Notes under the pieces: generated by a model | Databases searched by the model: none | What the model was told of the DNA's origin: nothing | Seen by the model: the letters and a program-made list of their open reading frames with translations, nothing else | Position numbers and translations under genes: made by a program | From: Acidimicrobiia bacterium | Lineage (GTDB): Bacteria > Actinomycetota > Acidimicrobiia > Spongiisociales > ZC4RG35 | Length of the DNA stretch: 64,000 nt | NCBI GenBank assembly: GCA_036375695.1 | Contig: DASVBU010000007.1 | Location: 5,380 to 69,379 of the forward strand | Reading direction: 5' to 3' | Shown: positions 1 through 64,000 of the stretch, one piece after another | Numbering within the stretch: position 1 is the first letter of the stretch | How the letters are laid out: each line of letters opens with the position of its first letter

Positions 1-80
1 GAAGCCGACCCGCGAGCGGCGGCAGCCACAGGACTCACCTCCTCGAAACGACCCCTGACGCGGCCCCGACACCGAGGGTA

Positions 81-509
81 GTGTCGACGGCCACGCCTAC
101 CGAAGGAGCACGGGTGATCAAGGAATTCAGGGAGTTCGCACTCAAAGGAAGCCTCCTCGACGTGGCGGTCGGCTTCGTGCTCGGCGCCGCCTTCGCCACC
201 GTCGTCACCTCTCTCGTCGACGACGTGATCATGCCGATCGTGGCCGGCATCTTCGGCGCACCCGACTTCTCCGAGCTGGCCGTCCAGGTGGGCGAAGCCG
301 AGATCCGGTACGGCAACTTCATCAACGCCGTCATCGCCTTCCTGTTGGTGGCTCTGGCCCTCTTCCTCTTCATCGTCAAGCCGATGAACGCCCTGCGTGC
401 CAGATTCGCCAAGGGGGAAGTGGCTGAGGAGGAGGTTGCCCCTTCCCCCGAGGCGGCCCTCCTCGCCGAGATCCGGGACGAGCTGCGCCGCCGGCCGCTA
501 GCGCAATAG
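81..509 (+). CDS. mscL: Large-conductance mechanosensitive channel MscL
   Basis: 142 aa. The N-terminus 'IKEFREFALKGSLLDVAVGFVLGAAF..DDVIMPIV' is the MscL signature, and there are two TM helices. Confidence 0.85.
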   Translation: MSTATPTEGARVIKEFREFALKGSLLDVAVGFVLGAAFATVVTSLVDDVIMPIVAGIFGAPDFSELAVQVGEAEIRYGNFINAVIAFLLVALALFLFIVKPMNALRARFAKGEVAEEEVAPSPEAALLAEIRDELRRRPLAQ

Positions 510-2618
510 CGCCACCATCGCCACGTTGCCCTGGGCGACGCTCTCGGCCATGACCGCCGCCATGACACGATGCAGGTCCACCGCGAGCCGCGGGTCGGAC
601 CTCTCGATCCTGGCGATCGCCCGGTCGTCGAGGCTCCACAGGACGGAAGACTCCGCCGCCGTGACGCGTGCCGATCTGCCCCCGGATCGGTAGATCGACA
701 TCTCGCCGACGATGGCACCCGGGCCGGACGAGCGGACCCGGCGATAGCCGCGGTCCGTCGGGATCTCCGTGACCAGACGACCCCGCTCCACCAGTAGCGC
801 CCCGGTGGTGGCCTCGCCCTCACGGATCACCACCTCGCCCGCCTCCACCTCGCGGCGGTCGAGATGCGGTCGGAGACGGTTCCACACCGAAGGCCCGAAC
901 ACATCCTCGAGATCGCACGAGTCGGGTGAGGTGATGTCGCCGATGACCAGGTTCTCTGCCAACTCCAGGGCGTGATCCACATCCTGTGCCACTTCCACGC
1001 CCTGGAAGTCCCCGAGCACTGCATCGAGCTCCCCTTGCAGGGAAGCGGGGACCGAGGAGACGACCAGCTTCACACCGTGGCGATCGGCCATGGCGGCCAC
1101 CTTGCCGATGACCGAGACACCGGTGGCATCAGCGCCGTGGACCCGCTCCAGGTCGAGGATCACCACCTCGAGGTCGTCCCCCTCCGAGACGAGCCGGCCG
1201 ACCCGTTCGACGGCGAGCTTGGCGGTCCCGAAGAACAGGAAGCCGTGGAGTTGAACCACGAGGATCCGATCCCCTCGCTCGCCCAGCACGCCGACAGCCT
1301 CCGCGGGTCGGTCGACGACGCTGCGCATCTCGAGGCCGGTTGCGTGGTGACGCACCGGGTCCATGGCGGCGTAGCGGACGGCGAAGATGATCGTGGACGC
1401 CACCAGGCCCAGCCCCACGGCGACGAGGAAGCCGAGCGTGGCCACCGCCACCGTGATCGCGGCCATGAGCAGGACCTCGGGCCCGGTCATGTGACGCCGC
1501 CGGTCGACGAACCAGTCGGTGATGAAGCCCAGACCGATGAACATGATCAGGCCGCCGATCACGGGCATGGGGAGCAGGGAGAGGAGGGGGCCGCCGATCA
1601 CGATCGCCAACAGGCACATGGCGGCGACGACCACGGGAACACCCCGGTTGCGCACCCCGACCCGGTAGCCGAGGGCGGTGATACCGAGGGTGTGATACGC
1701 CGCCGGCATGGCGCTCACCCCGCCGGCGACGTTGGCGATCCCGACTGCCCGCAGCTCACGGTCGAGATCGGCGTCATGTCCCTGCAACATCTCCAGGGCG
1801 TTGACGTTGAGCAGCATGCCCAGGGTGGCGACCAGAGGCACCGTGGCCAGGCCACCCCACGCCGCACCCACCACGGACCAGTCGGCCGAGCCGAACTCGG
1901 CGAACGGCAATCCCAGACCCGTGCGGACCGACTCCATGAGCAACCCGGCAGCGCGAGCGTCCGCCATCGAGGTCCCGCTGACCCATAGAGCGACGAAGAA
2001 GACGACGGCCCCGGCCACGACGCTTCCCGGGACCAGGCTGGGTCTCGGCCACCTCCTCAGCACGAGGAGCATGCCGAGGGCGAAGACGGACCCGCCGACG
2101 AGCCCGGCCACGCCGGCGGTGCTCCAGTCGAACCCCCTGGTGATGACGTCGGCCCCGCCGACCACGAGGTGGTAGCCCGTCCCGCCCAGGAAGCCCCCGA
2201 TCACGGGCAAGGGGATGAACCTGATCAGGCCACCCTGACGCAGGACGCCGATGAGCCACATGAGGGCCCCGGTGACCACCGTGGCGACCGCCACGTAGGT
2301 GACCAGTGTGGCGAAGGCCGCGCCCGCGTCCATGACCACCAGGAAAGGCGCGGCGGTGGCTGCGAGGATCGCGGTCGAGGTGTCCTGCGGGACGATGACG
2401 GCCCCGGGCATCGACGACCACCGGGAGGAGATCAGGTTGGACACCATGGCGCCGAGGAGCACGAAGGCCGCCCCTTTGGCGTACGCGGCCGGGCCCATGC
2501 CTGCGAAGAGAAGGGCGGCGAACGAAAGGGCGACGGCGACCTCCATGGTCCCCGCCACCAGACCGATCCCCGCCACCGAGCCGAGACCGGCCCTGCCGCC
2601 CGTCAGGCCCTTGTCCAC
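498..2618 (-). CDS. SulP-family anion transporter with C-terminal STAS and cyclic-nucleotide-binding (CAP-like) domains
   Basis: 706 aa. The N-terminal two thirds form a multi-TM SulP-like core, followed by a STAS-like segment. The C-terminus 'GEVVIREGEATTGALLVERGRLVTEI...GEMSIYRSGGRSARVTAAESSVLWSL' is a cNMP-binding fold. The 3' end overlaps mscL by 12 bp, convergently. Confidence 0.7.
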   Translation of the reverse strand: MDKGLTGGRAGLGSVAGIGLVAGTMEVAVALSFAALLFAGMGPAAYAKGAAFVLLGAMVSNLISSRWSSMPGAVIVPQDTSTAILAATAAPFLVVMDAGAAFATLVTYVAVATVVTGALMWLIGVLRQGGLIRFIPLPVIGGFLGGTGYHLVVGGADVITRGFDWSTAGVAGLVGGSVFALGMLLVLRRWPRPSLVPGSVVAGAVVFFVALWVSGTSMADARAAGLLMESVRTGLGLPFAEFGSADWSVVGAAWGGLATVPLVATLGMLLNVNALEMLQGHDADLDRELRAVGIANVAGGVSAMPAAYHTLGITALGYRVGVRNRGVPVVVAAMCLLAIVIGGPLLSLLPMPVIGGLIMFIGLGFITDWFVDRRRHMTGPEVLLMAAITVAVATLGFLVAVGLGLVASTIIFAVRYAAMDPVRHHATGLEMRSVVDRPAEAVGVLGERGDRILVVQLHGFLFFGTAKLAVERVGRLVSEGDDLEVVILDLERVHGADATGVSVIGKVAAMADRHGVKLVVSSVPASLQGELDAVLGDFQGVEVAQDVDHALELAENLVIGDITSPDSCDLEDVFGPSVWNRLRPHLDRREVEAGEVVIREGEATTGALLVERGRLVTEIPTDRGYRRVRSSGPGAIVGEMSIYRSGGRSARVTAAESSVLWSLDDRAIARIERSDPRLAVDLHRVMAAVMAESVAQGNVAMVALLR

Positions 2619-2710
2619 GGCGGGAAGTTAGCGGTCGCCGCCATGGCTCGCCGAGAGATGGCTTGCTTCCCGACCGCGGTTAACGTCGATTCGTTGGCGA
2701 CAAAGGGTTC

Positions 2711-4963
<2,253 letters not shown>

Positions 4964-4967
4964 GCCC

Positions 4968-6203
4968 TTGACCCATCCAAGGACAGCCACTCTCCGCGAC
5001 CCCGACCTTCCCGAGCTCGCCGTCCTCCTCGGCACCGACGCGCCGCCACCCCTGACGGCCGCGGTCGAGACGCTGCAGGGCGAAGTGGCCTCCTGCCGTG
5101 TGGATCAAGTCTCCTGGTCCCCCGGCAGGAGCGTGGTGGTGCGATATCAGGTCGAGGTGCGAGGCGGCCCCCTGGACGGCACACAACAGTTCGTCGCCGC
5201 CGCCGGGCGGATCCCCCACGGGGCGATGATCATCGAGGACGACGAGGGGCGTCGCGTCGGAGTGTGGCGGTTCCCCCACGATCCGGCTCTGCCCGGTCTG
5301 CCTTCGGCGATCGACCCCGCCGCGGCCGAAGAGGTCCTGGTCGGCCTGGATGGCAAGCCCGGCCCGACCACGACCCATCTCCGCGCCTACCGACCGTCCC
5401 GCCGTGCCGTGGTGGAGGTGCGGGGACCCGAGGAGCGACTCTTCTTCAAGGTCGTCCGTCCCAACGCCATCGAGGGTCTGCACCGCATCCACCGCACACT
5501 CGCCGAAGTGTTGCCGGTGCCGGCGAGTCTCGGTTACGACGAACGGCTCGGCCTGGTGGTGCTCCAGGCGATGCCCGGTATCACGCTCCGCGAGGCCATG
5601 GCCCACCCCGACCTGCCGCTGCCCGAACCCGAGACCGTGGCCGGCCTGGTCGCCGACCTCCCCCGGCCGGACGGGCTCGACGAGGCACATTCCCCGCTGG
5701 ACCGCGCCCAGCGGGCCATCCCGATGGTCATGAGGATCTGCCCCGAGCTCACCGAGCGTCTCGAACGGCTGGCCGAAGGGATCGGCTCCGAGACCCTGCC
5801 CGCCGACCGCCCGGTCCACGGGGACTACTACGAGGCCCAGTTGATGGTCGATGACGGGAAGATCCTCGGGATCCTGGACGTCGACACCTACGGCCTGGGG
5901 CGAGCCGCAGATGACCCTTCCACGATGCTCGCCCATCTCTCGGTGTGGGGGCCCATCAGCCCCCGGCCCGAACGGGTGAGGGAGTACGGAAGCACCCTGG
6001 TGCGGCTGTGGGACTCCGTGGTCGATCCGGTGGACCTCCGTCGCCGCGCCGCGGCGATGTCGTTGCTCCTCGCCACCGGGCCGTTCCGGGTGCAGTCGCG
6101 CAACTGGCCTGACGAAGTCGCGGCGCGGGTGGCCATCGCCGAAACGTGGGTGGAGAGCGCACTGCGGATGGATGAGAGAACTCTCATCCCCTTCTCAGAT
6201 TGA
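4968..6203 (+). CDS. Phosphotransferase-family protein (APH/ChoK-like kinase fold)
   Basis: 411 aa. 'PVHGDYYEAQLMV' and 'LGILDVDTYGLG' are the Brenner motif and DxxxxxG of aminoglycoside/choline kinase-like phosphotransferases. The start codon is TTG. Confidence 0.55.
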   Translation: MTHPRTATLRDPDLPELAVLLGTDAPPPLTAAVETLQGEVASCRVDQVSWSPGRSVVVRYQVEVRGGPLDGTQQFVAAAGRIPHGAMIIEDDEGRRVGVWRFPHDPALPGLPSAIDPAAAEEVLVGLDGKPGPTTTHLRAYRPSRRAVVEVRGPEERLFFKVVRPNAIEGLHRIHRTLAEVLPVPASLGYDERLGLVVLQAMPGITLREAMAHPDLPLPEPETVAGLVADLPRPDGLDEAHSPLDRAQRAIPMVMRICPELTERLERLAEGIGSETLPADRPVHGDYYEAQLMVDDGKILGILDVDTYGLGRAADDPSTMLAHLSVWGPISPRPERVREYGSTLVRLWDSVVDPVDLRRRAAAMSLLLATGPFRVQSRNWPDEVAARVAIAETWVESALRMDERTLIPFSD

Positions 6204-6260
6204 TCTCACGACCGAATCCGACACTGGTCGTAGTCGCTGATCGAAGAGAAGGAACTCACC

Positions 6261-6743
6261 ATGCAACTCAAGGAACAGGCTTCGAAGAAGTGGAAGGTCG
6301 TGGCGGCCGTGACGGCGGTGACCGCCATCGGTGGCACGGCCCTTGCTGCCACGTCACCGTCGACCGGCACCTCGACTTCGATCGACCTCGACGACCGCAC
6401 CAGCATCTCATCGCTGTCGGGCTCATCGAGCAGCTCGTCATCGACCTCGCCGTCGGTCACGAGCCCGTCGTCTTCGACGTCGGCCCCGTCGATCCCGGGT
6501 GTCAACTTCGGGAGTCTCGACCCGACGCCCACCAACACCCCGTTCGACAGCGTGGATACTGCGACCCCGGACAGCCCGGTCACACCACCCACCCCGGACT
6601 CCCCGAACACCCCGGACTCTCCGAACACACCGGACAGCCCCGACACGCCGGACAGCCCGGACTCTCCGAACACACCGGACAGCCCCGACACGCCGAACAC
6701 GCCCGACACGCCGGACAGCCCGGACAGCGCCGACACACCCTGA
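6261..6743 (+). CDS. Small secreted protein with C-terminal TPDSP(N/D) tandem repeats
   Basis: 160 aa with a signal-peptide-like N-terminus (KKWKVVAAVTAVTAIGGTALA) and a C-terminus made of TPDSP units. A GAAGGA RBS precedes the ATG. Confidence 0.5.
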   Translation: MQLKEQASKKWKVVAAVTAVTAIGGTALAATSPSTGTSTSIDLDDRTSISSLSGSSSSSSSTSPSVTSPSSSTSAPSIPGVNFGSLDPTPTNTPFDSVDTATPDSPVTPPTPDSPNTPDSPNTPDSPDTPDSPDSPNTPDSPDTPNTPDTPDSPDSADTP

Positions 6744-6763
6744 CCAGCAAGACCCCCGGGAAG

Positions 6764-6789
6764 CAGGGCCGTCCTCCGGGACGGCCCTG
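6764..6789 (+). terminator. GC-rich hairpin (11-bp stem) after the first repeat-protein gene
   Basis: cagggccgtcc-tccg-ggacggccctg is a perfect inverted repeat lying 20 nt after the stop codon. Confidence 0.4.
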
Positions 6790-6876
6790 TCCTCCATGAG
6801 AGAGCTCTCATCGTCTTCTCAGGGGATCTCATCATCCGTCATAACGACACTCGACCACGACAATTGGGGACACAAG

Positions 6877-7233
6877 ATGCAGTTGAAGGACCAGGTCAGG
6901 CGGAACTGGAAGGTGGCGGCCGCCGTTACGGCCGTCTCCGCCATCGGTCTCACGGGTCTGGCGATGGCCGACCCCGGTGACGGGGTGCCCGACCCCGACC
7001 CGATAAACCTCCAGGATCGGACGCCGATCAGCCGGGTGACTTCGACGACGGTGACGACGATCCCCGCTGTGACGTTCGGGACACTCGACATCGCCACCAG
7101 CTCGCCATTCGACGACGACCAGCCCACGTCGACCACCGGCGTGACGGTGGCCAGCCCGAAGACGCCGCAGACCCCCGAGACCCCACCGACTCCCGATACA
7201 CCCCGCACGCCGGACACACCGGACACGCCCTGA
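6877..7233 (+). CDS. Paralogous small secreted protein with TP(D/E)TP repeats
   Basis: 118 aa. Its N-terminus 'MQLKDQVRRNWKVAAAVTAVSAIGLTGLAMA' is homologous to the N-terminus of the upstream gene, and its C-terminus reads 'TPQTPETPPTPDTPRTPDTPDTP'. Confidence 0.5.
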   Translation: MQLKDQVRRNWKVAAAVTAVSAIGLTGLAMADPGDGVPDPDPINLQDRTPISRVTSTTVTTIPAVTFGTLDIATSSPFDDDQPTSTTGVTVASPKTPQTPETPPTPDTPRTPDTPDTP

Positions 7234-7345
7234 TGGACGCCGGCGAATCCTCCCGGCGGGCCTCCACCTAGCCTGACCGATCATCGAGACCCGGGAGCAA
7301 CGTCGTCGCTTCGGCTCCACCCGGTGGCGAATCCTCGGGTGGTAC

Positions 7346-8688
7346 GTGGGTCTGCTCGCCTTCGCCCTCGTCACCGCCCTCCTCATCCAGCGCGCCTATC
7401 TGGGTGGGGCCGTCCGCAACAACGCCGACGAGGCGCTCGACCAGGAGGTCGAAGAGCTGCGACAGATCGCCGCCGGCCCCAACCCCGCCACCGGAGAGGC
7501 GTTCGGGGGCGACGTCCAGGCGATCTTCGAGACCTTCTTCGCCCGATACGCCCCCCTTTCCGGGGAGTTCGTCGTCACATTCGTCGACGGCCGCCCCTAC
7601 AAGGTGGCGCCGTCACGACCGGTCCCGACGGAGCTGGTGGACCGATGGGCGACGTTGACGCAGCCCGAGCGGGATGCGGTCAACACCGGGAACGGGCCGC
7701 TCCGCTACGTGGCCGTGCCCATGTTCGACGAGACCGGAGAGGCCGGTGGCGTGTTCGTCGCCGCGTTCTACATGCAGGAGCGCCAGCAGCCGGTCGACGA
7801 CACCATCCGGATCACCGCGTTGGTGCTCGGCTCGATCTTCGTGCTCGCCTCGGTCGTCGCCTGGATCGCGGCCGGCGACGTGCTCCGGCCCGTCCGTCTC
7901 GTCACCGACACGGCCCGCAGCATCACCCAGTCAGACCTGAGCCGCCGCATCCCGGTGGAGAGCGATGACGAGGTGGGGCGTCTCGCCAGCACCTTCAACG
8001 AGATGCTCGACCGGCTCGAGGAGGCCTTCGCCACCCAGCGGAGGTTCGTCGACGACGCCGGTCACGAGCTGCGCACACCCATAACCGTGATCCGCGGCCA
8101 GCTCGAGCTCCTCGGCGACGACCCCGAGGAGCGGAGACAGACCATGGAGCTGGTCAACAGCGAGCTCGACCGCATGTCCCGCATGGTCGAGGACCTGCTC
8201 ATCCTCGCCCGCTCCGAGACCCCCGACTTCATCGAAGCCCGCCCGATCGACCTTCAGGACTTCATGGACGAGATGACGGTCAAGGCGTCGGGGCTCGCAG
8301 GTCGTGAGGTGACCCTGGAGCGTGCCGATCCGGGAGTGTTCACCGCCGACCGCCAGCGACTCACCCAGGCCGTCACCAACCTGGTGCGCAACTCGGTCGA
8401 GCACGGCGGTCGCGACGTCAAGGTGTCGATCGGAGGCATGCTGGACGGGGCGAGGGTGCGGATCTGGGTCGAGGACGACGGGCCAGGTGTGCCCGACGAG
8501 GTCCGGACGCACCTGTTCGAACGGTTCTATCGAGGCAACAACCGGCGCTCGGGGACGGGCGCCGGCCTGGGCCTTTCCATCGTGCGTGCCATCGTCGAGG
8601 GCCACGGCGGTAGTGTCGACCTGCAGAGCAGACCGGGACGCACCAAGTTCGAGATCGTGTTGCCCGCCGCCCCATCGGAGGAGGAGCC

Positions 8689-8704
<16 letters not shown>
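7346..8704 (+). CDS. Two-component sensor histidine kinase (HisKA + HATPase_c)
   Basis: 452 aa with two TM segments flanking a periplasmic loop. 'HELRTPITVI' is the H-box, and the G1/G2 boxes are 'VEDDGPGVP' and 'GTGAGLGLSIV'. The start codon is GTG. Confidence 0.8.
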
Positions 8705-9354
<650 letters not shown>

Positions 9355-9373
9355 TCACCGCTACGGTCGGGGC

Positions 9374-11044
9374 ATGACTCTCTCCGACCTCGCCGACCGC
9401 CACTGGGCCACCAGATGCGAGTTCTCTCCCACCATTGCCACCGTCTATGGGGTCCACGACTTCGACGACCGGTTGCGGCGTTTCGACGACGAGTGGCTGG
9501 GCGACATGGAGAGACGGTTCTCGGACATCGCAGACTCGGCGCGGGCCCTCGATACTGAGGGCCTCACGACCCAGGAGCGGATCACCCGCGAGCTGCTGAT
9601 CTACGAGGCATCGACCTTCGCCGAGGAGATCCGCACCAAATACCTGGTGGCGCCGATCGACCCGTTCATCGGGCCCCACACCCGGATCCTGGGCGACAGC
9701 CGTCAGAACACGGTCGCCGACCGGGAACAGGCAGACATGCTCCTACGCCGGTACGAGCGGATCCCGGAGTACCTGGACGGGGCCTTGGGGTACCACCGGC
9801 AGAACGTCGCGCGGGGCATGACCCCGGCTCGGGCCCCGGTGGAACGGGTCCTCGCCCAGCTCGACGCCTATGTGGACTCACCGCTGGACAGCGACCCGTT
9901 CCTCGTCCTCAAGGTGCCGGGCGACGGGGCCGACTGGCGCGACAAGGCGGAGCGCCTGGTCACCGAGGTGATCCGTCCCGCGGTGGCGGCCTATGCAGAC
10001 GGCATCAGGGCGCACGTCCTCCCCCACGCCCGTGGCGACGACCGCTGCGGGCTGGTGTGGATGGAGGGCGGCGAGGAGATCTATGCCGCACTGCTCCGCA
10101 AGTACACCCAGCTCGACATCACGCCGCAGCAGATCCACGACACCGGCCAGGAGTGGGCGACTGAGATCAACGCCGCGGAGTGGGTGGAGATCGGCAGTGA
10201 CGCTTTCGGGGCGACCACCAAGGACGAGGTGTTCGCCCGACTCCACGGTGACCCCGACCTGAAGTTCCGATCCGAGGTGGAGATGCTGGAGCACGGCCGG
10301 GCGGCCGTGGCTCGTGCCTGGGACGCGGTGGACGACTGGTTCGGCGCTCGACCCGATACGCCTTGCGACGTGGTCCCGGTGCCGCCGGCGCAGGCGCCGG
10401 CCATGCCGCCGGCGTACTACCTGATGCCGCCGATGGACCGCTCCCGACCCGGCACCTACTTCCTCAACACCTACCGACCCGAGGAGCGCGACCGGTTCGA
10501 GTACGAGTCGATCCACTTCCACGAGGCGGTGCCGGGCCATCACTTCGACCGGTCACTGGCCGCGGAGCTGGAGGGCATCCCCACGTTCCGCCGGTACGCC
10601 CAGGTGTACGCCCACACCGAGGGTTGGGGGCTCTACTCGGAGCGTCTCGCCGACGAGATGGGCTTGTACAGCTCGGCGGTGGACCGGCTGGGGATGGTGA
10701 GCGCCGACGCCTGGCGGGCAGGTCGGCTCGTCACCGACACCGGGATGCACGCCCTGGGTTGGAGTCGGCAGCAGGCGATCGAGTTCCTCGAGGAGTGGAC
10801 GCCGATCGGCCGGCTCACCATCGAGCAGGAGGTGGACCGGTACATCGGGATGGCCGGCCAGGCGGTCGCCTACAAGATCGGCCAGCTCGAGATCATGCGG
10901 CTCCGTCGCCACGCCGAGGCCGAGCTGGGCGACCGGTTCGACATCAAGGGCTTCCACGACCAGATGCTGGTCAACGGCGCCATGCCACTGCCGCTGCTGT
11001 CCACCGCCGTCGAGGAGTGGATCGCTGAGTCGCGTCAGGCCTGA
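9374..11044 (+). CDS. DUF885-family protein (putative metallopeptidase-like)
   Basis: 556 aa. 'FHEAVPGHHFD' plus the overall length and composition are typical of DUF885. Confidence 0.6.
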   Translation: MTLSDLADRHWATRCEFSPTIATVYGVHDFDDRLRRFDDEWLGDMERRFSDIADSARALDTEGLTTQERITRELLIYEASTFAEEIRTKYLVAPIDPFIGPHTRILGDSRQNTVADREQADMLLRRYERIPEYLDGALGYHRQNVARGMTPARAPVERVLAQLDAYVDSPLDSDPFLVLKVPGDGADWRDKAERLVTEVIRPAVAAYADGIRAHVLPHARGDDRCGLVWMEGGEEIYAALLRKYTQLDITPQQIHDTGQEWATEINAAEWVEIGSDAFGATTKDEVFARLHGDPDLKFRSEVEMLEHGRAAVARAWDAVDDWFGARPDTPCDVVPVPPAQAPAMPPAYYLMPPMDRSRPGTYFLNTYRPEERDRFEYESIHFHEAVPGHHFDRSLAAELEGIPTFRRYAQVYAHTEGWGLYSERLADEMGLYSSAVDRLGMVSADAWRAGRLVTDTGMHALGWSRQQAIEFLEEWTPIGRLTIEQEVDRYIGMAGQAVAYKIGQLEIMRLRRHAEAELGDRFDIKGFHDQMLVNGAMPLPLLSTAVEEWIAESRQA

Positions 11045-11544
11045 TCCGGCCTGTCCGGCACGATTCGCCTGCGTGCCCGAAGACCCAACACCACCCACAC
11101 CGCCACGGCGGCTGCTGCGACTGCGAGTCCGATCCCGGCCATGAGGCGATCGTTCCCGCTGATCTGCCCACCGTCGGCGATCCAGTTCCCGGAGACGAAC
11201 GCGAAGAGACCGATTCCGAAGGGCAGGCCAAGTGCACCGGGGCCCCCTGTCAAGGCGAGCAGGAGAAAGGCGAGACCGGCGGAGATCATGGCCCCGACCG
11301 AGCGGGATGCCGGCCCGGCGACGACGAGGACCCACCAGAGCACCCACGACCCGAAGGCAATCCACAGTGCGACCCGGAACCGGAAGGAAATGGTTCGCCT
11401 GCCGAGCAGGACGGTGAGGAGCACGGCGAGGATCATCACCACCCCGCCCACCGAGAGGGCGGCCAGGTAGGAGTAGAACCACAGGAGCCCGCAAATGGCC
11501 CAGGCGATGAAGGCGTCGATCGACGAGTCACGCTTGGTAGCCAT
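11035..11544 (-). CDS. Hypothetical integral membrane protein
   Basis: 169 aa with 4-5 predicted hydrophobic helices and no recognisable motif. Confidence 0.4.
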   Translation of the reverse strand: MATKRDSSIDAFIAWAICGLLWFYSYLAALSVGGVVMILAVLLTVLLGRRTISFRFRVALWIAFGSWVLWWVLVVAGPASRSVGAMISAGLAFLLLALTGGPGALGLPFGIGLFAFVSGNWIADGGQISGNDRLMAGIGLAVAAAAVAVWVVLGLRARRRIVPDRPDQA

Positions 11545-11633
11545 CAGGACACCAGGGATTCGAGACGACGGATCTCGGCTTCCAGTTCTTTCGAGCCCGC
11601 GGCCGCAGCGACGGCGTTCTCGACCTCGCTCAT
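11544..11633 (-). CDS. Possible small ORF (29 aa) translationally coupled to the downstream membrane-protein gene
   Basis: The ATG at 11633 gives MSEVENAVAAAAGSKELEAEIRRLESLVS. Its stop overlaps the start of the 11035..11544 gene in an ATGA arrangement. Confidence 0.2.
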   Translation of the reverse strand: MSEVENAVAAAAGSKELEAEIRRLESLVS

Positions 11634-11723
11634 GTTTCGATTGTCCGAATGAGCGGAAGAGAAGTCAATGGTTGACGATGAAATAGCGGTGCCGTCGTTG
11701 GAGACCGGCACCGAATCACGGAG

Positions 11724-11814
11724 CGGAGAGGGAGGGATTTGAACCCTCGAAGGGGCTGTATCACCCCTTACTCGCTTAGCAGGCGAGCGCCTTCGACCTC
11801 TCGGCCACCTCTCC
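11724..11814 (-). tRNA. tRNA-Ser (anticodon GCT)
   Basis: Reverse complement GGAGAGGTGGCCGAGAGGTCGAAGGCGCTCGCCTGCTAAGCGAG...GGTTCAAATCCCTCCCTCTCCG. It has a long variable arm and an anticodon loop CTGCTAA. Confidence 0.85.
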
Positions 11815-11850
11815 GGGCCCACATAGCGTACGTGAAAGCCGGCCTCACCC

Positions 11851-12471
11851 CTACTCCGTCGCAGCACGACTGCTGGAGTCGTCTGCCGATCGTCCAGTGA
11901 CCAGCAGCGCGACCGCGATCACGGCCGGCATCACCACGTGCGCCACCGGGAAGTACATGTCGTTGGGGGTGAGAACGAGCAGGCCTACGAGCAGCCCGAG
12001 GTTGAAGACGACAACGATCCAGCCAACCGCCCTCATCCAGCGGATCAGGCCCCATCCGACGCCCGCCTGACCGAGGCAGGCCAGGATCACATAGCCCGCG
12101 GTCAGGGAGCGGGCCTGGAGGATCCGCCAGCCGGCGGCAGAGGCCGCCTCCACGGTGAAGATCAGGAATGCGCCCACCAGGAAGATCAAGGCACCCACCC
12201 TCGCGGTCATCTCACCGGAAACCATGGAGAGCATCCACAACCCGATCGCAGTGACGATCGCCGAGGCGCCGAAGAGGCTGCGCTCGATGTCGTAGAGCAT
12301 CGAGGGGGAGGCAACCTCGGGGCAAGGGCCCAAGCGCAACCCGATCGGGTCACGACAGCCGAAGAGATAGAGGGCGACGGCCATGACCGCGACTCCCACC
12401 AGCAGGAAGACGACCGCAGAGCCAGGAGACGGTCTCGTCCGCCGCCCATCGGATGCCTGTGGCGCGGTCAT
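11851..12471 (-). CDS. Hypothetical integral membrane protein
   Basis: About 206 aa from the internal ATG (MTAPQ...), with several TM helices. The longer ORF in the track overlaps the tRNA and is unlikely to be real. Confidence 0.4.
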   Translation of the reverse strand: MTAPQASDGRRTRPSPGSAVVFLLVGVAVMAVALYLFGCRDPIGLRLGPCPEVASPSMLYDIERSLFGASAIVTAIGLWMLSMVSGEMTARVGALIFLVGAFLIFTVEAASAAGWRILQARSLTAGYVILACLGQAGVGWGLIRWMRAVGWIVVVFNLGLLVGLLVLTPNDMYFPVAHVVMPAVIAVALLVTGRSADDSSSRAATE

Positions 12472-12508
12472 GACACGGCCTTCCTTTCGAAGTGCTCGAA
12501 GCCGTGAG

Positions 12509-12595
12509 CGGAGGGGGTGGGATTTGAACCCACGAGACCCGTGAGGGCCCAACGGTTTTCAAGACCGTCTCCTTCGACCGCTCGGACACCCCTCC
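12509..12595 (-). tRNA. tRNA-Ser (anticodon TGA)
   Basis: Reverse complement GGAGGGGTGTCCGAGCGGTCGAAGGAGACGGTCTTGAAAACCGT...GGTTCAAATCCCACCCCCTCCG. The anticodon loop is CTTGAAA. Confidence 0.85.
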
Positions 12596-12641
12596 AGGTA
12601 ATCCAACGCCGCAGACGCTAGAAGGCATCCCGGAGAAAGGC

Positions 12642-12673
12642 GGAAACCCCCGGAACACATTCCGGGGGTTTCC
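12642..12673 (-). terminator. 14-bp perfect hairpin, likely terminator of the 12690..13055 gene
   Basis: ggaaacccccggaa-caca-ttccgggggtttcc lies 17 nt downstream of the stop on the minus strand. Confidence 0.45.
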
Positions 12674-12689
12674 GCGGAGCGCTATTGGT

Positions 12690-13055
12690 TTAGGGCTGCT
12701 TCTTCGGATTCCCGAACGGAGCCCGATTCGGGTTACAGGAGTCGCCGGGAGCCTCACCAAGAATCGCCTTGGCAGTCTTCACGTCCACTTCCGCGCCATG
12801 CATGATCGCCACCATGAATCGTCCGTAGGACTGAACCTGCGTCGGCTCCTCTTCGGAGATCTCATCGTTCAACCCCGAGAAGGAGCAGATCGAGGCAGCG
12901 CCTGTTCCGCCGAAGAACCCGGCGATTGGCGTTTCCCCTCCGGTGGCGCCGCCCGGTCCGGGTGGGCCTTTCACCTCACCGGCCCAAGCAGCCGGAGCCA
13001 GAGCCATCACCAGAGCCACCAACGCACCCAGCAGGGCAACTCGTTGTCTTGACAT
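12690..13055 (-). CDS. Small secreted hypothetical protein
   Basis: The signal peptide MSRQRVALLGALVALVMALAPAAWA is preceded by a GGGAGG RBS. The mature region is Gly/Pro-rich. Confidence 0.45.
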   Translation of the reverse strand: MSRQRVALLGALVALVMALAPAAWAGEVKGPPGPGGATGGETPIAGFFGGTGAASICSFSGLNDEISEEEPTQVQSYGRFMVAIMHGAEVDVKTAKAILGEAPGDSCNPNRAPFGNPKKQP

Positions 13056-13225
13056 GATCCCTCCCATCGGATCCCACCGCCGGTATGACGGATCGCGAGA
13101 AACTACATGTCCAGCGGGGGGCTTGCGGCCATAATGAACTGGAGATTTCGGCGGTCTGATCAAATGTTTCAGTAGGCCACTTCTTGGTGGATCTGGGTTT
13201 CGCTGGGCTTCGTTAGCCTTTCGAA

Positions 13226-13969
13226 ATGGAACTCTTCGATCGTGAAGAGACATTCGGCGACGACTACCTCTACTTCTACGCCCAGTTCCTCGACGACGAC
13301 CGCAACGCCGCCGACGCGGCGAGAATCGTCGAGGTTCTCGGCCTGACCCCAGGCAACCGCGTCCTGGACGCTCCGTGTGGGCACGGAAGGGTTTCCAATC
13401 TCCTTGCCGCTCACGGCTTGGAGGTGACGGGCATAGACGCCACCCCGGAGTTCATCGAACTCGCAATCGCCGACGCTGCTCGACGAGGGGTCGAGGTGGA
13501 CTATGGGGTCGGCGACCTGCGCGACCTGGGTGTCGACGGGCCGTTCGACGCCGTGGTGTGCTGGTTCACCTCCTTCGGCTACTTCGACGACGCGGGCAAC
13601 AACGCCGTACTCGGGGAGTTCGCTCGCGTTCTGAAACCGGGCGGGAAGTTGGTGATCGACACGCTGCATCATGACGGCTTCGTCCGCCGGTTCGTGCCAG
13701 CTCCGTTCTCCTCGACCAGCTCCAGAGGCGACGACGTGATGATCGACACCACTGAGTTCGATCCGATCACCGGTAGAGCTAGGACCGATCGTGTGGTGCA
13801 TCGAGGTGGCGAGGTGAGGAGGAGCCAGCACACCGTGCGACTCCCCACCATCCCCGAATTCAAGGAATGGCTTGCTTCGGCCGGTTTCGCGGACGTCGTG
13901 TTCTACGGCCGGGACCAAGCCACGCCCACCATCGACGACATGCGAGTCCTTGTAGTGGCGACGAGGTGA
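13226..13969 (+). CDS. Class I SAM-dependent methyltransferase
   Basis: 'VLDAPCGHGRVSNLLA' is motif I, and 'VVCWFTSFGYF' and 'LKPGGKLVID' are post I/II motifs. Confidence 0.7.
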   Translation: MELFDREETFGDDYLYFYAQFLDDDRNAADAARIVEVLGLTPGNRVLDAPCGHGRVSNLLAAHGLEVTGIDATPEFIELAIADAARRGVEVDYGVGDLRDLGVDGPFDAVVCWFTSFGYFDDAGNNAVLGEFARVLKPGGKLVIDTLHHDGFVRRFVPAPFSSTSSRGDDVMIDTTEFDPITGRARTDRVVHRGGEVRRSQHTVRLPTIPEFKEWLASAGFADVVFYGRDQATPTIDDMRVLVVATR

Positions 13970-13992
13970 CCGACTCCACATCAGGGGTTCGA

Positions 13993-14541
13993 ATGGAAGC
14001 CTGGCCAACTCTCATCACGGATCGCCTCGTGTTGCGTCCGCTGGCGATCGAGGACTTGGACGATCTTGCGAAGTTGCACGCTCAGGAATCGTTTTGGCAC
14101 TACCCCTACGGTCGTGGCTGGTCGAGAAGCGAGACCGAATCATTCCTCGCCCGCACCGTGGAGAGCTATCGCGATCCAGGGATAGGGGTGTCCGCGGTTG
14201 TGGTGGCCGAAACCGAGCAGCTAGCCGGATGGGCCGGCCTGTCGGTTCCGGCATTCCTCCCAGAGATCCTTCCGGCGGTCGAGGTCGGATGGAGGCTAGG
14301 CGAGCAGCACCGTGGTATTGGATTCGCTACGGAGGCCGGGCAAGCTTGGGTCCGCTTCGGATTCGAGACACTTGGACTAGATGCGATCGTCAGCATCTGC
14401 CAGCCCGAGAACAGCGAGTCGAAGGCGGTCATGGAGCGCCTCGGGTTCTCCCTCGCACGCGAGACCATCCATCCGGTGCGTGGAGTTCAATTGCAGGTCA
14501 TGTCCCTCACCCGGAACGCTTGGCGCCTGAGCAATGGGTGA
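13993..14541 (+). CDS. GNAT-family N-acetyltransferase (RimJ/RimL-like)
   Basis: 'LVLRPLAIEDLDDLAKLH' and 'EVGWRLGEQHRGIGFATEA' form the acetyl-CoA binding motif A. Confidence 0.7.
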   Translation: MEAWPTLITDRLVLRPLAIEDLDDLAKLHAQESFWHYPYGRGWSRSETESFLARTVESYRDPGIGVSAVVVAETEQLAGWAGLSVPAFLPEILPAVEVGWRLGEQHRGIGFATEAGQAWVRFGFETLGLDAIVSICQPENSESKAVMERLGFSLARETIHPVRGVQLQVMSLTRNAWRLSNG

Positions 14542-14552
14542 CATTGGCTTGG

Positions 14553-14643
14553 CGGAGGGGGTGGGATTCGAACCCACGAGGAGGCGATAACCCCCTACGG
14601 CATTTCGAGTGCCGCGCACTAGACCGGACTATGCGACCCCTCC
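14553..14643 (-). tRNA. tRNA-Ser (anticodon CGA)
   Basis: Reverse complement GGAGGGGTCGCATAGTCCGGTCTAGTGCGCGGCACTCGAAATGCCG...GGTTCGAATCCCACCCCCTCCG. Confidence 0.85.
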
Positions 14644-14666
14644 AACATGCCGACCTTCGGTCGGCT

Positions 14667-14737
14667 GTACCCAGTACCGAGTACTTGGTACGAGGATTCA
14701 ATTGTTCTACGTACCGAGTACCAGGTACTGAGGTACC
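14667..14737. repeat. GTAC-N3-GTAC palindromic motif cluster in the tRNA-Ser spacer (copy A)
   Basis: gtacccagtaccgagtacttggtac and gtaccgagtaccaggtactgaggtacc. The 17-mer gtacccagtaccgagtac recurs at 27265..27282. Confidence 0.4.
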
Positions 14738-14760
14738 GCACCAGCGAAGCTGGTGCACCG

Positions 14761-14851
14761 CGGAGGGAGAGGGATTTGAACCCTCGAGGGGGCGCAAACC
14801 CCCAACGGCATTTCCAGTGCCGCGCACTAGACCGGACTATGCGATCCCTCC
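14761..14851 (-). tRNA. tRNA-Ser (anticodon GGA)
   Basis: Reverse complement GGAGGGATCGCATAGTCCGGTCTAGTGCGCGGCACTGGAAATGCCG...GGTTCAAATCCCTCTCCCTCCG. Confidence 0.85.
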
Positions 14852-14958
14852 AAAGTCGTATCCCGCACCCGTGGCCCGACCTGAACCGGCGACCGGAGTA
14901 CGGGGTACGAGACACGAAGCCGAGCTCGGCTCGGCGACCTAAAGGATAATGCCCACCG

Positions 14959-15429
14959 ATGAGTGATCCATTCCCGACCGGCCGGTACGCCCCGGCCATG
15001 GAGAAGGCCCTCGCCCTGGCGCGGGAGGCGGGTGAGGCGGGCGACGTGCCCGTCGGCGCGGTGCTCCTCGATGCCAACGAAGAGGTGGTCGCCGCCGACC
15101 GCAACCGTCGGGAGGAGCTCAGGGACCCCGTCGCCCACGCCGAGATGCTGGTGATCTCGTCCCGTGCGCGGGAGATCGGCGACTGGCGCTTGACCGGCCA
15201 CACCCTGGTGGTGACACTCGAGCCCTGCGTCATGTGTTCGGGGGCCGCCGTGTGGGCGCGACTCGATCGCATCGTCTACGGGGCTGCCGATCCCAAGGCC
15301 GGGGGCGCCTGGTCCCTCTACAACATCCCCCAGGACCGCCGTCTCAACCATCGCGTCGAGATGGCCGAGGGTGTCCTTGCCGAGGAGTCATCCGCCCTGT
15401 TGTCAGACTTCTTCGCCCGCCATCGCTAG
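14959..15429 (+). CDS. tadA: tRNA-specific adenosine deaminase TadA
   Basis: 156 aa. 'HAEMLVI' and 'LEPCVMCSGAA' are the CDA-fold zinc motifs H(A)E / PCxxC. Confidence 0.85.
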   Translation: MSDPFPTGRYAPAMEKALALAREAGEAGDVPVGAVLLDANEEVVAADRNRREELRDPVAHAEMLVISSRAREIGDWRLTGHTLVVTLEPCVMCSGAAVWARLDRIVYGAADPKAGGAWSLYNIPQDRRLNHRVEMAEGVLAEESSALLSDFFARHR

Positions 15430-16578
15430 CTCGGCGGCGACCGATCGCCGGTCCCAGATGAGGTAGGTGAGGGCACCGAGCACCAGCGCCACGCCGGCCA
15501 CCGAGAACGCCAACCGGTAGCCCGACAGGTCGATGACCAGCCCCACAAGGGGCGCCCCCAACAGCAGGGCCACGTCGAACAGGGCGGTGAAGATGGACAT
15601 CGCCGAGCCACGCTCCGACTCCCGGGCCCGGTTCACCACCTCCGACGACAACAACGGGAACGCGGCGCCATGTGCCATCCCGGTCATGCCGGCTGCGATC
15701 ACCAGCACGGCGACATGCTCGGCGAAGGCCATCGCCCCCAGACCCAGGCCGTAGAAGGCGAGGGACGACACCAGCATCGGACGATGGGGCACCACGTCGT
15801 AGACACGTCCGCCGACGATCCGGGTCAAAGCCGCCACCGTCCCGTACGCGGCGAAGAAGACTCCCGTGCTCCCCACCCCGCGGTCGGCCACATACGTCCT
15901 GGTGAAGGTGAACACCGACTCCATCCCGATGGCGAACATGAGCGTGCCGAACCAGAGCGGGAGCAGGTTCCTCTGGGCGAACGCGGCCCAGAAGCTCCGT
16001 CTGGGCTCGGGTGTCCGGATCGGGAGCGTGGGCATGGTCCAGACGATCCCCCAGGAGATCGCCATGGAGATGGCGGCCCCGACGAAGAGCCCTCCGAAGC
16101 CGAACCCGTCGATGACCACGTCGCCGAAGAAGCCCCCGCCGGCGATGGGCACGAGACCGGACAGCCCGTAGATGGCGAGGCCCTGGGTTCGGGTGGAGAC
16201 CGGTATGGCGTCGGCGGCGTAGGTGATGATCGTGGTGAACAGACCCAGCTGAAGGACGCGCTGGACGAGGAAGATCGCCCACAGATACGGGCCCCAGGTC
16301 TCCGTGGTGGCCAGGATGAGGACGACTATGGCGTTGGCCGGGCCGGCGATCAGCAGCACCGTGCGGCGGTGGGTCTTGTCGAGGATCCGGCCGAGCAGGG
16401 GCCGCATCAGCAGTGAGGCGACCGCGCACACCGAGAAGAGCAGCCCGATCCGCCCCTCGGTCGCCCCCAGGTTCTCGAAGTAGCCCGGGATGTGGATCAG
16501 GAAGGCGAAGCACAGCTCCTGGAACAGCGCCGCGGCGAACAGCCGCGGGAAGGTGTCTCCGAAGCGTCGGGCGGGCAT
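15403..16578 (-). CDS. MFS transporter
   Basis: About 391 aa from ATG 16578 with 12 TM-like segments. An MFS motif 'GRILDKTHRRTVLL' sits between TM2 and TM3. The 3' end overlaps tadA convergently by 27 bp. Confidence 0.7.
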   Translation of the reverse strand: MPARRFGDTFPRLFAAALFQELCFAFLIHIPGYFENLGATEGRIGLLFSVCAVASLLMRPLLGRILDKTHRRTVLLIAGPANAIVVLILATTETWGPYLWAIFLVQRVLQLGLFTTIITYAADAIPVSTRTQGLAIYGLSGLVPIAGGGFFGDVVIDGFGFGGLFVGAAISMAISWGIVWTMPTLPIRTPEPRRSFWAAFAQRNLLPLWFGTLMFAIGMESVFTFTRTYVADRGVGSTGVFFAAYGTVAALTRIVGGRVYDVVPHRPMLVSSLAFYGLGLGAMAFAEHVAVLVIAAGMTGMAHGAAFPLLSSEVVNRARESERGSAMSIFTALFDVALLLGAPLVGLVIDLSGYRLAFSVAGVALVLGALTYLIWDRRSVAAELAMAGEEV

Positions 16579-16922
16579 GACGGGCGACGGTAACCGCTCC
16601 GGAGCGAGACTCGGTCCGACTTGATCGTGACCCCGCCGTCGAGACACGGTGGGCGCCGGCAACGGCGGTCGTGGACTCGGGCCGGGCTGTCCTCGACACC
16701 CGGAGCCGACCACTTAGGGCTGCTTCCTTCCGGACCTGACCCGGTTCGCGGCGCTCCGCCGCCGGGGACCCGGCCGTCAACGCCTCGGTTCCGCCGTCAG
16801 GGGTGGAACACCCCCGGCGTGTCGTGCCCCTCGGGCGGGGGATTCAGCCCCGCATGAAGAGGGTTTCGGGTACAGGGCACCCCTAGCGCCCCGCCTACAC
16901 GATCACCGCATAGGGTACCCCG

Positions 16923-17137
16923 GATCAGTCCCCCAGCCGAAGGCCGGGGGAAAGTACCGCCGCCGGAGCGAGCGGACGCGGGGGTAGGCCCAAGATCAGT
17001 CCCCCAGCCGGAGGCTGGGGGAAAGTACCGCCGCCGGAGCGAAGCGGAGGCGGGGGTAAGCCCAAGATCAGTCCCCCAGCCGGAGGCTGGGGGAAGGTAC
17101 CGCCGCCGGAGCGAAGCGGAGGCGGGGGTAGGGGGCA
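16923..17137. repeat. Tandem repeat, 3 copies of ~71-72 bp, each with a 9-bp GC hairpin
   Basis: Units start at 16923, 16994 and 17066. The unit reads gatcagtcccccagccggaggctgggggaaagtaccgccgccggagcgaagcggaggcgggggtaagcccaa. Confidence 0.75.
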
Positions 17138-17207
17138 AACGCTGCGTACCACTTCCCGCGCCAGCACGCTGCCTGACGGGACCTCCACTCCCTCCGGTCG
17201 TGGGGGA

Positions 17208-17843
17208 CTAATCCGCAGGTGGCCTCTTCAACTTCGCTCCGTAGACGAAGCCGAACAGGCCCATGCGCCACACCTCCTCCAGCACGAGCGGGCCGCCGGC
17301 GAACATGGCCTCGGGCTGGGGCAGCGAGTCGAGACTGCGATGCAGGTACCGGTACTCGCCCGGCGCGCCGGCGAACAGGAGGCCGACCAATGGCAGGACG
17401 ATCGCCGTACCGAGCCGATGGAGCATCCGGAGAAGCGGGTTCCGGGGCCGGCCCAGATCGATCACCACCGCCACACCGCCTGGCTGCAACACCCGGGCGA
17501 TCTCCTCCAGGGTCAGGGCGACCGACGTCAGGTTCCGGAACACATATGCGCTGAACACGCCTCCGAAGCTCCCGTCGGCGAACGGAAGTGCCTCGCCATA
17601 CCCGACCACCTTCGCCGGCACGGGACTCAGGGCGAGCATCTCCGGCACCGGGTCGAGACCCACCACCTGCCTTCCCTCGAAGTCGGTGGCACCGGTGCCA
17701 CACCCGAGGTCGAGCGCCAGTCCCGGACCGAGACGACGCACCCCTTCCCGGCGCCAGGCCCGCTCCCGGCCCAGCGAGAGGATGGCGTTGATCCGGTCGT
17801 AGCGTCGGGCGATCCTGGCGAAGACCCGGTCGGGATGGTTCAC
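17208..17843 (-). CDS. menG: UbiE/MenG-family demethylmenaquinone methyltransferase
   Basis: 'FARIARRYDRINAILSLGRERAWRR' is the UbiE signature, 'LDLGCGTG' is the SAM motif, and 'LQPGGVAVV' follows. The GTG start overlaps the serS stop in a GTGA arrangement. Confidence 0.65.
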   Translation of the reverse strand: MNHPDRVFARIARRYDRINAILSLGRERAWRREGVRRLGPGLALDLGCGTGATDFEGRQVVGLDPVPEMLALSPVPAKVVGYGEALPFADGSFGGVFSAYVFRNLTSVALTLEEIARVLQPGGVAVVIDLGRPRNPLLRMLHRLGTAIVLPLVGLLFAGAPGEYRYLHRSLDSLPQPEAMFAGGPLVLEEVWRMGLFGFVYGAKLKRPPAD

Positions 17844-19087
17844 GGCTCGATCGTGTCGAAGCCGGTGTAACGCACCAGGGCTTCGGGCATCCGAACCGAC
17901 CCGTCGGGCTGCTGGTGGTTCTCCAGGATCGCCAGGATGGTGCGACCGACGGCGCAGGCGGTTCCATTGAGGGTGTGGGCGATCTCGTTGCCCGCCTCGC
18001 CACGGACGCGGACCTTGAGCCGCCGCGCCTGGAAATCCGTGGTGTTGGAGCAGGATGTGATCTCCCGGAAGCGCTGCTCGCCGGGGAACCACGCCTCGAT
18101 GTCGTACTTCTTCGCCGCCGAGGCACCGAGATCGCCGGCGGCGATGTTCACCACCCGGTACGGGACCTCGAGATCCTGCACCAGTTTCTCCTCGATCCCG
18201 AGCATCCGCTCATGCATCTCCCGGGATTGCTCCGGGGTGCAGAACACGAACATCTCCACCTTGTCGAACTGGTGAACCCGGAAGATCCCCGCCGTGTCCT
18301 TCCCGTAGGTCCCCGCCTCGCGCCTGAAGCAGGTGGAGAAGCCGGCGTATTTCAACGGCAGGTCGTCGGGGTCGAGGATCTCGTCCATGTGGTAAGCGGC
18401 GAGCGGGACCTCGGCGGTGCCGACCAGGAACAGCTCGTCCTTGGGGATCTCATAGACCTGCTCCCGGGCCTCGGGGAAGAACCCGGTTCCCTCCAGAGCG
18501 GCCTCTTTGACCAGTACCGGCGGGATCATCGGCGTGAATCCCTCCTCCACCAGGTGGTCCATCGCCCAGCGGACCAGGGCGAACTCGAGCAGCGCCCCTT
18601 TCCCCTTCAGGTACCCGAAACGCGAACCGGAGACCTTGGCGGCGCGCTCGGTGTCGATGATGTCCAGCGTCGACCCGAGCGTGGCGTGATCGGTCCCCTC
18701 GGTCGCCGTCTCACCGTGCCGGCGGATCTCGACGGCATCGTCCTCGGTGTGACCGTCGGCGGCGTCGTCGGCGACGAGGTTGGGGACCTCCAGCCAGGCG
18801 AGGCGGAACTCTTCACCGAGGCGGTCGGCCTCCGCGTTCTTCTCCTTCACCTGCTCGGCGAGATCGGCCACGGCGGCGATGGCCTGCTGCTTGGCGTCGC
18901 CGTCCAGGGTGGCGATCTCCCGACCCGCCTCCTTCTGCTTCGCCCGAAGATCCTCTGCCTCTCTCAGTGCGGCCCGATGACGGGCGTCGAGGTCGATGAG
19001 CGCGTCGAGGTCGATCTTTGCTCCGCGGCGCTGCAACGAGTGGCGGATGACGTCGGGATCGTCGCGGAGGAGACGCGGATCGAGCAT
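17840..19087 (-). CDS. serS: Seryl-tRNA synthetase
   Basis: 415 aa with an N-terminal coiled-coil tRNA-binding arm and a class II core (motif 2 'FRREAG', motif 3 'GTACAVGRTILAILE'). Confidence 0.9.
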   Translation of the reverse strand: MLDPRLLRDDPDVIRHSLQRRGAKIDLDALIDLDARHRAALREAEDLRAKQKEAGREIATLDGDAKQQAIAAVADLAEQVKEKNAEADRLGEEFRLAWLEVPNLVADDAADGHTEDDAVEIRRHGETATEGTDHATLGSTLDIIDTERAAKVSGSRFGYLKGKGALLEFALVRWAMDHLVEEGFTPMIPPVLVKEAALEGTGFFPEAREQVYEIPKDELFLVGTAEVPLAAYHMDEILDPDDLPLKYAGFSTCFRREAGTYGKDTAGIFRVHQFDKVEMFVFCTPEQSREMHERMLGIEEKLVQDLEVPYRVVNIAAGDLGASAAKKYDIEAWFPGEQRFREITSCSNTTDFQARRLKVRVRGEAGNEIAHTLNGTACAVGRTILAILENHQQPDGSVRMPEALVRYTGFDTIEP

Positions 19088-19112
19088 GTGGCGACCGATG
19101 GTACCGAGCGCC

Positions 19113-20111
19113 TCAATCGTCGCCGACGACGAATGGGACGACGATGGTGTTGTCCTCGAGGTCCGTGTCGGGTGAGTCGACCGTGATCGCGGCGCTGACC
19201 TCGTACACGGTGCCAGGTGTCACCGGGATGGGCTCGAACGTCAGGGTGACCTGGCGGCCCGGGGGCAGCGGGTCCACGGGCAGTGTCATCTGCACCGGCT
19301 CCGTCCCGCCGATGACGGTGAGGACGAGCGTCTCGGGCTGCGTGTCCACGTTGCCCACGTTGGTGACCACCACGGAGAAGATGATCTCCTCGGTGATCGG
19401 CACCACCACCTGGTCGTTGGCATCCACCTGCCACTCGGGATCGGAGAGGAGTGAGCTCACCTTGATCCCGGGACGCAACCCCAGCGTGTTCGTCTCGGCG
19501 CGGGCGGCCTCCATGTAGCCCAGGGCGAGCGGGAGGGCCGCGCCTTCGCCCGGCGACATGGCGATCTCCGGGAAGGGCCGGATCGGATCAGGGACGTCGT
19601 CGCTCTCCAATTCCGACACGAGCTGCGCCCAGATCGTGTCACCGACCTCGAGCATCGACAGGGCGACCACCAGCCCTTCGACGGCGGTGTTGTCGCTGGG
19701 ATCGTCGGCCGCCTGGAGTAGGGCAGAGGAGAGACCCGCGACCCCTTCCTGCCAGGCGTCGACCGCCTGGCGGAACAAGGCAGTGATGGGGAGCACCGCC
19801 CGACTGGGTGGCTCCTCGTCCAGGATCGCAGTGGCGGCCCCGAGGTCGGCAACGAGACCATCCATCGCCGTCGTGAACTCGACGCGACTGATCGTGCTGA
19901 GACGATCGATGACGCCCGACAGCGCTACCGGACCGTCGGCCAATTCTCCGGCACTGTCCGCGAGACGGGTCAGGTACTCGATTTGCGCCCGAGTCTCAGC
20001 CCCGGCCGCCGTGACCACGATCCCCAGAATGATCAAACCCGCCACCAGCAGCGGGAGGAGCAGCCGTCCCAGCAGACGCCGGCGGGGGCGGGAGGGGATT
20101 TCGAAGGTCAA
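19113..20111 (-). CDS. Hypothetical membrane-anchored protein
   Basis: 332 aa with an N-terminal TM 'LLLPLLVAGLIILGIVV' and an acidic extracytoplasmic region. No recognised motif. Confidence 0.5.
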   Translation of the reverse strand: MTFEIPSRPRRRLLGRLLLPLLVAGLIILGIVVTAAGAETRAQIEYLTRLADSAGELADGPVALSGVIDRLSTISRVEFTTAMDGLVADLGAATAILDEEPPSRAVLPITALFRQAVDAWQEGVAGLSSALLQAADDPSDNTAVEGLVVALSMLEVGDTIWAQLVSELESDDVPDPIRPFPEIAMSPGEGAALPLALGYMEAARAETNTLGLRPGIKVSSLLSDPEWQVDANDQVVVPITEEIIFSVVVTNVGNVDTQPETLVLTVIGGTEPVQMTLPVDPLPPGRQVTLTFEPIPVTPGTVYEVSAAITVDSPDTDLEDNTIVVPFVVGDD

Positions 20112-20186
20112 AGCGCCTCAAAGTACACACGGTTGCCCCTGGTACGGCAACTGCGAGCGTGACGCCCGAGGGAGGAGGATTCCTCG

Positions 20187-20270
<84 letters not shown>

Positions 20271-20354
20271 GGGGAATCGGGGTGAATCGTACCGTCGGCC
20301 GAAGGGTTCCGGAAAGTCGCCGACCCGGCGACAGCCCGTAACCTGGCGAGCACC

Positions 20355-21014
20355 ATGAACCTGGTACGCGGCCTGGAGCGTCGTCTCGAGCGCCTGCTGG
20401 AAGGCGTGGCCGGACGGGTCTTCTCGGGCCGGCTCCACCCGACCGAGATCGCCGGTCGTCTCGCCCGCGAGGCGGACTTCGCCCGCTTCGAGCACGACAG
20501 CGGCCCGGCGACGGCCAACCACTACACCCTCCTGGTCAACGCCAAGGACCTCGACGGTGATCCCGCCGATCTGGAGCGGTCTCTGACCGAGGAATTGGAG
20601 CGCTACACCGCCGATCAGGGTCTCCGCCTCGAGGGCCCGTGCCGTGTTCGTGTCGAGGCCTCCGACCGGGTGACCCCGGGCCACCTGGCGTGCCACGCCG
20701 AGGTGGTGCCCGGGCCCCTCAAGGCCTGGGCGAAGCTGATCGCCCAGGGCACCTCACTCGAGATCGGTCACAACCGTGCGATCGTGGGTCGGGGCGAGGA
20801 GGCCGACGTGGTGATCCCGATCCAATCGGTGAGCCGGCAACACGCCCTGATCTGGCGTGAGGGCGGGCGCGCCTACATCGCGGATCTGCGCTCGGCCAAC
20901 GGCACACTCCTCGACGGGAAGCGGGTGGGTGAGACGCCGGCGCCCCTCGACCCGGGTTCGATGATCGTCTTAGCCGCACAGCCGTTCCGGTGGATGGAAG
21001 AGCGGGATGCCTGA
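20355..21014 (+). CDS. fhaA: FHA-domain protein FhaA (DUF3662 N-terminus + FHA)
   Basis: 219 aa. 'MNLVRGLERRLERLLEGVAGRVFSGRLHPTEIAGRL' is a DUF3662-type N-terminus, and the C-terminal FHA reads 'GRGEEADVVIPIQSVSRQHALIW..SANGTLLDGKRV'. Confidence 0.75.
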   Translation: MNLVRGLERRLERLLEGVAGRVFSGRLHPTEIAGRLAREADFARFEHDSGPATANHYTLLVNAKDLDGDPADLERSLTEELERYTADQGLRLEGPCRVRVEASDRVTPGHLACHAEVVPGPLKAWAKLIAQGTSLEIGHNRAIVGRGEEADVVIPIQSVSRQHALIWREGGRAYIADLRSANGTLLDGKRVGETPAPLDPGSMIVLAAQPFRWMEERDA

Positions 21015-21417
21015 TCTCATCCTGGCCCTCCTTCGGATCATCTTCCTGGGGCTGGTCTACCTGTTCGTCTGGCAGATCGCCCGCGCCATCGGCTCCCATC
21101 TCAGCATCTCGGTCCGCCGCCAACGCCGCGAGGGGCGCCGGATCTTGTTCGTCAGGTCGGAGAGCCTCGCCGGGCAGGAGATCGAAGTGACCAATGTGAC
21201 GGTGCTGGGCAGGTCGGAAGAGGCGGACGTTGTCCTCGATGATCCCTACGCTTCCGAATTCCACATGCGCTTGGTGGCGGCGGAGAACGGGATCACACTG
21301 CACGATTTGGGGAGCACCAACGGCACCTATGTCAATGGGCGCCGGGTGACGGCCCCGGTCACGCTGCGCCGTGGCGACACGATCCAGGTGGGCAAGACGG
21401 TCATGGAGGTCAGGTGA
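21007..21417 (+). CDS. fhaB: FHA-domain protein FhaB/FipA
   Basis: 136 aa with an N-terminal TM and an FHA domain 'LGRSEEADVVLDDPYASEFHMRL...STNGTYVNGRRV'. Confidence 0.75.
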   Translation: MPDLILALLRIIFLGLVYLFVWQIARAIGSHLSISVRRQRREGRRILFVRSESLAGQEIEVTNVTVLGRSEEADVVLDDPYASEFHMRLVAAENGITLHDLGSTNGTYVNGRRVTAPVTLRRGDTIQVGKTVMEVR

Positions 21418-22124
21418 GGTTCATCTGGTCGGCGGCCAGCCATCAAGGCATGGTCCGACAGAACAACGAGGATGCGCTCTATCCCGACTCGGCCGGCGAG
21501 TCCGCCGAGGTCGTGACCCTCATGGTCGCCGACGGGATGGGCGGCCACGTCGCCGGTGAGGTGGCGTCACGGCTCGCCGTCAACGCCGCCGCGGCGACCG
21601 ACGAGCTCTCACCCGCCGACCGGGTGGCAGCCGGCAACCGGGCCATCCGCGAGGAAGTGGCGCGCGAGCCCAGCCTGGAGGGCATGGGGACCACGATGAC
21701 CCTGGTCACCCTGGACCCCGCGGGGAAGGCCCGGTTCGCCCACGTCGGCGACTCCCGCGCCTACCACTATCGCAAGGGCGAGCTCCGCCAGGTGACCCAG
21801 GATCACACCGTCGCCGCCGAGTACGTCTCTCAGGGCCGCATCGCCCCGGAGGAGGCGGCGTCACATCCGCAGCGTCACATGCTCACCCGAACCCTGGGCT
21901 TGACCCGTTTCGTCAACGTCGACGAGATCGACCTCGACCTGGAAGCGGGGGACCGCATCCTCCTCTGCTCCGACGGGCTCACCGAGATGGTTCCCGACAA
22001 GTTGATCGGCGAGGTGCTCGACGAGAAGGGTGTCGAGGAGGCGGCATGGCGGTTGATCGACCTGGCCAACGCGGCAGGAGGGCTGGACAACATCTCGGTG
22101 ATCGTCATCGAAGCATTGGACTGA
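21414..22124 (+). CDS. pstP: PP2C-family Ser/Thr phosphatase (PstP-like, catalytic domain only)
   Basis: 236 aa. 'VRQNNEDA', 'VADGMGGHVAGEVAS' and 'LCSDGL' are PP2C metal-binding motifs. There is no TM or extracellular extension. Confidence 0.8.
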   Translation: MRFIWSAASHQGMVRQNNEDALYPDSAGESAEVVTLMVADGMGGHVAGEVASRLAVNAAAATDELSPADRVAAGNRAIREEVAREPSLEGMGTTMTLVTLDPAGKARFAHVGDSRAYHYRKGELRQVTQDHTVAAEYVSQGRIAPEEAASHPQRHMLTRTLGLTRFVNVDEIDLDLEAGDRILLCSDGLTEMVPDKLIGEVLDEKGVEEAAWRLIDLANAAGGLDNISVIVIEALD

Positions 22125-22125
22125 C

Positions 22126-23421
22126 ATGACCCGAAAGGCCGAGCTGGCCAGCATCGTCACCGCCTCGGCTCTCGCCTCGTTCGGGGTGACCCTCGTCAAC
22201 TTCGCCAGGGACGCGGGCATCGACGTCCAGGTGGGCGTCACCTTCCTCGTCTTCGTGATCGCCTTCGGCGGCCTCTCGCTGGCGACGCAGCGCTGGGCGC
22301 CCAAGGCCAGCCCACTGCTCCTTCCCTTGGTGGTGGCCATCACGGGCCTGGGGTTCATGACGGTGTTCTCCCTCTCGGCAACGCGGGCAGGGCTGCAGAG
22401 GTGGTGGATCCTGATCGGGTCGGCGACGGCGACGACGGTGCTGTGGCTGCTGGCCGGAAGGGGCACCTCCCTGCTCCGTCGCTACCGCAACCTGATCCTG
22501 CTGGTGTCGGTGGTCTTGCTCCTGCTGCCCAACCTGCCCTCCGGCTGGGGATTCCCGCTCAAGGGCCTGGAGCAGGGTGGGTCGCGTCTCTGGGTGACGC
22601 TCGACCTCGGGTTCATCTCCATCGGGTTCCAACCCGCGGAGCTCGCCAAGCTGGGTCTGGTCGTCTTCTTCGCCGGCTACCTGGCAGACCATCAACGCGC
22701 CCTACGCGAGGCGCACCGCAAGTTCGGGCCGTTCCGCTTCCCCGAGCCACGCCAACTCCTCCCCCTCCTCTTCGCCTGGGGGGCCAGCGTGGTCATCCTG
22801 ATCTGGCAACGGGACCTGGGCGCCTCGATCCTTCTCTTCGCCGGCTTCGTCCTCCTCCTCTACGCCGCCACCGGCACCTCCGGGTATCTGGTGACCGGGG
22901 GGCTGCTCACGCTGCTCGCCGGGTTCGCCGCCTATTACAGCTTCGACCACGTCCAGCGCCGGGTCGCCGCCTGGCTCTGGCCGTTCCAGCACTACGCCGA
23001 CGAGGGTTACCAGATCGCGCAGGGAGCGTTCGCGCTGGCGTCGGGGAGTCTCGCCGGGGCCGGGCCCGGGCTGGGCAGACCCGACCTCATCCCCAACGCC
23101 TCCACCGACTTCATCTTCGCCGCGGTGGGAGAGGAGCTGGGGTTGGCCGGGTCCGTCGTGGTCATCGCGCTCTACGCCCTGCTCGTCGCCGTCGGCCTGG
23201 GCGTCGCGTTTCGCAGCCGGGACACCTTCCGCAAGCTCCTCGCCGCCGGTCTCACCCTCACCCTCGGTGTCCAGGTGTTCCTCATCGTCGGAGGGGTTCT
23301 CCGGCTCGTCCCGCTGACCGGGATCACATTGCCGTTCATGTCCTATGGCGGGTCGGCGTTCGTCGGCAATCTCATCCTGGTCGCGCTCCTCCTCCGGATC
23401 AGTCACGAGGAAGCGCCATGA
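22126..23421 (+). CDS. rodA: SEDS-family peptidoglycan glycosyltransferase RodA/FtsW
   Basis: 431 aa, polytopic, with 'DFIFAAVGEELGLAGSVVVI' and 'GVLRLVPLTGITLPFMSYGGSA' as SEDS signatures. Confidence 0.85.
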   Translation: MTRKAELASIVTASALASFGVTLVNFARDAGIDVQVGVTFLVFVIAFGGLSLATQRWAPKASPLLLPLVVAITGLGFMTVFSLSATRAGLQRWWILIGSATATTVLWLLAGRGTSLLRRYRNLILLVSVVLLLLPNLPSGWGFPLKGLEQGGSRLWVTLDLGFISIGFQPAELAKLGLVVFFAGYLADHQRALREAHRKFGPFRFPEPRQLLPLLFAWGASVVILIWQRDLGASILLFAGFVLLLYAATGTSGYLVTGGLLTLLAGFAAYYSFDHVQRRVAAWLWPFQHYADEGYQIAQGAFALASGSLAGAGPGLGRPDLIPNASTDFIFAAVGEELGLAGSVVVIALYALLVAVGLGVAFRSRDTFRKLLAAGLTLTLGVQVFLIVGGVLRLVPLTGITLPFMSYGGSAFVGNLILVALLLRISHEEAP

Positions 23422-24872
23422 ACGGGCCGATCCGCCGTCTCGCCGTCGGCTTGTACCTCGCCTTGGGGGCCCTCCTCGTGTCGGTCACCTGGCTGCAGGT
23501 GATCCAGGCCGACGCCCTGAAGCTGGATGTCCGCAACCCGCGGCCGGCCCTGACGGTCCGGGGCAAGGAACGGGGCGTCATCGTCACCGTCGACGGCACC
23601 GTGGTCGCCCAGTCGGTGCAGGAGGAGAACAGCCGCGACTTCCTCCGTCAGTACCCGGAGGGTGGCACCTTCGCCCATGTCGTCGGCTTCTCCTCGTACC
23701 TGGTCGGCGAGTCGGGGATCGAGGCCGCCTACTCGAACCAGCTGCGTTCCCGGCGGGACCTGACCATCAGCGACATCATCGCCGTGATCTTCGGAGCCGA
23801 CCTGGCGCCGAGGAACCTGGAGCTGACCCTCGACGCTCGCATCCAGCGCGCCGCCGCCGAGGCGTTGGGCGACCTCACCGGCGCAGCCGTGGCGCTCGAC
23901 GTCCAGACCGGAGCGGTGCTCGCCTCCTATTCCAACCCCACCTTCGATCCGGCGTCGCTGGTCTCCGACGACGCCGCCGCCAACTGGGAGGCCCTCCTCG
24001 GCGAGCCGACACGGCCTCTCGCCGACCGAGCCACCAGGGAGCTGTACGCACCGGGCTCGACCTTCAAGGTGGTGGTGGCGGCGGCCGCGATGGACACGGG
24101 CATCGCCACCCCGAGCACGATCTTCGCCGACCCGGTCCGGTTCCAGCTCCCCGGGTCGACCGCCACCATCTCCAACTTCGACGGGGGTGCCTGTGGTGAC
24201 GGCAACTCGGTCCAGCTCCGCCGGGCCTTCGTCCGCAGCTGCAACACGATCTTCGCCGACCTCGCCATCCAGACCGGGGCGCCCAACATCGGCCTCACCG
24301 CGGACGGAATGGGTTGGAACCGCCAGCTCGACTTCCCCTGGGATGTCCCGGAGGCGACCTTCCGGACCGAGGACCTGTCTGTCGACTCCGCCGCGCTGGG
24401 GCAGAGTGGCATCGGGGAACGCGACGTGCGCGCCACGCCGTTGCATATGGCGATGGTGGCTGCGACGGTTGCCAACGACGGTGTGGCGGTGACGCCCTAC
24501 CTGGTGCGACGCGTCTTCGACGCGGACGGGATCACGGTGGAGGAGACCGAGCCGACTCCCATCGGCAGGGCGATGAGTTCCGAGACGGCGGCCACTCTCC
24601 GAGAGCTCATGACCCAGGTCGTGACCGACGGGACGGGTCGGAGGGCGGCCGTTTCCGGCGTCCAGGTGGCCGGCAAGACCGGCACGGCCACGGGTGTCGG
24701 CGACTTCTCCAACGCCTGGTTCATCGGTTTCGCACCCGCCGAAGACCCCCGAATCGCCTTTGCAGTGCTGGTGGAAGGCAACGAACGGACCGGCCCGAAC
24801 GCCACGGGTGGGACGGTGGCGGCGCCCATCGCGGCGCGCATCGTCGAGGCCTGGCTTGAAACCACCCGCTGA
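23418..24872 (+). CDS. pbpA: Penicillin-binding protein PbpA (class B transpeptidase)
   Basis: 484 aa. 'GSTFKVV' is the SxxK motif, 'SCN' is SxN, and 'KTGTA' is KTG. The start overlaps the rodA stop in an ATGA arrangement. Confidence 0.85.
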   Translation: MNGPIRRLAVGLYLALGALLVSVTWLQVIQADALKLDVRNPRPALTVRGKERGVIVTVDGTVVAQSVQEENSRDFLRQYPEGGTFAHVVGFSSYLVGESGIEAAYSNQLRSRRDLTISDIIAVIFGADLAPRNLELTLDARIQRAAAEALGDLTGAAVALDVQTGAVLASYSNPTFDPASLVSDDAAANWEALLGEPTRPLADRATRELYAPGSTFKVVVAAAAMDTGIATPSTIFADPVRFQLPGSTATISNFDGGACGDGNSVQLRRAFVRSCNTIFADLAIQTGAPNIGLTADGMGWNRQLDFPWDVPEATFRTEDLSVDSAALGQSGIGERDVRATPLHMAMVAATVANDGVAVTPYLVRRVFDADGITVEETEPTPIGRAMSSETAATLRELMTQVVTDGTGRRAAVSGVQVAGKTGTATGVGDFSNAWFIGFAPAEDPRIAFAVLVEGNERTGPNATGGTVAAPIAARIVEAWLETTR

Positions 24873-24908
24873 GTTGGGGCGTCACACTTCCTACAATCGC
24901 TTGACCGC

Positions 24909-26861
24909 ATGCAAACCCCCACGGCCCTGACCGAGCGCTACCAGATCACGTCCCACCTCGCCCGGGGGGGCATGGCCGACGTGTACGAGGGGCAGGACAC
25001 CCTTCTCAACCGCCGCGTCGCCATCAAGGTGCTCCACTCCCAGTACTCGTCCGACGAGGCGTTCGTGAAGCGCTTCCGGCGGGAGGCCCAGGCCGCGGCC
25101 AACCTGAGCCACCCCAACATCGTCGGCATCTTCGACTGGGGCCAGGCGCAGAACACCTACTTCATCGTCATGGAGATCGTCGAGGGACGGTCTCTGCGCG
25201 ACGTCCTCAAGTCGGAGGGCGCTCTGCTCCCGAGACGTGCGATCGAGATCGCCGCCGAGACCGCAGCCGCCCTGTCCGTGGCCCACCGGGCCGGTCTCGT
25301 CCATCGCGACGTCAAGCCGGGCAACATCCTCCTCGCCCGCGACGGCACCGTGAAGGTGACGGATTTCGGCATCGCCCGGGCCTGGGACGACAGCCAGGAG
25401 CTCACCCGAACCGGTGCCGTGATCGGCACGGCCACCTACTTCAGCCCGGAGCAGGCCCAGGGCGCTCCCGCCGACGCCCGCAGCGACGTCTACGCGCTGG
25501 GGGTCGTCCTCTACGAGATGCTCACGGGACGCCCGCCATTCCTGGGGGACAGCCCCATGTCGGTGGCGTTCCAGCACGTCTCGGCCGAGGCGCCGGCACC
25601 CTCTTCGCTCAACCCCGACGTCTCCCGTGACCTCGACAACGTCGTGATGAAGGCGCTGCGCAAGGATCCGGCCGCCCGGTACCAGTCCGCGGAGGAGATG
25701 CGTCAGGACCTCCTCTCCGTGCTCGCAGGGGAGCCGATCTCGGCGGAGATCCCGCTGCCGGCCGTCGTCGGCGGCGGTGAGGACGGCACCCGTCTCCTCC
25801 CCTCGATGCCACCGCCCACGGCGCTCCCCGACGAGGTCTACCGCCAGATCGAGGAGGAGCCGCCGTCGCAGGTGCCCTTCATCGTCACGGCCTTCGCCCT
25901 GCTCGCCGCATTGGGAATCCTCGTGTTCTTCCTCTTCCGCAATGCGATCGGGACGGGCGAGGACATGGTCGTCATCCCCGACGTCGCCGGTCAGACGCAG
26001 GACGTGGCCCTTCAGATGCTGCGCGCCGAGGGCTTCGTCCCGATCCCCGTGCCCGAGCCCAACGACGAGATCGAGACCAATGTCGTCATCAGGACCGACC
26101 CGCCCGCCGGTGAGGAGGCACCGGAGGGATCGAGCGTGTCCGTCTACGTGTCCTCCGGACCGGCCGAGGTGGTGGTGCCACCGGTCGTTGGCCAGCCTCT
26201 GGACGAGGCGGAGGAGGCGATCACTGCTGCCGGACTGACCGTGGGACAGGTCACCGAGCGCCCCGACGCCAACTTCGAGGCGGGTGTGGTCCTGGAACAG
26301 TCCCCACCCGGAGGGGTCCGGGTCGGCCGCAATGCCGCCATCAACCTCGTGGTGTCGAGCGGCCCGGAGACCGTGGTGGTGCCCGATGTGGTCGGCAAGT
26401 CCGAGCGTGACGCCACGGCCGAGCTCAACGCCCTCGACCTGCTGGTCCGGCCCCAGGACGAGTACTCGGACGAGGTCCCCGAGGGAATGGTGATCCGGAC
26501 GGATCCCGAGGCCGGCACCGAGGTCACCATCGGCGACACCATCCTGATCGTGGTCTCGCAGGGCCCGGCACCCGTCCAGGTGCCCGATCTGCGGGGCATG
26601 ACGGAGCAGCAGGCGCGTGAGGCCGTCGAAGCCCTGGGGCTGAAGCTCAACGTGGCGGCTGGCCGCCAGCCGGTTGCCGACCCGGCCCAGGACGGGTTGG
26701 TGGTGGCGCAGGTGCCCAACCCCGGTCTGACCGTGGACAAGGGCAGCACGGTGACCATCACGCTGGGGCAGTACCAGGCGCCGCCCACCACGACGACACC
26801 CCCCACCACGACCACCACCCCCGGGCCTCCACCACCTCCGGGACCGCCCGGAAATCCCTAG
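24909..26861 (+). CDS. pknB: Ser/Thr protein kinase PknB with four PASTA domains
   Basis: 650 aa. The kinase motifs are 'VAIKVL', 'VHRDVKPGNILL', 'VTDFGIA' and 'SPEQA'. A TM segment and four PASTA repeats follow (e.g. VPDVAGQ..., VPPVVGQ..., VPDVVGK..., VPDLRGM...). Confidence 0.9.
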   Translation: MQTPTALTERYQITSHLARGGMADVYEGQDTLLNRRVAIKVLHSQYSSDEAFVKRFRREAQAAANLSHPNIVGIFDWGQAQNTYFIVMEIVEGRSLRDVLKSEGALLPRRAIEIAAETAAALSVAHRAGLVHRDVKPGNILLARDGTVKVTDFGIARAWDDSQELTRTGAVIGTATYFSPEQAQGAPADARSDVYALGVVLYEMLTGRPPFLGDSPMSVAFQHVSAEAPAPSSLNPDVSRDLDNVVMKALRKDPAARYQSAEEMRQDLLSVLAGEPISAEIPLPAVVGGGEDGTRLLPSMPPPTALPDEVYRQIEEEPPSQVPFIVTAFALLAALGILVFFLFRNAIGTGEDMVVIPDVAGQTQDVALQMLRAEGFVPIPVPEPNDEIETNVVIRTDPPAGEEAPEGSSVSVYVSSGPAEVVVPPVVGQPLDEAEEAITAAGLTVGQVTERPDANFEAGVVLEQSPPGGVRVGRNAAINLVVSSGPETVVVPDVVGKSERDATAELNALDLLVRPQDEYSDEVPEGMVIRTDPEAGTEVTIGDTILIVVSQGPAPVQVPDLRGMTEQQAREAVEALGLKLNVAAGRQPVADPAQDGLVVAQVPNPGLTVDKGSTVTITLGQYQAPPTTTTPPTTTTTPGPPPPPGPPGNP

Positions 26862-27094
26862 TGGTAGTTGGTGGTCATCGCGAAACCGATCGCGATGGCG
26901 ACCAGCCCGCCGAACATCACGATCTGGTCCAACTGGAAGACGAATCTGGCCAGTACGGCGAGCACGCCCACGATCATGAGCCCGGCCATCATGGCCACGT
27001 ACCAGGTCGGGCTGGGCTCCTTGGCCTTGGACGCCGCCTGTGCAGCCGATGACAGCGGTCGGCTCTTCGGCTTGCGGCGCTTGGATTCGGGCAT
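26858..27094 (-). CDS. crgA: Cell division protein CrgA
   Basis: 78 aa from ATG 27094 (MPESKRRKPK...). It has two TM helices and a C-terminus '...TTNYH', which is the CrgA family pattern. It is convergent with pknB. Confidence 0.7.
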   Translation of the reverse strand: MPESKRRKPKSRPLSSAAQAASKAKEPSPTWYVAMMAGLMIVGVLAVLARFVFQLDQIVMFGGLVAIAIGFAMTTNYH

Positions 27095-27200
27095 GGCGCC
27101 GGCGACGCTAGCGCAAACGACCCACCCCACGAAAGTGACTTACACGCGTGTGATTCTCCACAACCTGTGGAAGATTCCGTGGATAACTACAAGGGTGTAA

Positions 27201-27288
27201 GTACTTGGTACTGGGCACCTGGTACCTGGACCACGGCGGTGCCGCTCAACGGGGATGAGTCCGAGTACCCAGTACCGAGTACCAAGTG
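27201..27288. repeat. GTAC-N3-GTAC palindromic motif cluster upstream of crgA (copy B)
   Basis: gtacttggtactgggcacctggtacctgg and gagtacccagtaccgagtaccaagtg. Shares a 17-mer with 14667..14684. Confidence 0.4.
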
Positions 27289-27305
27289 CGGAGGCACTGA
27301 CGAGG

Positions 27306-27551
27306 TCAGGGCCTCCAGACCGGCACCATCTCCTCGCGACAGTGCTTCGGTGGCTTGTCCTCGGCCGGGTTGACCATCCGCATCGTGACCTCGGCGCCAC
27401 ACACCGTGCAGCGATAGTCCTGGTCTGTCGTCACGATGTCGGTCGGATCGACCTCCGGCGGCTTGCTGGAGAGCATTCGGATCAGAACCATCGCCACGGA
27501 CCAGATGACCACCGCCATGCCCACCGCCAGAAGTACGTCGAGCAGGCTCAT
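27306..27551 (-). CDS. Small membrane protein with CxxC...C motif
   Basis: 81 aa from ATG 27551, with an N-terminal TM (LLDVLLAVGMAVVIWSVAMVLI) followed by 'YRCTVCGAEVTMRMVNPAEDKPPKHC'. Confidence 0.4.
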   Translation of the reverse strand: MSLLDVLLAVGMAVVIWSVAMVLIRMLSSKPPEVDPTDIVTTDQDYRCTVCGAEVTMRMVNPAEDKPPKHCREEMVPVWRP

Positions 27552-27573
27552 CTGACGCCCTGGCTGGGCTGGT

Positions 27574-28752
27574 TCACACCCGCTCGATGATGGTGGCGTT
27601 GGCCATGCCACCGCCCTCGCACATGGTCTGAAGCCCGTAGCGACCGCCCGTCCGCTCCAGCTCGTTGAGGAGGGTGGTCATCAGCCGGGCGCCCGAAGCC
27701 CCCAGCGGGTGGCCCAGGGCGATGGCGCCACCGTTGACGTTGGTCCGCTCCCAGAGGGCCGCCGGGTCGGAGCCCCCGTGCTCCATTCTCCAGGCGGCGA
27801 TCACGGAGGCGAACGCCTCGTTGACCTCGAACAGGTCGATGTCGTCGACGCCGAGACTGGACCGCTCCAGGGCCTTCTCGGTTGCCGGAATCGGACCGGT
27901 GAGCATGATCACGGGGTCGACGCCAGCCATCACCATGGTGCGGATGATCGCCCGTGCCTCGAACCCGAGACGCTCTGCGGTGTCCTCACCCATGATCAGG
28001 AGGGCGGCAGCCCCGTCGGAGATCTGGGAGGAGTTGCCCGCGGTCACCTTGCCGTCGGCCTGGAACGCCGGCTGTAGGGAGGCCAGCTTCTCCAGGCTGG
28101 TGTCCTCACGAATGCCCTCGTCCCTGGTGACGGTCCTGGTGTTGCCCTCCTCGTCGGTGACCTCGACCGGGACGATCTGGGTCTCGAAGCGGCCCTCGGA
28201 GGTGGCCCGTGCGGCGCGCATGTGCGAGTCGAGCGAGATCTGGTCGAGCTCCTCGCGGGAGATGTTCCACTTCTCGGCGATCATCTCGGCGGAGATCCCC
28301 TGCGGCACCAGGCCGTTGGCGTAGCGCTCCATCATCTTCGGCCCGAAGGGAAGACCGGGGCCGTTCTGCACCGAGGAGCCCATGGGCACCCGGGTCATCG
28401 ACTCGACACCGGCGGCGATGACTATGTCCTGTACGCCCGACATGACGGCCTGGGCTGCGAAGTGAACCGACTGCTGCGACGAGCCGCACTGGCGGTCGAT
28501 GCTGACGCCAGGGACCGACTCGGGGAACCCGGCGGCGAGCAGGGCGTTGCGGCCGATGTTGTACCCCTGTTCACCGACCTGGCCGACGTTGCCCATGATC
28601 ACGTCGTCGACCAGAGAAGGATCGAGGTCGTTGCGCTCCACGAGCGCCCGAAGCGGGATCGAGGCGAGATCGACGGCGTGGATGTCCTTGAAGACCCCGT
28701 TGCGACGCCCCACCGGAGTGCGAACGGCGTCGACGATCACGGCATTGCGCAT
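27574..28752 (-). CDS. Acetyl-CoA C-acyltransferase (thiolase)
   Basis: 392 aa. 'VIVDAVRTPVGR', the active-site Cys region 'DRQCGSSQQS', and the C-terminal 'NVNGGAIALGHPLGASG ... CEGGGMANA' motif. Confidence 0.85.
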   Translation of the reverse strand: MRNAVIVDAVRTPVGRRNGVFKDIHAVDLASIPLRALVERNDLDPSLVDDVIMGNVGQVGEQGYNIGRNALLAAGFPESVPGVSIDRQCGSSQQSVHFAAQAVMSGVQDIVIAAGVESMTRVPMGSSVQNGPGLPFGPKMMERYANGLVPQGISAEMIAEKWNISREELDQISLDSHMRAARATSEGRFETQIVPVEVTDEEGNTRTVTRDEGIREDTSLEKLASLQPAFQADGKVTAGNSSQISDGAAALLIMGEDTAERLGFEARAIIRTMVMAGVDPVIMLTGPIPATEKALERSSLGVDDIDLFEVNEAFASVIAAWRMEHGGSDPAALWERTNVNGGAIALGHPLGASGARLMTTLLNELERTGGRYGLQTMCEGGGMANATIIERV

Positions 28753-28794
28753 GTCACTCCTTTCAGGTTCGAGCCTATCAAGGCCACCATCTCA

Positions 28795-29238
28795 TCACCG
28801 ATCCGGCTCCAGATAGCGGGGACCGACCCCGGTCCGCCCCGCGACGTCCTGCGGATTGAGCAGACCGCACCTGTTCATGGACAGGCAGCCACAGCCGATG
28901 CAGGAGTCCAGTTGGTCCCGCAGGAGCTGGAGACGGGCGATCCTCTCGGTGAGCTGGTCACGCCAGACGCTGGAGACTCGCTCCCAATCGGCCTGGCGGG
29001 CGACGCCCGATGGCAGCTCCTCCATCACTGCGGAGATCTCCTCGAGACTCAGGCCGACCCGCTGCGCGGCCCGGATCACGGAGACCCGTCTGATGGTGGA
29101 GCGACGGAAGCGTCTCTGGTTGCCGTCGGTGCGCTCCGATGCGATCAGCCCCTTGTCCTCGTAGAAGCGGAGGGCCGAAGTGGCGACCCCGGTCCGCCTC
29201 GACAGCTCCCCGATGGTGAGCAGATCCGTTGAATCCAT
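28795..29238 (-). CDS. soxR: Redox-sensitive MerR-family regulator SoxR
   Basis: 147 aa with a MerR HTH 'LTIGELSRRTGVATSALRFYEDKGLI' and the [2Fe-2S] cluster motif 'CIGCGCLSMNRCGLLNP'. Confidence 0.85.
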   Translation of the reverse strand: MDSTDLLTIGELSRRTGVATSALRFYEDKGLIASERTDGNQRRFRRSTIRRVSVIRAAQRVGLSLEEISAVMEELPSGVARQADWERVSSVWRDQLTERIARLQLLRDQLDSCIGCGCLSMNRCGLLNPQDVAGRTGVGPRYLEPDR

Positions 29239-29259
29239 GGTCTCCCGAGAATCGACTTG

Positions 29260-29279
29260 ACTTCAAGTTAACTTGAAGT
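29260..29279. promoter_or_regulatory. SoxR box (perfect 20-bp palindrome) in a -35/-10 spacer
   Basis: ACTTCAAGTTAACTTGAAGT is flanked by ttgact (-35-like) and tacgtt (-10-like). It is divergent from soxR and directly upstream of the SDR gene. Confidence 0.7.
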
Positions 29280-29293
29280 TGTACGTTGCGCAC

Positions 29294-29980
29294 ATGATGA
29301 GATGCGCAATAGTGACCGGAGCCTCACGCGGTCTGGGGCTCGCATTGACGAGACAGCTCTCGGCGGACGGTTGGAAGGTGATCGTCGACGCCCGCCACGG
29401 CGACGATCTCGCCGCCGCCACGGCAGAACTCCCGGGTGTGGAGGCCGTCCCCGGGGATGTGGCCGATCCGCTCCACTGGGCAGACCTGATCGAAGCCGTA
29501 CGGGCGGTGGGACGTCTCGACCTCCTCGTGAACAACGCCTCGACACTGGGTCCGACGCCGCTACCGGCGCTCGCCGAGGTGGACCTCGACGAGTTGGCCC
29601 GGGTGTTCGACGTCAACGTCGTCGGGCCACTCGGTCTGATCCAGGCGGCCCTGCCATTGCTCACCGAATCCCACGGCGTGGTCGTCAACGTCACGTCCGA
29701 TGCCGCCGTCGAGGGGTACCCGGGATGGGGCGCCTACGGGGCCTCCAAGGCGGCACTGGAGCAGTTGAGCCGGGTGTTGGCGGCCGAGGAGCCGAGGATC
29801 TCCGTCTACTGGGTCGACCCTGGCGACATGCGGACCCGGATGCATCAGGACGCGGTGGGCGACGAGGACATCTCCCATCTCCCGTCACCCGAGCACAGCG
29901 TCCCCGGGATGATCCGTCTCATCGAAGAGCGGCCGCCTTCGGGCCGATACCAGGTGCAGGGTCTGGAGAGCCCCGTATGA
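29294..29980 (+). CDS. SDR-family oxidoreductase (likely SoxR target)
   Basis: 'AIVTGASRGLGLAL' is the Rossmann TGxxxGxG, 'NNAS' follows, and 'YGASKAALE' is the YxxxK catalytic motif. Probably a leaderless start at ATG 29294. Confidence 0.8.
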   Translation: MMRCAIVTGASRGLGLALTRQLSADGWKVIVDARHGDDLAAATAELPGVEAVPGDVADPLHWADLIEAVRAVGRLDLLVNNASTLGPTPLPALAEVDLDELARVFDVNVVGPLGLIQAALPLLTESHGVVVNVTSDAAVEGYPGWGAYGASKAALEQLSRVLAAEEPRISVYWVDPGDMRTRMHQDAVGDEDISHLPSPEHSVPGMIRLIEERPPSGRYQVQGLESPV

Positions 29981-31014
29981 CGGCTCTGGCGCGGGAGTCC
30001 CTGGCCGAGACCGGCTCCGCCGGTGCGCCGCCGGAGCGCATCGGGCTCCGTCGTGACGGCGTCCGCCTCATGGTGGCCATCGGTGAGGACATCATCCACA
30101 CCCGGTTCTCCCGGATCGGGGAGTTCCTCGACCCGGGCGACGTCCTCGTGGTCAACGTGTCCAGGACCATCCCCGCCTCGTTGGACGGCGAGGCATCGGA
30201 CGGGACCCCGGTGCGCATCCACCTCTCCTCGCCGATCAGCGACACCCTTTGGACGGTCGAGCCACGGCAACCCGTGGGTACGGGCTCGTACCGCTGGGTC
30301 GACTACGACGGTGGTGTGGTCCGTCTTCCGGGTGGGGCGGAGGCGGTGTTGTTCACTCGCGACTCCCGGACGCCGCGTCTCTGGATCGCGGAGTTGCGGG
30401 GTCTCGGCGACACGATGGCGTACCTGCGGGCCTACGGGGCACCCATCCGCTACGCCCACACCAATCGCCCGTGGCCGCTCTCGGACTACCAGAGCGTCTA
30501 CGCCCGGGAGCCCGGCTCGGCGGAGATGCCGAGCGCAGGCCGACCGTTCACCACCAGTCTGCTCACGTCCCTCGTCGCCAACGGTGTGACGATCGCGCCG
30601 ATCGTGCTCCACGCCGGCGTCGCCTCGTTCGAGGAGGGCGAGCTCCCCGACGTCGAGCGCTACCGCGTCCCCGAGACGACGGCGCGGATGATCAACCAGG
30701 CCAGGGAGGCGGGCTCGATGGTGGTGGCGGTCGGGACCACCTCGGTCCGCGCCATCGAGACGGTGACCGACACCAGCGGAGTCGTCCACCCCGGATCGGG
30801 TGTCACCGACCTCATCATCACTGCGGAGCGTGGCGTGCGGGGTGTCGATGGCATCCTCACCGGCTGGCACGAGACCGGCGCATCGCATCTGCAGATGGTC
30901 GAGGGCGTCGCCGGCCGGGACCTCGTGGAACGCGCCCACGCCGAGGCTTCGGCCAACGGGTACCTGCGTCACGAGTTCGGCGACTCGCTGCTGGTGACGC
31001 GGCGGACCACCTGA
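29977..31014 (+). CDS. QueA-like protein (S-adenosylmethionine:tRNA ribosyltransferase-isomerase family)
   Basis: 345 aa. 'VVAVGTTSVRAIE' matches the QueA VGTTSxRxLE signature and 'LHAGVASF' matches LHVGxGTF. The start overlaps the SDR stop. Confidence 0.6.
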   Translation: MTALARESLAETGSAGAPPERIGLRRDGVRLMVAIGEDIIHTRFSRIGEFLDPGDVLVVNVSRTIPASLDGEASDGTPVRIHLSSPISDTLWTVEPRQPVGTGSYRWVDYDGGVVRLPGGAEAVLFTRDSRTPRLWIAELRGLGDTMAYLRAYGAPIRYAHTNRPWPLSDYQSVYAREPGSAEMPSAGRPFTTSLLTSLVANGVTIAPIVLHAGVASFEEGELPDVERYRVPETTARMINQAREAGSMVVAVGTTSVRAIETVTDTSGVVHPGSGVTDLIITAERGVRGVDGILTGWHETGASHLQMVEGVAGRDLVERAHAEASANGYLRHEFGDSLLVTRRTT

Positions 31015-31058
31015 TCCCGGGTTCGTGCCATGATCCACAGGCCCGCGAGAGGAGAGGG

Positions 31059-31634
31059 ATGGTCGACCTGATCTACACCGCCTTCACGTCCATCGACGGA
31101 GTGGTCGAGGCTCCGGGTGGTGAGCCCGGATACCGCAACAGCGGCTGGACCTTCGAGGGGATCGAGTTCGTGCCCGAGGCGTACGAGTTGAAGGGGCGGG
31201 AGCAGGAGGAGGCTGGGGCGCTGATGATGGGACGGGTCAGCTACGAGGCCTTCAGCCCGGTCTGGCCGTCGATCGAGGAGTTCCCCCGCTACAACGCCAT
31301 GCCCAAGTTCGTCGTCTCGACCACCCTCCGGGAGGAGGAGCTGGTCGACAACTGGGGCGAGATCACCATCCTCCGCTCCCTGGACGACGTGGCACGGGTC
31401 AAGGAGGAGTTCCAGGGTGGTCCGATCTCCATCCACGGGTCGGCCACGCTGGCCAGGAGCCTCGGAGACGCCGGCCTCATCGACCGCTACCACCTGCTCG
31501 TCTTCCCCGTGGTACTCGGCGCAGGGAAGCGGATGTGGAGCGACACGGACAAGGACAAGCAGCCGCTTCGTCTCCTCGAGAGCGAGTGCTACTCGAACGG
31601 GATCCAGAAACTGGTCTACGAGGTGGTCCGCTGA
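31059..31634 (+). CDS. Dihydrofolate reductase-like / RibD C-terminal domain protein
   Basis: 191 aa. 'LIYTAFTSIDGVVEAP..MGRVSYEAF' and 'ISIHGSATLARSL...YHLLVFPVVLGAGKRMW' are the RibD_C/YwjB pattern. GAGAGGAGAGG is the RBS. Confidence 0.6.
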   Translation: MVDLIYTAFTSIDGVVEAPGGEPGYRNSGWTFEGIEFVPEAYELKGREQEEAGALMMGRVSYEAFSPVWPSIEEFPRYNAMPKFVVSTTLREEELVDNWGEITILRSLDDVARVKEEFQGGPISIHGSATLARSLGDAGLIDRYHLLVFPVVLGAGKRMWSDTDKDKQPLRLLESECYSNGIQKLVYEVVR

Positions 31635-33361
31635 CCGCGGCTCCGAACGAACCCTGGTGGAAACGTGCCGTCGTCTACCAGGTGTACCCGCGCTCGTTCC
31701 AGGACTCGGATGGCGATGGCGTCGGGGACCTGAAGGGCATCCTCCAACGGGTCGACTACCTCGCCGAGTTGGGTGTGGACGTGGTGTGGCTGTCTCCCGT
31801 CTACCGCAGTCCCCATGACGACGCCGGGTACGACATCTCCGACTATCGGGACATCGACCCCATTTTCGGCACGATGGCCGACCTCGATCGGCTCCTCGAG
31901 GCCCTCCACGAGCGTGGCATCAAGCTGATCATGGACCTGGTGGTGAACCACACCAGCGACGAGCACCCGTGGTTCGTCGAGTCCCGCTCCTCGAGGGACA
32001 ACCCGAAGCGCGACTGGTACTGGTGGCGACCGGCTCGGGAGGGCATGGAGCCGGGAACACCCGGCGCGGAGCCGACGAACTGGGGGTCGTTCTTCGGCGT
32101 GCCGGCGTGGGAGTTCGACCCCCACACCGGCGAGTACTACCTGCATCTGTTCAGCCGCAAGCAGCCCGACCTGAACTGGGAAAACCCCGAGGTGCGACGG
32201 GCGGTGTACGACATGATGCGCTGGTGGCTCGATCGGGGAGTGGACGGCTTCCGGATGGACGTGATCAACTTCATCTCCAAAGACGTCCGGCCCGACGGGT
32301 CCCTACCGGATGTGCCCCCGGAGGGGACGATCTACGGCGGGCCGGCCACGGCGACGATCAACGGCCCCAGGATCCACGAGTTCCTCCAGGAGATGCACCG
32401 GGAGGTGTTCCACGGTCGTCGCGACGGGCTACTCCTCGTCGGCGAGACTCCAGGGGCGACGGTGGAGCACGGCAGGCTTTACACCGACCCCGCCCGCCAC
32501 GAGCTCGACATGATCTTCACCTTCGAGCACATGATGCTGGACCACGGCCCGGACGGGCATTTCGAGCGCATCCCGCTCCGACTCGCCGACCTCAAGGCGA
32601 CCATGACCCGGTGGCAAACCGGTCTGGCGGAGGTGGGCTGGAACGCCCTCTACTGGGACAACCACGACCAGCCTCGCATCGTCTCCCGTTGGGGTGACGA
32701 CGGCCCCTACCGGCGTCAGTCGGCGGCGATGCTCGCCATCATCCTCCACCTCCATCGGGGCACCCCCTTCGTCTACCAGGGCGAGGAGTTGGGGATGACC
32801 AACGCCCGGTTCACCTCGTTCGAGCAGTACCGGGACATCGAGACCCTCAACTTCGTCGCCTTCGAGCGACGACGCGGAGTGCTCAGCGACGAGCAACTGC
32901 TCGCCTGGCTGGCAAACAGCAGCCGGGACAACGCCCGCACCCCGATGCAATGGGATGCCTCGCCCAACGCCGGCTTCACCACCGCACGGCCCTGGATCGA
33001 GGTCAACCCCAACCATGAGCACGTCAACGCCGAGGCGGAGATGGCCGACCCAGACTCCGTCTTCCACACCTACAGGCGGCTCATCTCCTTGCGTCACGAG
33101 GATCCGGTGGTCCAACAGGGCGAGTTCCAACCGCTGCTGGAGGATCACCCTCATGTCTACGCGTTCACCCGCACCATGGGGGCAGAGCAGTTGCTGGTGC
33201 TGGGCAACTTCTCGGGTGACGAGCAGTTCGCCGCCGTAGGTCCGGACTGGGTGGGCTCCCAGCTGGTCCTGGGCAACTACCGGCCGGCGGCCGAGCCACG
33301 GGATGAGGGCGTGACGCTGCGACCGTGGGAGGGATTGGTCCTGCGTCGACAGCTCGGATGA
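31586..33361 (+). CDS. GH13 alpha-glucosidase / oligo-1,6-glucosidase
   Basis: 'WWKRAVVYQVYPRSFQDSDGDGVGDLKGI', 'GVDVVWLSPVY', 'DLVVNHTSDEHPWF', 'GVDGFRMDVINFISK' and 'GETPG' are the GH13 conserved regions. The start is uncertain: no in-frame ATG lies after the upstream stop, so GTG 31586 or CTG 31631 are the candidates. Confidence 0.8.
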   Translation: MLLERDPETGLRGGPLTAAPNEPWWKRAVVYQVYPRSFQDSDGDGVGDLKGILQRVDYLAELGVDVVWLSPVYRSPHDDAGYDISDYRDIDPIFGTMADLDRLLEALHERGIKLIMDLVVNHTSDEHPWFVESRSSRDNPKRDWYWWRPAREGMEPGTPGAEPTNWGSFFGVPAWEFDPHTGEYYLHLFSRKQPDLNWENPEVRRAVYDMMRWWLDRGVDGFRMDVINFISKDVRPDGSLPDVPPEGTIYGGPATATINGPRIHEFLQEMHREVFHGRRDGLLLVGETPGATVEHGRLYTDPARHELDMIFTFEHMMLDHGPDGHFERIPLRLADLKATMTRWQTGLAEVGWNALYWDNHDQPRIVSRWGDDGPYRRQSAAMLAIILHLHRGTPFVYQGEELGMTNARFTSFEQYRDIETLNFVAFERRRGVLSDEQLLAWLANSSRDNARTPMQWDASPNAGFTTARPWIEVNPNHEHVNAEAEMADPDSVFHTYRRLISLRHEDPVVQQGEFQPLLEDHPHVYAFTRTMGAEQLLVLGNFSGDEQFAAVGPDWVGSQLVLGNYRPAAEPRDEGVTLRPWEGLVLRRQLG

Positions 33362-33364
33362 CGG

Positions 33365-33437
33365 TGGAGACGATGGGATTCGAACCCACGACCCCCGGCT
33401 TGCAAAGCCGGTGCTCTTCCAGCTGAGCTACGTCCCC
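33365..33437 (-). tRNA. tRNA-Ala (anticodon TGC)
   Basis: Reverse complement GGGGACGTAGCTCAGCTGGAAGAGCACCGGCTTTGCAAGCCGGGGGTCGTGGGTTCGAATCCCATCGTCTCCA. The G3:U70 identity pair is present. Confidence 0.85.
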
Positions 33438-33557
33438 TTGCGACCCCAATGGTACCGGGGGTCCTGTTTGGGGAAACGCGACCGGGTCGGCCCTCCCGAC
33501 CGGGCAGCCGGCGGGGTCCTGCAGCGGATCATCGAGGCGGGTCTGTAGGCTCCCGTC

Positions 33558-33998
33558 GTGCTCCGGGTGATCCTCAACATCATCTGGCTCCTGTTCGCCG
33601 GGATCGAGCTCGCGGTCGTCTACGTCGTGGGCGGGATCATCCTGTGCCTCACCGTCGTCGGTGTCCCCTTCGGGATCCAACTCTTCAAGCTCGCCGGGTT
33701 CGCCGTGTGGCCGTTCGGGAGGGCTGTGGTGCCGGCGCCGGACTCGAACGCCGCGGTCTCGGCGATCTTCAACATCCTCTGGCTCGTCTTCGTCGGCTGG
33801 TGGCTGGCCCTGCTCCACATCGTGTTCGGGTTGGTCCTGTGCATCACGATCATCGGCATCCCTCTGGGGATCGCCGTCCTCAAGATGACCGGTCTCGCCC
33901 TGTGGCCGTTCGGCCGGACCGTCGTCTTCGTGGACGACGACACACGACTCCCGCCCGGCTCGTACGCGGTGGGGACGCGGCTCGCCCAACCCGCCTGA
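33558..33998 (+). CDS. YccF-like inner membrane protein (DUF307), internally duplicated
   Basis: 146 aa built from two homologous halves, 'LNIIWLLFAGIELAVVYVVGGIILCLTVVGVPFGIQLFKLAGFAVWPFGR' and 'FNILWLVFVGWWLALLHIVFGLVLCITIIGIPLGIAVLKMTGLALWPFGR'. Confidence 0.65.
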   Translation: MLRVILNIIWLLFAGIELAVVYVVGGIILCLTVVGVPFGIQLFKLAGFAVWPFGRAVVPAPDSNAAVSAIFNILWLVFVGWWLALLHIVFGLVLCITIIGIPLGIAVLKMTGLALWPFGRTVVFVDDDTRLPPGSYAVGTRLAQPA

Positions 33999-34043
33999 CC
34001 GTCTTGGGCTTGTCCCGGCAGCCGCTCTAGGGTCGTTGGCACC

Positions 34044-34481
34044 ATGCCAGAGCAGGAGAAGGTCTACGACTCCCCATCATCATGGGTCGCCGACCACATC
34101 CGCGACTACGTGGAGACGGGCGGCGAGAAGGGTCACGAATGGCGCCCCGGCGTGCCATCGCTCCTCTTGACCACCCGAGGCCGCAGGACCGGCAAACTGC
34201 GTCGCTCGGCTCTCATATACGGGCGGATGGGCGACGCCTACGTGGTCGTCGCCTCCAAGGGCGGCGCCCCCACCCACCCCATGTGGTACCTCAACCTCAA
34301 GGCCAACCCGGACGTCGAGGTGCAAGTCGGCTCCGAGGTGTTCCAGGCCACCGCCCGGGATGCGACCGAGGACGAACGGCCCTTCCTCTGGGAGCAGATG
34401 GTGTCGATCTGGCCGGCCTACGACGACTACCAGGAGAGGACCACGCGTCGCATCCCGCTCCTTGTGATCGAACCCAAATAG
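34044..34481 (+). CDS. Deazaflavin(F420)-dependent nitroreductase-family protein (Ddn-like, PNPOx split-barrel)
   Basis: 145 aa. 'LLLTTRGRRTGKLRRSALIYGRMGDAYVVVASKGGAPTHPMWYLNLKANPDVEVQVG' is the DUF385/Ddn family pattern. Confidence 0.65.
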   Translation: MPEQEKVYDSPSSWVADHIRDYVETGGEKGHEWRPGVPSLLLTTRGRRTGKLRRSALIYGRMGDAYVVVASKGGAPTHPMWYLNLKANPDVEVQVGSEVFQATARDATEDERPFLWEQMVSIWPAYDDYQERTTRRIPLLVIEPK

Positions 34482-34543
34482 CCGACTTGATAGGCTGGCG
34501 ACCGCCGTCAGGGCGACGGCACCAACGAACGGGGGTTCCTCGG

Positions 34544-35056
34544 GTGAAGCACGCTTTCAGACTCCTCTGCCTCGTGGTGGCGATGGCGGTCCTCGCCGCC
34601 TGTGGTGGCGGTTCGGCAGCAACCACTACCACCGGGCCCGACGAAGCGACGACCACTACCGTCGACGACGACACCACCACGACCTCCGACGATGGCGAGG
34701 GTGGCACCGGCACCCCCGACCTCACCGTCTGTGGCGGCAGCGACGCCATGAACGAGGCGATGGCGGGGTACGACCAGGCGTTGAGCGGCGCCGAGATCGA
34801 CTTCGAAGAGGCGATCGCCCAGCTGCACGCAGCGGCCGACGCCGCACCCAACGAGATCCGCGAGGACTTCCAGATCGTGGCCGACGAGCTGGAGAAGATC
34901 CTCCTCGGCCTCGCCGAGATCAACCTCGAGCCCGGGGCCACACCGACCGAGGAGCAGCTCGAGGCACTCATGGAGCTCGGTGAGTCAATGGATGAGGAGC
35001 GCTTCAACGCCGCGGCGACCCGACTCGAGGAGTGGTTCGTGGAGAACTGCAGCTAG
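34544..35056 (+). CDS. Lipoprotein, hypothetical
   Basis: A GTG start followed by the signal peptide 'VKHAFRLLCLVVAMAVLAACGG' with lipobox LAAC, then a Thr/Asp-rich linker and an acidic helical domain. Confidence 0.5.
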   Translation: MKHAFRLLCLVVAMAVLAACGGGSAATTTTGPDEATTTTVDDDTTTTSDDGEGGTGTPDLTVCGGSDAMNEAMAGYDQALSGAEIDFEEAIAQLHAAADAAPNEIREDFQIVADELEKILLGLAEINLEPGATPTEEQLEALMELGESMDEERFNAAATRLEEWFVENCS

Positions 35057-35110
35057 AGGACAGCATCTTTCCGGGTCTCCCGCCAGACTCGGTCACATGA
35101 TGGGTCTGCT

Positions 35111-35719
35111 GTGGGGTCGGTCGTGACCGACGAGCTGAGGATCGTCCCCGCCAACCAGGCCGCCTGTGGCGACCTCCAGGTCGTGTTCGGTGAGCGCGGC
35201 ACCGGCCACGTCTGCCAATGCCAGCGGTACAAGCTCGAGCCGGGCGAGTCGTTCGGATCGGTCCCGGTCGAGGAGCGGATGCTCCGGCTATGGGACCAGA
35301 CCGACTGCGGCAACCCGGGTTCCGACCGCACCACCGGCCTGGTCGGGTACGTGGGTGACGAGCCGGTGGCATGGTGTGCCGTCGAGCCGCGTTCCGACTA
35401 CCCCGGTCTGGTCCGTGTGTTCAGGGTTCCCTGGGAGGGTCGGGACGAGGACAAGGCCGACCCGACCGTGTGGGCGATCACATGTCTTTTCACCCGTGCC
35501 GGGCACCGCAAGCGTGGCTACAGCAAGGAGATGGCCAAGGCAGCGGTGGAGTTCGCCCGCAGCCGGGGCGCCCGGGCGGTCGAGGCGTACCCGATCACGA
35601 CCAAGAACGTGATCCCCGAGGAGTTGCACGCGGGGACGCCGGACACCTTCGCCGCCGCCGGTCTCGCCGAGGTCAGCCGGCCCACCAAGCGGCGAATGGT
35701 GATGCGTCGCGACTTCTGA
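35111..35719 (+). CDS. GNAT-like acetyltransferase (paralog of 59115..59849)
   Basis: 202 aa. 'VWAITCLFTRAGHRKRGYSKEMAKAAVEFARSRGARAVEAYPI' resembles GNAT motif A/B. It shares the 'WC(A/N)...FPG...GYP' blocks with the gene at 59115. Confidence 0.45.
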   Translation: MGSVVTDELRIVPANQAACGDLQVVFGERGTGHVCQCQRYKLEPGESFGSVPVEERMLRLWDQTDCGNPGSDRTTGLVGYVGDEPVAWCAVEPRSDYPGLVRVFRVPWEGRDEDKADPTVWAITCLFTRAGHRKRGYSKEMAKAAVEFARSRGARAVEAYPITTKNVIPEELHAGTPDTFAAAGLAEVSRPTKRRMVMRRDF

Positions 35720-35722
35720 GCT

Positions 35723-36928
35723 TCAAGCAGGTGCCGCGGAGCGGGCTGCCTCGATCGTCCGGTTGGAGATGATCCGCCACGTCAGGAGCATGGACAGGAG
35801 CGTTCCGGCGGCGGCTAGGTAGAACGGCGCCTGCAGGCCGAGTGCCGAGGCGATCAACCCGCCCATGAGTGCGCCCAGGGGCTGGAACCCCCAGGCCAAT
35901 GTTCGTGTGGCTCCGGCGACGCGGCCCCGCAATGCATCGGGGGTGAGGCTCTGTCGCAACGAGACGGCGACGACGTTCCAGACCGCCGTGCAGGCGGAGA
36001 AGAGGAAGAGGACTACGCCCGCCGGCGCCGGGGCGGTCAATTGTGACATCACGATGAAGGCGATCCCCTGGATCCACAGGGTGGTCCGGATGGCATTCCC
36101 GGGTCCGAGCATCCGCACCACCCTGGGCGCGATCACGGCACCGGTGAGGCCACCGACGCCCAGCAGGGAGAGGAGCACCCCGTACCCGACATCGGAGACG
36201 CCGAGTCGCTCCTGTGCGAACAGGACGAAGATGGCGATGATCGCGAACGTCAGCATGTTGGTGCTCCCCGCCAGGAAGGCGAGGGTGCGCACCACCTTCT
36301 GAGCCCACAGCCACCGCATCCCGGAGGCCACGTTCTTCAGCATCGGGCCGACCTCGGCATCCGCGGTGCGGAAGGTGCCGGGCACCGCCAGCACGAAGAG
36401 GGCAGCGGCCAGCACCAATCCACCGTTGACGAAGAACGGGGCCGCGGCGGCGACCGTGAAGAGGAAGGCGCCCACGGGCGGGCCGATGAAGGCGTTGCCC
36501 ACGAACTCGACCCCCTGGAGGCGGGCGTTGGCCGACGGCAACTGGTCGGGACCGACGAGACTGGGCATGATCGCCTCCGAGGACGTGTCGAAGAAGGTCT
36601 CCGCCAAACCGAAGCCGAAGGCGAGGACGTAGAGGAGGCTGAGCCCGGCCGTGTCGGTCGCCACCGCCAGGGCGAGAAGGGTGATCCCGGCGGCACGGAG
36701 CAGGTCGGTCACCACCATCACCTTCTTGCGGTCCATGCGGTCGACCAGAGCCCCCGATACCAGGCCGAACAACAGCCACGGGATGCGGCCCGCCAGGGTG
36801 ACGCCGGAAACGAGGAGGGGGTCGCGGGTGATCGACGCCACGAGAAGCGGCAGAGCGGCACCGAATATCCCGTCGCCGAGGTTGGACACCCCCGCGGCGG
36901 CCCATACCCGGTTGAACCCAGGAGTCAT
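35723..36928 (-). CDS. MFS transporter
   Basis: 401 aa with 12 TMs and the MFS motif 'GALVDRMDRKKVMVV'. Confidence 0.75.
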   Translation of the reverse strand: MTPGFNRVWAAAGVSNLGDGIFGAALPLLVASITRDPLLVSGVTLAGRIPWLLFGLVSGALVDRMDRKKVMVVTDLLRAAGITLLALAVATDTAGLSLLYVLAFGFGLAETFFDTSSEAIMPSLVGPDQLPSANARLQGVEFVGNAFIGPPVGAFLFTVAAAAPFFVNGGLVLAAALFVLAVPGTFRTADAEVGPMLKNVASGMRWLWAQKVVRTLAFLAGSTNMLTFAIIAIFVLFAQERLGVSDVGYGVLLSLLGVGGLTGAVIAPRVVRMLGPGNAIRTTLWIQGIAFIVMSQLTAPAPAGVVLFLFSACTAVWNVVAVSLRQSLTPDALRGRVAGATRTLAWGFQPLGALMGGLIASALGLQAPFYLAAAGTLLSMLLTWRIISNRTIEAARSAAPA

Positions 36929-36968
36929 GAGGACCTCCGCGTAACGGATCCGATCCTATTTGCCCGTC

Positions 36969-37445
36969 CTAGGGCTGCTCTTCGGGGACGCTGATCTCCG
37001 CCACCTGGGCCTCGAGATGCTCGGCCAGGGCATGTGGCGAGAGATGGACGTTGACGCCATGGGCCCCACCACCGATGGCGACCACGGGTTGCCCCAAGGC
37101 GGACGAGTCGATGATCACGGGTAGGGATCTCCGGGCCCCGAACGGGGTGATGGCCCCACGCTCGTACCCGGTGACCTCCTTGGCCTCCTCGGCATCGGGC
37201 ATGGTCATCCGTCGCACGCCGAGGAGGTCACGGAGCTTGGCCCAGTCGAACTTCCGCCCACCGGGCACCAGCACGAACAGGTAGTCGTCCTCACCGCGCC
37301 GCACCACCAGCGTTCGGAGTAGCGCGCCGAGGGGAATGCCCTGGAACCGGGCGCTCTCCTCGGCGCTGCGAGCGCGCTCGGTGCGGACTACCCGATACTC
37401 GAGGTCGGTCTCGGCGAGAGCCCTGAGTGCCGGAGTGTCGGTCAT
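36969..37445 (-). CDS. YbaK/EbsC-family aminoacyl-tRNA deacylase
   Basis: 158 aa from ATG 37445. 'GALLRTLVV...YLFVLVPGGRKFDWAKL...EVTGYERGAITPFG' is the YbaK/ProX editing-domain pattern. Confidence 0.7.
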   Translation of the reverse strand: MTDTPALRALAETDLEYRVVRTERARSAEESARFQGIPLGALLRTLVVRRGEDDYLFVLVPGGRKFDWAKLRDLLGVRRMTMPDAEEAKEVTGYERGAITPFGARRSLPVIIDSSALGQPVVAIGGGAHGVNVHLSPHALAEHLEAQVAEISVPEEQP

Positions 37446-37590
37446 GATCCGGACGATAGGTGTCGAAGACGGAGCCTCCGGTGGATATGACAACGCTGGG
37501 ATACTTCGACCGGGTCACGATGGTCAGATGTTCGGAATGAGTCGCGTGCTCGAACCATGGCCGAGATGGGCGAGTCGTCCGATCGGGAGG

Positions 37591-37851
37591 GTGATCCTGA
37601 TTGCCGGCGGGACTCTCGGATGCATCATCGGCTTCTTGATGCTGGCGTTCGCCTTTGCCGCCATGCAGTGGCTGGAGCAGTTCAGTTCCGAACCGGTCCG
37701 ACTCGGGCGGGACGAAGTTCTCTTCGTCTTCTGTGGGTTCGGAATGATCGGTGGATCAGTGTGGGCAGCGAGGCGACCGAGTCGTGCGTCGTTCTCTGCC
37801 CTGGCCGTCGTGATCGTGACGATCATCCTCGTCGCGCTCGAGGTCCTCTGA
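37591..37851 (+). CDS. Small hypothetical membrane protein
   Basis: A GTG start follows a GGGAGG RBS. The 86 aa include three hydrophobic helices. Low confidence. Confidence 0.3.
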   Translation: MILIAGGTLGCIIGFLMLAFAFAAMQWLEQFSSEPVRLGRDEVLFVFCGFGMIGGSVWAARRPSRASFSALAVVIVTIILVALEVL

Positions 37852-37916
37852 TCCGGCCGACCCGACATCCGCGCTTTCACGTCCGGGCGGCCTCGCCTTA
37901 GAATCTCGTCTCCCGA

Positions 37917-37991
37917 GGGCCCATAGCTCAGTCCGGTTAGAGCGCATCCCTGATAAGGATGAGGTCCGTGGTTCAAGTCCACGTGGGCCCA
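37917..37991 (+). tRNA. tRNA-Ile (anticodon GAT)
   Basis: GGGCCCATAGCTCAGTCCGGTTAGAGCGCATCCCTGATAAGGATGAGGTCCGTGGTTCAAGTCCACGTGGGCCCA. A TAGAAT -10 element lies about 15 nt upstream. Confidence 0.9.
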
Positions 37992-38022
37992 CTCACTTTT
38001 CCCAATCACTAGTTGACATTCG

Positions 38023-38634
38023 TCAACTTAGGGCCGGGAGATCTGAGACTGTCTGAACCGCCATGTACAGCTCTCCATGGGGCGAGAGCGGGGCACGAGC
38101 GCCTGGCATCAGCTGGGAGTCCACGAGCGCACGGTGATATGTTCCTCTTGTGCAATCCGTCGCAAGCGACCCTGATCCTGTCGCGGCTGAGCTCGAGCGA
38201 GGGATCGACGTAGTTCGGCGTCTTGTCGGGACACGGCTTGACACGCTCTCATTGGCCAAGCTCGATCCCCGGTATGCGCGATTCCTCGCGCAGAAAGTCT
38301 CCACGCTTTCACCGCTCATCGCGGCCTTGGTAGAGATTCGGATGACGAGGGGGCCACCCCGGAGGGAGAGTGCGATGACTCCGTCGACGATGACGAAGGC
38401 CAGGCTTCCCAGCCTCCGGGCGTCCCGGGCCGCCCACAGGGTGACTCCCACCCAGAGCGTGGCGACCACCGCCGCACCGGCCAGGACGACGCGATTCCCC
38501 GGCTGGCCCGCGGCGAAGATGACCGAGATCTGGATCATCAGCCAGATCCAGACCAGGACCTGGTACGTGGCCACCACCCGGCGCAAGGTGTCGCCTACAG
38601 GAACCACCGCCCGAGAACCGGACAAGCCGGTCAT
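38023..38634 (-). CDS. Hypothetical membrane protein (uncertain; an alternative plus-strand ORF 38150..38707 exists)
   Basis: The N-terminal half has 3 TM-like helices and no motif. I cannot discriminate the coding strand by eye. Confidence 0.3.
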   Translation of the reverse strand: MTGLSGSRAVVPVGDTLRRVVATYQVLVWIWLMIQISVIFAAGQPGNRVVLAGAAVVATLWVGVTLWAARDARRLGSLAFVIVDGVIALSLRGGPLVIRISTKAAMSGESVETFCARNRAYRGSSLANESVSSRVPTRRRTTSIPRSSSAATGSGSLATDCTRGTYHRALVDSQLMPGARAPLSPHGELYMAVQTVSDLPALS

Positions 38635-38717
38635 GGCGGGAAGCTACTCGCGGGCTCCCACTGCGTGCCCGCGGAAATCCGGGACGGACAGGAGGCCGAC
38701 CCGCTAGAAACGGGTCC

Positions 38718-39245
38718 TTGTCCGACCTGCACCTGCGTCCGATCGAGCCCGAGGATGTGGCGACCATCGCCGCCTTCTTGGCGCATCCGTCCCTGGATGG
38801 ACGTCGGGGTCTGGATCGTGAGCGAACGAATCAGTCATCGGCCTCCCTGACCAAGGCGATCGAGGGGATGATCGAGCCCGAGTTGGGTGCGACCTGGGTG
38901 GCCGAGGCCGACGGCGTGGTCGGCGTCGTCCGGGCCGACTGGTGGTGGGATGCGCTCAGCCCCTGGATCCATGTTGTCATCGACCCGCAGCACCAGCGGC
39001 AGGGACACGGCACCGGAGCGGTCCGTCAGGCACTGGATCACCTCTTCCTGAACACGCCGGCGATGGTCATCCAGGGAGGCGTCCCCAGCTGGGACGAAGC
39101 CGGCCTGGCCTTCGCCGCCGCGCTGGGAGCTCTCGAGGTCGGTAGGAAGCGACGCGCCGGGGTCAGGGACGGCGTCTACTTCGACCAGGTCGAGTTCGTC
39201 GTCCAGCGTGTCGACTGGGAGGGTGATCGTGCCGCTCGAAGGTGA
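38718..39245 (+). CDS. GNAT-family N-acetyltransferase
   Basis: 175 aa. 'LRPIEPEDVATIAAFL' and 'IDPQHQRQGHGTGAV' are the Q/RxxGxG/A motif. Confidence 0.65.
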   Translation: MSDLHLRPIEPEDVATIAAFLAHPSLDGRRGLDRERTNQSSASLTKAIEGMIEPELGATWVAEADGVVGVVRADWWWDALSPWIHVVIDPQHQRQGHGTGAVRQALDHLFLNTPAMVIQGGVPSWDEAGLAFAAALGALEVGRKRRAGVRDGVYFDQVEFVVQRVDWEGDRAARR

Positions 39246-39804
39246 CATCGTCAGACTCCGCGAGGTGCGGGAGTCCGACCTGCCACTCTTCGTCGAGCTC
39301 CGCAACGACCTCGAGACCCAGGCCTGGAGCCGGACACTTCCTCCCGACTACACACTGGAGATGATCCGCCGCCGGTACTGGGAGAGGGACTTCTCCTACC
39401 GCAGGACGGATGGGATCTTCATCGTCGAGGTCAAAGAGACCGGCGAGGCGGCCGGGATGATCTCCTATTCCGACCTCGTGGACCGGATGGAGGCCACCTG
39501 GGGCCTGGCGGTCCACAAGCGGTTCTGGGGCACCGGGGTGGCCCACGACGCCGCCGACACCCTGCTCCGATTCCTGTTCCACGAGCTCGGGCTGAGGGTG
39601 GTCCGTCTCTACACCCAGAGCGGCAACGAGCGTGCAGTGGGGGCTTTCGAGAAGCTCGGCTTCAAGGTTGCGACCCGCACCCCGAACGCCATCTTCAAAG
39701 ACGGACGCTACGTCGACAACATCTCCATGGACATCCTCCGGGAGGAGTGGTACGACCTCCACCCCGACCTCGAAGACCTGCTCGACGACCCGTTCGCCCG
39801 CTGA
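39208..39804 (+). CDS. GNAT-family N-acetyltransferase (RimJ/RimL-like)
   Basis: 'VRLREVRESDLPLFVEL' and 'LAVHKRFWGTGVAHDAADTLLRFLFHELGLRVVRLYT'. It has a GTG start and overlaps the upstream GNAT gene. Confidence 0.7.
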   Translation: MSTGRVIVPLEGDIVRLREVRESDLPLFVELRNDLETQAWSRTLPPDYTLEMIRRRYWERDFSYRRTDGIFIVEVKETGEAAGMISYSDLVDRMEATWGLAVHKRFWGTGVAHDAADTLLRFLFHELGLRVVRLYTQSGNERAVGAFEKLGFKVATRTPNAIFKDGRYVDNISMDILREEWYDLHPDLEDLLDDPFAR

Positions 39805-39805
39805 G

Positions 39806-40180
39806 TCAACGACGGTTGGTCGGCGTCGCCTGGTGGAAGACGAGACGCCACCGACCGTCGGACCACTTCTTCCACACCGAGCAACGATTGGCCGCCGTGG
39901 CGTAGTCGATGCCCATCTCGGTCCGGTAGGTGACCAGGGCCACCTCGTCCCCCAGCAGACGCACCTCGAAGTCGGGTAACGGCAGCCGGGCGTCGATGTC
40001 CACCGGCTGGGTGCGAATGATCTGACCGCGAGTCCACACCCGTCCCGACGACCCGAACTCCATGTAGTCGGGCGCGAGCAGCTCTTCCATGTAGGCCTCG
40101 TCGAAGCGGGTCGACGGCTCGTACAACGACTCCTCGAGTTGCTGCAACGTGCGAAGCACCTGGTTGGGACTCTCGAACAT
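39806..40180 (-). CDS. SnoaL-like / NTF2-fold protein (DUF4440-like)
   Basis: 124 aa with the pattern 'LAPDYMEFGSSGRVWTRGQI...DFEVRLLGDEVALVTYR...RCSVWKKWSDGRWRLVFHQ'. Confidence 0.5.
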   Translation of the reverse strand: MFESPNQVLRTLQQLEESLYEPSTRFDEAYMEELLAPDYMEFGSSGRVWTRGQIIRTQPVDIDARLPLPDFEVRLLGDEVALVTYRTEMGIDYATAANRCSVWKKWSDGRWRLVFHQATPTNRR

Positions 40181-40223
40181 GCGGACGACAAGTTAGTGGC
40201 GGTCCCCCGAGGACTAGGTTGAC

Positions 40224-40694
40224 GTGGTGGCCGACCCCTTCGTACCCGACGATTTCAACCCGCCCCGGGAACTGGTCACTCCGCAGTTCCGTCTCGAGCC
40301 CCTCGGTCCCGAGCACAATGAGCGTGATCACACGGCCTGGATGAGCAGCATCGAGCACATCCGATCCACCCCCGGCTTCCCCGACGGGGATTGGCCCCCG
40401 TTGGAGGGCATGACCCTGGAGCGAAACCTCGCCGATCTGCAAAGACACGCCGACGACTTCGAGCGGCGGGTCGGGTTCACCTACACCGTCCTCGACGACA
40501 CGGACGACGTCATCGGCTGTGTCTACATCTACCCCGATCCGACGGGCGCCAGCGACGCCGAGGTGCAGTCGTGGGTGCGGGCAGACCGTGCCGACCTCGA
40601 CATGGTGCTCTACGACGCCGTTTCGGAGTGGCTCGCCACCCACTGGCCGTTCGGGACCGTCCGCTACGCGCCCCGGCGTCCCCAGGCCGGGTAG
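40224..40694 (+). CDS. Possible GNAT-like acetyltransferase
   Basis: 156 aa. 'LRLEPLGPEHNERDHTAW' and 'IGCVYIYP' give a weak GNAT resemblance. Confidence 0.35.
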   Translation: MVADPFVPDDFNPPRELVTPQFRLEPLGPEHNERDHTAWMSSIEHIRSTPGFPDGDWPPLEGMTLERNLADLQRHADDFERRVGFTYTVLDDTDDVIGCVYIYPDPTGASDAEVQSWVRADRADLDMVLYDAVSEWLATHWPFGTVRYAPRRPQAG

Positions 40695-40770
40695 CGCCCC
40701 GGCGCGTCGTTTCGCCGGCTCGGGCCCACGGGTATGAAACCGGGCGCAACCGTTCCGGAGCTAGCCTGAG

Positions 40771-41202
40771 ATGGTGCTTCTGCAGCAGATCCTTCTCACC
40801 CTGCACATCATCGCCGCAGGGTTGTGGCTCGGTGGCGGCATCTACGCCACCCTCGCCTACCGGAGACATGCGGCCGAGGGCACCCTGAGCAGGGTGATGG
40901 CCGTGGAGGAGAAGATCGGTGCCTTCTTCGGCGTCGCCGTGGTGACGCTGTTGCTCACGGGCATAGGGATGGTCCTCAACTCGGAGCGGTTCAGCTTCAC
41001 CCACGCCTTCGTGATCATCGGGATCGGCGCCATCGTCGTCAGCGGCGCTCTCGAGGGCCGTGTCTTCGGGCCCGCGATGAAGAGGGCAGGCGAGGCCGAA
41101 GGCCCCGCATCCTTCCCTGCGCCGATGCGCTGGGCGCTGCCCTGGTATGTGGTGGTGTTCGTGTTCGTCGTGTGGGCCATGGTCGCCAAGCTCGGCGCCT
41201 AG
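40771..41202 (+). CDS. Hypothetical integral membrane protein
   Basis: 143 aa with 4 TM helices. Confidence 0.5.
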   Translation: MVLLQQILLTLHIIAAGLWLGGGIYATLAYRRHAAEGTLSRVMAVEEKIGAFFGVAVVTLLLTGIGMVLNSERFSFTHAFVIIGIGAIVVSGALEGRVFGPAMKRAGEAEGPASFPAPMRWALPWYVVVFVFVVWAMVAKLGA

Positions 41203-41272
41203 ACCTACGACTGTCGGCCACATGAGAGAGGGGCCCCGGCGACGGAGCCCCTCTGCTCATGTCCCCCCGAAC

Positions 41273-42193
41273 TCAGCGGCTCGTCACGTAGATGTCACCC
41301 ATCCCGGAACGACCGGAACCGAAGTAGAGGACCTTCCCGTTCCTGGAGAGCGAAGGACGCGTGTCGGGGGCCGTGCTGTTCACCAGGGCGCCCAGACTCA
41401 CCGGATCCGACCAGCCGTCACTCGACAGCGTGGACGTGTAGATGTCGGGACCCGTCGCCGCGCCGCCGCGGTTGCTCCAGAAGAACAGTTCCTTGCCGTT
41501 GACCCTCAGGTTCGGCTGGGCCTCCTCGAATTGCGTATTGATCTCCAGGGGTATCCCCGGCCCGTAGGCCCCGCCCGACAGCGGTGACATGTAGATGTCG
41601 TGGTCGGTCGTGGTGTCGCCCGGGAATGCCGGCCGGCCGCTCGAGTACAACAAGACCTTCCCGATCCCTTGCATCACAGCCGGGAACGGGCTGTGCTCCT
41701 CGAACGGGCTGTTGACCACGCAACCCAGGTGGGTGACGCTCGTGGCATGCGAGTTCTCATCCAGTTGGGCGGTGTAGAGATCGGCGTTGGTGGCCGAACC
41801 ACAGTGCCCGGGACGGTTGCTGGCGAAGAAGAACGTCTTCCCGTCCGCCGAGATCGTCGGGCAGAAGTCGTTCGACGTCGAGTTGATCGGCGGCCCGACG
41901 TTCACCGGCTCACTCCACGGTTCGTTGGGGCCGCTCCGGGTGGAGACCCAGATGTCCTGCCCGCCCTGGGACGTCTCATCCTGCCTGGTCGACATGAGGA
42001 AGAACCTCTTGCCATCCGGCGAGATGAAGGGACACCCTTCCGTCGAGTTGTCCAGGTTGAAGCTCGGATGCGCACCCGCCCCGAAGTCCTCGATGCTCAC
42101 CGCCTGGCCCCACGGCCCGGCCGCGCCGGCGACCAGTGCAGCCGATAGGACCAGCAACACCGCAAGGCTGGTGATCGTCGTCTTTCGTCTCAT
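41273..42193 (-). CDS. Secreted TolB-like (PD40/WD40-like) beta-propeller protein
   Basis: About 306 aa from ATG 42193, with the signal peptide 'MRRKTTITSLAVLLVLSAALVAGAAG'. It carries repeated 'P(S/T)IS(A/P)DGK.L(F/Y)F.S.R' PD40-like units. Confidence 0.6.
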   Translation of the reverse strand: MRRKTTITSLAVLLVLSAALVAGAAGPWGQAVSIEDFGAGAHPSFNLDNSTEGCPFISPDGKRFFLMSTRQDETSQGGQDIWVSTRSGPNEPWSEPVNVGPPINSTSNDFCPTISADGKTFFFASNRPGHCGSATNADLYTAQLDENSHATSVTHLGCVVNSPFEEHSPFPAVMQGIGKVLLYSSGRPAFPGDTTTDHDIYMSPLSGGAYGPGIPLEINTQFEEAQPNLRVNGKELFFWSNRGGAATGPDIYTSTLSSDGWSDPVSLGALVNSTAPDTRPSLSRNGKVLYFGSGRSGMGDIYVTSR

Positions 42194-42218
42194 GGGCGTC
42201 TCCCTTCGGCGGGTCCGC

Positions 42219-42632
42219 TCATGGCTTCTCCACCGGTAGTCCCTCTCTCTTCCAAGCCTCGATCCCACCCGAGAGATGACCGAGGTCGCGGTAGCCCAGG
42301 GTCCACAACGTGGACGCAGCCAGGGCCGACCGCTCCCCCGACGAGCAGTAGAGGATGAGGCGGCGACGGTGGTCGAACTCCACCCGATGACGGTGATCCG
42401 CAGGGTCCGCCCAGAACTCGAGCATTCCCCGCGGGGCCCACACCGAGTCAGGGATCCAGCCTGAGACCCTGAGCTCGTCCTCCTCGCGCACGTCGACGAG
42501 AACCGCACCGTCCGACAACTCGCCCCGGACCTCCTGGGGAGACAGGCTCACCAGGTGCCGACTGGCGTCCTCCACCAGTTCGGCTGCCGTTCTGCCGGCT
42601 CTCTCTTCTCCCGTCGACACGGTCCGGACCAT
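42219..42632 (-). CDS. Rhodanese-domain sulfurtransferase
   Basis: 137 aa. The active-site loop is 'LILYCSSGERSALAA', followed by 'GYRDLGHLSGGIEAW'. Confidence 0.8.
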   Translation of the reverse strand: MVRTVSTGEERAGRTAAELVEDASRHLVSLSPQEVRGELSDGAVLVDVREEDELRVSGWIPDSVWAPRGMLEFWADPADHRHRVEFDHRRRLILYCSSGERSALAASTLWTLGYRDLGHLSGGIEAWKREGLPVEKP

Positions 42633-42707
42633 GAATCACGCCGCTGGTACGACTCTGGGAGCCCCCTGGCCACCGCTACCAGCAGATTCCCAGTGGCAGA
42701 TGACACG

Positions 42708-45700
42708 GTGATTCGGGACGCAGGGGTAGAGCCAAGGAGAGTAAGAATCGCCACTGTGAGGTACCGGGCGTTGGGCCCGATCACAGTCGAGGTCGACGGC
42801 CATGCCTCGAGACTCGGCGGTCACCGCCAACGGATCGTTCTGGCGGTACTCCTCAGCCGTGCCAATCAGGTGGTGGCGCAGGACACCCTGATCGACGCCG
42901 TGTGGAGCGGCGAGCCGCCCGAGGCGGCCAGGGCCACCCTGCAGAGCTACATCTACAACCTCCGCCGAGCCACCAAGAGCGACCTCATCCTCCGCCGCGG
43001 CGACGGATATCTGATCGAGGCCGACGCCGGGAGCTTCGACGTGCTCGACTTCACGGCCAAGCTGGAGCAGGGCCGTTCGCTCCTCGCCACCAATCCGGGG
43101 GCGGCCAGGGAGGAGCTCGCAGACGCCCTCGGCCTCTGGTACGGAGCGCCGTACGGCGGGGTGGACCATCTCGAGCTCCACTCCGAGATCCAACGCCTCG
43201 ACGAGATGCGGGTGAACGCAGTCGAGGCGCGGATCCAGGCAGATCTGGCGCTGGGACGGGACGGGGAGCTGGTGGGCGAGCTGGACGCCCTCGTCCGCGA
43301 GTACCCGCTCCGGGAGCGGTTCTGGGGACAGTTGATGCTCGCCCTCTACCGATCCGGGAGGCAGGCCGAGGCACTCCGCACTTTCCAGCAGGCACGCGCC
43401 CGACTGGTCGACGAACTGGGGATCGAGCCCGGGGCCGAACTGCAGGAGCTCGAGGATCGAATCCTGGCTCAGGACCCCTCGCTCCTCCCCGATCGTTCGT
43501 CGAACCCTCACAAGATGGATGCCGGTTCGCTTCGTGGGTACGAATTGCGAGAGGTCCTCGCATCCACCGCTCTGGGTGTGGCCTATCGCGCCTACCAACA
43601 CTCGGTGGGCCGGGAGGTGGTCGTCAAGTCGATCCGGCCCGAGTTCGCCAACGACACGGCATTCGTCGCCCGCTTCGAGAAGGAGGCACAGACGGTCGCA
43701 GCGCTGGGCCACCCGCACATCCTCCCCTTGCACGACTATTGGAGGGACCCGAGTGGTGCCTATCTGGTCGTGCCGTTCATGGCCGGCGGCAGCCTGGCCC
43801 ATTCCCTCCGGGCCCAGCACTGGCACCTGGAGCCGGCGATGCGATTGCTCGACCAGATCGGCGGCGCCCTCGGCCACGCCCATCGCCGGGGAGTGATCCA
43901 CGGGCACCTGACCGCGTCCAGCGTCGTCCTCGACGACGAGGGAAACGCCTATCTGGGGGACTTCGGCATCGGGCTGGCTCCCGACGGCGGTCTTCCGACC
44001 GTGCTCACGGATGTCGAGGCCCTGGGCAGGCTGGCCCTTCACCTGCTCACCGGGGAGCCACCCCGGGGCCAGCCCGACACGACCGGCCTCCCGGCCGGGT
44101 TCGGCGAGGTCGTCGCCCGCGCCGTCGCCGCATCGCCCGGCCGCTATTCCCGGGTGTCCGACTTCCTCCGAGACCTCAGGCGGGCTGCCGGCATGGACGT
44201 GTCCACGGGATCGGATCTGGTCGAGCCACGCGGCGAGCCCATCCGTAACCCGTACAAGGGGCTCCGTGCCTTCACCGAGATGGACGCGGCCGACTTCCAC
44301 GGCCGCGCCGAACTCGTCGGACATCTCCTGCAGACGATCTCCGAGCAGAGGCTGGTCACGATCGTGGGGCCTTCGGGGAGCGGGAAGTCCTCGGTGGTCC
44401 GGGCAGGCGTGGTGCCGTCCTTGCGCGCCGGGGCGTTGGCGGGATCCCAGGACTGGCTGATCACCGACATGTTCCCCGGCTCCTACCCGTTCGAAGAGCT
44501 CGAGGCAGCCCTGCGCCGTGTGTCGGTGCGAGGCGCAGACGACATCATGAGTGAGCTGACCGCACCGACGGGGTTGCTCCGCGTCTGCAAGAGGATCCTC
44601 CCCGAGGACTCGATGCTGCTCCTCATCATCGACCAGTTCGAGGAGCTGTTCTCGCTGGTGCGCTCCGAGGAGGTCAGGCGCACCTTCATCGACAACCTCA
44701 TCGCGGTGGCGGACGACGAGCGGGGTCGGATACGCGTCGTCACCACCATCCGGGCCGACTTCCTCGATCGACCACTCTCCTACGGCGACTTCGCAGCAGC
44801 CATCGCCCCCGGGCTGGTGACAGTCGGGCCACCGGCCCGTGACGGCCTCGCCCAGTCGATCGCCGCCCCGGCACGTGCCGTCGGCCTCGAGCTGGAACCG
44901 GGTCTGGTCACCCAGGTCGTCGCCGACGTGGAGGGCCAACCGGGCGCTCTGCCACTTCTCCAGTACGCGCTCACGGAGACCTTCGCCGCCCGGGAAGGAG
45001 GCACGCTGACCTTCGCCGCCTACGAGTCGACCGGTGGCGTGGCCGGGGCGATCGGGCGACGAGCCGAAGAGCTGTACCAGGACCTGAGCCCTGTCGCCCG
45101 GGAGGTGGCGAGGGAGGTCTTCCTCCGTCTGGTCGCGGTCGACGAAGTCGGAGTGGTGACGCGCAAACGCGCCCGCCAGAACGACCTGACATCGCTGGCC
45201 GTGGATCGGGCGGCCCTGCAGAAGGTGCTCGACGCCTACGCCCGGTTCCGCCTCATCAGCTTCGACCGGGACCCGGTGACCCGAGGTCCGACCGTGGAGG
45301 TCGCCCACGAGGCGCTGCTGACCACGTGGCCGAGGCTGGAGACCTGGATCGACGACGCCCGGGAGACCCTCGTCATGGCCAGACGGGTCGGGGAGTCCGC
45401 CCACGACTGGGTCGCGTCCGACAAGGACCCCAGCTACCTGCTCCGCGGCTCGCGTCTCGACGACATCGAGCGATGGTCCGCCGGCCCGGGCGTGATCCTG
45501 ACCGGCGACGAGGAGGACTTCATCACCGCCAGCGTCATCACCCGCAACGAGGAGATCGCGGCCGGGCGCCGCCGCCGCCGCCGAGCGCTGACGACCCTGT
45601 CCGTGGGGATGGTCCTGGTGAGCCTCTTCGCCATCCTGGCGTTCTTCCAGCGGCAGGCAGCCCGCCGGGAGGCGACCCTCTCCATCAGCAGGGAGCTCGC

Positions 45701-47813
45701 CGGGGCTTCCCGTCAGCTCGCCAATCCGGAGCTGGCCCTCCTGGTGGCCATGGAGGCATTCGACACTTCGATCAGGGACGGTGCGGAGCCGACACAGGAG
45801 GCGGTCAGTGCCCTGGCCCATGCCATGTTCGATTGGCGCCTGATCACACGCTACCCGGCGGCGGGTCGGCTCGGCCCGATGTCGTCCCCGGACGGATCCC
45901 GGGTGGCTGCCCAGTCTGTCGACAACCCCAGGAACGTCGTCGTGTTCGATGCGGGCGGATCCCCGCTGTCCGAGCTCGTCGGTCCGGACCTGGAGGGCAT
46001 CCAGGCCGACTCGACCGCATTCCACCCCGATGGTGAGTTGATCGCGGTCGCATACACCATCGAGGGTGCCCGGACCTATTCGGCAGTCCCGGAAGGTGAA
46101 CCGGACGTGATCTTGTTCCGGGCGTCCACCGGTGCCGAGGTGGCCCGAATCGACCTGGTCCCCATTCCGGACCAGCCGCTCGACAACGGCACGGGCGCTT
46201 TCCCGGTTTCCTTCAGCGCCTCGGGACGGCTTCTGGCACTCTCCGGCGGCACCGAAGTCGCCGTGGTGGACTGGGCCCGAGGCGAGGAGATCACCCGGAT
46301 CCGATTCGCGGGCCCGACGGGCCCTGCGACCTTCCTCGGTGAAGACACGCTCTTCGTCCCCGTGGCCTCACGAGGCTGGACGTGGTACTCGATCAGCGAG
46401 GCCCGGGAAATCGGGGCGGTCGACGTGCCGGGCATGACCGACATCGCCGCGGCCGATCCCGCCGGGCGTCGCCTAGCCCATCGCGTCGGCGAGCGGGTCG
46501 AGGTGTTGGACGCCATGACCAACGAGGTCCTCATCAGCGTGGAGGATCCCGGGATCCTGGCCCTGGCGGTCAGCCCGGACGGCGCGCGTTTCGCCTACTC
46601 CGGATACGACTCCACCATCCACGTCATCGACCTCGAGGGAGGGCGCCCCGAGATCCTTCTCGAGGGCGCCTTGTCGAACGTGATATCGATCACCTTCGTC
46701 GGCCCCGATCGACTCCTCACCAACGGCGAGAACCCGCTCATGTGGGACGTATCCATGGGCTCGGAGGCGTTCGGGTTCGCGTCGCTGTCGAGACCGCAAT
46801 GGGGGTTCCAGGTGTCACCCGACGAACGCTGGCTCGCCTACATGGTCTCCGCGAGCACCGGTCTTCCCATCTTCGACCCGGGCGACGGGGTGCGTCTCAT
46901 CGACCTCGCCTCGCATGACGAGGTCCTGGCCATCGAGGGAGAGCTCCAGAGCGTCCCGATCGGGCTCAGGATGGTGAGCCCCGACTTCACCCTGTTCGGG
47001 TCGCTCCGGGAGGACATGTCGTCCAGCTTGAGGCTCCTGCCCTCCTGGGATCCCGTCGTGGAGTTCGAGCGCTGCCGGGCTGCGCTCGCGTTCTCACCGG
47101 ACAGCACCCGGGTCCTCCTGTCGGGATCACTGTGCCCGGAAGAGCCCGATGGCGCCCCCAACACCGAACTGATCGACCTGGAGACGGGCGAGACGGTGCT
47201 CACCCTGCCCTACTCGTACACCTTCTCAGCCGAGCTGAACCCCGAAGGAACCTTCGAGGCCGGGCGCTATCTCGTCGCCACCGACCAGGACACCGTGGGC
47301 GTCTGGGACACCCACACCGGCGAGCAGTTGGTCGCCCTGGACCCCCCACCCAGCTGGGAGTACGTCCTCGTGGTGAGCTTCGACTCCAGCGGGCGGCGCA
47401 TCGTTGGTGGTACGACTGCAGGGACGGTCTGGGTCCTGGACCTCGCCGCCGTGGTCGAGGGCGCCACGACCGATGAGGCACTGGTGTTCACCAGACAGGC
47501 CCACTCGGGTGCCACCCCAGGCCCGGCCGTGGGCCCCCAGGGGATCGTGGCGTCCCCGGGGTTCGATGGCCTGATCCGGATCTGGGACGTGGATACGGGT
47601 GCCCTTCTCTTCGAGTACGAAGCGGACATGACGACGCCGTATGTCCGGTTCTCCACCGACGGGAGCAGGCTGTTCTATCCCCATGGGCTCAGCATCAGGC
47701 AGATGCCTGTCGACCCCTACGAGCTCCGTGCATTGGCGGGCGAGTTGGTCACTCGGGACTTCCTCCCCGACGAGTGCGAGAGGTACTCCCGCGACCCGTG
47801 CGAACAGGGCTGA
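42708..47813 (+). CDS. Giant multidomain signalling protein: SARP (wHTH + BTAD) - degenerate Ser/Thr kinase - STAND P-loop NTPase - WD40 beta-propeller
   Basis: About 1700 aa. The N-terminus 'YRALGPITVEVDG..RQRIVLAVLL...LIDAVW' is wHTH, and the BTAD carries 'ELHSEIQRLDEMRV...ALYRSGRQAEALRTFQQAR..L..ELGIEP'. The kinase-like region has 'VVVKSI', 'HPHILPL', 'HRRGVIHGHLTASSVVL' (the HRD Asp is replaced) and 'LGDFGIG'. The STAND region has 'PYKGLRAFTEMDAADFHGR' and the Walker A 'GPSGSGKSS'. The C-terminal repeats include 'LIRIWDVDTGALLFEYE'. The start is uncertain: the ATG at 42555 overlaps the rhodanese gene, so GTG 42708 is proposed. Confidence 0.8.
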   Translation: MIRDAGVEPRRVRIATVRYRALGPITVEVDGHASRLGGHRQRIVLAVLLSRANQVVAQDTLIDAVWSGEPPEAARATLQSYIYNLRRATKSDLILRRGDGYLIEADAGSFDVLDFTAKLEQGRSLLATNPGAAREELADALGLWYGAPYGGVDHLELHSEIQRLDEMRVNAVEARIQADLALGRDGELVGELDALVREYPLRERFWGQLMLALYRSGRQAEALRTFQQARARLVDELGIEPGAELQELEDRILAQDPSLLPDRSSNPHKMDAGSLRGYELREVLASTALGVAYRAYQHSVGREVVVKSIRPEFANDTAFVARFEKEAQTVAALGHPHILPLHDYWRDPSGAYLVVPFMAGGSLAHSLRAQHWHLEPAMRLLDQIGGALGHAHRRGVIHGHLTASSVVLDDEGNAYLGDFGIGLAPDGGLPTVLTDVEALGRLALHLLTGEPPRGQPDTTGLPAGFGEVVARAVAASPGRYSRVSDFLRDLRRAAGMDVSTGSDLVEPRGEPIRNPYKGLRAFTEMDAADFHGRAELVGHLLQTISEQRLVTIVGPSGSGKSSVVRAGVVPSLRAGALAGSQDWLITDMFPGSYPFEELEAALRRVSVRGADDIMSELTAPTGLLRVCKRILPEDSMLLLIIDQFEELFSLVRSEEVRRTFIDNLIAVADDERGRIRVVTTIRADFLDRPLSYGDFAAAIAPGLVTVGPPARDGLAQSIAAPARAVGLELEPGLVTQVVADVEGQPGALPLLQYALTETFAAREGGTLTFAAYESTGGVAGAIGRRAEELYQDLSPVAREVAREVFLRLVAVDEVGVVTRKRARQNDLTSLAVDRAALQKVLDAYARFRLISFDRDPVTRGPTVEVAHEALLTTWPRLETWIDDARETLVMARRVGESAHDWVASDKDPSYLLRGSRLDDIERWSAGPGVILTGDEEDFITASVITRNEEIAAGRRRRRRALTTLSVGMVLVSLFAILAFFQRQAARREATLSISRELAGASRQLANPELALLVAMEAFDTSIRDGAEPTQEAVSALAHAMFDWRLITRYPAAGRLGPMSSPDGSRVAAQSVDNPRNVVVFDAGGSPLSELVGPDLEGIQADSTAFHPDGELIAVAYTIEGARTYSAVPEGEPDVILFRASTGAEVARIDLVPIPDQPLDNGTGAFPVSFSASGRLLALSGGTEVAVVDWARGEEITRIRFAGPTGPATFLGEDTLFVPVASRGWTWYSISEAREIGAVDVPGMTDIAAADPAGRRLAHRVGERVEVLDAMTNEVLISVEDPGILALAVSPDGARFAYSGYDSTIHVIDLEGGRPEILLEGALSNVISITFVGPDRLLTNGENPLMWDVSMGSEAFGFASLSRPQWGFQVSPDERWLAYMVSASTGLPIFDPGDGVRLIDLASHDEVLAIEGELQSVPIGLRMVSPDFTLFGSLREDMSSSLRLLPSWDPVVEFERCRAALAFSPDSTRVLLSGSLCPEEPDGAPNTELIDLETGETVLTLPYSYTFSAELNPEGTFEAGRYLVATDQDTVGVWDTHTGEQLVALDPPPSWEYVLVVSFDSSGRRIVGGTTAGTVWVLDLAAVVEGATTDEALVFTRQAHSGATPGPAVGPQGIVASPGFDGLIRIWDVDTGALLFEYEADMTTPYVRFSTDGSRLFYPHGLSIRQMPVDPYELRALAGELVTRDFLPDECERYSRDPCEQG

Positions 47814-47944
47814 GAAGATCGCGAAACAAAATCGTCGATCCCACTTGCACGCCGGCTTCGGGATCTGATACAAATCCGCTGTCTGGCCGATGGGTTCTTC
47901 GGAATTCGTCGGCCAGACACTTTTTTGTCTCCCCTCTTCCCCGC

Positions 47945-48628
47945 TCAGCGGTCCCGGCGGAGCAGTGTCCGTATCGCCGAGTTCTTCCACAGGTTGGACA
48001 CGTACTTCCAGTGACGCTTCCGGTCCACCAGTTGAGCCGTCATCTCCACCTTCGGCTCGGCGACCCCGAAGTGGCCGGCGACCTGGCTCAGCGTGTGGTT
48101 CCAGATCTTGTCCTCCAGCCGCGAGGTGTAGATCTTGAAGCTCACCTCGTACAGCGGGTCGTTGGCGCGGACCAGGAGATGGATCCGGGCGACCGTGACA
48201 CCCTCGTCGTCCTCATGGGCGCTGAATGTGATGATGGCCGCCCAGGGATGACCCTCCGGCGTCATGTACGACCAGGAACGCTCGTCGGCGTAGATCACAC
48301 GGACGCCGGTCGTCACCCGGGTCGGCCCCTTGCCGCCGCCGATGACGGCGATCTCACCGGGGGCGATGCCGCCGGCCGGGGCGTAGAACTTGTTCGACGG
48401 GTACCAGAAGTCCCCGAACTTCGTCTTCCAGGTCGCGATCACCTCTTCCGGCGTCGGGCCCGGGATCCTGACCTCGTAGGTCTTCTGCCAGAGCTGGCCG
48501 AATCCTTGCAGCGGACCCACCGGGCGACGTCCCTCGACGTTGCCGGTCGGTGCCCCCTCGGGGACTTCCCCGAGACGGAACGCATCCACGGGCTTGGCCC
48601 AGTTGTCGGCGTTGATCGGTTCCGCCAT
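47945..48628 (-). CDS. Hypothetical protein (possibly DUF1990-like)
   Basis: 227 aa from ATG 48628 (MAEPINADNW...). The resemblance to DUF1990 is weak. The longer ORF in the track has an Arg-rich N-terminus that is probably not coding. Confidence 0.4.
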   Translation of the reverse strand: MAEPINADNWAKPVDAFRLGEVPEGAPTGNVEGRRPVGPLQGFGQLWQKTYEVRIPGPTPEEVIATWKTKFGDFWYPSNKFYAPAGGIAPGEIAVIGGGKGPTRVTTGVRVIYADERSWSYMTPEGHPWAAIITFSAHEDDEGVTVARIHLLVRANDPLYEVSFKIYTSRLEDKIWNHTLSQVAGHFGVAEPKVEMTAQLVDRKRHWKYVSNLWKNSAIRTLLRRDR

Positions 48629-48678
48629 ACGTGTCCTTTCGACACCACCGATCTTGCCGGGCACGCGTTCCGCGATCG

Positions 48679-49812
48679 TTACGACCGGATCCAGACACCG
48701 GCGGACACCGGCTGAACCGTTTCGGCCACCACGTCCCTCCATCCCGTGGCGATGTCGTCGGGGTCGACGCGGGAGCGGAGCGAGCGTGCGAAGGCGTCGG
48801 TCACCTTCCAGGCGTCGTAGCGGGCCCGGTTGAATCGGCGGTCGATGGCGCCCTGAACGCGCCTTCGGAGAGGGTTGAAGAGCGCCGCCACCGCCAGGGT
48901 GGAGGCGGCAACCGCCAGGGACGAATCCGTCGGCATCATCGACCCGATCACGGTCACGACTCCTACGAAGACCAGACCGAGGAGGCCCACCACCAGCAGG
49001 TAGGTGACGGTGCGGGAGACGATCTTGTCGATGTCGTAGAGACGGTATTTGAGGACCGATATCCCGATCGCGATCGGGAGGCCGAGGATGGCGGCCCCTG
49101 TCAGCAGGTCCCAAACGAACATGGGGACCGGGATCAGGTCGGCCAGCGTCTCCTGGATCGCGGTGGTGACGATCATGGCGAAGACCGCGAAGGCGAACCA
49201 CTTGATCTGCTGCCGCTCCAGATGACGGGCGTTGATCCATCTCGACACGAGCGAGAGCGCGGCGAGGACCACGAATATCGCCAGCACCAGATACCCGGCC
49301 GTGGAGAGTGGCCCGTGCTCCGGGTTGGGGATCCAGGAGATGCCGATCGGGTTATCCGCCCAGACGAGACACGAGCCATCCCCGGCGGTCTCCATGCAGA
49401 TGCGACCGGCGACGACATAGCTCGCGGCCAGCAGCCCGATACCCGCCCCGACCCAGCCGAGAAAGCCCCATCTACTCGAGGCAGGCCTCCCGTCGGGGAA
49501 CCAGTAGACCAGGAGCCCGACGAGCACGAACCAGGAGAGCCAAACCGCGCCACCGATCGCCCCCGCCAGCGCGTTGCCTCCCTTTGCCAGGTCGTCGAGG
49601 ACACCGCTGCTGAGGAGGAACACGCCGATGCCGGTCATCACCCAGCCGACGCGGTTGCCGTCTGTCCGGTAGAGGATCAGAGCGCCGACGACCGCGAAGA
49701 CCAGAGCTGCCAGACCGAGCAGGACCTCACCGGGCTCCTCCGCATCCGAGATCGCCATCGCGCTCAGGGCGGCCGCCCCGGAGACCAGGGCCAGCGAGGA
49801 GGCGACCCTCAC
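48679..49812 (-). CDS. Membrane protein resembling a histidine-kinase sensor/linker region without a kinase core (paralog 1)
   Basis: 377 aa with about 8 TM helices. The C-terminus 'VLKYRLYDIDKIVSRT...NPLRRRVQGAIDRRFNRARYDA...VAETVQPVSAGVWIRS' ends where HisKA_3 would normally begin. Confidence 0.6.
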   Translation of the reverse strand: MRVASSLALVSGAAALSAMAISDAEEPGEVLLGLAALVFAVVGALILYRTDGNRVGWVMTGIGVFLLSSGVLDDLAKGGNALAGAIGGAVWLSWFVLVGLLVYWFPDGRPASSRWGFLGWVGAGIGLLAASYVVAGRICMETAGDGSCLVWADNPIGISWIPNPEHGPLSTAGYLVLAIFVVLAALSLVSRWINARHLERQQIKWFAFAVFAMIVTTAIQETLADLIPVPMFVWDLLTGAAILGLPIAIGISVLKYRLYDIDKIVSRTVTYLLVVGLLGLVFVGVVTVIGSMMPTDSSLAVAASTLAVAALFNPLRRRVQGAIDRRFNRARYDAWKVTDAFARSLRSRVDPDDIATGWRDVVAETVQPVSAGVWIRS

Positions 49813-49828
49813 ACCGACGGATCTGCGC

Positions 49829-50179
49829 TCAGACTGCGGCGAGGGCGGCCTCCTCGTCGTCGAAGACCTCGATGGCCTCGTCGATGCGAGTGAGTGCGAG
49901 GATCTGGCGATAGTGGTCGGTCAGACCGCACGCCAGGAGCCGGTGCCCGCTCCGCTGCGCCCGGATCAGCGTCGTGACGAGCAACCCGATACCGCCACTG
50001 TTCATGTACTGGAGGCCCTCGAAGTTGAGGATGACGGCGTCGACGCCGCCTGCCGAGGCCTCCTCGTGCGCCCTGGTGATCTCGGCCTCGGAGAAGGCCG
50101 TGATCTCGCCCACGATGTCGACGGCGCGGACGCGTGGCGCCAGTTCTCGTACGGTCATCGTCACATTGGCGGATGGCAT
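49829..50179 (-). CDS. STAS-domain anti-sigma-factor antagonist
   Basis: 'VDIVGEITAFSEAEI...AVILNFEGLQYMNSGGIGLLVTTL...LLACGLTDHYRQILALTRIDEAIEVF' is the SpoIIAA/RsbV fold pattern. The start is chosen at the internal ATG (MPSANV). Confidence 0.7.
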   Translation of the reverse strand: MPSANVTMTVRELAPRVRAVDIVGEITAFSEAEITRAHEEASAGGVDAVILNFEGLQYMNSGGIGLLVTTLIRAQRSGHRLLACGLTDHYRQILALTRIDEAIEVFDDEEAALAAV

Positions 50180-50189
50180 TGGTCTCCTC

Positions 50190-50534
50190 TCACCGGGCCG
50201 CGACCGCGGCCTCTTCGTCGTCATGGATCGTCATGAAGTCGGCCAGACGGGTGATGGTGAACACCTCGCGGTAGTGGTCCGACAGTCCGAATGCGTGGAT
50301 CTCCCGCTCCTCGGCGCGGGCCCTCGCCAGCAGTCCGACGATGACCGCGATCCCGGTGGAGTTGATGTAGTCCACGCCCCGGAAGTCCAACACCACGCGT
50401 CCCGGCCGGCTGGTCGCCTCGGCGTAGGCCGCCTCGAGGGTCTCCTTGGCGCCACGGTCCACGGTGCCCACGAGGGTCACGACACTTCCGTCGTCGAGTG
50501 GCGCCGTCGTGGCCCGAAACTCGCTGTCCATCAC
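50190..50534 (-). CDS. STAS-domain anti-sigma-factor antagonist
   Basis: 114 aa. 'VTLVGTVDRGAKETL...VVLDFRGVDYINSTGIAVIVGLL...HAFGLSDHYREVFTITRLADFMTIH'. Confidence 0.75.
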   Translation of the reverse strand: MMDSEFRATTAPLDDGSVVTLVGTVDRGAKETLEAAYAEATSRPGRVVLDFRGVDYINSTGIAVIVGLLARARAEEREIHAFGLSDHYREVFTITRLADFMTIHDDEEAAVAAR

Positions 50535-52111
50535 AGCGCTCCCTTCCTCTTCACGATCAGCTCCACCGTGTGGGTGCGACCGTCGCTGGTGGAGCGGACC
50601 TCGTCGACCATCTTCTCGATCAGGAACAGGCCCCAGCCGCGAGGTGTCTGGGTGCCGGCGAGCTTCGCCTCGAGATCCGGGGTCTGCGCCTCGGGTATCT
50701 CCTTCGCCCCGCCCTGGTCGGTGACGCGAATCGTCAGGACCTCGTCCGTGGCCCTGACCTCGACCCCCACCTCGAGTTCGGGGCGGTTCTCGTTGCCGTG
50801 CTCGATGGCGTTCATCACCGTCTCGGCGAGGGCTGTCTTGAGACGCTCGACGTCCCGTTCCTCGAACCCGAGCGGGGCGACCACCTCCGCCAGACGGGCA
50901 ATGGCGACGCGCTCGTTCCCCTCCTCGCTGGCGACCGTGAAGGCGTCCAGCAGCTCACCGCTCTCGAAGGCCAGCGCCGAGTCCTGGGCCGAGCTCGACC
51001 GACGCACCACCACCAGCGTGATGTCGTCTTCCTGCTCCGCGTCGGGACCGGTGAAGGCCTCCAGGTCGCTGACCACCGCCGTGACCATGTCGTCCGACCG
51101 CCGGGCCACGCGGGACATCAGCCTCCCGAAGCCGTACATCTCGCCTCTGGGGTCGTGGGCCTCGGTGATCCCGTCGCTCGTCAGGACCATGATCTCGCCC
51201 GAGCCCATGGTGTAACGCTTCTCCTCGTAGTCCATGCCGGGCATGAGGCCGAGGGGCATCCCTGCGGCGCGGATCTCGACGACGCCGTCGGAGGTCTGCA
51301 TGTAGGGGAGGTTGTGGCCGGCGTTGGCCAACACGACGTCGCCACGCTCCGTGTCGATGATGGCGTACAGACACGTGACGAACATCGCCGCCGGGATCTC
51401 GGGGACCAGGGCGTCGTTGACCTCGGCGAGGACCTGTGAGGGTGACCCGTGCCGCTGCGCCGCGGCCCGCAGCATCGACCGGCAGGTGGCCATGACCAAT
51501 GCCGCGGGCACACCCTTGTCGGTGACGTCGCCGATGACCACGCCGAGCCGGCCGTCGCCCAGGGGGATGAAGTCGTAGAAGTCCCCGCCCACGGCCCGGG
51601 CGGGGCGATAGAAGGCGCTGACGTGCCAACCGGGGATCGCCGGCAGCTCCTTCGGGAGCAGGGTCTGCTGGATCAGGGCGGCGACCTTGAGCTCCTGCTC
51701 GATCCGCTCCCGCTCCTTGGCCTCGGCCTGCTGCTCCCGGATCAGTTGGGCGACCCGCATCGCCGGCGCCACCTGGGCGGCGAGACCACCGAGGAGCCTG
51801 CGGTCGTCGCTCGAGTACGGCTGGTCGGAGAGACGGGGCCCGAGATAGAGGGCGCCGAGGAGCTCTCCCTGGCCGATGAGGGGGACGATGAGCTCGACTC
51901 CCGCGGAGCGGATGGTCTCCAGCGTCGGAGAGACGAGCTCCAGGTCGCCGACGCCCACCGGTCCGCCCGCGGACAAGAGGACAGTCTCGAGGGGGTCGCC
52001 CGACGGGATGGGGATCGGGTCGAGCAGGGTCGTCGGCGTCACGGGCCCCTTGCCTACGGATGTCTGCCCGTTCTCGGCCCGGCGCCGTCGCAATCTCTGA
52101 AGCATCGTCAC
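50531..52111 (-). CDS. GAF - PP2C(SpoIIE) phosphatase - HATPase_c (RsbW-like kinase) fusion protein
   Basis: 526 aa. The N-terminus is GAF-like ('GELLGALYLGPRLSDQPYSSDDRRLLGGLAAQVA'), the middle is a SpoIIE phosphatase ('GGDFYDFIPLGDGRLGVVIGDVTDKG', 'VLTSDGITEA'), and the C-terminus is a GHKL ATPase ('AETVMNAIEHGN', 'TPRGWGLFLIEKMVDEV'). Confidence 0.8.
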   Translation of the reverse strand: MTMLQRLRRRRAENGQTSVGKGPVTPTTLLDPIPIPSGDPLETVLLSAGGPVGVGDLELVSPTLETIRSAGVELIVPLIGQGELLGALYLGPRLSDQPYSSDDRRLLGGLAAQVAPAMRVAQLIREQQAEAKERERIEQELKVAALIQQTLLPKELPAIPGWHVSAFYRPARAVGGDFYDFIPLGDGRLGVVIGDVTDKGVPAALVMATCRSMLRAAAQRHGSPSQVLAEVNDALVPEIPAAMFVTCLYAIIDTERGDVVLANAGHNLPYMQTSDGVVEIRAAGMPLGLMPGMDYEEKRYTMGSGEIMVLTSDGITEAHDPRGEMYGFGRLMSRVARRSDDMVTAVVSDLEAFTGPDAEQEDDITLVVVRRSSSAQDSALAFESGELLDAFTVASEEGNERVAIARLAEVVAPLGFEERDVERLKTALAETVMNAIEHGNENRPELEVGVEVRATDEVLTIRVTDQGGAKEIPEAQTPDLEAKLAGTQTPRGWGLFLIEKMVDEVRSTSDGRTHTVELIVKRKGAL

Positions 52112-52116
52112 GATGT

Positions 52117-53277
52117 CTACTCCCCCATCGTCCCGGAACCGTTACGGAGCCAGACGCCCACCGAGGCCGGCTGCATCGTCTCCGACACCACACCGACCCA
52201 TCCGTCGACCACCTCCGGCCCGTCCACCTTGTCCTGCAACGATCCCACGAAACGCTCCACGACCTGAACCGCGTCGTAGCGTGATCGGTTGAATCGGCGG
52301 TCCACCCAACTCTGGACACGACGCCTGACCGGGTTGAAAGAACCGGCCACCGCCAGGGTCGAACCGGCCACCGCCAGGGGGCTCTCGGTGGGCAGGATGG
52401 AAGACAGGGCGGTCACCCCGACGAAGAACAGGGCTGCGAGGAGCCCCACAACGATCACATACGACACGGTCCGGGAGAGGATCCGGTCGATCTCGTACAG
52501 CCGGTACCGGACGATGGCCACCCCGATCGACACGGGTATGGCCCAACCTCCCACCAGCACCCACAAGTCGGTGGCGATGGAATTCTCGGGGAGGACCTGG
52601 CCGAGGGCGCTGTCCAACACGAAGACGAGCCCACCGAGGAGCAACCACCGGTACTGCTGACCTTCGACACCCGAGCTCCCGCGGGCGCGGGCGAACAACC
52701 TCAGGAGAGCCAGAGCGCCCAAGAGAACGATGAGGAAGAAGCCGGACTCGTTGGTGATCACGGCCAGACCCGCAAGGCCGGGCACGGCGAGAGGGCTGGG
52801 CCGGCCCGTGTCGTACATGGGCTCGGGACTGATCGTGAATCCGAGCACGGCCCAGAGGGCGACCAGGATGAGCAACCTCCCCAGCCGGGCCTCCCACCGC
52901 GTGGCGTAGGCCCCGGTGGGGAAGGTGTTGAGAAGGGCGACGATGACGATCCAGGGCACTATGCCGAGCACCGTGTAGGCCAACTCCACCCACGGGCCGA
53001 TGGCTGGACGGACGTCGTACACGAAGGCCTGCAACCCGAACGCCAGGCCCATGATCGCGCCCACGCCGAGGGACAGTCGCCCGATGCGGTTGCCGGGCCT
53101 CTGCGTCAGGATCATCCACCCCGCGATCGGCCAACCCAGCCAGTACAGCGGGAACCAGCCGCCGGAGACGGCGTTGGCCAGGGGGCCTCGTCGGGTGGCG
53201 AGGACCATGCCCGCCAGGCTGGCCAGGGCGACCAGGGTCACCAGCGACCGCCGCAGATCCCAGCGCGCCCTCTTCAT
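52117..53277 (-). CDS. Membrane protein resembling a histidine-kinase sensor/linker region without a kinase core (paralog 2)
   Basis: 386 aa with about 8 TMs. The C-terminus 'IVRYRLYEIDRILSRT...NPVRRRVQSWVDRRFNRSRYDA...VSETMQPASVGVWLRN' is homologous to 48679..49812. Confidence 0.6.
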   Translation of the reverse strand: MKRARWDLRRSLVTLVALASLAGMVLATRRGPLANAVSGGWFPLYWLGWPIAGWMILTQRPGNRIGRLSLGVGAIMGLAFGLQAFVYDVRPAIGPWVELAYTVLGIVPWIVIVALLNTFPTGAYATRWEARLGRLLILVALWAVLGFTISPEPMYDTGRPSPLAVPGLAGLAVITNESGFFLIVLLGALALLRLFARARGSSGVEGQQYRWLLLGGLVFVLDSALGQVLPENSIATDLWVLVGGWAIPVSIGVAIVRYRLYEIDRILSRTVSYVIVVGLLAALFFVGVTALSSILPTESPLAVAGSTLAVAGSFNPVRRRVQSWVDRRFNRSRYDAVQVVERFVGSLQDKVDGPEVVDGWVGVVSETMQPASVGVWLRNGSGTMGE

Positions 53278-53404
53278 CCTGGTACGTGGTGGTTCATGTC
53301 GTAGACCCCACCCTCACCATCGTCCGTTACGGAATCGCTACCACCATGGCGTTCCGGTCAGCCACATCGAAGCAGCACCCGTAACGGTGGGTTAGGTTGC
53401 TGCC

Positions 53405-56113
53405 GTGCTCGACGTCAACCTACTAGGGACTCCGGAGGCCCTGGTCGACGGGAAGCCGATCAGGGTCGACACCACCAAGGCGATCGCCCTCCTGGCCTAC
53501 CTGGTGGTGGAACGCACCGCGCGGAGGGACACCCTGGCCGCGCTCCTCTGGGCGGATTCGTCACAGGAACGTGCCCGGGCGACCCTCCGTCGCACCCTGT
53601 CTGCCCTGCGCACCGCGGCGGGAGCCGACCTGATCGACTCCGATCGCAGCACCGTCACCCTCAGCGACCAGGTCGTGTCCGACTACGGCCAACTGCTCGC
53701 CGAATTGGATGCCACGACCCGGCACGACCACGCGCCAGGTGATGTTTGCCCGCTCTGCATGCCACATCTCGAGAAGGCGTCATCCCTCTATCGGGGCGAC
53801 TTCCTCCAGGGATTCGCCGTCCGGTCCGCCCCCGAGTTCGAGCACTGGTCCCGAAACGTGGCCCAGGCACTCCAGATCCGCATGTCCGGCGTCTTCGAGA
53901 GACTGGCCTCCGGCCTCGCCGCCTCCGGGGACTTCGACGCCGCCTCCGCGACCGTGGTGCGGTGGATCGAACTCGACCCACTCCACGAGCCGGCCTATCG
54001 CCTCCTCATGCTGCTCCGGGCCTGGGCGGGCGACCGGCCCGGCTCCATCGACGCCTACCGGGAGTGCGTCGCCGTGCTCGACCGCGAGTTGGCCGTGCCA
54101 CCACTCGAGGAGACCACGGAGTTGTACGAGGCGATCCTCGACGAGGACCTCCCGCCACCGCCCGGTGCCCGGAGGCGGGTGAGGCAGGCGGACTCCAAGC
54201 AGGCTCCCGTCCCCCCGGGTCTCATCGATCGGCAAGCCGAGTTGCAGAGCCTCCGGGGCGCGCTCGACGCCGCCCGGGAAGGAGGTCAGGTCGTGGCGAT
54301 GACAGGAGCACCATGGATGGGCAAGACCCGGCTCGCAGACGAGCTCATCGCCGCGGCGTCGGACCGCTGGACCGTCCTGGCCGGACGCGGTTACCGGATG
54401 GAGCAGGACCTTCCATACGGCGTGGTGACACAGCTCCTCCGGCCCGCGATCGAACGCATCGAGGAGGCCGGGCTCCCGGCATGGGTGATCGGAGAGCTGG
54501 CCCGCCTGCTGCCCGGTCTCGGTCGGGCCGGCATCGCCGACCCGTACGGCGAGAGCAGGTTGCTCGAGGCCATCCACGCCGCCGTGGGAGCTCTGGCAGC
54601 CGGCCGACCCCTGCTCATCGTGGTCGACGACGCCCATTGGGCGGATTCGTCATCGGCGGCCGTGCTCGCTTTCGTCGCCCGCCGCACGAAGGGGTTGCCC
54701 GTCCTCGTCCTCGTCCTGGCGCGAGAAGGCGAGGCCCCGCCTGCCGAGCTGGCGGACCTCATGTCCACCGCAGACGTGAGGATCTCGCTCCAGCCCCTCA
54801 CGGTGACCCAGCTGCTCCCGTTGGTGGGGAACGACGCGACGGCAGCACGGGACCTCGAGCTCCGCACCGGCGGGATCCCCCTCCTCGCGGCCGAGGCCCT
54901 CGCCTCCGGTGACGGCACATCGACACCCGGTTTGACCCGTTATCTGGAGACGAGGTGGAACGAACTGGGTGACCTGGAGCGACAACTCCTCACCGCCGCG
55001 GCCGTTCTCGGCGGGACCTGTGATCCCGGGTTGCTCCGGGACACCAGTGGGCGCTCTGAGGAAGAGGTCGTGGAGGGGGTGGAGAGGCTGACTGCCTTGG
55101 GGCTCCTCCGCGAGACGGCCGACGGAATCGGCTTCACCCTGGATGCGATGGAGCGGTTGGCATACGAGTCCGCATCCCTGGTTCGGCGCCGTCTGCTCCA
55201 TGGCCGCGCCGGCGATGCGCTGGCAGCCCGGCCCGACGTGCAGCGTGACGTCGCCGCCGCCGCGTCGGTCGCAGCGCAATACCAGGCCGCCGCTCGACCC
55301 GAGGCCGCGACCTGGTACCTCCTCGCCGGGGACCTCGCCCGAGCCGTCTACGCCCACGACATGGCCCGCCACTTCTACGAGTCGGCCCTGGCCCTGGGGA
55401 CGAACCGGGTGGCCGAAGCGAGACTGGCGATCGCGGAGCTCGACATGGCGGCCGGCCGATACGAGGAGGCTCGACGACAGCTCACCCTGGCGGGTCCTTC
55501 GGCCGGTGACCTCTCCGGGGTGATCCTGCATCGACTCGGTGACGTCGAGCGTCTCCTCGGCCGTTTCGACTCCGCCGAGGACCTGTATCGGTCGGCCCTG
55601 GACTCGGGCGCCGCCGAAGTGGCCCTGTTCTCCGACTGGGCGCTCCTCGCCATGCGCACCGGCAGGCAAGCCGTGGCCGTCGAGTTGGCCGAGAGGGCAC
55701 GCGCCTCGGCGGAGGAAGGAGGCAGCGACCTGGAACGCTCCCGGGTGCGCAGCATCCTCGCCGCGGTGACCACCGACCCGGGTACCGCCCTGGCCCATGC
55801 GGAGGCGGCCGCCGAGCTCGCCGGCGAGGACGAGGTCCTGCTCATGGCGGCGCTCAACAGCCAGGCGCTCGTCCTCGCCGAGCGCGGCGACCACGACCGC
55901 GCCGGCACGGTCCTGGAGCAGGCTATTGCCATCGCCCAACGGACCGGCCACCGGCATCGCGAGGCCGCGCTGTGGAGCCATCTCGGCGACATCCATCACC
56001 GTGCCGGCCGGGAGGACGAGGCCCGCCGGGCGCAGACACGGGCCGTGTCGATGTTCGCCGACATCGACGCCGGAGGGTTCGAGCCCGAGCTCTGGCTGCT
56101 CACCCGTTGGTGA
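53405..56113 (+). CDS. AfsR-like SARP-family regulator (wHTH/BTAD + AAA/NB-ARC-like ATPase + TPR-like C-terminus)
   Basis: 902 aa. The N-terminus 'LLGTPEALVDGKPIRV..KAIALLAYLVV...LLWAD' is followed by a BTAD ('LRAWAGDRPGSIDAYRECVAVLDRELAVPP'), the Walker A 'MTGAPWMGKTRLADEL', the Walker B 'LLIVVDDAHWAD', and a helical repeat C-terminus. Confidence 0.8.
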   Translation: MLDVNLLGTPEALVDGKPIRVDTTKAIALLAYLVVERTARRDTLAALLWADSSQERARATLRRTLSALRTAAGADLIDSDRSTVTLSDQVVSDYGQLLAELDATTRHDHAPGDVCPLCMPHLEKASSLYRGDFLQGFAVRSAPEFEHWSRNVAQALQIRMSGVFERLASGLAASGDFDAASATVVRWIELDPLHEPAYRLLMLLRAWAGDRPGSIDAYRECVAVLDRELAVPPLEETTELYEAILDEDLPPPPGARRRVRQADSKQAPVPPGLIDRQAELQSLRGALDAAREGGQVVAMTGAPWMGKTRLADELIAAASDRWTVLAGRGYRMEQDLPYGVVTQLLRPAIERIEEAGLPAWVIGELARLLPGLGRAGIADPYGESRLLEAIHAAVGALAAGRPLLIVVDDAHWADSSSAAVLAFVARRTKGLPVLVLVLAREGEAPPAELADLMSTADVRISLQPLTVTQLLPLVGNDATAARDLELRTGGIPLLAAEALASGDGTSTPGLTRYLETRWNELGDLERQLLTAAAVLGGTCDPGLLRDTSGRSEEEVVEGVERLTALGLLRETADGIGFTLDAMERLAYESASLVRRRLLHGRAGDALAARPDVQRDVAAAASVAAQYQAAARPEAATWYLLAGDLARAVYAHDMARHFYESALALGTNRVAEARLAIAELDMAAGRYEEARRQLTLAGPSAGDLSGVILHRLGDVERLLGRFDSAEDLYRSALDSGAAEVALFSDWALLAMRTGRQAVAVELAERARASAEEGGSDLERSRVRSILAAVTTDPGTALAHAEAAAELAGEDEVLLMAALNSQALVLAERGDHDRAGTVLEQAIAIAQRTGHRHREAALWSHLGDIHHRAGREDEARRAQTRAVSMFADIDAGGFEPELWLLTRW

Positions 56114-56159
56114 GATCCGCGTTTGCGTCGAACACCTGTTCGGGTATGGTGTCCCGGTC

Positions 56160-57095
56160 ATGGGTGACCTGCGCTGGAGAGGCCCCAACGAGGGCGGCCT
56201 GTTCGAATTGAGTCGACGCGTCCCGGGCCGGGGCGCCTATCGGGGTCTGACCTTCCACGAGGTGGAGGCGCAGACGATCCTCAACCGTGTCGACGCCCCG
56301 AACCTCCCGTTCGGCTGGACGATCAACCCCTATCGGGGCTGCAGCCACGCCTGCGTCTACTGCTTCGCCCGTCCCACCCACGAGTATCTGGGTCTGGGCA
56401 TCGGGCGGGAGTTCGAGACCGAGATCGTGGTCAAGATCAACGCGGTCGAGTTGACCCGGGCGGAGACCGCCCCGGGCCGATGGGCCGGGGAGCACATCGC
56501 GATGGGGACCAACACCGATCCCTATCAGCCCGCCGAGGGCAAGTATCGGCTGACGCGGGGCATCCTCGAAGTGCTGGTCGAGCGTCGCAACCCGTTCGGC
56601 ATGCTCACCAAGTCGACGCTGGCGCTTCGCGACCTCGACCTCTTCGTCGAGGCCTCACGTCACACCGAGGTATCGGTGAGCTTCTCCATCGGCACCCTCG
56701 ACCCCGAGGTGTGGAGGGAGACCGAGCCGGGCACACCCCACCCCATGCGGCGGGTGGAGGCCATCGCCAAGCTCAGCGAGGCCGGCGTGCGCACCGGGGT
56801 CCTCATAGCACCCATCATCCCCGGCCTCTCGGACCATCCCGACCAGGTGGCGGCGGTGGAGGCCGCCTGTCGGGAAGCGGGAGCCGGCTCGATCTCCACG
56901 ATCAAGCTCCATCTCCGCCCCGGCGTAAAGGAGCACTTCATGGGCTGGCTCGGTGACACCCATCCCGAGCTGGTGGCCCGCTACGAGGCCCTGTATCGCA
57001 ACCGGGCCTACCTGTCCCGGGGGACCTCCCGCCGCAGGCCCCCGAGGGAACGAAACAAGCCGGCGGCGTTCCAGCCCTCCCTCCCACTGGGCTGA
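56160..57095 (+). CDS. Radical SAM protein, SplB/DNA-repair-photolyase-like (COG1533)
   Basis: 'INPYRGCSHACVYCFARP' carries the CxxxCxxC radical-SAM motif in the SplB-family context. Confidence 0.7.
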   Translation: MGDLRWRGPNEGGLFELSRRVPGRGAYRGLTFHEVEAQTILNRVDAPNLPFGWTINPYRGCSHACVYCFARPTHEYLGLGIGREFETEIVVKINAVELTRAETAPGRWAGEHIAMGTNTDPYQPAEGKYRLTRGILEVLVERRNPFGMLTKSTLALRDLDLFVEASRHTEVSVSFSIGTLDPEVWRETEPGTPHPMRRVEAIAKLSEAGVRTGVLIAPIIPGLSDHPDQVAAVEAACREAGAGSISTIKLHLRPGVKEHFMGWLGDTHPELVARYEALYRNRAYLSRGTSRRRPPRERNKPAAFQPSLPLG

Positions 57096-57097
57096 GG

Positions 57098-58126
57098 TCA
57101 CGGCAGGACCACGACCTTGGTCCCGAGATCGGCCCACTCGTACAGGAAGGCCGCGTCCTCGTCGGTCTGCCGAACACACCCCGCGCTCATGTACTCGCCC
57201 AACTGCTCCTCACTCTGCAGTGGCTCGCCGTCACCGTCCCGGGGGATGGCGTGGAACCCGATGGGCAGGTTCCTCCCGTGGGCGAACCGGACCATGTGGG
57301 CCATGGTGATCCCGTCGTGCCCGGCGCTGGCCACCTCCGACTTCGAGTAGACCTCGTAGGTCCCGGGTGCGGGCACACCCTTTCGGCCCGACACCGGGTA
57401 GGTCCTCTCGATGCTGCCATCCGACTCCACCAGCCAGATGCGCTGATCGGAATTGGAATAGACGATGCGGCGGCCCTCACCCGAATCCGGCGGAAGCGGA
57501 TACCCATCTGCGGAAGCACCCTCGTCATCCTCCTGCTCGGGCGCGGCCTCGAAGTCGAGGTCGAGACCGCGGAACGGGTCGAGCAGGATGCGTTCGTCGG
57601 TGAAGAAGAGGGGCATCATCACTTCGCGGTCCGCCCGTGACCCTTCCTGCTCCACGACGCCGTTCACGACCAGCAGGGCGTGACCGTCCTCGCCATGGTC
57701 CAGGCTGTACTCCAGATCCTCGGCCCATGCCCAGGCGCCCCACCCTTCGGCGAAATCGGTGCGCAGGGCGGCGAGGCGCTCGTAGCCGCCGATCCTCCTC
57801 TGTGACTCCGGTGTGAGCAGGTCCCACGCCCGCTCGAGATCACCGTCGGCCAGGGATTCCACCCACTCGCCGAACAGCGCCACGACGCGGCCCAGGTCTC
57901 CCGGCAGGGTCGTCGACGGCGGCAGCATGGTGGTCGGCGGCAGCATGGTGGTCGGCGGCAGCGTGGTCGTGGTCGACGCGGGCACCGAAGTCGTCGGTGG
58001 AAGGGTGGTCGAGGCCTGCGCCGAGGTCTCCGGCGGTGCCACGGACGGCACCGAGGAACCACCGAGTGCCTGCCCGACACCACAGGCGGCCAGGATCAGA
58101 ACGAGGAGGATTCCGATTGCTCGCAT
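57098..58126 (-). CDS. L,D-transpeptidase (YkuD domain) lipoprotein with Pro/Thr-rich linker
   Basis: 'MRAIGILLVLILAACG' is the lipobox, the linker has 'TTLPPTT' repeats, and the catalytic 'HAIP...SAGCVRQ' is the His/Cys motif of the YkuD fold. Confidence 0.75.
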   Translation of the reverse strand: MRAIGILLVLILAACGVGQALGGSSVPSVAPPETSAQASTTLPPTTSVPASTTTTLPPTTMLPPTTMLPPSTTLPGDLGRVVALFGEWVESLADGDLERAWDLLTPESQRRIGGYERLAALRTDFAEGWGAWAWAEDLEYSLDHGEDGHALLVVNGVVEQEGSRADREVMMPLFFTDERILLDPFRGLDLDFEAAPEQEDDEGASADGYPLPPDSGEGRRIVYSNSDQRIWLVESDGSIERTYPVSGRKGVPAPGTYEVYSKSEVASAGHDGITMAHMVRFAHGRNLPIGFHAIPRDGDGEPLQSEEQLGEYMSAGCVRQTDEDAAFLYEWADLGTKVVVLP

Positions 58127-58325
58127 GTACCGGACACGCAGCAAGCGGGGCCGCGGTTTACGCGAGGCGTCGAGGAGTCAGCCCTCGAGGCGGGGGAAGG
58201 TCCCTGAGGCGGTCCCACAGGGACCTTCCGGTGTGGGAGGGCACACCGACATCATCGGCGCGAGACCCATTTTTGAACCTGGTCCCAAGGACTCATTCAA
58301 GATTCGACGCCGTGCCGCCGATGCC

Positions 58326-59093
58326 GTGAGTGTGGAGACGCCAGTCCTCCGACCGCATCACATCAGATCGAATCCGCGGGACCTGGAGGCGTTGGCGACG
58401 GTCTGGCGTTGGGAGGGGATCGTGCAACGCCTGCTGCCGCGTGTGCTCGAGTCGAACCAGATCGAGACCCGATTCCAGGCCGTGTTCGACATCCGACCGT
58501 CCGTGCCCGTATTGCGCGGCTACGAGGCCTACGCGCGCTTCCCGGCCGCACCGGACATCCCCACCGGTCTCTGGTTCGCCACCGCTGAACAGATGGGTCT
58601 GGGCTTCGAATTGTCGGTGGCATCGGGGCGGACCGCACTCGAGGTCGTCGATCGCCTCCCCCGGACCACGGTCCTGTTCGTCAACACCATTCCCGAGGCA
58701 ATGGGGGCCCTGGCCGCCGAGATCGACCGCCAGTCCCTGGGAAGGGTCGTGTTCGACGTTCCCGCGTCGGAGTTCGGTGGCTCGGCCATCGCCGACGAGA
58801 TCGCCTCGGCCCGTGAAGCCGGGATCGGCGTGAGCTTCGACGGAGAGCCGCTGGACGACGACACCTTCGCCAAGGTCACGGAGTGCAGTGACCATCTCGA
58901 CTTCGTGAAGCTCGACGCCGTCCACGAGACCGTCTCTGTCGGCACCATGCGCCGGCTCGCCGACTGGTGCCATCGCAACGGCGTCTTCCTGGTGGCGAAG
59001 CGGGTCGAGTCTCTCGACGTCGTCGATCGTCTCAAGGACGCAGGCGTCGACTGGGCCCAGGGGCACGCCCTCTCCCACGACATCGAAATCTGA
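58326..59093 (+). CDS. EAL-domain protein (stand-alone, partly degenerate motifs)
   Basis: 'RGYEAYARF' (EAL-like E), 'FVNT' (N), 'FVKLD' (KxD) and 'QGHALS' (QG-aromatic). The 'DDFGTG' equivalent is diverged ('SFDGEPL'). A GTG start is assumed. Confidence 0.55.
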   Translation: MSVETPVLRPHHIRSNPRDLEALATVWRWEGIVQRLLPRVLESNQIETRFQAVFDIRPSVPVLRGYEAYARFPAAPDIPTGLWFATAEQMGLGFELSVASGRTALEVVDRLPRTTVLFVNTIPEAMGALAAEIDRQSLGRVVFDVPASEFGGSAIADEIASAREAGIGVSFDGEPLDDDTFAKVTECSDHLDFVKLDAVHETVSVGTMRRLADWCHRNGVFLVAKRVESLDVVDRLKDAGVDWAQGHALSHDIEI

Positions 59094-59114
59094 CCTCCCG
59101 ATAACCTGGCTCGA

Positions 59115-59849
59115 ATGCGAGCCTTCACCTGTGGTTGCGGCGTCGAGATCACCGAGGCGGACACCGACACCGTCGTCGACCCCGTCCATCGGCACTTCAC
59201 CGAGGCGCATCCTGAGTACGGGCTCACGCCCGTGGCCGTCCGCAACTACCTGGAGGCGGAGGACCGGGCCACCGGCGGAACGGAACGCCTGGAGACGATC
59301 GACCCGATCAGGATCGTCCCCGTCGAGCCCGCTGCCGCCGACGAGATCCTGTCGTTCTTCGACCACGAGCTCTTCGCCGACAACCCCGCCTGGGGTTCGT
59401 GCTACTGCATGTTCTACTTCCTCGGAGGCGCCGGGAACCATGACTGGGGCAACCAGCCCTGGCAGGACGTGCGGCGGGCCCAGCACGACCGGATCAGCAC
59501 GGGTCGAACGACAGGTGTGGTCGCCTACTCGGGTGACCGGCTGGCCGGTTGGTGCAACGCCACGTCCCGGGCGGAGTTCCCCGGCCATCGCCAAGGGGGC
59601 GACGAACGCGTCTGCTCGGTCGTCTGCTTCGCCGTGGCACCGCCCTACAGGGGCCACGGTGTGGCGAGGCTGCTCCTCGACGGCGCGGTGGCAATGGCGC
59701 GTGACCACGGCTTCGATGCCGTCGAGGGGTACCCGGTCCGGGATCCGTCCAGCCCGCAGGCCGCCTATCACGGGACCCTGGACCTGTTCCAGGGCCAGGG
59801 CTTCCGCATCACGTCCGAGGACCCGCTCACCGTCCGTCTCGATCTCTGA
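59115..59849 (+). CDS. GNAT-like acetyltransferase with N-terminal Cys-containing extension (paralog of 35111..35719)
   Basis: 244 aa. The N-terminus reads 'MRAFTCGCGVEITEADTD', and the C-terminus 'VVCFAVAPPYRGHGVARLLLDGAVAMARDHGFDAVEGYPV' resembles GNAT motif A. Confidence 0.45.
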   Translation: MRAFTCGCGVEITEADTDTVVDPVHRHFTEAHPEYGLTPVAVRNYLEAEDRATGGTERLETIDPIRIVPVEPAAADEILSFFDHELFADNPAWGSCYCMFYFLGGAGNHDWGNQPWQDVRRAQHDRISTGRTTGVVAYSGDRLAGWCNATSRAEFPGHRQGGDERVCSVVCFAVAPPYRGHGVARLLLDGAVAMARDHGFDAVEGYPVRDPSSPQAAYHGTLDLFQGQGFRITSEDPLTVRLDL

Positions 59850-59882
59850 TCCGCAAATCCCGATCATCCCTAGACTCGCCAC

Positions 59883-59999
59883 ATGAAGCGCATCCTGATC
59901 CTGGCGCTCTTGGCCCTGGGCATCGCCGGCATCGTCATGGCAGCCCGTCGGGCCGGCGAAGAGTCTGCCGAGACCTGGACCCCCGTCCAGCCTTCGTGA
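59883..59999 (+). CDS. Candidate 38-aa hydrophobic peptide ORF, translationally coupled (GTGA) to the downstream gene
   Basis: ATG 59883 gives MKRILILALLALGIAGIVMAARRAGEESAETWTPVQPS. Its stop TGA overlaps the GTG start of the 59996 ORF. Confidence 0.3.
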   Translation: MKRILILALLALGIAGIVMAARRAGEESAETWTPVQPS

Positions 60000-60643
60000 A
60001 GGTCGGCGTCCCGGCGGCAGGCGAGGCTGCGTCCCGCGCGGCTCACTCTCTCGCGGCCCATCCCGCCGTCGATCAGTTGGTGATCATCGGACCGGCGAAC
60101 TCCCGCTACTACCAGGTGGTCGAGGACCCGTCCGACTGTGACCTCCTCGTCGTGACCGGACCAGACGCACCGTCCCGACACGCATCGTCGGGCGTCCCCA
60201 TGGTCTGGGACGGCCCCCAACGGCTGCCGGGGGTCGTGGTATGGGGAGCGTCACCATTGGGCCTGGCCCTCGCCCTGGCCGAGAGGGAGAACGATCCAGA
60301 GGAGATCGCGGTGGCCCACCCCGACCTCGCCCCGCAACTCGGCGGGCGGGTCAGGTTCCCCGACCCCGTCGGCAGGGTCGGTGTCGCCGAGACGGCGGTC
60401 GGCGGGCGGAGCCTGCTCGCCGGGAAGCCCAATGGCTCGTTCGCCGCCGTGATGGTCAAGGGCCGGGACCGTTCCGTGGCCGTCGTCGACGACGGGGCTT
60501 TCATGACCGGGATCACCCTCGCCGCAGGCGTGGCGGTGGCCGACGGCACACCGAGGCCCGTGTGGGGCGATTCCCTGTCCTATCTGAGGGCCGTCACCGA
60601 GATGGGTCTGGTGATGGCCGAGAGCGCAACCACCCCGGCCTAG
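59996..60643 (+). CDS. Hypothetical protein
   Basis: 215 aa from a GTG start. No recognisable motif; Ala/Gly/Val-rich. Confidence 0.4.
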   Translation: MKVGVPAAGEAASRAAHSLAAHPAVDQLVIIGPANSRYYQVVEDPSDCDLLVVTGPDAPSRHASSGVPMVWDGPQRLPGVVVWGASPLGLALALAERENDPEEIAVAHPDLAPQLGGRVRFPDPVGRVGVAETAVGGRSLLAGKPNGSFAAVMVKGRDRSVAVVDDGAFMTGITLAAGVAVADGTPRPVWGDSLSYLRAVTEMGLVMAESATTPA

Positions 60644-61152
60644 TCGCCGACGGCGGGTTCCACCACCGGTGTCTCCTCGGTGGGGATGTCCACGTGCGCG
60701 GACGGTGGGGTCGAACCGCCGTTTCCGGTCCTGTAGTCGGCCGGAGGGTGGAGCACCGACGCAGGAGCGGCTGCGAACGGGGCATTGAGGGTCTCTTCGA
60801 GGACCACGATCTCCAGGCCCCCAACCACGTCGGAGACCAGGTTGTAGACGATGGCGCCGGCAACCGTGAGGCCCGTCATGGCGACCCACCAGGCGACGGC
60901 GCTGAAGATCACCGCCCGCAGGAACTGCTCGGTGTTGGCGAACGGCTGGGTCCCCTGCTCGATGAGGGTGATCTCGGTGAGGAACTCGGTGAGCTTGTCG
61001 GGGATGCCGGCGCGATCCACCACGGCCCAGAAGATGACCATGCCCAGGACGAGGGCCACGGCGAGAACCGCCCACACCAAGGACGCGACCTTGAGGGCGG
61101 TCCAAGGATCGATCTTCCGCACTATGCGTCTGACGCGCCGAACTGTGGCCAC
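60640..61152 (-). CDS. DUF3566 transmembrane protein (conserved neighbour of gyrA)
   Basis: 170 aa. 'IDPWTALKVASLVWAVLAVALVLGMVIFW...FLRAVIFSAVAWWVAMTGLTVAGAIVYNLVSDVVGGLEI' is the DUF3566 pattern. It sits immediately downstream of gyrA, as in other actinobacteria. Confidence 0.7.
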   Translation of the reverse strand: MATVRRVRRIVRKIDPWTALKVASLVWAVLAVALVLGMVIFWAVVDRAGIPDKLTEFLTEITLIEQGTQPFANTEQFLRAVIFSAVAWWVAMTGLTVAGAIVYNLVSDVVGGLEIVVLEETLNAPFAAAPASVLHPPADYRTGNGGSTPPSAHVDIPTEETPVVEPAVGD

Positions 61153-61266
61153 TGGGCTCCTGGGGGTTACGACGAAAAGTCTACGAGAAGGGGACGAATA
61201 GAAAACGTCATGTCGCTTCTCCGGGTTCCCACCCTACGTACCCAGCCCGCGGAAGCGTGAATCGCG

Positions 61267-63705
61267 CTACTGGGCGTCGCCGTTGACATCGTCGACCAGG
61301 GCGGCCGCCGCCAACTCGTTCCCGTCACCGACGTCGATGACCTTGACGCCGGTGGCGTCCCGCCCCTGCCGGCTGATCGACCCCACCGCCGTGCGGATCC
61401 CGACACCCGCCGTGGAGACGAGGAACACCTCGTCCTCGGGGGACACCGCCAGAGCCGACACCAGCGACCGCCGCGCCCGGGTCAGCTTGAAGGCCTTGAC
61501 CCCCATGCCGCCTCGGCCCTGACGGCGGAACTCCTTCATGGCGGTGCGCTTCCCGTACCCGGCCGAAGTGAGGAGGAGCACCTCGTCGCCCTCGACGTTG
61601 GAGACGGCGGAGACGACCTCGTCGCCCTCGCGCAACTTGATTCCCCGGACGCCTTGGGTGCCCCGGCCCATGCTCCGGAGCTCCTTCTCGGCGAACCGGA
61701 TCCCCATGCCGTCCCGGGTGAAGATCAGGATGTCGTTCTCGCCGTTGGTCGTGCGGACCGAGACCAGCTCGTCGTCGTCCGCCAGTCTGATGGCCACGAG
61801 GGTGTTGTTCCGGGAGTCGTACTCCTTGAACTCGGTCTTCTTCGCCTGGCCCTTCTTGGTCACCATCACCAGGTAGCGGCTGGTCTCGTAGTCCCGGGTG
61901 TCGATGACCGCCTGGATGATCTCCTCGGGGCCGAGCGGGAGCACGGCCTGGGCGAGGACGCCCTTGGCCGTCCGCTCCTTGCGCGGGATGGCGTGTGCCT
62001 TGACCCGATGCACCAGCCCCTTGTTGGTGAAGAACAACAGATAGGCGTGCGCCGTGGTGTGGATCAGGTGCCTGATCACCTCATCGCCCGGCACCTCGGC
62101 GGCCTTGACCCCACGACCACCTCGGGACTGCGTCCGGTAGGTGGAGGCGGGCACCGACTTCACGTAGCCGGAGGAGGTGACGGTGACGATGATCTCTTCG
62201 TCGGCGATGAGATCCTCGAGGCTGAGCTCGCCATCGTCGGGGACGATCCGGGTGCGCCGCTCGTCGCCGTACTTCTCCCTGATCTCGGTGAGTTCGTCTC
62301 TGATGATCTGCCAGCGTCGACCGGGGTCGGCGAGGATCGCCTCCAGGTCCTTGATCCGCTCATGGAGCTCGGCCAGTTCGGCGCGCAGCTTGTCGACCTC
62401 GAGGGCGGTGAGCCGCCGCAGTGGCATGTCGAGGATGGCGTTGGCCTGGATCTCGGTCAGTTCGAACCGCTCGATGAGGTTGGCGCGGGCCTCGCTGGTG
62501 TCGGCCGACCCGCGGATGATCGCCACCACTTCGTCGATGTTGTCCACCGCGACGATGAGGCCCTCGAGGATGTGGGCCCGGGCCTTCGCCTGGTCGAGAC
62601 GGAACCGGGTGCGCCGCTCGACCACGTCCATCTGGTGATCGAGGTAGTAGCCGACCATCTCGGCGATGTTCAGGGTGCGGGGCACCCCGTCGACCAGCGC
62701 CACCATGTTGTAGGGGATGCTCTCCTGGAGGGGCGTGTTCTTGTACAGCTGGTTGAGCACCACCTGGGGCACCGCCTCTTTGCGGAGGTAGATGGCGAGG
62801 CGGGTGCCGACCCGATCGGACGACTCGTTCCGGACCTCCGCGATCCCCGTGATCTTCTTGTCCTCGACCAGTTCCTTGATCCGGGAGATGATCCGCTCGA
62901 TCGAAACCTGGTAGGGCAGCTCCGTGGCGACGATGGCGGTCCGGCCCTTCTTCGACTCTTCGATGTCGCACACCGCCCGGACCTTGACCGAGCCGCGACC
63001 GGTGGTCAGCGCCTCCCGGGCGCCGCCGGCGCCGAGGAGATACCCGCCAGTGGGGAAGTCAGGGCCCTTGACGAAGCGGAGAAGTTCCTCGGCCGACGCA
63101 TCGGGGTTGTCGATGACATGGATGCAGGCGTCGATGACCTCGGTGAGGTTGTGGGGCGGGATGCTGGTCGCCATGCCCACGGCGATGCCCTGCGAGCCGT
63201 TGACGATCAGGTTGGGGAAGCGGGAGGGCAGGACCGAGGGCTCCTGCTGCTCCCCGTTGTAGTTGTCGACGAAATCGACGGTGTTCTCGTCGATCCCCTC
63301 CAGCATGTGCATGGCGAGACGGGTGAGCCGGCACTCCGTGTACCGGGCCGCGCCGGGCGGGTCGTCGATGCTCCCGAAGTTCCCCTGCGGGTCGATGAGC
63401 AGGTAGCGCATCGAGAAGTCCTGCCCCATGCGCACCAGAGCGTCGTAGATGGCCTGGTCGCCGTGGGGGTGGTAGTTGCCCATGACGTCGCCGACGACCT
63501 TGGCGCACTTCCGGTGGGGCCCCGTCGGACCCATGTTGGACTCCGACATCGAGTAGATGATCCGCCGCTGCACCGGCTTGAGACCGTCCCTCACGTCCGG
63601 GAGGGCGCGGGAGACGATCACCGACATGGCGTAGTCGATGAACGACGCCTCCATCTCGTCGGTGATCTCGATCTCGGGGAGTTCTGGGCGGGTCTCGCTG
63701 GTCAT
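61267..63705 (-). CDS. gyrA: DNA gyrase subunit A
   Basis: 812 aa. 'AMSVIVSRALPDVRDGLKPVQRRI', the active-site 'YHPHGD', and the C-terminal beta-pinwheel repeats. Confidence 0.95.
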   Translation of the reverse strand: MTSETRPELPEIEITDEMEASFIDYAMSVIVSRALPDVRDGLKPVQRRIIYSMSESNMGPTGPHRKCAKVVGDVMGNYHPHGDQAIYDALVRMGQDFSMRYLLIDPQGNFGSIDDPPGAARYTECRLTRLAMHMLEGIDENTVDFVDNYNGEQQEPSVLPSRFPNLIVNGSQGIAVGMATSIPPHNLTEVIDACIHVIDNPDASAEELLRFVKGPDFPTGGYLLGAGGAREALTTGRGSVKVRAVCDIEESKKGRTAIVATELPYQVSIERIISRIKELVEDKKITGIAEVRNESSDRVGTRLAIYLRKEAVPQVVLNQLYKNTPLQESIPYNMVALVDGVPRTLNIAEMVGYYLDHQMDVVERRTRFRLDQAKARAHILEGLIVAVDNIDEVVAIIRGSADTSEARANLIERFELTEIQANAILDMPLRRLTALEVDKLRAELAELHERIKDLEAILADPGRRWQIIRDELTEIREKYGDERRTRIVPDDGELSLEDLIADEEIIVTVTSSGYVKSVPASTYRTQSRGGRGVKAAEVPGDEVIRHLIHTTAHAYLLFFTNKGLVHRVKAHAIPRKERTAKGVLAQAVLPLGPEEIIQAVIDTRDYETSRYLVMVTKKGQAKKTEFKEYDSRNNTLVAIRLADDDELVSVRTTNGENDILIFTRDGMGIRFAEKELRSMGRGTQGVRGIKLREGDEVVSAVSNVEGDEVLLLTSAGYGKRTAMKEFRRQGRGGMGVKAFKLTRARRSLVSALAVSPEDEVFLVSTAGVGIRTAVGSISRQGRDATGVKVIDVGDGNELAAAALVDDVNGDAQ

Positions 63706-63711
63706 GTGGGT

Positions 63712-64000
63712 CTAGATGTCGAGGAACCGGATGTCGCCGGCGTTCTCCTGGATGAAGGTCTTGCGGGAGGCGACGTCGTCTCCCATGAGGGTGCTGAACA
63801 CCTCTTCGGCCCTGGCGGCGTCCTCCATCTGCACCTGGACGAGGACGCGGGACTCCGGGTCCATGGTGGTCTCCCTGAGCTCGGCGGCGTTCATCTCACC
63901 GAGACCCTTGAAGCGGGTGGGCTTGGCCTTGGGGTGCTCCTCGAGGAACTCCGCCAGGGCCGCGTCGTCCTTCAGGTAATGGACCTGCGATCCCACCTTG
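63712..64000 (-). CDS. gyrB: DNA gyrase subunit B (C-terminal fragment; the gene runs past the window edge)
   Basis: '...[24 protein letters not shown]...DA..A...F..LMGD.V..R..FI..NA..I..LDI' is the GyrB C-terminal tail. Confidence 0.9.

What the first reader, a model, noticed from the sequence alone, without database searches (positions are those of the whole stretch)
28795..31634. SoxR with a perfect SoxR box driving an SDR / QueA-like / DHFR-like operon
A 20-bp perfect palindrome, ACTTCAAGTTAACTTGAAGT, sits between a -35-like ttgact and a -10-like tacgtt. That is the classical SoxR-box geometry, in which the operator occupies an over-long promoter spacer. It is divergent from soxR (CIGCGCLSMNRCGLLNP cluster motif). 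The three downstream genes are tightly coupled, with overlapping stop and start codons for the first two, so the QueA-like and DHFR-like genes are probably members of the SoxR regulon.
Basis: partly seen in the sequence, partly recalled or inferred. Interest (0 to 1): 0.5.

Follow-up and report, generated by a model that had tools for sequence, protein, structure and literature searches.

The report
SoxR switch driving SDR–QueA-paralog operon
A textbook redox-sensing SoxR regulator and its operator sit in front of a two-gene unit, a short-chain dehydrogenase plus an uncharacterised relative of the tRNA enzyme QueA; the switch is ordinary, but this gene pair recurs under SoxR control in several bacterial phyla and nobody knows what it does.

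Summary
The perfect 20-bp palindrome ACTTCAAGTTAACTTGAAGT (29260-29279) is unique in the window. It matches the E. coli SoxR box at 16 of 18 positions. It lies between TTGACT and TACGTT, which are 19 bp apart, and it is divergent from a gene that passes the SoxR equivalog model and has all four cluster cysteines.

The SDR ATG lies 6 nt after the -10, so the mRNA is probably leaderless.

Comparison with about 90 related loci changes the interpretation:
- The conserved unit is SDR plus a QueA paralog. An EcaC/SnoaL-like gene sometimes precedes it.
- 24 distinct loci from Actinomycetota, Deinococcota and Sericytochromatia carry the same promoter geometry in front of this unit.
- The 'QueA-like' gene is a deep paralog, not a QueA equivalog. 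It is 33-38% identical to solved QueAs, and 17 family-invariant positions differ.
- The DHFR-like (RibD_C) gene is not a conserved member. The closest syntenic relative lacks both it and the following GH13 gene. Here it could only be expressed by read-through.

Verdict: a new member of a known regulatory kind, with an uncharacterised and interesting cargo.

The parts
28795..29238 (-). soxR: 147-aa MerR-family [2Fe-2S] redox-sensing activator
   Evidence: Pfam MerR_1, MerR and MerR-DNA-bind. NCBIfam TIGR01950 SoxR equivalog 199.4 bits vs cutoff 116.9. Full-length match to E. coli SoxR 2ZHG, E 5.6e-42, with CIGCGCLSxxxC conserved.
29257..29262 (+). -35 hexamer TTGACT of the SDR-operon promoter; overlaps the left arm of the box
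   Evidence: Read from the sequence. TTGAC[TC] is invariant in 24 of 24 homologous promoters.
29260..29279 (.). SoxR box: perfect 20-bp palindrome ACTTCAAGTTAACTTGAAGT
   Evidence: Unique in the window, none in shuffles. Its core 18 bp matches the E. coli consensus CCTCAAGTTAACTTGAGG at 16 of 18 positions (consensus from PMC4411124). A PWM built only from other loci scores it 53.9 bits. No other site in the window exceeded 8 bits apart from its own reverse complement (16.9). The maximum in shuffles was 10.4.
29282..29287 (+). -10 hexamer TACGTT, 19 nt downstream of the -35
   Evidence: Read from the sequence. The 19-nt spacing, and A at position 2 and T at position 6 of the -10, hold in 24 of 24 homologous promoters.
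29294..29980 (+). Classical short-chain dehydrogenase/reductase, 228 aa; probably translated from a leaderless mRNA (the ATG begins 7 nt after the last base of the -10)
   Evidence: Pfam adh_short, 7e-42. TGASRGLG, NNAS and YGASK motifs are visible in the translation. A homologue lies directly upstream of the QueA paralog in nearly all of the 80 genome loci (tblastn hits in 77).
29977..31014 (+). QueA paralog, 345 aa (PF02547 fold, not a QueA equivalog); start overlaps the SDR stop (ATGA)
   Evidence: Pfam PF02547, 1.7e-63. NCBIfam QueA models score 151 and 130 bits against cutoffs of 324 and 267. 33-38% identity to solved QueAs. 17 invariant positions differ from the canonical enzymes. AF2 model pLDDT 92; only QueA structures match it.
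31059..31634 (+). RibD_C ('DHFR-like') reductase, 191 aa: an accessory, lineage-specific gene, possibly expressed by read-through
   Evidence: Pfam PF01872, 1.4e-25, with no NCBIfam match. Absent from the other related loci and from syntenic L090. Present in near-identical strains L086-L089.
31586..33361 (+). GH13 alpha-glucosidase/trehalose-6-phosphate-hydrolase-like gene; start uncertain (GTG 31586 overlaps RibD_C; gene callers also chose GTG 31682)
   Evidence: Pfam Alpha-amylase, 2.7e-164; above the cutoff of the NF008183 phosphotrehalase subfamily (626 vs 535 bits) but below the TIGR02403 TreC equivalog (665 vs 799). Gene calls in L086-L089. Not part of the conserved module.
33363..33437 (-). 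Convergent tRNA-Ala(TGC) that bounds the co-directional gene run
   Evidence: ARAGORN. A convergent tRNA-like sequence, read by eye and not run through ARAGORN, directly follows the QueA paralog in L090.

Best explanation
This is a self-contained SoxR cassette. SoxR, a MerR-type [2Fe-2S] redox sensor, binds as a dimer to the palindrome. The palindrome fills the over-long 19-bp spacer of the promoter TTGACT-N19-TACGTT. By analogy with characterised SoxR promoters, reduced SoxR holds the promoter inactive. SoxR oxidised by redox-cycling compounds untwists the spacer so that RNA polymerase can start.

Transcription probably begins at or next to the A of the SDR ATG (29294), giving a leaderless mRNA. 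That mRNA encodes a translationally coupled pair: a classical SDR and a QueA paralog. The same bound SoxR probably represses the divergent soxR promoter.

The SDR/QueA-paralog pair is the real, evolutionarily conserved SoxR target. The RibD_C and GH13 genes downstream are a lineage-specific insertion and can only be affected by read-through.

What is shown:
- the identity of SoxR;
- the sequence and geometry of the box;
- conservation of the box in front of this gene pair across phyla;
- the paralog status of the QueA-like gene.

What is inferred:
- binding and activation by oxidised SoxR;
- the transcription start;
- autorepression of soxR;
- the chemistry of the enzymes.

My best guess for the chemistry is that the paralog uses S-adenosylmethionine in a QueA-type reaction on a substrate other than preQ1-tRNA, and that the SDR acts on the substrate or product, as part of handling redox-active small molecules.
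For: - SoxR identity.
- Box: unique perfect palindrome, and 16 of 18 matches to the E. coli consensus, placed in a 19-bp spacer as in characterised SoxR promoters (PMC4411124; S. coelicolor promoter architecture, PMC4146615).
- Comparative evidence: 24 distinct promoters share TTGAC[TC], a 19-nt spacer and an xAxxxT -10 directly upstream of SDR/QueA-paralog or EcaC-like/SDR/QueA-paralog operons.
- 22 of 24 regex hits in 1.33 Mb of related loci lie at exactly that place.
- All 17 distinct adjacent regulators, the window's included, carry CIGCGCLSxxxC.
- The box is kept in six loci without an adjacent soxR.
- SoxR-linked modules fall in three separate subclades of the paralog family. All 9 members of the window's subclade have the box, including Trueperaceae and Deinococcaceae.
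- In 13 of 24 promoters the start codon follows the -10 by about 6-8 nt.
- SDR/QueA-paralog coupling: ATGA overlap here, and adjacency in nearly all of the 80 genome loci.
- The optional first gene matches TIGR02246, the SgcJ/EcaC family. NCBI's name for that family refers to EcaC, and the SoxR-regulated S. coelicolor gene SCO1178 is called ecaC.
Against: - There is no experimental evidence of any kind. All SoxR-linked examples are metagenome-assembled genomes.
- The -10 (TACGTT) is only a TAnnnT match, and the transcription start is inferred.
- About three quarters of the paralog loci examined have no SoxR or box. They sit next to a GAF-kinase/NarL-type two-component system (13 loci) or a SufR-like gene (11 loci). 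SoxR control is therefore one of several regulatory solutions, not a defining property of the module.
- The enzymatic function is a guess. I could not test whether the same genomes also carry Tgt and a canonical QueA.
Confidence: 0.75

Rival explanations
1. The QueA-like gene is a genuine, divergent QueA, so SoxR puts the queuosine tRNA modification under redox control. The SDR would then act on epoxyqueuosine-tRNA.
For: Full-length PF02547 match and QueA fold. 51 of 94 family-conserved positions are identical to canonical QueAs. Links between Q34 and oxidative stress or the SoxR regulon have been reported, though indirectly via RsxA translation in V. cholerae (PMC11703503).
Against: - It scores far below both QueA equivalog cutoffs (151 vs 324 bits; 130 vs 267 bits).
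- Canonical QueAs from three phyla are 54-59% identical to each other. All 92 paralog loci are only 33-38% identical to them, and that includes the Thermaceae locus compared with Thermus QueA.
- 17 invariant positions inside the shared motifs are changed: AAPTAGLHF becomes EMPSAGRPF, TNFHLPxSTLL becomes GWHExxASHL, and FSFGD becomes HEFGD.
- No tgt or other queuosine gene appears in any annotated neighbourhood, and a memory-based motif scan gave no credible Tgt match (no GGLxVGE match; only two partial DSVxP[ST]R matches, L028 and L030).
- Hydride transfer by an SDR does not fit epoxide-to-alkene deoxygenation (reasoning from known chemistry).
Confidence: 0.15
2. The whole co-directional run (SDR, QueA paralog, RibD_C, GH13) is one SoxR-dependent operon in this organism. 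This is close to what the first reader proposed for the first three genes.
For: Only 44 nt separate the QueA paralog from RibD_C, and no terminator-like site is predicted there. RibD_C has its own Shine-Dalgarno sequence. GH13 abuts or overlaps RibD_C. The arrangement is kept in four near-identical strains.
Against: RibD_C and GH13 are absent at this position in the closest syntenic relative, L090. No homologue of the window's RibD_C or GH13 was found by tblastn in any other related locus; L001 carries a divergent PF01872 gene on the opposite strand. A sugar hydrolase has no obvious place in a redox-stress response. An internal promoter cannot be excluded, because actinobacterial promoters are poorly predicted.
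Confidence: 0.4
3. The palindrome serves only for autoregulation of soxR, or belongs to a non-redox MerR-type regulator. The SDR operon would then be expressed independently.
For: The box also overlaps the expected soxR promoter. SoxR proteins are known to autorepress (PMC4411124).
Against: The -35/-10 pair with the diagnostic 19-nt spacer faces the SDR gene. This geometry is conserved in 24 of 24 loci, including six where no soxR is adjacent and autoregulation cannot explain it. The regulator passes the SoxR equivalog and scores far below every metal-sensing MerR model.
Confidence: 0.05

Closest known systems
E. coli soxR-soxS and S. maltophilia soxR-mfsA divergent promoters
   Same: soxR is divergent. 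A single inverted repeat of the CCTCAAGTTAACTTGAGG type lies between the -35 and -10 hexamers, which are 19 bp apart. One site probably activates the target and represses soxR (PMC4411124).
   Different: The target is neither a second regulator (soxS) nor an efflux pump. It is an SDR plus a QueA paralog. The intergenic region is only 55 bp and the target mRNA is probably leaderless.
SoxR regulons of Streptomyces coelicolor and Pseudomonas aeruginosa
   Same: SoxR acts directly on a handful of genes for redox enzymes and transporters that are thought to process redox-active metabolites (PMC4146615). In sister loci the operon starts with a gene of the SgcJ/EcaC family (TIGR02246); NCBI's family name refers to EcaC, and the S. 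coelicolor SoxR target SCO1178 is called ecaC.
   Different: No QueA-family gene is listed among the six S. coelicolor targets or the P. aeruginosa targets described there. I found no paper linking SoxR to a QueA homologue as a target.
QueA (tRNA preQ1(34) S-adenosylmethionine ribosyltransferase-isomerase)
   Same: Same Pfam family over the full length and the same two-domain fold. About half of the family-conserved positions are shared, including YQ.VY, GS..P.AG..F, LH.G, VGTT..R..E and GD.
   Different: It fails the equivalog cutoffs and forms a deep separate clade. It carries 17 fixed substitutions in the conserved motifs, many of them introducing charge or histidine. It is almost always coupled to an SDR, never seen next to tgt, and placed under stress-type regulators.

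Membership tests
SoxR (MerR-family [2Fe-2S] redox sensor) | N-terminal MerR helix-turn-helix plus coiled-coil dimerisation region | tested here: met
   PF13411, PF00376 and PF09278. Aligned over residues 6-146 to E. coli SoxR 2ZHG.
SoxR (MerR-family [2Fe-2S] redox sensor) | C-terminal CX2CXCX5C cluster-binding motif | tested here: met
   CIGCGCLSMNRC in the translation, aligned to CIGCGCLSRSDC of E. coli SoxR.
SoxR (MerR-family [2Fe-2S] redox sensor) | Scores above the curated equivalog cutoff and above other MerR subfamilies | tested here: met
   TIGR01950 scores 199.4 bits vs cutoff 116.9. CueR, ZntR, CadR and MerR models score at most 62 bits, far below their cutoffs.
SoxR (MerR-family [2Fe-2S] redox sensor) | Binds a [2Fe-2S] cluster and activates transcription only when oxidised | not testable with these tools
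   Needs protein biochemistry or genetics.
SoxR-dependent promoter (soxbox) | Inverted repeat matching CCTCAAGTTAACTTGAGG | tested here: met
   CTTCAAGTTAACTTGAAG at 29261-29278 matches at 16 of 18 positions. The two differences are symmetric (consensus from PMC4411124).
SoxR-dependent promoter (soxbox) | Box lies between -35 and -10 hexamers separated by an over-long (19-bp) spacer | tested here: met
   TTGACT-N19-TACGTT. The same spacing is seen in 24 of 24 homologous promoters.
SoxR-dependent promoter (soxbox) | SoxR binding and redox-dependent activation | not testable with these tools
   Needs EMSA or footprinting, in vitro transcription, or reporter assays.
QueA (tRNA preQ1(34) SAM ribosyltransferase-isomerase) | PF02547 domain and QueA two-domain fold | tested here: met
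   PF02547, 1.7e-63, covering 12-322 of 322 profile positions. AF2 model pLDDT 92. Foldseek matches only 1YY3, 1VKY and 1WDI, with E from 1e-21 to 1e-23.
QueA (tRNA preQ1(34) SAM ribosyltransferase-isomerase) | Scores above the curated QueA equivalog cutoffs | tested here: not met
   NF001140 scores 151 vs 324 bits, TIGR00113 scores 130 vs 267.45, and NF002398 scores 81 vs 588.
QueA (tRNA preQ1(34) SAM ribosyltransferase-isomerase) | Canonical invariant motif residues (AAPTAGLHF, TNFHLP.STLL, F.SFGDAMLI) | tested here: not met
   17 positions invariant in the paralog family differ from residues conserved in 1VKY, 1WDI and 1YY3. Only three canonical sequences were compared.
QueA (tRNA preQ1(34) SAM ribosyltransferase-isomerase) | Occurs with Tgt and the preQ1 pathway in the same genome, often next to tgt | tested here: inconclusive
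   No tgt or que genes appear in any annotated neighbourhood, and a memory-based motif scan of all loci and the window gave no credible Tgt match (no GGLxVGE match; only two partial DSVxP[ST]R matches, L028 and L030).
QueA (tRNA preQ1(34) SAM ribosyltransferase-isomerase) | Converts preQ1-tRNA to epoxyqueuosine-tRNA using SAM | not testable with these tools
   Needs an enzyme assay or complementation of a queA mutant.
Classical short-chain dehydrogenase/reductase | TGxxxGxG cofactor motif, NNAx, catalytic Ser and YxxxK | tested here: met
   TGASRGLG, NNAS, TSDAA and YGASK in the translation. PF00106, 7e-42. No specific NCBIfam equivalog is reached.
RibD_C / DHFR-like reductase as a member of this operon module | Conserved linkage to the SDR/QueA-paralog unit | tested here: not met
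   PF01872 is present here. tblastn found no homologue in 85 related loci, and it is absent in syntenic L090. L001 has a divergent PF01872 gene 1.5 kb away on the opposite strand.

The most novel reading that the evidence does not exclude
The SDR/QueA-paralog pair is an unrecognised, redox-stress-induced enzyme system. A QueA-type enzyme would use S-adenosylmethionine as a 'ribosyl' (carbocycle) donor on a substrate other than preQ1-tRNA, for example a redox-active amine-bearing small molecule or another macromolecule. The SDR would complete the transformation. SoxR, SufR-linked and GAF-kinase-linked versions would then be alternative ways of wiring the same protective or detoxifying chemistry. 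This would be the first second function for the QueA fold.
Probability: 0.35. Interest if true: 0.75.

Novelty: new member of a known kind. Interest (0 to 1): 0.5.

Why it matters
As regulation, this is a clean but ordinary SoxR switch. It adds Acidimicrobiia and Deinococcota examples and shows that SoxR promoters can drive leaderless mRNAs.

The value lies in the cargo. QueA has only one known reaction, which is one of the oddest uses of S-adenosylmethionine. Here a deep paralog family with a re-tooled set of invariant residues is found in at least several hundred species genomes. It is almost always translationally coupled to one SDR, and it is repeatedly placed under redox or Fe-S stress regulators.

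That gives a concrete, testable lead for enzyme discovery. It also gives a predicted inducing condition (redox-cycling compounds) for organisms that are otherwise known only as metagenome bins.

Tried and rejected
- Other SoxR boxes in the window: none, either at up to 3 mismatches or with a PWM.
- Generic sigma-70 promoter scan: it finds nothing, because it excludes 19-nt spacers.
- RibD_C as a conserved module member: rejected.
- Canonical queA or tgt near the paralog: none in 92 loci plus the window. The Tgt motifs were written from memory, so this negative is weak.
- Co-occurrence with canonical QueA/Tgt in the same genomes could not be tested.
- Literature: I found no paper on a QueA paralog or on SoxR controlling a QueA homologue. 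The library does not hold Dietrich et al. 2008, so its supplementary soxbox lists could not be checked. Nothing was found on PDB 8JSV, the closest solved RibD_C relative.
- The afdb50 fold library was unavailable, so I could not list cultured organisms with the paralog that way.
- A first automatic gene-picking pass was discarded. The QueA frame stays open across the SDR gene and masked it. The pass was redone anchored on tblastn hits.
- No SDR/QueA-paralog fusion proteins were seen among the top 120 homologues.
Full report
**1. The observation.**

The sequence at 29200-29300 reads ...CAT (soxR start, minus strand, 29238) ggtctcccgagaatcgac TTGACT TCAAGTTAACTTGAAGTTG TACGTT gcgcac ATG ATG....
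- The 20-bp palindrome ACTTCAAGTTAACTTGAAGT occupies 29260-29279.
- It is the only match in the 64-kb window at up to three mismatches, and no match occurred in 100 dinucleotide-preserving shuffles.
- TTGACT (29257-29262) and TACGTT (29282-29287) are separated by 19 nt.
- The generic promoter scanner reports nothing there, because it only accepts 16-18 nt spacers.
- The box core CTTCAAGTTAACTTGAAG matches the E. coli SoxR-box consensus CCTCAAGTTAACTTGAGG at 16 of 18 positions, and the two differences are symmetric.
- A box between -35 and -10 in a 19-bp spacer is the published signature of SoxR-activated promoters (PMC4411124; the same architecture is described for the S. coelicolor targets in PMC4146615).

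**2. The regulator.**

The divergent ORF 28795-29238 (147 aa) has MerR HTH and dimerisation domains.
- It scores 199.4 bits on the SoxR equivalog model TIGR01950, whose cutoff is 116.9. Every metal-sensing MerR model scores far below its own cutoff.
- It aligns over its full length to E. coli SoxR (PDB 2ZHG, E 5.6e-42), including CIGCGCLSxxxC.
- It is SoxR by every sequence criterion I could test.

**3. The genes downstream.**

- Gene 1 (29294-29980) is a classical SDR with TGASRGLG, NNAS and YGASK. Its ATG begins 7 nt after the last base of the -10 hexamer, so the mRNA is most likely leaderless.
- Gene 2 (29977-31014) overlaps it by ATGA and is a full-length PF02547 protein.
- Gene 3 (31059-31634) is a RibD_C/DHFR-like protein. 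It starts 44 nt further on, and no terminator-like site was found in between.
- A GH13 glycosidase follows without a gap. Its start is ambiguous (GTG 31586 overlaps RibD_C, and gene callers on sister contigs chose either that or GTG 31682).
- A convergent tRNA-Ala at 33363-33437 closes the run.

**4. The 'QueA-like' gene is a paralog family, not QueA.**

- It scores 151 and 130 bits on the two main QueA equivalog models, whose cutoffs are 324 and 267.
- The three solved QueAs (Thermotoga, Thermus, Bacillus) are 54-59% identical to each other. Every one of 92 paralog loci is only 33-38% identical to them. That includes loci from Thermaceae, Deinococcaceae and Trueperaceae.
- Within the paralog family, identity across phyla is 46-65%.
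- Of 94 positions that are at least 90% conserved in 48 paralogs, 51 are the same in canonical QueAs. Seventeen are conserved but different: AAPTAGLHF becomes EMPSAGRPF, F-R..H-M becomes F-E..E-P, TNFHLPxSTLL becomes TGWHExxASHL, and FSFGD becomes HEFGD.
- An AlphaFold model is confident (pLDDT 92) and matches only QueA structures.
- So the fold and about half of the conserved positions are kept, while the motif residues are re-tooled. This points to a changed substrate or changed chemistry.
- The two paralog-specific motifs were found in at least 596 stretches of the one-genome-per-species collection. The hits come from Actinomycetota, Chloroflexota, Deinococcota and Sericytochromatia.

**5. 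What is conserved around it.**

- In the 80 best genome loci and 7 further contigs, an SDR homologue lies immediately upstream of the paralog in nearly all cases where sequence is available. It usually overlaps the paralog or lies within a few tens of nt. In about 10 loci an extra small gene is inserted between the two.
- No homologue of the window's RibD_C or GH13 was found in the 85 loci compared.
- The closest syntenic relative, L090, has a paralog 75% identical to the window's. It runs thiolase-soxR-SDR-paralog and then goes straight to a convergent tRNA-like sequence and on to yccF. It has no RibD_C or GH13.
- Four near-identical strains keep RibD_C and GH13.
- The conserved unit is therefore the SDR plus the QueA paralog. 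RibD_C and GH13 are an insertion specific to this lineage.

**6. Is the SoxR link more than a local accident? Yes.**

- A divergent regulator with CIGCGCLSxxxC lies directly upstream in 17 distinct loci, the window included, and also in syntenic L090, whose regulator was seen only as Pfam MerR domains.
- In total, 24 distinct promoters share TTGAC[TC], a 19-nt spacer containing a SoxR-type inverted repeat, and an xAxxxT -10.
- Six of them have no soxR within 4 kb (L001, L002, L006, L011, L091, L092). Five of those start the operon with a SnoaL-like gene; in L011 the box sits directly before the SDR gene. The L002 representative matches the SgcJ/EcaC family TIGR02246, and the SoxR-regulated S. 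coelicolor gene SCO1178 is called ecaC.
- A simple regex for the -35/left arm hits 24 times in 1.33 Mb of related loci. Of these, 22 lie exactly in front of the operon.
- A PWM built without the window scores the window site 53.9 bits, against a maximum of 10.4 in shuffles.
- The SoxR-linked modules fall in three separate subclades of the paralog family. All nine members of the window's subclade have the box, including two Deinococcota members whose paralog is 64-65% identical. This suggests that the soxR-SDR-paralog cassette moves as a unit.
- In 13 of 24 promoters the start codon follows the -10 by 6-8 nt (leaderless type). The others have a leader with a Shine-Dalgarno sequence.

**7. Other regulatory contexts.**

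About three quarters of the paralog loci have no SoxR box.
- Thirteen are preceded by a cytoplasmic GAF-domain histidine kinase plus a NarL-type response regulator.
- Eleven are immediately followed by a SufR-like gene (99 bits on the cyanobacterial SufR model, below its cutoff).
- SoxR and the SufR-like gene (if it is a true SufR) point to redox or Fe-S stress; what the GAF kinase senses is unknown. This is circumstantial.

**8. Mechanism.**

Shown:
- SoxR identity;
- box sequence and geometry;
- cross-phylum conservation of the box in front of the SDR/paralog unit;
- paralog status of the QueA-like gene;
- non-conservation of RibD_C.

Inferred from established SoxR biology:
- Reduced SoxR occupies the box without activating. 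One-electron oxidation of its [2Fe-2S] clusters by redox-cycling compounds remodels the 19-bp spacer and switches on transcription.
- The same site represses soxR.

Inferred from spacing:
- a leaderless start at about 29294.

Guessed:
- The paralog performs a QueA-type SAM-dependent reaction on something other than preQ1-tRNA, and the SDR acts before or after it.
- I put the genuine-QueA alternative at about 0.15 (reasons in section 4). In addition, no queuosine genes were seen nearby. The published Q34/SoxR connection in V. cholerae is indirect and runs the other way (PMC11703503).

**9. Comparison with the known, and novelty.**

- The switch is a new member of the well-known SoxR/soxbox kind. 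It is closest in layout to soxR-soxS and soxR-mfsA, and closest in logic to the small direct regulons of Streptomyces and Pseudomonas.
- The cargo is what is unreported in the library I could search. No paper describes a QueA paralog, or a QueA homologue as a SoxR target.
- The key comparative paper of 2008 could not be read, so prior listing in its supplementary tables cannot be excluded.

**10. Verdict.**

It is right about SoxR, the box and the QueA-like gene. It is wrong, or at best strain-specific, about the DHFR-like gene, and it needs the qualifier that the QueA-like gene is a distinct paralog.
- Interest is moderate (0.5). The regulation is ordinary, but the conserved and uncharacterised enzyme pair now has a predicted inducer.

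Noticed in passing
window 31535-31700: The GH13 gene has no ATG, GTG or TTG near its conserved N-terminal WWK motif. The candidates are GTG 31586 (overlapping RibD_C by 49 nt), GTG 31535, GTG 31682 (which cuts off the motif), or a CTG at 31631 that overlaps the RibD_C stop as CTGA. Gene callers on sister contigs disagree.
   Followed up: partly
window 33558-34481: Just beyond the tRNA-Ala lie a YccF membrane protein (33558-33998) and an F420H2-dependent quinone reductase (PF04075, 34044-34481). The latter is another quinone-handling enzyme close to the SoxR cassette. It has no SoxR box of its own.
   Followed up: partly
window 25029-27130: A PknB-type PASTA Ser/Thr kinase and CrgA lie upstream of the thiolase. 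This is a kinase-CrgA cell-division gene pair, and it is also seen in syntenic L090.
   Followed up: no
window 11723-14851: Four tRNA-Ser genes (anticodons GCT, TGA, CGA, GGA) all lie on the minus strand within about 3 kb.
   Followed up: no
L026, L035, L043, L046, L052, L055, L062, L068, L070, L081 (about 4990-5750 in each) and L016: In 11 Acidimicrobiia/Actinomycetota loci a SufR-like regulator lies next to the unit: in ten it starts at or overlapping the end of the QueA paralog, on the same strand, and in L016 it is upstream and divergent. This links the SDR/paralog unit to the Fe-S assembly regulator.
   Followed up: partly
L007, L015, L019, L042, L044, L047, L057, L061, L066, L069, L071, L083 and others (upstream 0.7-2.6 kb): A cytoplasmic GAF-domain histidine kinase and a NarL-type response regulator precede the SDR/paralog unit in 13 loci (Rubrobacteraceae, Solirubrobacterales, Anaerolineae and others). 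This is an alternative regulatory wiring of the same module.
   Followed up: partly
L054 2880-3110: In a Streptosporangiaceae MAG the soxR-to-box intergenic region is expanded to about 250 nt by a degenerate tandem array of units about 15 nt long (CTGTGTCAGTCATCG-like).
   Followed up: no
L004 and L014 (Trueperaceae, Deinococcaceae): The Deinococcota soxR-SDR-paralog cassettes are 64-65% (paralog) and 64% (SoxR) identical to the Acidimicrobiia window. That is closer than most Acidimicrobiia copies (about 50%). Their box is a near-direct repeat, ACTTGAAGTTTACTTGAAGT, rather than a perfect palindrome. This suggests horizontal transfer of the whole cassette.
   Followed up: partly
L007, L078, L083, L085 (between SDR and paralog): A small gene of about 125 aa is inserted between the SDR and the QueA paralog in Rubrobacteraceae loci. 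I took it to be glyoxalase/VOC-like by eye. It had no NCBIfam match, and its family is unverified.
   Followed up: partly

What the first reader, a model, noticed from the sequence alone, without database searches (positions are those of the whole stretch)
42708..47813. Single ~1700-aa protein fusing a SARP DNA-binding module, a pseudokinase, a STAND NTPase and a WD40 propeller
The N-terminus is an OmpR-type winged helix plus BTAD, as in the AfsR/DnrI SARPs. Next comes an Hanks-type kinase-like domain that keeps VAIK-Lys, alphaC-Glu and DFG but has HGH where the catalytic HRD should be. After that is a STAND-type P-loop NTPase (PYKGLRAFTEMDAADFHGR ... GPSGSGKSS), and the protein ends in a WD40-like beta-propeller. 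AfsR-like SARP-NB-ARC-TPR proteins are known. NTPase-WD40 arrays are typical of NTP-dependent conflict and signalling STAND proteins. I do not recognise a described family with this exact four-part architecture (transcription-factor head + pseudokinase + STAND + propeller). It sits directly next to a partner-switching module and is transcribed divergently from a rhodanese gene.
Basis: partly seen in the sequence, partly recalled or inferred. Interest (0 to 1): 0.8.

Follow-up and report, generated by a model that had tools for sequence, protein, structure and literature searches.

The report
Membrane-anchored SARP–STAND receptor with propellers
One 1,685-residue gene encodes what looks like a single-pass membrane receptor: a double beta-propeller predicted to lie outside the cell is joined through a membrane helix to an NLR-like NTPase switch, a dead kinase and a SARP DNA-binding head, and that head has matching repeat sites in front of the neighbouring rhodanese-PD40 operon and its own gene; the family is common but unstudied.

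Summary
One uninterrupted ORF on the + strand, ending at 47813, carries all four modules: SARP (wHTH+BTAD), a kinase fold, nSTAND1 (PF20703, E 6.5e-114) and WD40-type propellers.

Corrections and additions:
- The start codon is most likely GTG 42756, not 42708.
- A conserved poly-Arg plus 22-residue hydrophobic helix (121/121 sequences) lies between nSTAND1 and the propellers. I infer that the two propellers are extracytoplasmic.
- The kinase is degenerate only in this lineage. Most relatives keep the canonical catalytic motifs.
- The architecture is common: all 120 best hits carry BTAD, kinase and nSTAND1, and at least 103 clusters at 50% identity have the SARP+kinase head. It carries only generic names and I found no paper on it.
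- The partner-switching genes are about 2 kb away and are not conserved neighbours.
- The divergent rhodanese(-PD40) operon is conserved in orthologues.
- The shared intergenic region holds 11-bp-spaced CCCAG heptamers in two opposed arrays, each 10 nt from a -10-like hexamer. This is the AfsR afs-box geometry.

Best reading: a membrane-tethered, STAND-gated SARP activator of the rhodanese-PD40 operon and of itself. The signal is unknown. I rate it a new variant of known kinds, with interest 0.62.

The parts
42756..47813 (+). Whole gene (1,685 aa plus stop). Order: SARP head, kinase-like domain, nSTAND1 NTPase, TM helix, helical stalk, tandem beta-propellers, C-terminal Cys-containing helices.
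   Evidence: ORF and translation; GC3 0.85; domains; start codon conserved in orthologues; residues encoded before 42756 are disordered in the model.
42756..43493 (+). SARP module: OmpR-type winged helix (Pfam 42828-43010) plus BTAD (43038-43466).
   Evidence: Pfam. phmmer to AfsR chains E 7e-39. Foldseek to 8k60 (AfsR) gives 40% identity and TM 0.85, and also matches EmbR 2fez. AfsR DNA-contact residues W74, P79, R94 and K95 align with W, P, R and R. The base-specific residues T88 and R92 align with S and N (one search compared with PMC10936776).
43539..44186 (+). Hanks-type kinase fold, catalytically degenerate. Gly-rich loop is LASTALG; Lys (43626-43628), alphaC Glu and DFG (43959-43967) are kept; the catalytic loop reads HGHLTASS (HGH at 43899-43907); about 30 aa of the activation segment are deleted.
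   Evidence: Pfam match limited to profile positions 5-144. Motif counts over 120 homologues. Fold matches PknA, PknI and PknB. Secondary structure.
44250..45431 (+). nSTAND1 STAND NTPase: RNPYKGL motif, Walker A GPSGSGKSS (44367-44393), Walker B IIDQFEE (Asp at 44631), invariant AHEAL (His-Glu at 45306-45311).
   Evidence: PF20703 E 6.5e-114 over the full profile. These residues are invariant in 47 sequences.
45567..45650 (+). Arg run (RRRRRR) followed by a predicted single transmembrane helix (ALTTLSVGMVLVSLFAILAFF), N-in/C-out.
   Evidence: 121/121 aligned sequences have a 19-aa window with Kyte-Doolittle hydropathy above 1.6 at this position, while residue identity is not conserved. Median uncharged run is 22 aa. 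Net charge is +4.9 before the helix and +1.0 after it, with 119/121 showing that bias. AF2 models one continuous helix through this segment.
45651..47708 (+). Predicted extracytoplasmic part: helical stalk (to about 45830), then about 56 strands forming two WD40-type propellers, which I read as seven blades each (about 45840-47708).
   Evidence: AF2 model with pLDDT 91.6 and pTM 0.86. Foldseek matches tandem WD40 double propellers 2ymu, Utp21/Pwp2 and Apaf-1 at E 1e-29 to 1e-22. Pfam propeller hits.
47715..47810 (+). C-terminal helices carrying an invariant Cys pair (DECERYSRDPC). A second, nearly invariant Cys pair lies inside the second propeller.
   Evidence: Alignment A1 conservation. Cys are about 0.1 per 100 aa in the cytoplasmic part. 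The C-terminal part has a median of 4 Cys, with an even count in 92% of sequences.
42676..42693 (+). Forward candidate SARP box: two heptamers with an 11-bp period (CTACCAG caga TTCCCAG), facing the big gene.
   Evidence: CCAG-N7-CCAG lies at -71 to -79 from the start in 12/14 distinct orthologous upstream regions and in 1/104 more distant relatives. The two exceptions carry the same substitution in both repeats. The box is duplicated in L081 after a gene insertion.
42704..42709 (+). -10-like hexamer CACGGT (NANNNT) of the big gene's promoter, 10 nt after the proximal heptamer. Predicted transcription start near 42716.
   Evidence: NANNNT sits at exactly +10 in 12/13 orthologous regions, against a background frequency of 0.0375. 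The geometry equals that of the AfsR afs box (PMC10936776).
42644..42672 (-). Reverse candidate SARP box: three 11-bp-spaced heptamers (read on the - strand: TGGCCAG gggg CTCCCAG agtc GTACCAG), facing the rhodanese gene.
   Evidence: The opposed arrangement was also picked up as inverted repeats I1 and I4.
42628..42633 (-). -10-like hexamer CATGGT of the rhodanese promoter, 10 nt after the proximal heptamer and 7 nt before the start codon GTG 42620. This predicts a leaderless mRNA.
   Evidence: The same layout (heptamer, 10 nt, a CANNNT/GANNNT hexamer, 6-7 nt, start codon followed by TCGAC) occurs in 9 of the 10 loci listed, L097 being the exception. No canonical -35/-10 promoter is found in the region.
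42219..42620 (-). Single-domain rhodanese (133 aa; active-site loop CSSGERS). Conserved divergent neighbour and candidate regulatory target.
   Evidence: Pfam E 3e-16. Translation. Found directly upstream and divergent in orthologous loci at 58-77% identity.
41273..42193 (-). Secreted PD40 (TolB-like) beta-propeller protein of 306 aa with a signal peptide (MRRKTTITSLAVLLVLSAALVAGAAG). Second gene of the divergent operon.
   Evidence: Pfam PD40 E 1e-28. Translation. Conserved in orthologous loci, including L001 and L097, which lack the rhodanese.

Best explanation
The gene encodes a single-pass membrane receptor that is also a transcription activator.

Shown by sequence, profile or model:
- An N-terminal SARP DNA-binding head.
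- A kinase fold that has lost its catalytic residues in this lineage.
- An intact nSTAND1 P-loop NTPase.
- A conserved poly-Arg plus hydrophobic helix.
- A C-terminal tandem WD40-type propeller.
- Heptamer direct repeats with an 11-bp period in both promoters of the shared intergenic region.

Inferred:
- The SARP head, kinase fold and NTPase are cytoplasmic, and the propellers lie outside the membrane.
- An unknown ligand binds the propellers, and the signal passes along the continuous trans-membrane helix to nSTAND1.
- As in AfsR and other STAND proteins, nSTAND1 switches by nucleotide binding and oligomerisation, which relieves autoinhibition or clusters the SARP heads.
- The heads then sit side by side on the CCCAG heptamers that replace the -35 elements and recruit RNA polymerase. 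This turns on the leaderless rhodanese-PD40 operon and the receptor's own gene (positive autoregulation).
- In most relatives the kinase domain looks catalytically competent. It probably adds a phosphorylation output or feedback, comparable to AfsK acting on AfsR. In this copy it can act only as a scaffold or nucleotide-binding spacer.
For: - Domains and motifs.
- The SARP head is 40% identical to AfsR and superposes at TM 0.85.
- TM helix: present in 121/121 sequences, positive-inside bias in 119/121, and an even-numbered Cys excess only in the C-terminal part.
- The same Arg-rich plus hydrophobic segment follows nSTAND1 in five of five complete nSTAND1 proteins with other heads, and in 144/148 of the nearest representatives.
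- Tandem propellers: pLDDT 91.6 and Foldseek E 1e-29.
- The rhodanese(-PD40) operon is divergent and adjacent in orthologues of 51-66% whole-protein identity, but not in relatives at or below 43%.
- Heptamer pair at a fixed position in 12/14 orthologous regions against 1/104 controls.
- The same substitution appears in all copies of the heptamer in the two variant loci, alongside changes in the recognition helix (S to T at the AfsR T88 position in L097).
- A NANNNT hexamer lies exactly 10 nt downstream in 12/13 regions, background 0.0375.
- This spacing reproduces the afs box, which spans -40 to -19 with 8 contacted base pairs per 11-nt repeat (PMC10936776).
- L081 keeps a copy of the forward box on both sides of an inserted gene.
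- The region has no sigma-70-type -35/-10 promoter.
- In AfsR the NOD and TPR domains inhibit the SARP head, and ATP binding relieves this (PMC10936776).
Against: - Nothing here is experimental. DNA binding, topology, NTPase activity and the ligand are all unverified.
- In the single window the heptamer pattern is not rarer than chance (3 matches, 3.7 expected). The case rests on positional conservation among related sequences that are not independent.
- My search for the reverse array scored the -10 match as a criterion, so those counts are biased.
- The forward distal heptamer in the window is imperfect (CTACCAG).
- The Shine-Dalgarno-like AAGGAG lies 16 nt from GTG 42756, which is unusually far.
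- Domain packing in the N-terminal model is uncertain (pTM 0.62).
- Another SARP-type regulator is encoded 5.6 kb downstream and could in principle use the boxes.
- A similar C-terminal Cys-containing motif also closes the five nSTAND1 relatives read. From memory it also occurs in WD40 proteins without a membrane helix, so the Cys argument is only supportive.
Confidence: 0.6

Rival explanations
1. Surface-facing conflict or immunity sensor. nSTAND1 was defined in predicted counter-invader systems. In this reading the propellers detect a phage, a competitor or a non-self molecule at the envelope, and the SARP/kinase head is the effector that reprogrammes transcription. This differs from the best explanation only in the nature of the signal and the purpose.
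For: nSTAND1 was named in conflict-system surveys, where it carries TIR, caspase, trypsin and kinase effectors (PMC8195603; PMC10907252). A relative with a trypsin head shares the same chassis (L050). The ectodomain diverges faster than the cytoplasmic part, for example 49% against 70% identity for P0003. 45/120 homologues are non-RD (HGD) kinases.
Against: PADLOC gives only generic kinase-domain matches and nothing for the NTPase, the propellers or the neighbours. The gene keeps stable synteny with a rhodanese-PD40 operon across orthologues, which is unlike a mobile defence island. The head is a transcription activator with local target sites, not a toxic effector.
Confidence: 0.15
2. Cytosolic AfsR-like regulator. 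The hydrophobic segment is a buried or oligomerisation helix rather than a membrane span, and the propellers sense a cytoplasmic ligand as in Apaf-1.
For: Characterised STAND transcription factors (AfsR, MalT) and Apaf-1 are soluble, and the propellers resemble those of Apaf-1.
Against: The segment is an uncharged run of about 22 residues. Its hydrophobicity is conserved but its sequence is not. A conserved RRRRRR run precedes it, and the charge bias holds in 119/121 sequences. Cys distribution is asymmetric and even-numbered in the C-terminal part. The same feature occurs in relatives whose C-terminal domain is a right-handed beta-helix.
Confidence: 0.07
3. The SARP head is vestigial. The protein signals through protein-protein contacts, with the pseudokinase as scaffold, for example towards the nearby STAS/SpoIIE-HATPase partner-switching module. 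The heptamers belong to another regulator.
For: A partner-switching pair lies about 2 kb away. A second SARP-type regulator is encoded at 53405..56113.
Against: Residues of the winged helix and BTAD are invariant or nearly invariant across 47 sequences. The partner-switching genes are absent beside every orthologue examined. The boxes travel with the gene, including after the L081 rearrangement.
Confidence: 0.06
4. Annotation artefact: two or more genes joined by a sequencing error, or a high-GC shadow ORF.
For: High-GC DNA produces long spurious ORFs, for example the 1,129-codon antisense ORF.
Against: GC3 is 0.85 in this frame. Every segment matches a profile. An identical protein and more than 100 colinear full-length homologues exist.
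Confidence: 0.01

Closest known systems
AfsR and other 'large SARPs' (SARP + NB-ARC-type NOD + TPR; Streptomyces)
   Same: Homologous SARP head (40% identity, TM 0.85) fused to a STAND NTPase and a repeat sensor. Candidate target sites are 11-bp-spaced direct repeats at the -35 position with afs-box spacing. The likely logic is the same: the NTPase and sensor hold the SARP head in check until nucleotide binding.
   Different: The NTPase is nSTAND1, not NB-ARC. The NCBIfam AfsR model matches only the head (164 bits against a cut-off of 1430). The sensor is a tandem WD40 propeller rather than TPR. A kinase fold is inserted between head and NTPase. A transmembrane helix puts the sensor outside the cell. 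The current SARP classification (small, medium, and large as AfsR-like or SARP-LAL; bioRxiv 10.64898/2026.09.02.748808) has no such class.
AfsK-AfsR pair (membrane-associated Ser/Thr kinase with PQQ beta-propeller repeats, which phosphorylates AfsR)
   Same: The same set of parts: Hanks kinase, beta-propeller, SARP and STAND NTPase (PMC1262709; PMC10936776). Here they sit in one chain, a Rosetta-stone-like parallel.
   Different: The propeller type differs (WD40, not PQQ). The kinase is catalytically dead in this copy. I did not test homology to AfsK beyond the kinase fold.
nSTAND1 proteins of predicted conflict systems (Kaur, Burroughs, Iyer and Aravind 2021)
   Same: Full-length PF20703 match with intact Walker motifs, and the same overall layout of head, NTPase and repeats.
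   Different: The head is a transcription factor plus kinase rather than TIR, caspase or trypsin. The papers I could read do not mention the membrane helix between nSTAND1 and the repeats. In my sample it is nearly universal.
ToxR/CadC-type membrane-bound one-component regulators
   Same: A cytoplasmic OmpR-type winged helix at the N-terminus, one transmembrane helix and an external sensor domain, so that signal input and promoter activation sit in one protein (PMC5430869).
   Different: About 700 residues of kinase fold and STAND NTPase lie between the DNA-binding domain and the membrane. A BTAD is present. The sensor is a double propeller. There is no evidence of common descent beyond the winged helix.
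Receptor-type Hanks kinases of Actinobacteria with an external beta-propeller (M. tuberculosis PknD), and low-activity PknI
   Same: A cytoplasmic kinase fold, a single TM helix and an external propeller. The kinase fold matches PknA, PknI and PknB.
   Different: Catalytic residues are lost here, and SARP and nSTAND1 modules are added. The PknD topology is from my own knowledge and was not tested here.

Membership tests
SARP family (AfsR/DnrI/RedD/EmbR type) | N-terminal OmpR-type winged-helix DNA-binding domain | tested here: met
   Pfam Trans_reg_C E 9e-8, above the cut-off. AfsR and EmbR are the best PDB matches by sequence and by fold.
SARP family (AfsR/DnrI/RedD/EmbR type) | BTAD (bacterial transcriptional activation domain) directly after the winged helix | tested here: met
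   PF03704 E 7e-43 over profile positions 2-146 of 146.
SARP family (AfsR/DnrI/RedD/EmbR type) | Target promoters carry heptamer direct repeats with an 11-bp period overlapping the -35 position | tested here: met
   Candidate boxes lie in both divergent promoters, are conserved in position across orthologues, and show afs-box spacing to a -10-like hexamer. This is a sequence-level prediction only.
SARP family (AfsR/DnrI/RedD/EmbR type) | Binds these repeats and activates transcription | not testable with these tools
   Needs EMSA or footprinting and in vitro or reporter transcription.
Large SARP, AfsR-like | NB-ARC-clade NOD after the SARP head | tested here: not met
   The NTPase matches nSTAND1 (E 6.5e-114). 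NB-ARC is not among the Pfam hits. The AfsR equivalog model scores 164 bits against a cut-off of 1430 and covers the head only.
Large SARP, AfsR-like | C-terminal TPR sensor in a soluble protein | tested here: not met
   No TPR hit. The C-terminus is WD40-type tandem propellers behind a predicted TM helix.
nSTAND1 (PF20703) STAND NTPases | Full-length match to the family profile above the curated cut-off | tested here: met
   381.9 bits against a cut-off of 27.1, covering profile positions 1-378 of 379.
nSTAND1 (PF20703) STAND NTPases | Intact Walker A and Walker B motifs | tested here: met
   GPSGSGKSS and IIDQFEE. G, S, G, G, K, S, S and D, Q, E, E are invariant in 47 sequences.
nSTAND1 (PF20703) STAND NTPases | NTP-dependent switching and oligomerisation | not testable with these tools
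   Needs biochemistry or structure work.
Active Hanks-type Ser/Thr kinase | Gly-rich loop, VAIK Lys, alphaC Glu, HRD Asp, catalytic-loop Lys and Asn, DFG, and an activation segment | tested here: not met
   Lys, Glu and DFG are kept. Two loop Gly, the HRD Arg and Asp, the catalytic Lys and Asn, and about 30 aa of the activation segment are lost. Most homologues retain them.
ToxR-like membrane-bound transcription activators | Cytoplasmic winged helix, single TM helix and external sensor in one chain | tested here: inconclusive
   The predicted topology fits. There is no homology beyond the winged helix, and a 700-residue insert lies between it and the membrane. This is an analogy, not membership.
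Known anti-phage STAND systems (Avs, bNACHT and others in PADLOC) | Match of the NTPase or sensor to a defence-system model, or a defence-island context | tested here: not met
   Only kinase-domain matches (PD-T4-6, mad6). The neighbours have none.

The most novel reading that the evidence does not exclude
This gene would be a directly testable example of a large, unrecognised class of single-pass transmembrane STAND (NLR-like) receptors. In this class an nSTAND1 NTPase has its repeat sensor (WD40 propellers or a beta-helix) outside the cell. In the SARP-kinase subfamily, extracellular perception would be coupled through NTP-dependent switching straight to promoter activation. That would combine a receptor-like kinase, an NLR-like switch and a transcription factor in one polypeptide, with a defined operator (CCCAG heptamers) and a defined output operon (rhodanese-PD40).
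Probability: 0.45. Interest if true: 0.8.

Novelty: new variant of a known kind. Interest (0 to 1): 0.62.

Why it matters
STAND/NLR-type switches are treated as intracellular sensors, and SARPs as soluble activators of antibiotic clusters in Streptomyces. This family breaks both expectations. It has a predicted membrane span with the sensor outside. It occurs mainly in uncultured Acidimicrobiia and other Actinomycetota, and it sits next to a rhodanese-PD40 operon rather than a biosynthetic cluster.

The system is unusually tractable. The operator and output genes can be read from the sequence, so binding, topology and switch mutants can be tested in a heterologous actinobacterium.

The family also offers a natural experiment on kinase-to-pseudokinase conversion, because several lineages lost the catalytic residues independently while keeping the fold. 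If the membrane topology is general for nSTAND1 (19,749 clusters at E no higher than 1e-30), the current picture of bacterial NLR-like proteins as purely cytosolic needs revising.

Tried and rejected
- **Partner-switching link.** The STAS and GAF-SpoIIE-HATPase genes are about 2 kb away and are absent next to all orthologues. Rejected as part of the system.
- **Downstream synteny.** The genes after the stop codon differ in every locus: DSBA, PMT_2 or unknown.
- **Start at GTG 42708.** Rejected in favour of 42756. The region before it is disordered in the model, the start is conserved in orthologues, and the predicted -10 element overlaps 42708.
- **Heptamer significance in the window alone.** Not significant: 3 matches against 3.7 expected. 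Only comparison across loci supports the boxes.
- **Canonical promoter or terminator scan of the intergenic region.** Nothing found.
- **Defence-system models.** Only generic kinase hits.
- **Literature searches** for nSTAND1, SARP+WD40+BTAD+kinase, and EACC1/STAND. No description of this architecture or of a membrane helix after nSTAND1.
- **Source organism.** The genome scan did not find it; the best match is 54% identical. The taxon (probably Acidimicrobiia) is inferred only from the names of the nearest homologues.
- **Direct-repeat finder.** It reported no family in the intergenic region because the copies are short and imperfect. It reported the opposed arrays as inverted repeats.
Full report
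**1. The observation**

Window 42555..47813 (+) is one open frame with no stop. Its third-position GC is 0.85, as in the other genes of this 68% GC window. The long antisense ORF 42636..46025 is a shadow ORF.

Numbering is from GTG 42708:
- Trans_reg_C 41-101
- BTAD 111-253 (E 7e-43)
- Pkinase 282-421 (E 3e-16, N-lobe to DFG only)
- nSTAND1 515-908 (E 6.5e-114, full length)
- WD40-type propeller hits 1134-1655

NCBIfam agrees for the head and the kinase but reaches no equivalog cut-off. An identical protein and more than 100 colinear homologues of 36-66% identity exist. The gene is therefore real and not a fusion artefact.

**2. Start codon**

The first 13 residues from 42708 are disordered in the model, and the first strand begins at residue 17. 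GTG 42756 (MRYRALGPITVEV) is the start conserved in all orthologues. The predicted -10 hexamer (42704-42709) overlaps GTG 42708. I therefore take 42756..47813 (1,685 aa) as the gene.

**3. The kinase domain**

I aligned the query with 120 homologues. Most of the family looks like an active Hanks kinase:

| Motif | Homologues that keep it (of 120) |
|---|---|
| Gly-rich loop glycines | 111 / 101 / 114 |
| VAIK Lys | 105 |
| alphaC Glu | 109 |
| Catalytic Asp | 89 (HRD in 67, HGD in 45) |
| Catalytic-loop Lys | 99 |
| Catalytic-loop Asn | 109 |
| DFG Asp | 113 |

Most also have an activation segment with an xPE motif.

The window copy keeps Lys307, Glu326 and DFG. It has LASTALG in place of GxGxxG and HGHLTASS in place of HRDxKxxN, and it lacks about 30 residues of the activation segment. 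Its closest relatives share this state. Other lineages (P0070-73, P0077, P0079, P0090-91, P0094, P0104) have degenerated separately.

The fold is still that of PknA, PknI and PknB. 'Pseudokinase' is correct for this gene but is a derived state within the family.

**4. The missed membrane helix**

Between nSTAND1 and the propellers lies RRRRRR followed by ALTTLSVGMVLVSLFAILAFF. The evidence that this is a membrane span:
- All 121 aligned sequences have a strongly hydrophobic 19-residue window at this position, while residue identities drift.
- The uncharged run has a median of 22 residues. Net charge is +4.9 in the 15 residues before it and +1.0 after it, with the bias present in 119/121 sequences.
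- Cysteines are nearly absent from the N-terminal 960 residues (about 0.1 per 100 aa). The C-terminal part has a median of four, even-numbered in 92% of sequences, with two conserved pairs. I know this pattern from exported actinobacterial proteins; that is my own knowledge and only supportive.
- AlphaFold2 models one continuous helix from the end of the NTPase module through this segment into a helical stalk.

The DNA-binding head and the NTPase must be cytoplasmic, so the propellers are predicted to be outside.

The C-terminal model is confident (pLDDT 91.6, pTM 0.86). It has about 56 strands, which I read as two seven-bladed propellers. It matches tandem WD40 proteins and Apaf-1.

**5. The chassis is general**

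Five of five complete nSTAND1 proteins with other heads have the same Arg-rich plus hydrophobic segment right after nSTAND1. Their heads and C-terminal domains are:
- kinase head, then a beta-helix
- short HTH-like N-terminal region (by eye from the sequence, no Pfam hit), then WD40
- SARP plus AAA_16 head, then WD40
- no head, then a repeat region resembling the beta-helix of the first case (no Pfam hit)
- trypsin-like head (by eye from the sequence, no Pfam hit at E 1e-5), then WD40

An exhaustive search with the nSTAND1+TM segment found 19,749 clusters (50% identity) at E no higher than 1e-30. Among the 150 nearest representatives:
- 103 have the SARP+kinase head
- 33 have a kinase only (some may be truncated)
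- 1 has a SARP head without the kinase
- 13 have something else
- 144 of the 148 with enough C-terminal sequence have the hydrophobic helix

The papers that named nSTAND1 and used it do not mention this feature in the text I could read.

**6. Neighbourhood**

The partner-switching genes are STAS at 49829..50224 and a GAF-SpoIIE-HATPase_c_2 fusion at 50531..52111. They are about 2 kb away, separated by a 377-aa ORF with no family hit. They are absent beside every orthologue.

The conserved feature is the divergent operon upstream:
- Rhodanese (133 aa, CSSGERS loop; 42219..42620).
- A secreted PD40 propeller protein (306 aa with signal peptide; 41273..42193).

Where the contig reaches far enough, this operon is directly upstream and divergent in orthologues of 51-66% whole-protein identity:
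- P0002 has a patatin gene inserted between the operon and the big gene.
- L001 and L097 have PD40 without the rhodanese.
- P0038 has the rhodanese without PD40.

The operon is absent beside relatives at or below 43% identity.

**7. Candidate SARP boxes**

The 135-bp region between the two start codons contains, on the + strand, CTGGTAC gact CTGGGAG cccc CTGGCCA ccg CTACCAG caga TTCCCAG (42644-42693).

This is three heptamers with an 11-bp period facing the rhodanese gene and two facing the big gene. The supporting evidence:
- The forward pair (consensus TTCCCAG-N4-TTCCCAG) lies 71-79 nt before the start codon in 12 of 14 distinct orthologous regions. It occurs in 1 of 104 regions upstream of more distant relatives (Fisher 1e-13). 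The sequences are related, so this overstates independence. The regions are otherwise only 52-61% identical.
- The two exceptions changed both copies alike: TTCCTAG/TTCCTAG in L097 and ATCCAAG/TTCCAAG in L001.
- In L097 the two proximal heptamers of the reverse array, which in that locus faces the PD40 gene, also changed at the same position (CACGAG). L097 also carries S to T at the recognition-helix position that aligns with AfsR T88, a base-contacting residue.
- Ten nucleotides after the proximal heptamer there is a NANNNT hexamer in 12 of 13 forward cases (background 0.0375).
- A NANNNT hexamer follows at the same spacing in all 10 loci where the reverse array was found: the nine with an adjacent rhodanese, and L097, where PD40 is the divergent gene. 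In nine of the 10 the start codon follows 6-7 nt later, which predicts a leaderless mRNA. L097 shows no start codon within the 14 nt displayed. My reverse search used the hexamer as a scoring term, so that count is biased.
- The spacing equals that of the afs box of AfsR: two 11-nt repeats from -40 to -19, with 8 bp contacted in each.
- No sigma-70-type -35/-10 pair is present, as expected for activator-dependent promoters.
- In L081, where a gene was inserted between the two partners, the forward box and its flank are present on both sides. This argues that the big gene needs the box, which implies autoregulation.

**8. Mechanism**

For AfsR, the NOD and TPR domains inhibit the SARP head. ATP binding relieves this, and two heads bind side by side on the repeats and contact sigma region 4 and the polymerase core.

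By analogy I propose the following sequence. An external ligand binds the propellers. The trans-membrane helix transmits the change. nSTAND1 switches and oligomerises in the membrane plane. The SARP heads then occupy the heptamers and activate both promoters.

Walker A and B and an AHEAL motif are invariant. AHEAL may correspond to the NLR MHD or AfsR HD switch, but I could not verify this structurally.

In most relatives the kinase probably adds phosphorylation control, as AfsK does for AfsR. Here it can only be structural.

The signal and the physiological role of the rhodanese-PD40 pair are unknown. A link to sulfur or envelope stress is a guess.

**9. Comparison and novelty**

The head is a true SARP. 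The protein nevertheless fails the defining features of the AfsR-like large SARPs: no NB-ARC, no TPR, and it is not soluble. It is a true nSTAND1 protein. It resembles ToxR/CadC only in topology. It matches no known defence system.

The family is abundant, mainly in Acidimicrobiia and other Actinomycetota MAGs, with some loci in cultured actinomycetes and in Chloroflexota bins. It carries only generic names. I rate it a new variant of known kinds, with interest 0.62.

Noticed in passing
window 53405-56113 (+): A 902-aa canonical 'large SARP' (BTAD + AAA_16 + TPR) lies 5.6 kb downstream of the big gene. The same genome therefore carries both the classical soluble type and the membrane type.
   Followed up: partly
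window 49829-50224 (-) and 50531-52111 (-): A partner-switching pair: a STAS protein and a single protein that fuses GAF, a SpoIIE-type PP2C phosphatase and an HATPase_c_2 anti-sigma-kinase domain. It is not conserved next to orthologues of the big gene.
   Followed up: partly
window 47814-49812 and 52117-53277 (-): ORFs 48679..49812 (377 aa) and 52117..53277 (386 aa) have good GC3 but no Pfam or PADLOC hit. The stretch 47814-48678 has no GC3-supported ORF.
   Followed up: no
L081 5588-5774 and 7857-8061: In the closest relative (66% identity) a cNMP-binding patatin gene sits between the rhodanese and the big gene. The forward heptamer box with about 30 nt of flank occurs on both sides of the insertion, nearly identical.
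   Followed up: partly
L001 about 1326-1415; L097 about 3922-4001: The two loci with variant heptamers (CCAAG, CCTAG) are also the two where the rhodanese is missing and the PD40 gene is directly divergent. In L097, position 5 of the heptamer is changed in four copies: both forward heptamers and the two proximal reverse heptamers.
   Followed up: partly
P0086, P0044, P0018 (homologues of about 1,900 aa): Longer family members carry an insert of about 190 aa between BTAD and the kinase. In P0086 it is a class III nucleotidyl cyclase domain. Several others list PF00211.
   Followed up: partly
alignment of 120 homologues, catalytic loop: 45 of 120 homologues have Gly in place of the HRD Arg, mostly read as HGD (the non-RD kinase type). 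Several lineages lost the catalytic residues independently.
   Followed up: partly
window 42730-42755: The leader sequence (A/G)AGGAGAgTAAGAAT is conserved at nucleotide level in orthologues. Its Shine-Dalgarno-like core lies 16 nt before GTG 42756, which is unusually far. An AT(C/T) codon sits 9 nt before the GTG in most loci. The spacing is unexplained.
   Followed up: no
L082 10653-11327 (-): A DSBA-type thiol-disulfide oxidoreductase lies immediately downstream of the orthologue P0003. This is suggestive, given the conserved Cys pairs in the ectodomain, but it is not seen in other loci.
   Followed up: no
L022, L023, L025, L027, L050: nSTAND1 proteins with other heads all show an Arg-rich segment plus a hydrophobic helix after nSTAND1. 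Pfam-supported parts are kinase + nSTAND1 + beta-helix (L022), nSTAND1 + WD40 (L023), BTAD + AAA_16 + nSTAND1 + WD40 (L025), nSTAND1 alone (L027) and nSTAND1 + WD40 (L050). The HTH-like start of L023, the trypsin-like start of L050 and the beta-helix-like tail of L027 are my reading of the sequences, without a Pfam hit.
   Followed up: yes

What the first reader, a model, noticed from the sequence alone, without database searches (positions are those of the whole stretch)
43538..44230. The kinase-like domain inside the giant protein lacks the catalytic Asp (HGH instead of HRD)
The catalytic loop reads 'VIHGHLTASSVVL'. The bona fide PknB in this same window has 'VHRDVKPGNILL', and the Gly-rich loop GxGxxG is also missing ('TALGVAYRAY'). 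This predicts a non-catalytic pseudokinase, serving as a scaffold or sensor, placed between a DNA-binding head and a STAND ATPase.
Basis: seen in the sequence. Interest (0 to 1): 0.55.

Follow-up and report, generated by a model that had tools for sequence, protein, structure and literature searches.

The report
Dead kinase domain inside giant regulator
A huge membrane-anchored bacterial regulator carries a well-folded protein-kinase domain that has lost its catalytic residues; relatives show this loss happened many times while the domain was kept, so it probably has a non-enzymatic job.

Summary
The domain at window 43539..44189 (aa 329-545 of the 42555..47813 ORF) is a real Hanks-type kinase fold: Pfam Pkinase 60 bits, AF2 pLDDT 88.7, Foldseek TM ~0.75 to Mtb PknA/PknI/PknB. 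In register with PknB and PknA, HRD reads HGH. The catalytic-loop Lys and Asn are Thr and Ser. The Gly-rich loop is ASTALG, and about 20-24 residues of the activation segment (P+1/APE) are deleted. The beta3 Lys, alphaC Glu and DFG Asp remain.

The host protein is a SARP (wHTH+BTAD) / pseudokinase / nSTAND1 NTPase / single TM helix / beta-propeller protein from an Acidimicrobiia MAG. Of 120 proteins with this architecture, 58 have a canonical RD kinase, 22 are non-RD (mostly HGD), 3 keep the Asp but lack another catalytic-triad residue, and 37 lack the Asp. Parsimony gives 14-16 state changes. Dead domains evolve only about a third faster than live ones and keep the non-catalytic family motifs, including the equivalent of PknB's dimer-interface residue D76.

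The best reading is a non-catalytic module, probably for dimerisation or coupling. The exact HGH triplet is not conserved in the nearest orthologues (HGC, HSH, HGG). No catalogued bacterial pseudokinase family or SARP class that I found covers this architecture. Interest is moderate.

The parts
42756..47813 (+). Gene for the giant SARP-pseudokinase-nSTAND1-TM-beta-propeller protein. The likely start is GTG 42756 and the database start is TTG 42771. The longest ORF begins at GTG 42555.
   Evidence: ORF list and translation. The identical database proteins P0118/P0379 start at aa 73. The family consensus begins 'V.YR.LGP'. AAGGAG lies at 42734-42739. A divergent rhodanese ORF (42219..42632, -) overlaps the 42555 start.
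42828..43010 (+). OmpR/SARP-type winged-helix DNA-binding domain (aa 92-152)
   Evidence: Pfam Trans_reg_C, E 9.7e-8, 32.4 bits against a cut-off of 26.2
43038..43466 (+). BTAD, the bacterial transcriptional activator domain (aa 162-304)
   Evidence: Pfam BTAD, E 7.4e-43. NCBIfam AfsR model matches aa 61-314 at 166 bits, below its equivalog cut-off.
43539..44189 (+). Pseudokinase domain with a Hanks-type kinase fold (aa 329-545), set between flexible linkers at aa ~315-320 and ~549-576
   Evidence: Pfam Pkinase, 60 bits. AF2 pLDDT 88.7, pTM 0.86. Foldseek to PknA/PknI/PknB, TM ~0.75, E ~1e-16. Low-pLDDT linkers in the 933-aa model.
43557..43586 (+). Degenerate Gly-rich loop LASTALGVAY (aa 335-344), with one Gly left of GxGxxG
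   Evidence: Alignments to PknB and PknA. The family consensus is GxGDFG in RD members.
43626..43628 (+). Retained beta3 (VAIK) Lys K358. The alphaC Glu E377 (43683..43685) is also retained.
43899..43907 (+). HGH in place of HRD (aa 449-451). The downstream T453 replaces the catalytic-loop Lys and S456 replaces the Asn.
43959..43967 (+). Retained DFG motif (D469), followed by a shortened activation segment. It runs 18 aa to the alphaF 'TDVEALG', against 37-38 aa in catalytically intact family members, and has no APE-like 'PPEE'.
44250..45431 (+). nSTAND1 STAND NTPase (aa 566-959), with Walker A GPSGSGKSS (44367..44393) and Walker B LLLIIDQFEEL (44616..44648) intact
   Evidence: Pfam nSTAND1, E 6.9e-114. 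The Walker motifs are conserved in all 120 family members.
45567..45656 (+). Poly-Arg stretch followed by a single predicted transmembrane helix (aa 1005-1034; helix ~1012-1031)
   Evidence: Kyte-Doolittle 19-aa window peaks at 2.31. A homologous hydrophobic segment after RRRRRR occurs in 118 of 120 members.
45672..47810 (+). C-terminal WD40-like beta-propeller region, inferred to be extracytoplasmic, ending in a conserved Cys pair (47775..47801)
   Evidence: Sub-threshold Pfam beta-propeller/WD40 hits. A C-terminal Cys pair (6-14 residues between the Cys) occurs in 112 of 120 members. Topology is inferred from the positive-inside rule.
41273..42632 (-). Divergently transcribed neighbours: a rhodanese-like gene (42219..42632) and a secreted PD40 beta-propeller gene (41273..~42200). 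They are syntenic with orthologues and may be a regulatory target, which is an inference.
   Evidence: Pfam PD40, E 8e-28. The same pair lies upstream of P0120 and P0119 and in L003-L005.

Best explanation
The domain is a folded but catalytically dead Hanks-type Ser/Thr kinase domain, that is, a pseudokinase. It lies in the cytoplasmic part of a single-pass membrane STAND regulator: SARP DNA-binding head, pseudokinase, nSTAND1 NTPase, TM helix, outside beta-propeller.

It descends from an active RD kinase that sat in the same position. In this family the catalytic machinery decays repeatedly and stepwise:
1. HRD becomes HGD.
2. The Asp is lost.
3. The catalytic-loop Lys and Asn are lost.
4. 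The activation segment is deleted.
5. The Gly-rich loop and beta3 Lys are lost.
6. The DFG motif is lost.
The window's copy sits at the fourth to fifth step.

The domain itself and its non-catalytic surfaces stay under selection, so it most likely acts as a protein-protein module. My preferred mechanism is inferred, not shown. Kinase-domain self-association, like the N-lobe back-to-back dimers of PknB and MviN, would couple NTP-driven oligomerisation of the STAND module to pairing of the SARP heads on DNA. That would turn a signal sensed by the outside propeller into transcription. In relatives with a live kinase, cis or trans phosphorylation would add a second layer, as AfsK does for AfsR in trans. 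This lineage has dispensed with that layer.
For: Shown:
- Homology and register of the kinase domain.
- A confident kinase fold lacking an ordered activation segment and alphaG, closest to PknA/PknI/PknB.
- Census of 120 proteins with the same architecture: 58 RD, 22 non-RD, 3 with another residue lost, 37 with the Asp lost.
- An exhaustive search gives a similar mix: 56 RD, 21 non-RD, 18 Asp-lost and 5 other among 100 single-kinase proteins.
- Trees built from the non-kinase domains need 14-16 changes of state. These include single-residue losses nested among canonical sisters: P0178 reads HRN and P0158 reads HRE.
- 33 of 37 Asp-lost members already have Gly at the Arg position.
- The positions conserved in RD members but lost in dead ones are largely the ATP-binding and catalytic ones: G338, V343, A356, K358, R450, D451, K453 and the APE-like PEG, plus A378 and A428.
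- Family motifs are kept in dead members: RGYEL, GREV, LEHPH, D.WRDP, GAYLV.P, RGGSL, AHRxGVxH. R353, F374, H386, P387, D394 (equivalent to PknB D76), R397 and H449 are invariant in 92 sequences.
- The kinase/nSTAND1 distance ratio is 1.01 for live pairs and 1.35 for dead pairs, against about 1.2 for BTAD/nSTAND1.
- Walker A and B are intact in all members.
- The TM helix is conserved in 118 of 120.
- Synteny shows that live-kinase and dead-kinase proteins are orthologues.
- The same kinase subfamily forms tandem kinase/pseudokinase proteins.

From the literature:
- PknB D76 and L33 are dimer-interface positions. PDB entries 3orm and 3ori are the D76A and L33D mutants.
- MviN's pseudokinase forms a back-to-back dimer (PMC12599244).
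- AfsK phosphorylates the SARP-NOD protein AfsR (PMC10936776).
Against: - No biochemical test has been done. Some proteins that lack the HRD Asp keep weak activity; HER3 is an example from my own knowledge.
- K358, E377 and D469 are retained, so nucleotide binding cannot be excluded.
- The AF2 model of aa 73-1005 gives pTM 0.45 with disordered linkers on both sides of the domain. No fixed contact with BTAD or the NTPase is predicted.
- Dimerisation could not be modelled with these tools.
- The PknB R10 equivalent is Gly, with an Arg one residue earlier, so the PknB interface is only partly matched.
- The root state of the family tree is ambiguous in 15 of 40 bootstraps. That the ancestor was active rests mainly on the predominance of HRD in out-group fragments.
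Confidence: 0.6

Rival explanations
1. It is a nucleotide-binding switch pseudokinase. The domain still binds ATP or another nucleotide through K358, E377 and D469 without transferring phosphate, and ligand occupancy allosterically tunes the regulator, as in STRADalpha or JAK2 JH2.
For: The beta3 Lys, alphaC Glu and DFG Asp are retained in the query and in P0120 and P0121. 15 of 37 Asp-lost members keep the Lys and 30 of 37 keep the DFG Asp.
Against: The Gly-rich loop is lost. The adenine-pocket residues are changed: V343 to Ala and A356 to Val. The nearest orthologue, P0119, has Lys to Arg and Glu to Asp. The oldest dead clade has Lys to Leu and DFG to D[TVSL]G yet keeps the domain, so nucleotide binding is not what the family conserves.
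Confidence: 0.2
2. It is a phospho-dependent docking platform. The dead domain or its linkers are phosphorylated in trans by a live kinase (PknB, or a live paralogue) and recruit an FHA protein, as PknB, FhaA and the MviN pseudokinase do in M. tuberculosis.
For: The window encodes PknB, a PP2C phosphatase and FhaA. The MviN precedent is described in PMC12599244. AfsR is phosphorylated in trans by AfsK.
Against: No conserved Thr-containing motif is evident in the linkers or C-lobe of dead members. The Thr/Ser-rich activation loop of live relatives is deleted. The PknB cluster lies about 16 kb away and is the universal cell-wall cluster, with no specific link to this gene.
Confidence: 0.1
3. It has residual or atypical catalysis. 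The domain would still transfer phosphate weakly, or perform another reaction (AMPylation as in SelO, glutamylation as in SidJ), using rearranged residues such as H451.
For: There is precedent for 'pseudokinases' with unexpected chemistry (bioRxiv 10.1101/2021.04.13.439722, listed). DFG, Lys and Glu are retained.
Against: H451 varies in the closest orthologues (Cys, His, Gly). The position is N, A, S, G, H, R, E, L or C across dead members. The catalytic-loop Lys and Asn, the Gly-rich loop and the whole substrate-binding P+1/APE segment are also gone. No migrated Asp or Lys is conserved nearby.
Confidence: 0.05
4. It is a functionless relic, a decaying spacer between the SARP head and the NTPase.
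For: Catalytic residues are lost. Dead domains evolve about a third faster than live ones. Flexible linkers flank the domain.
Against: The domain is retained with a confident fold in all 37 Asp-lost members, including an old clade. It is 58-64% identical to live relatives, on a par with BTAD and more conserved than the propeller in all but the closest relative. Seven residues are invariant across 92 sequences. No member of the 120 has deleted it.
Confidence: 0.05

Closest known systems
MviN (Rv3910) intracellular pseudokinase domain / ActPs3 family of actinobacterial pseudokinases
   Same: Both are actinobacterial domains derived from Hanks-type kinases, lack the catalytic Asp and have a hallmark activation-loop deletion. 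Both are fused to a non-kinase membrane protein and have a non-catalytic regulatory role. The D76-type N-lobe dimer-interface residue is conserved (PMC12599244).
   Different: ActPs3 has lost all three catalytic-triad residues and cannot bind ATP, whereas the query keeps the beta3 Lys and the DFG Asp. The host protein is a lipid II flippase, not a transcription factor/STAND. MviN-type structures were not among the top structural or sequence matches.
AfsR / AfsK system of Streptomyces (large SARP = SARP-NB-ARC-TPR, phosphorylated by a Ser/Thr kinase that carries a beta-propeller)
   Same: Both have a SARP head followed by a STAND NTPase and a repeat sensor, with a Hanks kinase acting on the regulator (PMC10936776; PMC10972967). 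The giant protein looks like the AfsR and AfsK modules joined in one chain. That AfsK carries a C-terminal PQQ-type propeller is from my own knowledge.
   Different: Here the kinase is fused in cis between the SARP head and the NTPase, and is dead. The NTPase is nSTAND1, not NB-ARC. The sensor is a beta-propeller beyond a TM helix, not a cytoplasmic TPR. The NCBIfam AfsR model scores 166 bits against a cut-off of 1430. A separate, classic AfsR-like gene lies at 53405..56113.
M. tuberculosis PknA / PknB / PknI kinase domains
   Same: These are the closest solved folds and sequences: TM ~0.75, 25-28% identity. They share the bilobal fold, the Lys-Glu pair and DFG.
   Different: Those domains retain the HRD Asp and are described as kinases. 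The query lacks the Asp, the catalytic-loop Lys and Asn, the Gly-rich loop, the activation segment and most of alphaG.
Eukaryotic STAND/ROCO-type multidomain proteins and pseudokinase-NLR pairs (LRRK2; ZED1/ZAR1 in plants)
   Same: A nucleotide switch, a (pseudo)kinase and a WD40 or repeat sensor work together. ZAR1 is an NLR that uses pseudokinases as adaptors (PMC6634424, listed).
   Different: There is no homology of architecture or order. Those systems give kinase or cell-death outputs, not a DNA-binding head. The resemblance is only an analogy.

Membership tests
Hanks-type (eukaryotic-like) protein kinase fold, Pfam PF00069 | Significant profile match and bilobal kinase fold | tested here: met
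   Pkinase scores 60 bits against a cut-off of 31.7, covering profile positions 5-144 of 263. AF2 pLDDT 88.7. Foldseek TM ~0.75 to PknA/PknB.
Catalytically competent Ser/Thr kinase | HRD catalytic Asp plus the catalytic-loop Lys and Asn (HRDxKxxN) | tested here: not met
   The loop reads HGHLTASS: Asp to His, Lys to Thr, Asn to Ser.
Catalytically competent Ser/Thr kinase | Gly-rich loop GxGxxG | tested here: not met
   The loop is ASTALG, with one Gly.
Catalytically competent Ser/Thr kinase | Beta3 (VAIK) Lys, alphaC Glu and DFG Asp | tested here: met
   K358, E377 and D469 are present.
Catalytically competent Ser/Thr kinase | Activation segment with P+1 loop and APE motif | tested here: not met
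   There is a 24-residue gap against PknB. The segment is 18 aa against 37-38 aa in live relatives, and 'PPEE' is absent.
Pseudokinase (sequence definition: lacks at least one of VAIK-Lys, HRD-Asp, DFG-Asp) | At least one catalytic-triad residue is missing from an otherwise recognisable kinase domain | tested here: met
   The HRD Asp is missing. The definition is taken from bioRxiv 10.1101/2025.01.12.632604.
Pseudokinase | Absence of phosphotransfer activity | not testable with these tools
   This needs an in vitro kinase assay.
Catalogued bacterial pseudokinase families (ActPs1, ActPs2, ActPs3, GLW, CP1, DYD, DLHK) | Loss of the VAIK-Lys (100% in ActPs1-3, DLHK and GLW; partial in CP1 and DYD) plus the family-specific motifs | tested here: not met
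   The query keeps the Lys and the DFG Asp. The published descriptions do not mention BTAD, STAND or WD40 contexts. No family HMMs were available, so membership was judged only from the published motif descriptions.
SARP family regulators | N-terminal OmpR-type wHTH plus BTAD | tested here: met
   Trans_reg_C and BTAD match. The AfsR and BagI/FevR models match the head only.
Large SARP / AfsR equivalog | SARP + NB-ARC + TPR, and a full-length match to the AfsR model | tested here: not met
   The score is 166 bits against a cut-off of 1430. The NTPase is nSTAND1 and the repeats are beta-propeller.
STAND NTPase, nSTAND1 clade (PF20703) | Full-length profile match with intact Walker A and B | tested here: met
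   382 bits covering profile positions 1-378 of 379. GPSGSGKSS and hhhhDQFEEL are conserved in all 120 members.
Known anti-phage STAND defence systems (Avs, bNACHT and others, in PADLOC) | Match of the NTPase or sensor to a defence-system model | tested here: not met
   Only generic kinase models (PD-T4-6, mad6, PglW) hit the kinase domain. Nothing hits the NTPase or the propeller.

The most novel reading that the evidence does not exclude
The SARP-kinase-nSTAND1-TM-propeller proteins are a so far undescribed class of one-component transmembrane receptors, found here mostly in Acidimicrobiia. An outside beta-propeller would drive NTP-dependent STAND oligomerisation inside the cell, and the kinase fold would be the obligatory dimerising relay to a DNA-binding head. 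If so, phosphotransfer is an optional add-on that has been discarded a dozen or more times. That would make the family a natural experiment on how kinases become pseudokinases.
Probability: 0.3. Interest if true: 0.7.

Novelty: new variant of a known kind. Interest (0 to 1): 0.5.

Why it matters
Bacterial pseudokinases are barely studied. Only seven families are catalogued, and essentially one domain, MviN, has a known role. This family offers dozens of orthologous live/dead pairs in an identical domain context, with an ordered path of decay. That makes it a tractable system for asking what a kinase fold does when it stops being an enzyme.

It also joins three signalling themes in a single chain: SARP transcription factors, STAND switches and Hanks kinases. 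In the literature I searched, the SARP-NTPase regulator and its kinase are described as separate partners (AfsR/AfsK). The family also extends the known SARP architectures beyond small, medium, large and SARP-LAL.

Tried and rejected
Rejected: three independent alignments (the window's PknB, PDB PknA and the Pfam profile) agree.
- **Sequencing or assembly error.** Rejected: the identical protein occurs in three assemblies.
- **HGH as a conserved alternative motif.** Rejected: the orthologues read HGC, HSH and HGG.
- **Defence-system membership.** PADLOC hits only generic kinase models.
- **A partner live kinase or paralogue nearby.** The window holds only PknB and this domain.
- **SARP-box-like repeats** in the 42633..42755 intergenic region. 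Only short repeats of chance level were found.
- **Fixed packing of the pseudokinase** against BTAD or the NTPase. The AF2 multi-domain model has pTM 0.45, so it is uninformative.
- **First homologue search with the domain alone.** It returned only proteins of 456 aa or fewer, mostly fragments, so the architecture census needed the full-length query.
- **GTDB genome scan.** It did not contain the window's own species; the best match was 56% identical.
- **First attempt at the large alignment.** It exceeded the size limit.
Full report
**1. Observation**

The longest ORF over the finding runs from 42555 to 47813 on the + strand (1752 codons).
- Its translation contains 'HRRGVIHGHLTASSVVLDDEGNAYLGDFGIG'. 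HGH is aa 449-451, nt 43899..43907, codons cac ggg cac.
- The gene at 24909..26861 is a real PknB, with a kinase domain, a TM helix and PASTA repeats. It reads 'LVHRDVKPGNILL'.
- BLASTP of the giant protein's aa 316-570 against that PknB gives 28% identity and E 1e-23. It places H-G-H on H-R-D, T453 on the catalytic-loop Lys and S456 on the Asn.
- phmmer against the PDB gives the same register against M. tuberculosis PknA (E 7.5e-22).
- Pfam Pkinase matches aa 333-472 at 60 bits, against a cut-off of 31.7.
- The Gly-rich loop is LASTALGVAY, whereas relatives have IGxGDFGVVY.

- The beta3 Lys (K358), the alphaC Glu (E377) and the DFG Asp (D469) are all still present.
- The activation segment with its P+1/APE part is deleted. 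There is a 24-residue gap against PknB, and the segment is 18 aa against 37-38 aa in catalytically intact relatives.

The identical protein is NCBI HEX6945965.1, from an Acidimicrobiia MAG. Together with two Logan assemblies it carries HGH unchanged, so this is not an error.

**2. What the protein is**

The Pfam hits are as follows.

| Domain | Residues | Score |
|---|---|---|
| Trans_reg_C | 92-152 | 32.4 bits |
| BTAD | 162-304 | E 7e-43 |
| Pkinase | 333-472 | 60 bits |
| nSTAND1 | 566-959 | 382 bits, full length |
| WD40-like beta-propeller | to the C-terminus | weak, below Pfam cut-offs |

- After the NTPase comes RRRRRR followed by a 20-residue hydrophobic helix (aa 1012-1031). The same feature sits at the same aligned position in 118 of 120 relatives.
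- By the positive-inside rule, the SARP head, the pseudokinase and the NTPase are cytoplasmic and the propeller is outside. A C-terminal Cys pair in 112 of 120 members fits an extracytoplasmic location. Topology is an inference.
- The true start is probably GTG 42756 or TTG 42771, not 42555. The family consensus begins 'V.YR.LGP', and a divergent rhodanese ORF (42219..42632) overlaps the upstream part.
- That rhodanese and a secreted PD40 propeller gene (41273..~42200; Pfam E 8e-28) lie divergently upstream. They occupy the same position next to orthologues with both dead and live kinase domains.
- The downstream gene is convergent, so the giant gene appears to stand alone.

**3. Fold**

- AF2 on aa 313-569 with 72 homologues gives pLDDT 88.7 and pTM 0.86. 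The model has a normal N-lobe, alphaC to alphaF, alphaH and alphaI. It has no ordered activation segment and no alphaG.
- Foldseek against the PDB puts PknA, PknI and PknB first, at TM ~0.75 and E ~1e-16.
- A 933-residue model of the whole cytoplasmic part has well-folded domains (pLDDT 86.3) but pTM 0.45. Its low-confidence linkers lie at aa ~315-320 and ~549-576.
- So the domain is a discrete module on flexible tethers, and no fixed packing can be claimed.

**4. Family picture**

A full-length search returned 120 proteins with the same architecture, mostly from Acidimicrobiia MAGs.

| Kinase state | Count |
|---|---|
| Canonical RD kinase (HRD.K..N, GxGxxG, VAIK, DFG, 'PPEE') | 58 |
| Non-RD, otherwise intact (mostly HGD) | 22 |
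| Asp kept, another catalytic-triad residue lost | 3 |
| Catalytic Asp lost | 37 |

- An independent exhaustive HMMER search of 1.84 billion cluster representatives finds 1529 relatives of this kinase subfamily at E <= 1e-30. Among 100 single-kinase proteins in the best 150, the mix is similar: 56 RD, 21 non-RD, 18 Asp-lost and 5 other.
- NJ trees built only from the non-kinase domains need 14-16 changes of state by Fitch parsimony, across 40 bootstraps.
- Some losses are unambiguous single substitutions nested among canonical sisters: P0178 reads HRN and P0158 reads HRE.
- One old clade is fully degenerate: Lys to Leu, DFG to D[TVSL]G, and an activation segment of 16-21 aa.
- The window's clade is the query (HGH), P0119 (HGC, 66% identical), P0120 (HSH) and P0121 (HGG). 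Only the query and P0119 share the activation-segment deletion and the Gly-loop loss. HGH as such is therefore not conserved.
- 33 of 37 Asp-lost members already have Gly at the Arg position. This suggests an order: first the RD Arg is lost (freedom from activation-loop phosphorylation), then the Asp, then the rest. The order is an inference.

**5. Is the dead domain still under selection?**

Yes, on four counts.
- The query's pseudokinase domain is 58-64% identical to those of relatives, including live ones. That compares with 64-75% for BTAD, 71-76% for nSTAND1 and 47-64% for the propeller.
- The kinase/nSTAND1 distance ratio is 1.01 in live-live pairs and 1.35 in dead-dead pairs. BTAD/nSTAND1 is about 1.2 throughout.
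- The columns conserved in live members but lost in dead ones are largely the ATP-binding and catalytic positions: G338, V343, A356, K358, R450, D451, K453 and the APE-like PEG. A378 and A428 are also on that list.
- The family's own motifs persist: RGYEL, GREV, LEHPH, D.WRDP, GAYLV.P, RGGSL, AHRxGVxH and RNPYKGLRAF. R353, F374, H386, P387, D394, R397 and H449 are invariant in 92 sequences.

D394 aligns with PknB D76 and V351 with PknB L33. These are the N-lobe back-to-back dimer positions, for which the PDB holds D76A and L33D mutants (3orm and 3ori). The MviN pseudokinase also conserves them (PMC12599244). The NTPase Walker A and B motifs are intact in every member.

**6. Mechanism**

Shown: the domain is a folded kinase domain without catalytic residues. 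It derives from a live kinase in the same position, and it is retained under constraint on non-catalytic positions.

Inferred: it works as a protein-protein module. My preferred version is self-association of the kinase fold, which would pass STAND oligomerisation on to pairing of SARP heads on DNA. The same subfamily forms tandem kinase/pseudokinase proteins, which hints at kinase-kinase contacts. In live relatives, phosphorylation would add a layer like AfsK acting on AfsR, which targets the NOD Walker A Thr and raises ATPase activity (PMC10936776).

The rivals, set out in the report sections, are:
- a nucleotide-binding switch (Lys, Glu and DFG are retained, but the Gly-loop and pocket residues are changed and are not conserved in P0119);
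- a PknB/FHA docking platform like MviN (no conserved phospho-motif was found);
- atypical catalysis (H451 is not conserved);
- a functionless relic (contradicted by the conservation).

**7. Comparison with what is known**

- The bacterial STK atlas and its review list seven pseudokinase families: ActPs1-3, GLW, CP1, DYD and DLHK. All of them lose the beta3 Lys at least partly. Their main texts do not mention BTAD, WD40 or NTPase contexts, and the review does not mention STAND either.
- The SARP review recognises small, medium and large (SARP-NB-ARC-TPR) SARPs and SARP-LAL. None has a kinase or a propeller.
- The papers that name nSTAND1 treat it in conflict systems with CLec or EAD domains. 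A separate paper on NTP-dependent conflict systems was also checked. None of them describes this architecture.
- PADLOC finds no defence-system model beyond generic kinase hits.
- Database annotators have already called the domains piecemeal, for example 'serine/threonine protein kinase/DNA-binding SARP family transcriptional activator/WD40 repeat protein' and 'BTAD domain-containing putative transcriptional regulator'. The architecture is therefore visible in databases, but I found no description of it or of its pseudokinase members.

I file the domain as a new variant of a known kind, namely actinobacterial Hanks-derived pseudokinases.

**8. Verdict**

Interest is moderate (0.5). A single dead kinase domain is not surprising. 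The repeated, ordered decay within a conserved SARP-kinase-STAND-TM-propeller receptor is a useful and apparently undescribed system.

Noticed in passing
window 53405..56113 (+): A classic AfsR-like 'large SARP' (BTAD + AAA_16 + TPR, 902 aa) lies 5.6 kb downstream of the giant gene. The locus therefore holds two different SARP-NTPase regulators.
   Followed up: partly
window 50531..52111 (-): A fusion of a SpoIIE-type PP2C phosphatase with an HATPase_c_2 (RsbW-like anti-sigma kinase) domain, 525 aa.
   Followed up: no
window 20355..26861 (+) and 61267..63705 (-): The conserved actinobacterial cell-wall signalling cluster: FhaA, PP2C (PstP-like), RodA/FtsW and PknB with PASTA repeats. gyrA lies at the far end of the window, so this looks like the origin-proximal region.
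   Followed up: partly
window 41273..42632 (-); L001 3970-5328; L002 4297-5647: A divergent rhodanese plus secreted PD40 beta-propeller gene pair is syntenic with orthologues of the giant gene, whether their kinase is live or dead. It is a candidate regulatory target. The 411-aa ORF 41273..42508 reads through both genes in the wrong frame at its 5' end.
   Followed up: partly
proteins P0238, P0239, P0253, P0300, P0319 and others (no window coordinates): The same kinase subfamily occurs as tandem arrays of two to four kinase domains in one protein, typically mixing dead (HGN, HGS, HMN) and live (HRD, HCD) copies.
   Followed up: partly
proteins P0007, P0014, P0026, P0043, P0060 (LuxR/GerE); P0011, P0023 (HTH_3): The kinase-nSTAND1 module is also found behind other DNA-binding heads (LuxR/GerE, HTH_3/HTH_31). 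Some long relatives add an adenylate-cyclase domain (PF00211). The head therefore appears to be exchangeable.
   Followed up: no
L009 4682-5245 and 10435-10980: One MAG contig carries two family members about 5.7 kb apart, and both have a dead (HGR) kinase domain.
   Followed up: no
window 47775..47801; L001 10653-11327: A Cys pair at the extreme C-terminus is conserved (6-14 residues between the Cys; 112 of 120 members), and a DsbA gene lies next to the P0120 orthologue. Both fit an extracytoplasmic, disulfide-bonded propeller.
   Followed up: partly
family-wide, aa ~495-520 of the giant protein: Even the catalytically intact family members have a short alphaF-alphaH connection (about 20 aa, against about 35 aa in PknB). 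They therefore have a reduced or missing alphaG, which recalls the G-helix deletion described for ActPs1.
   Followed up: partly
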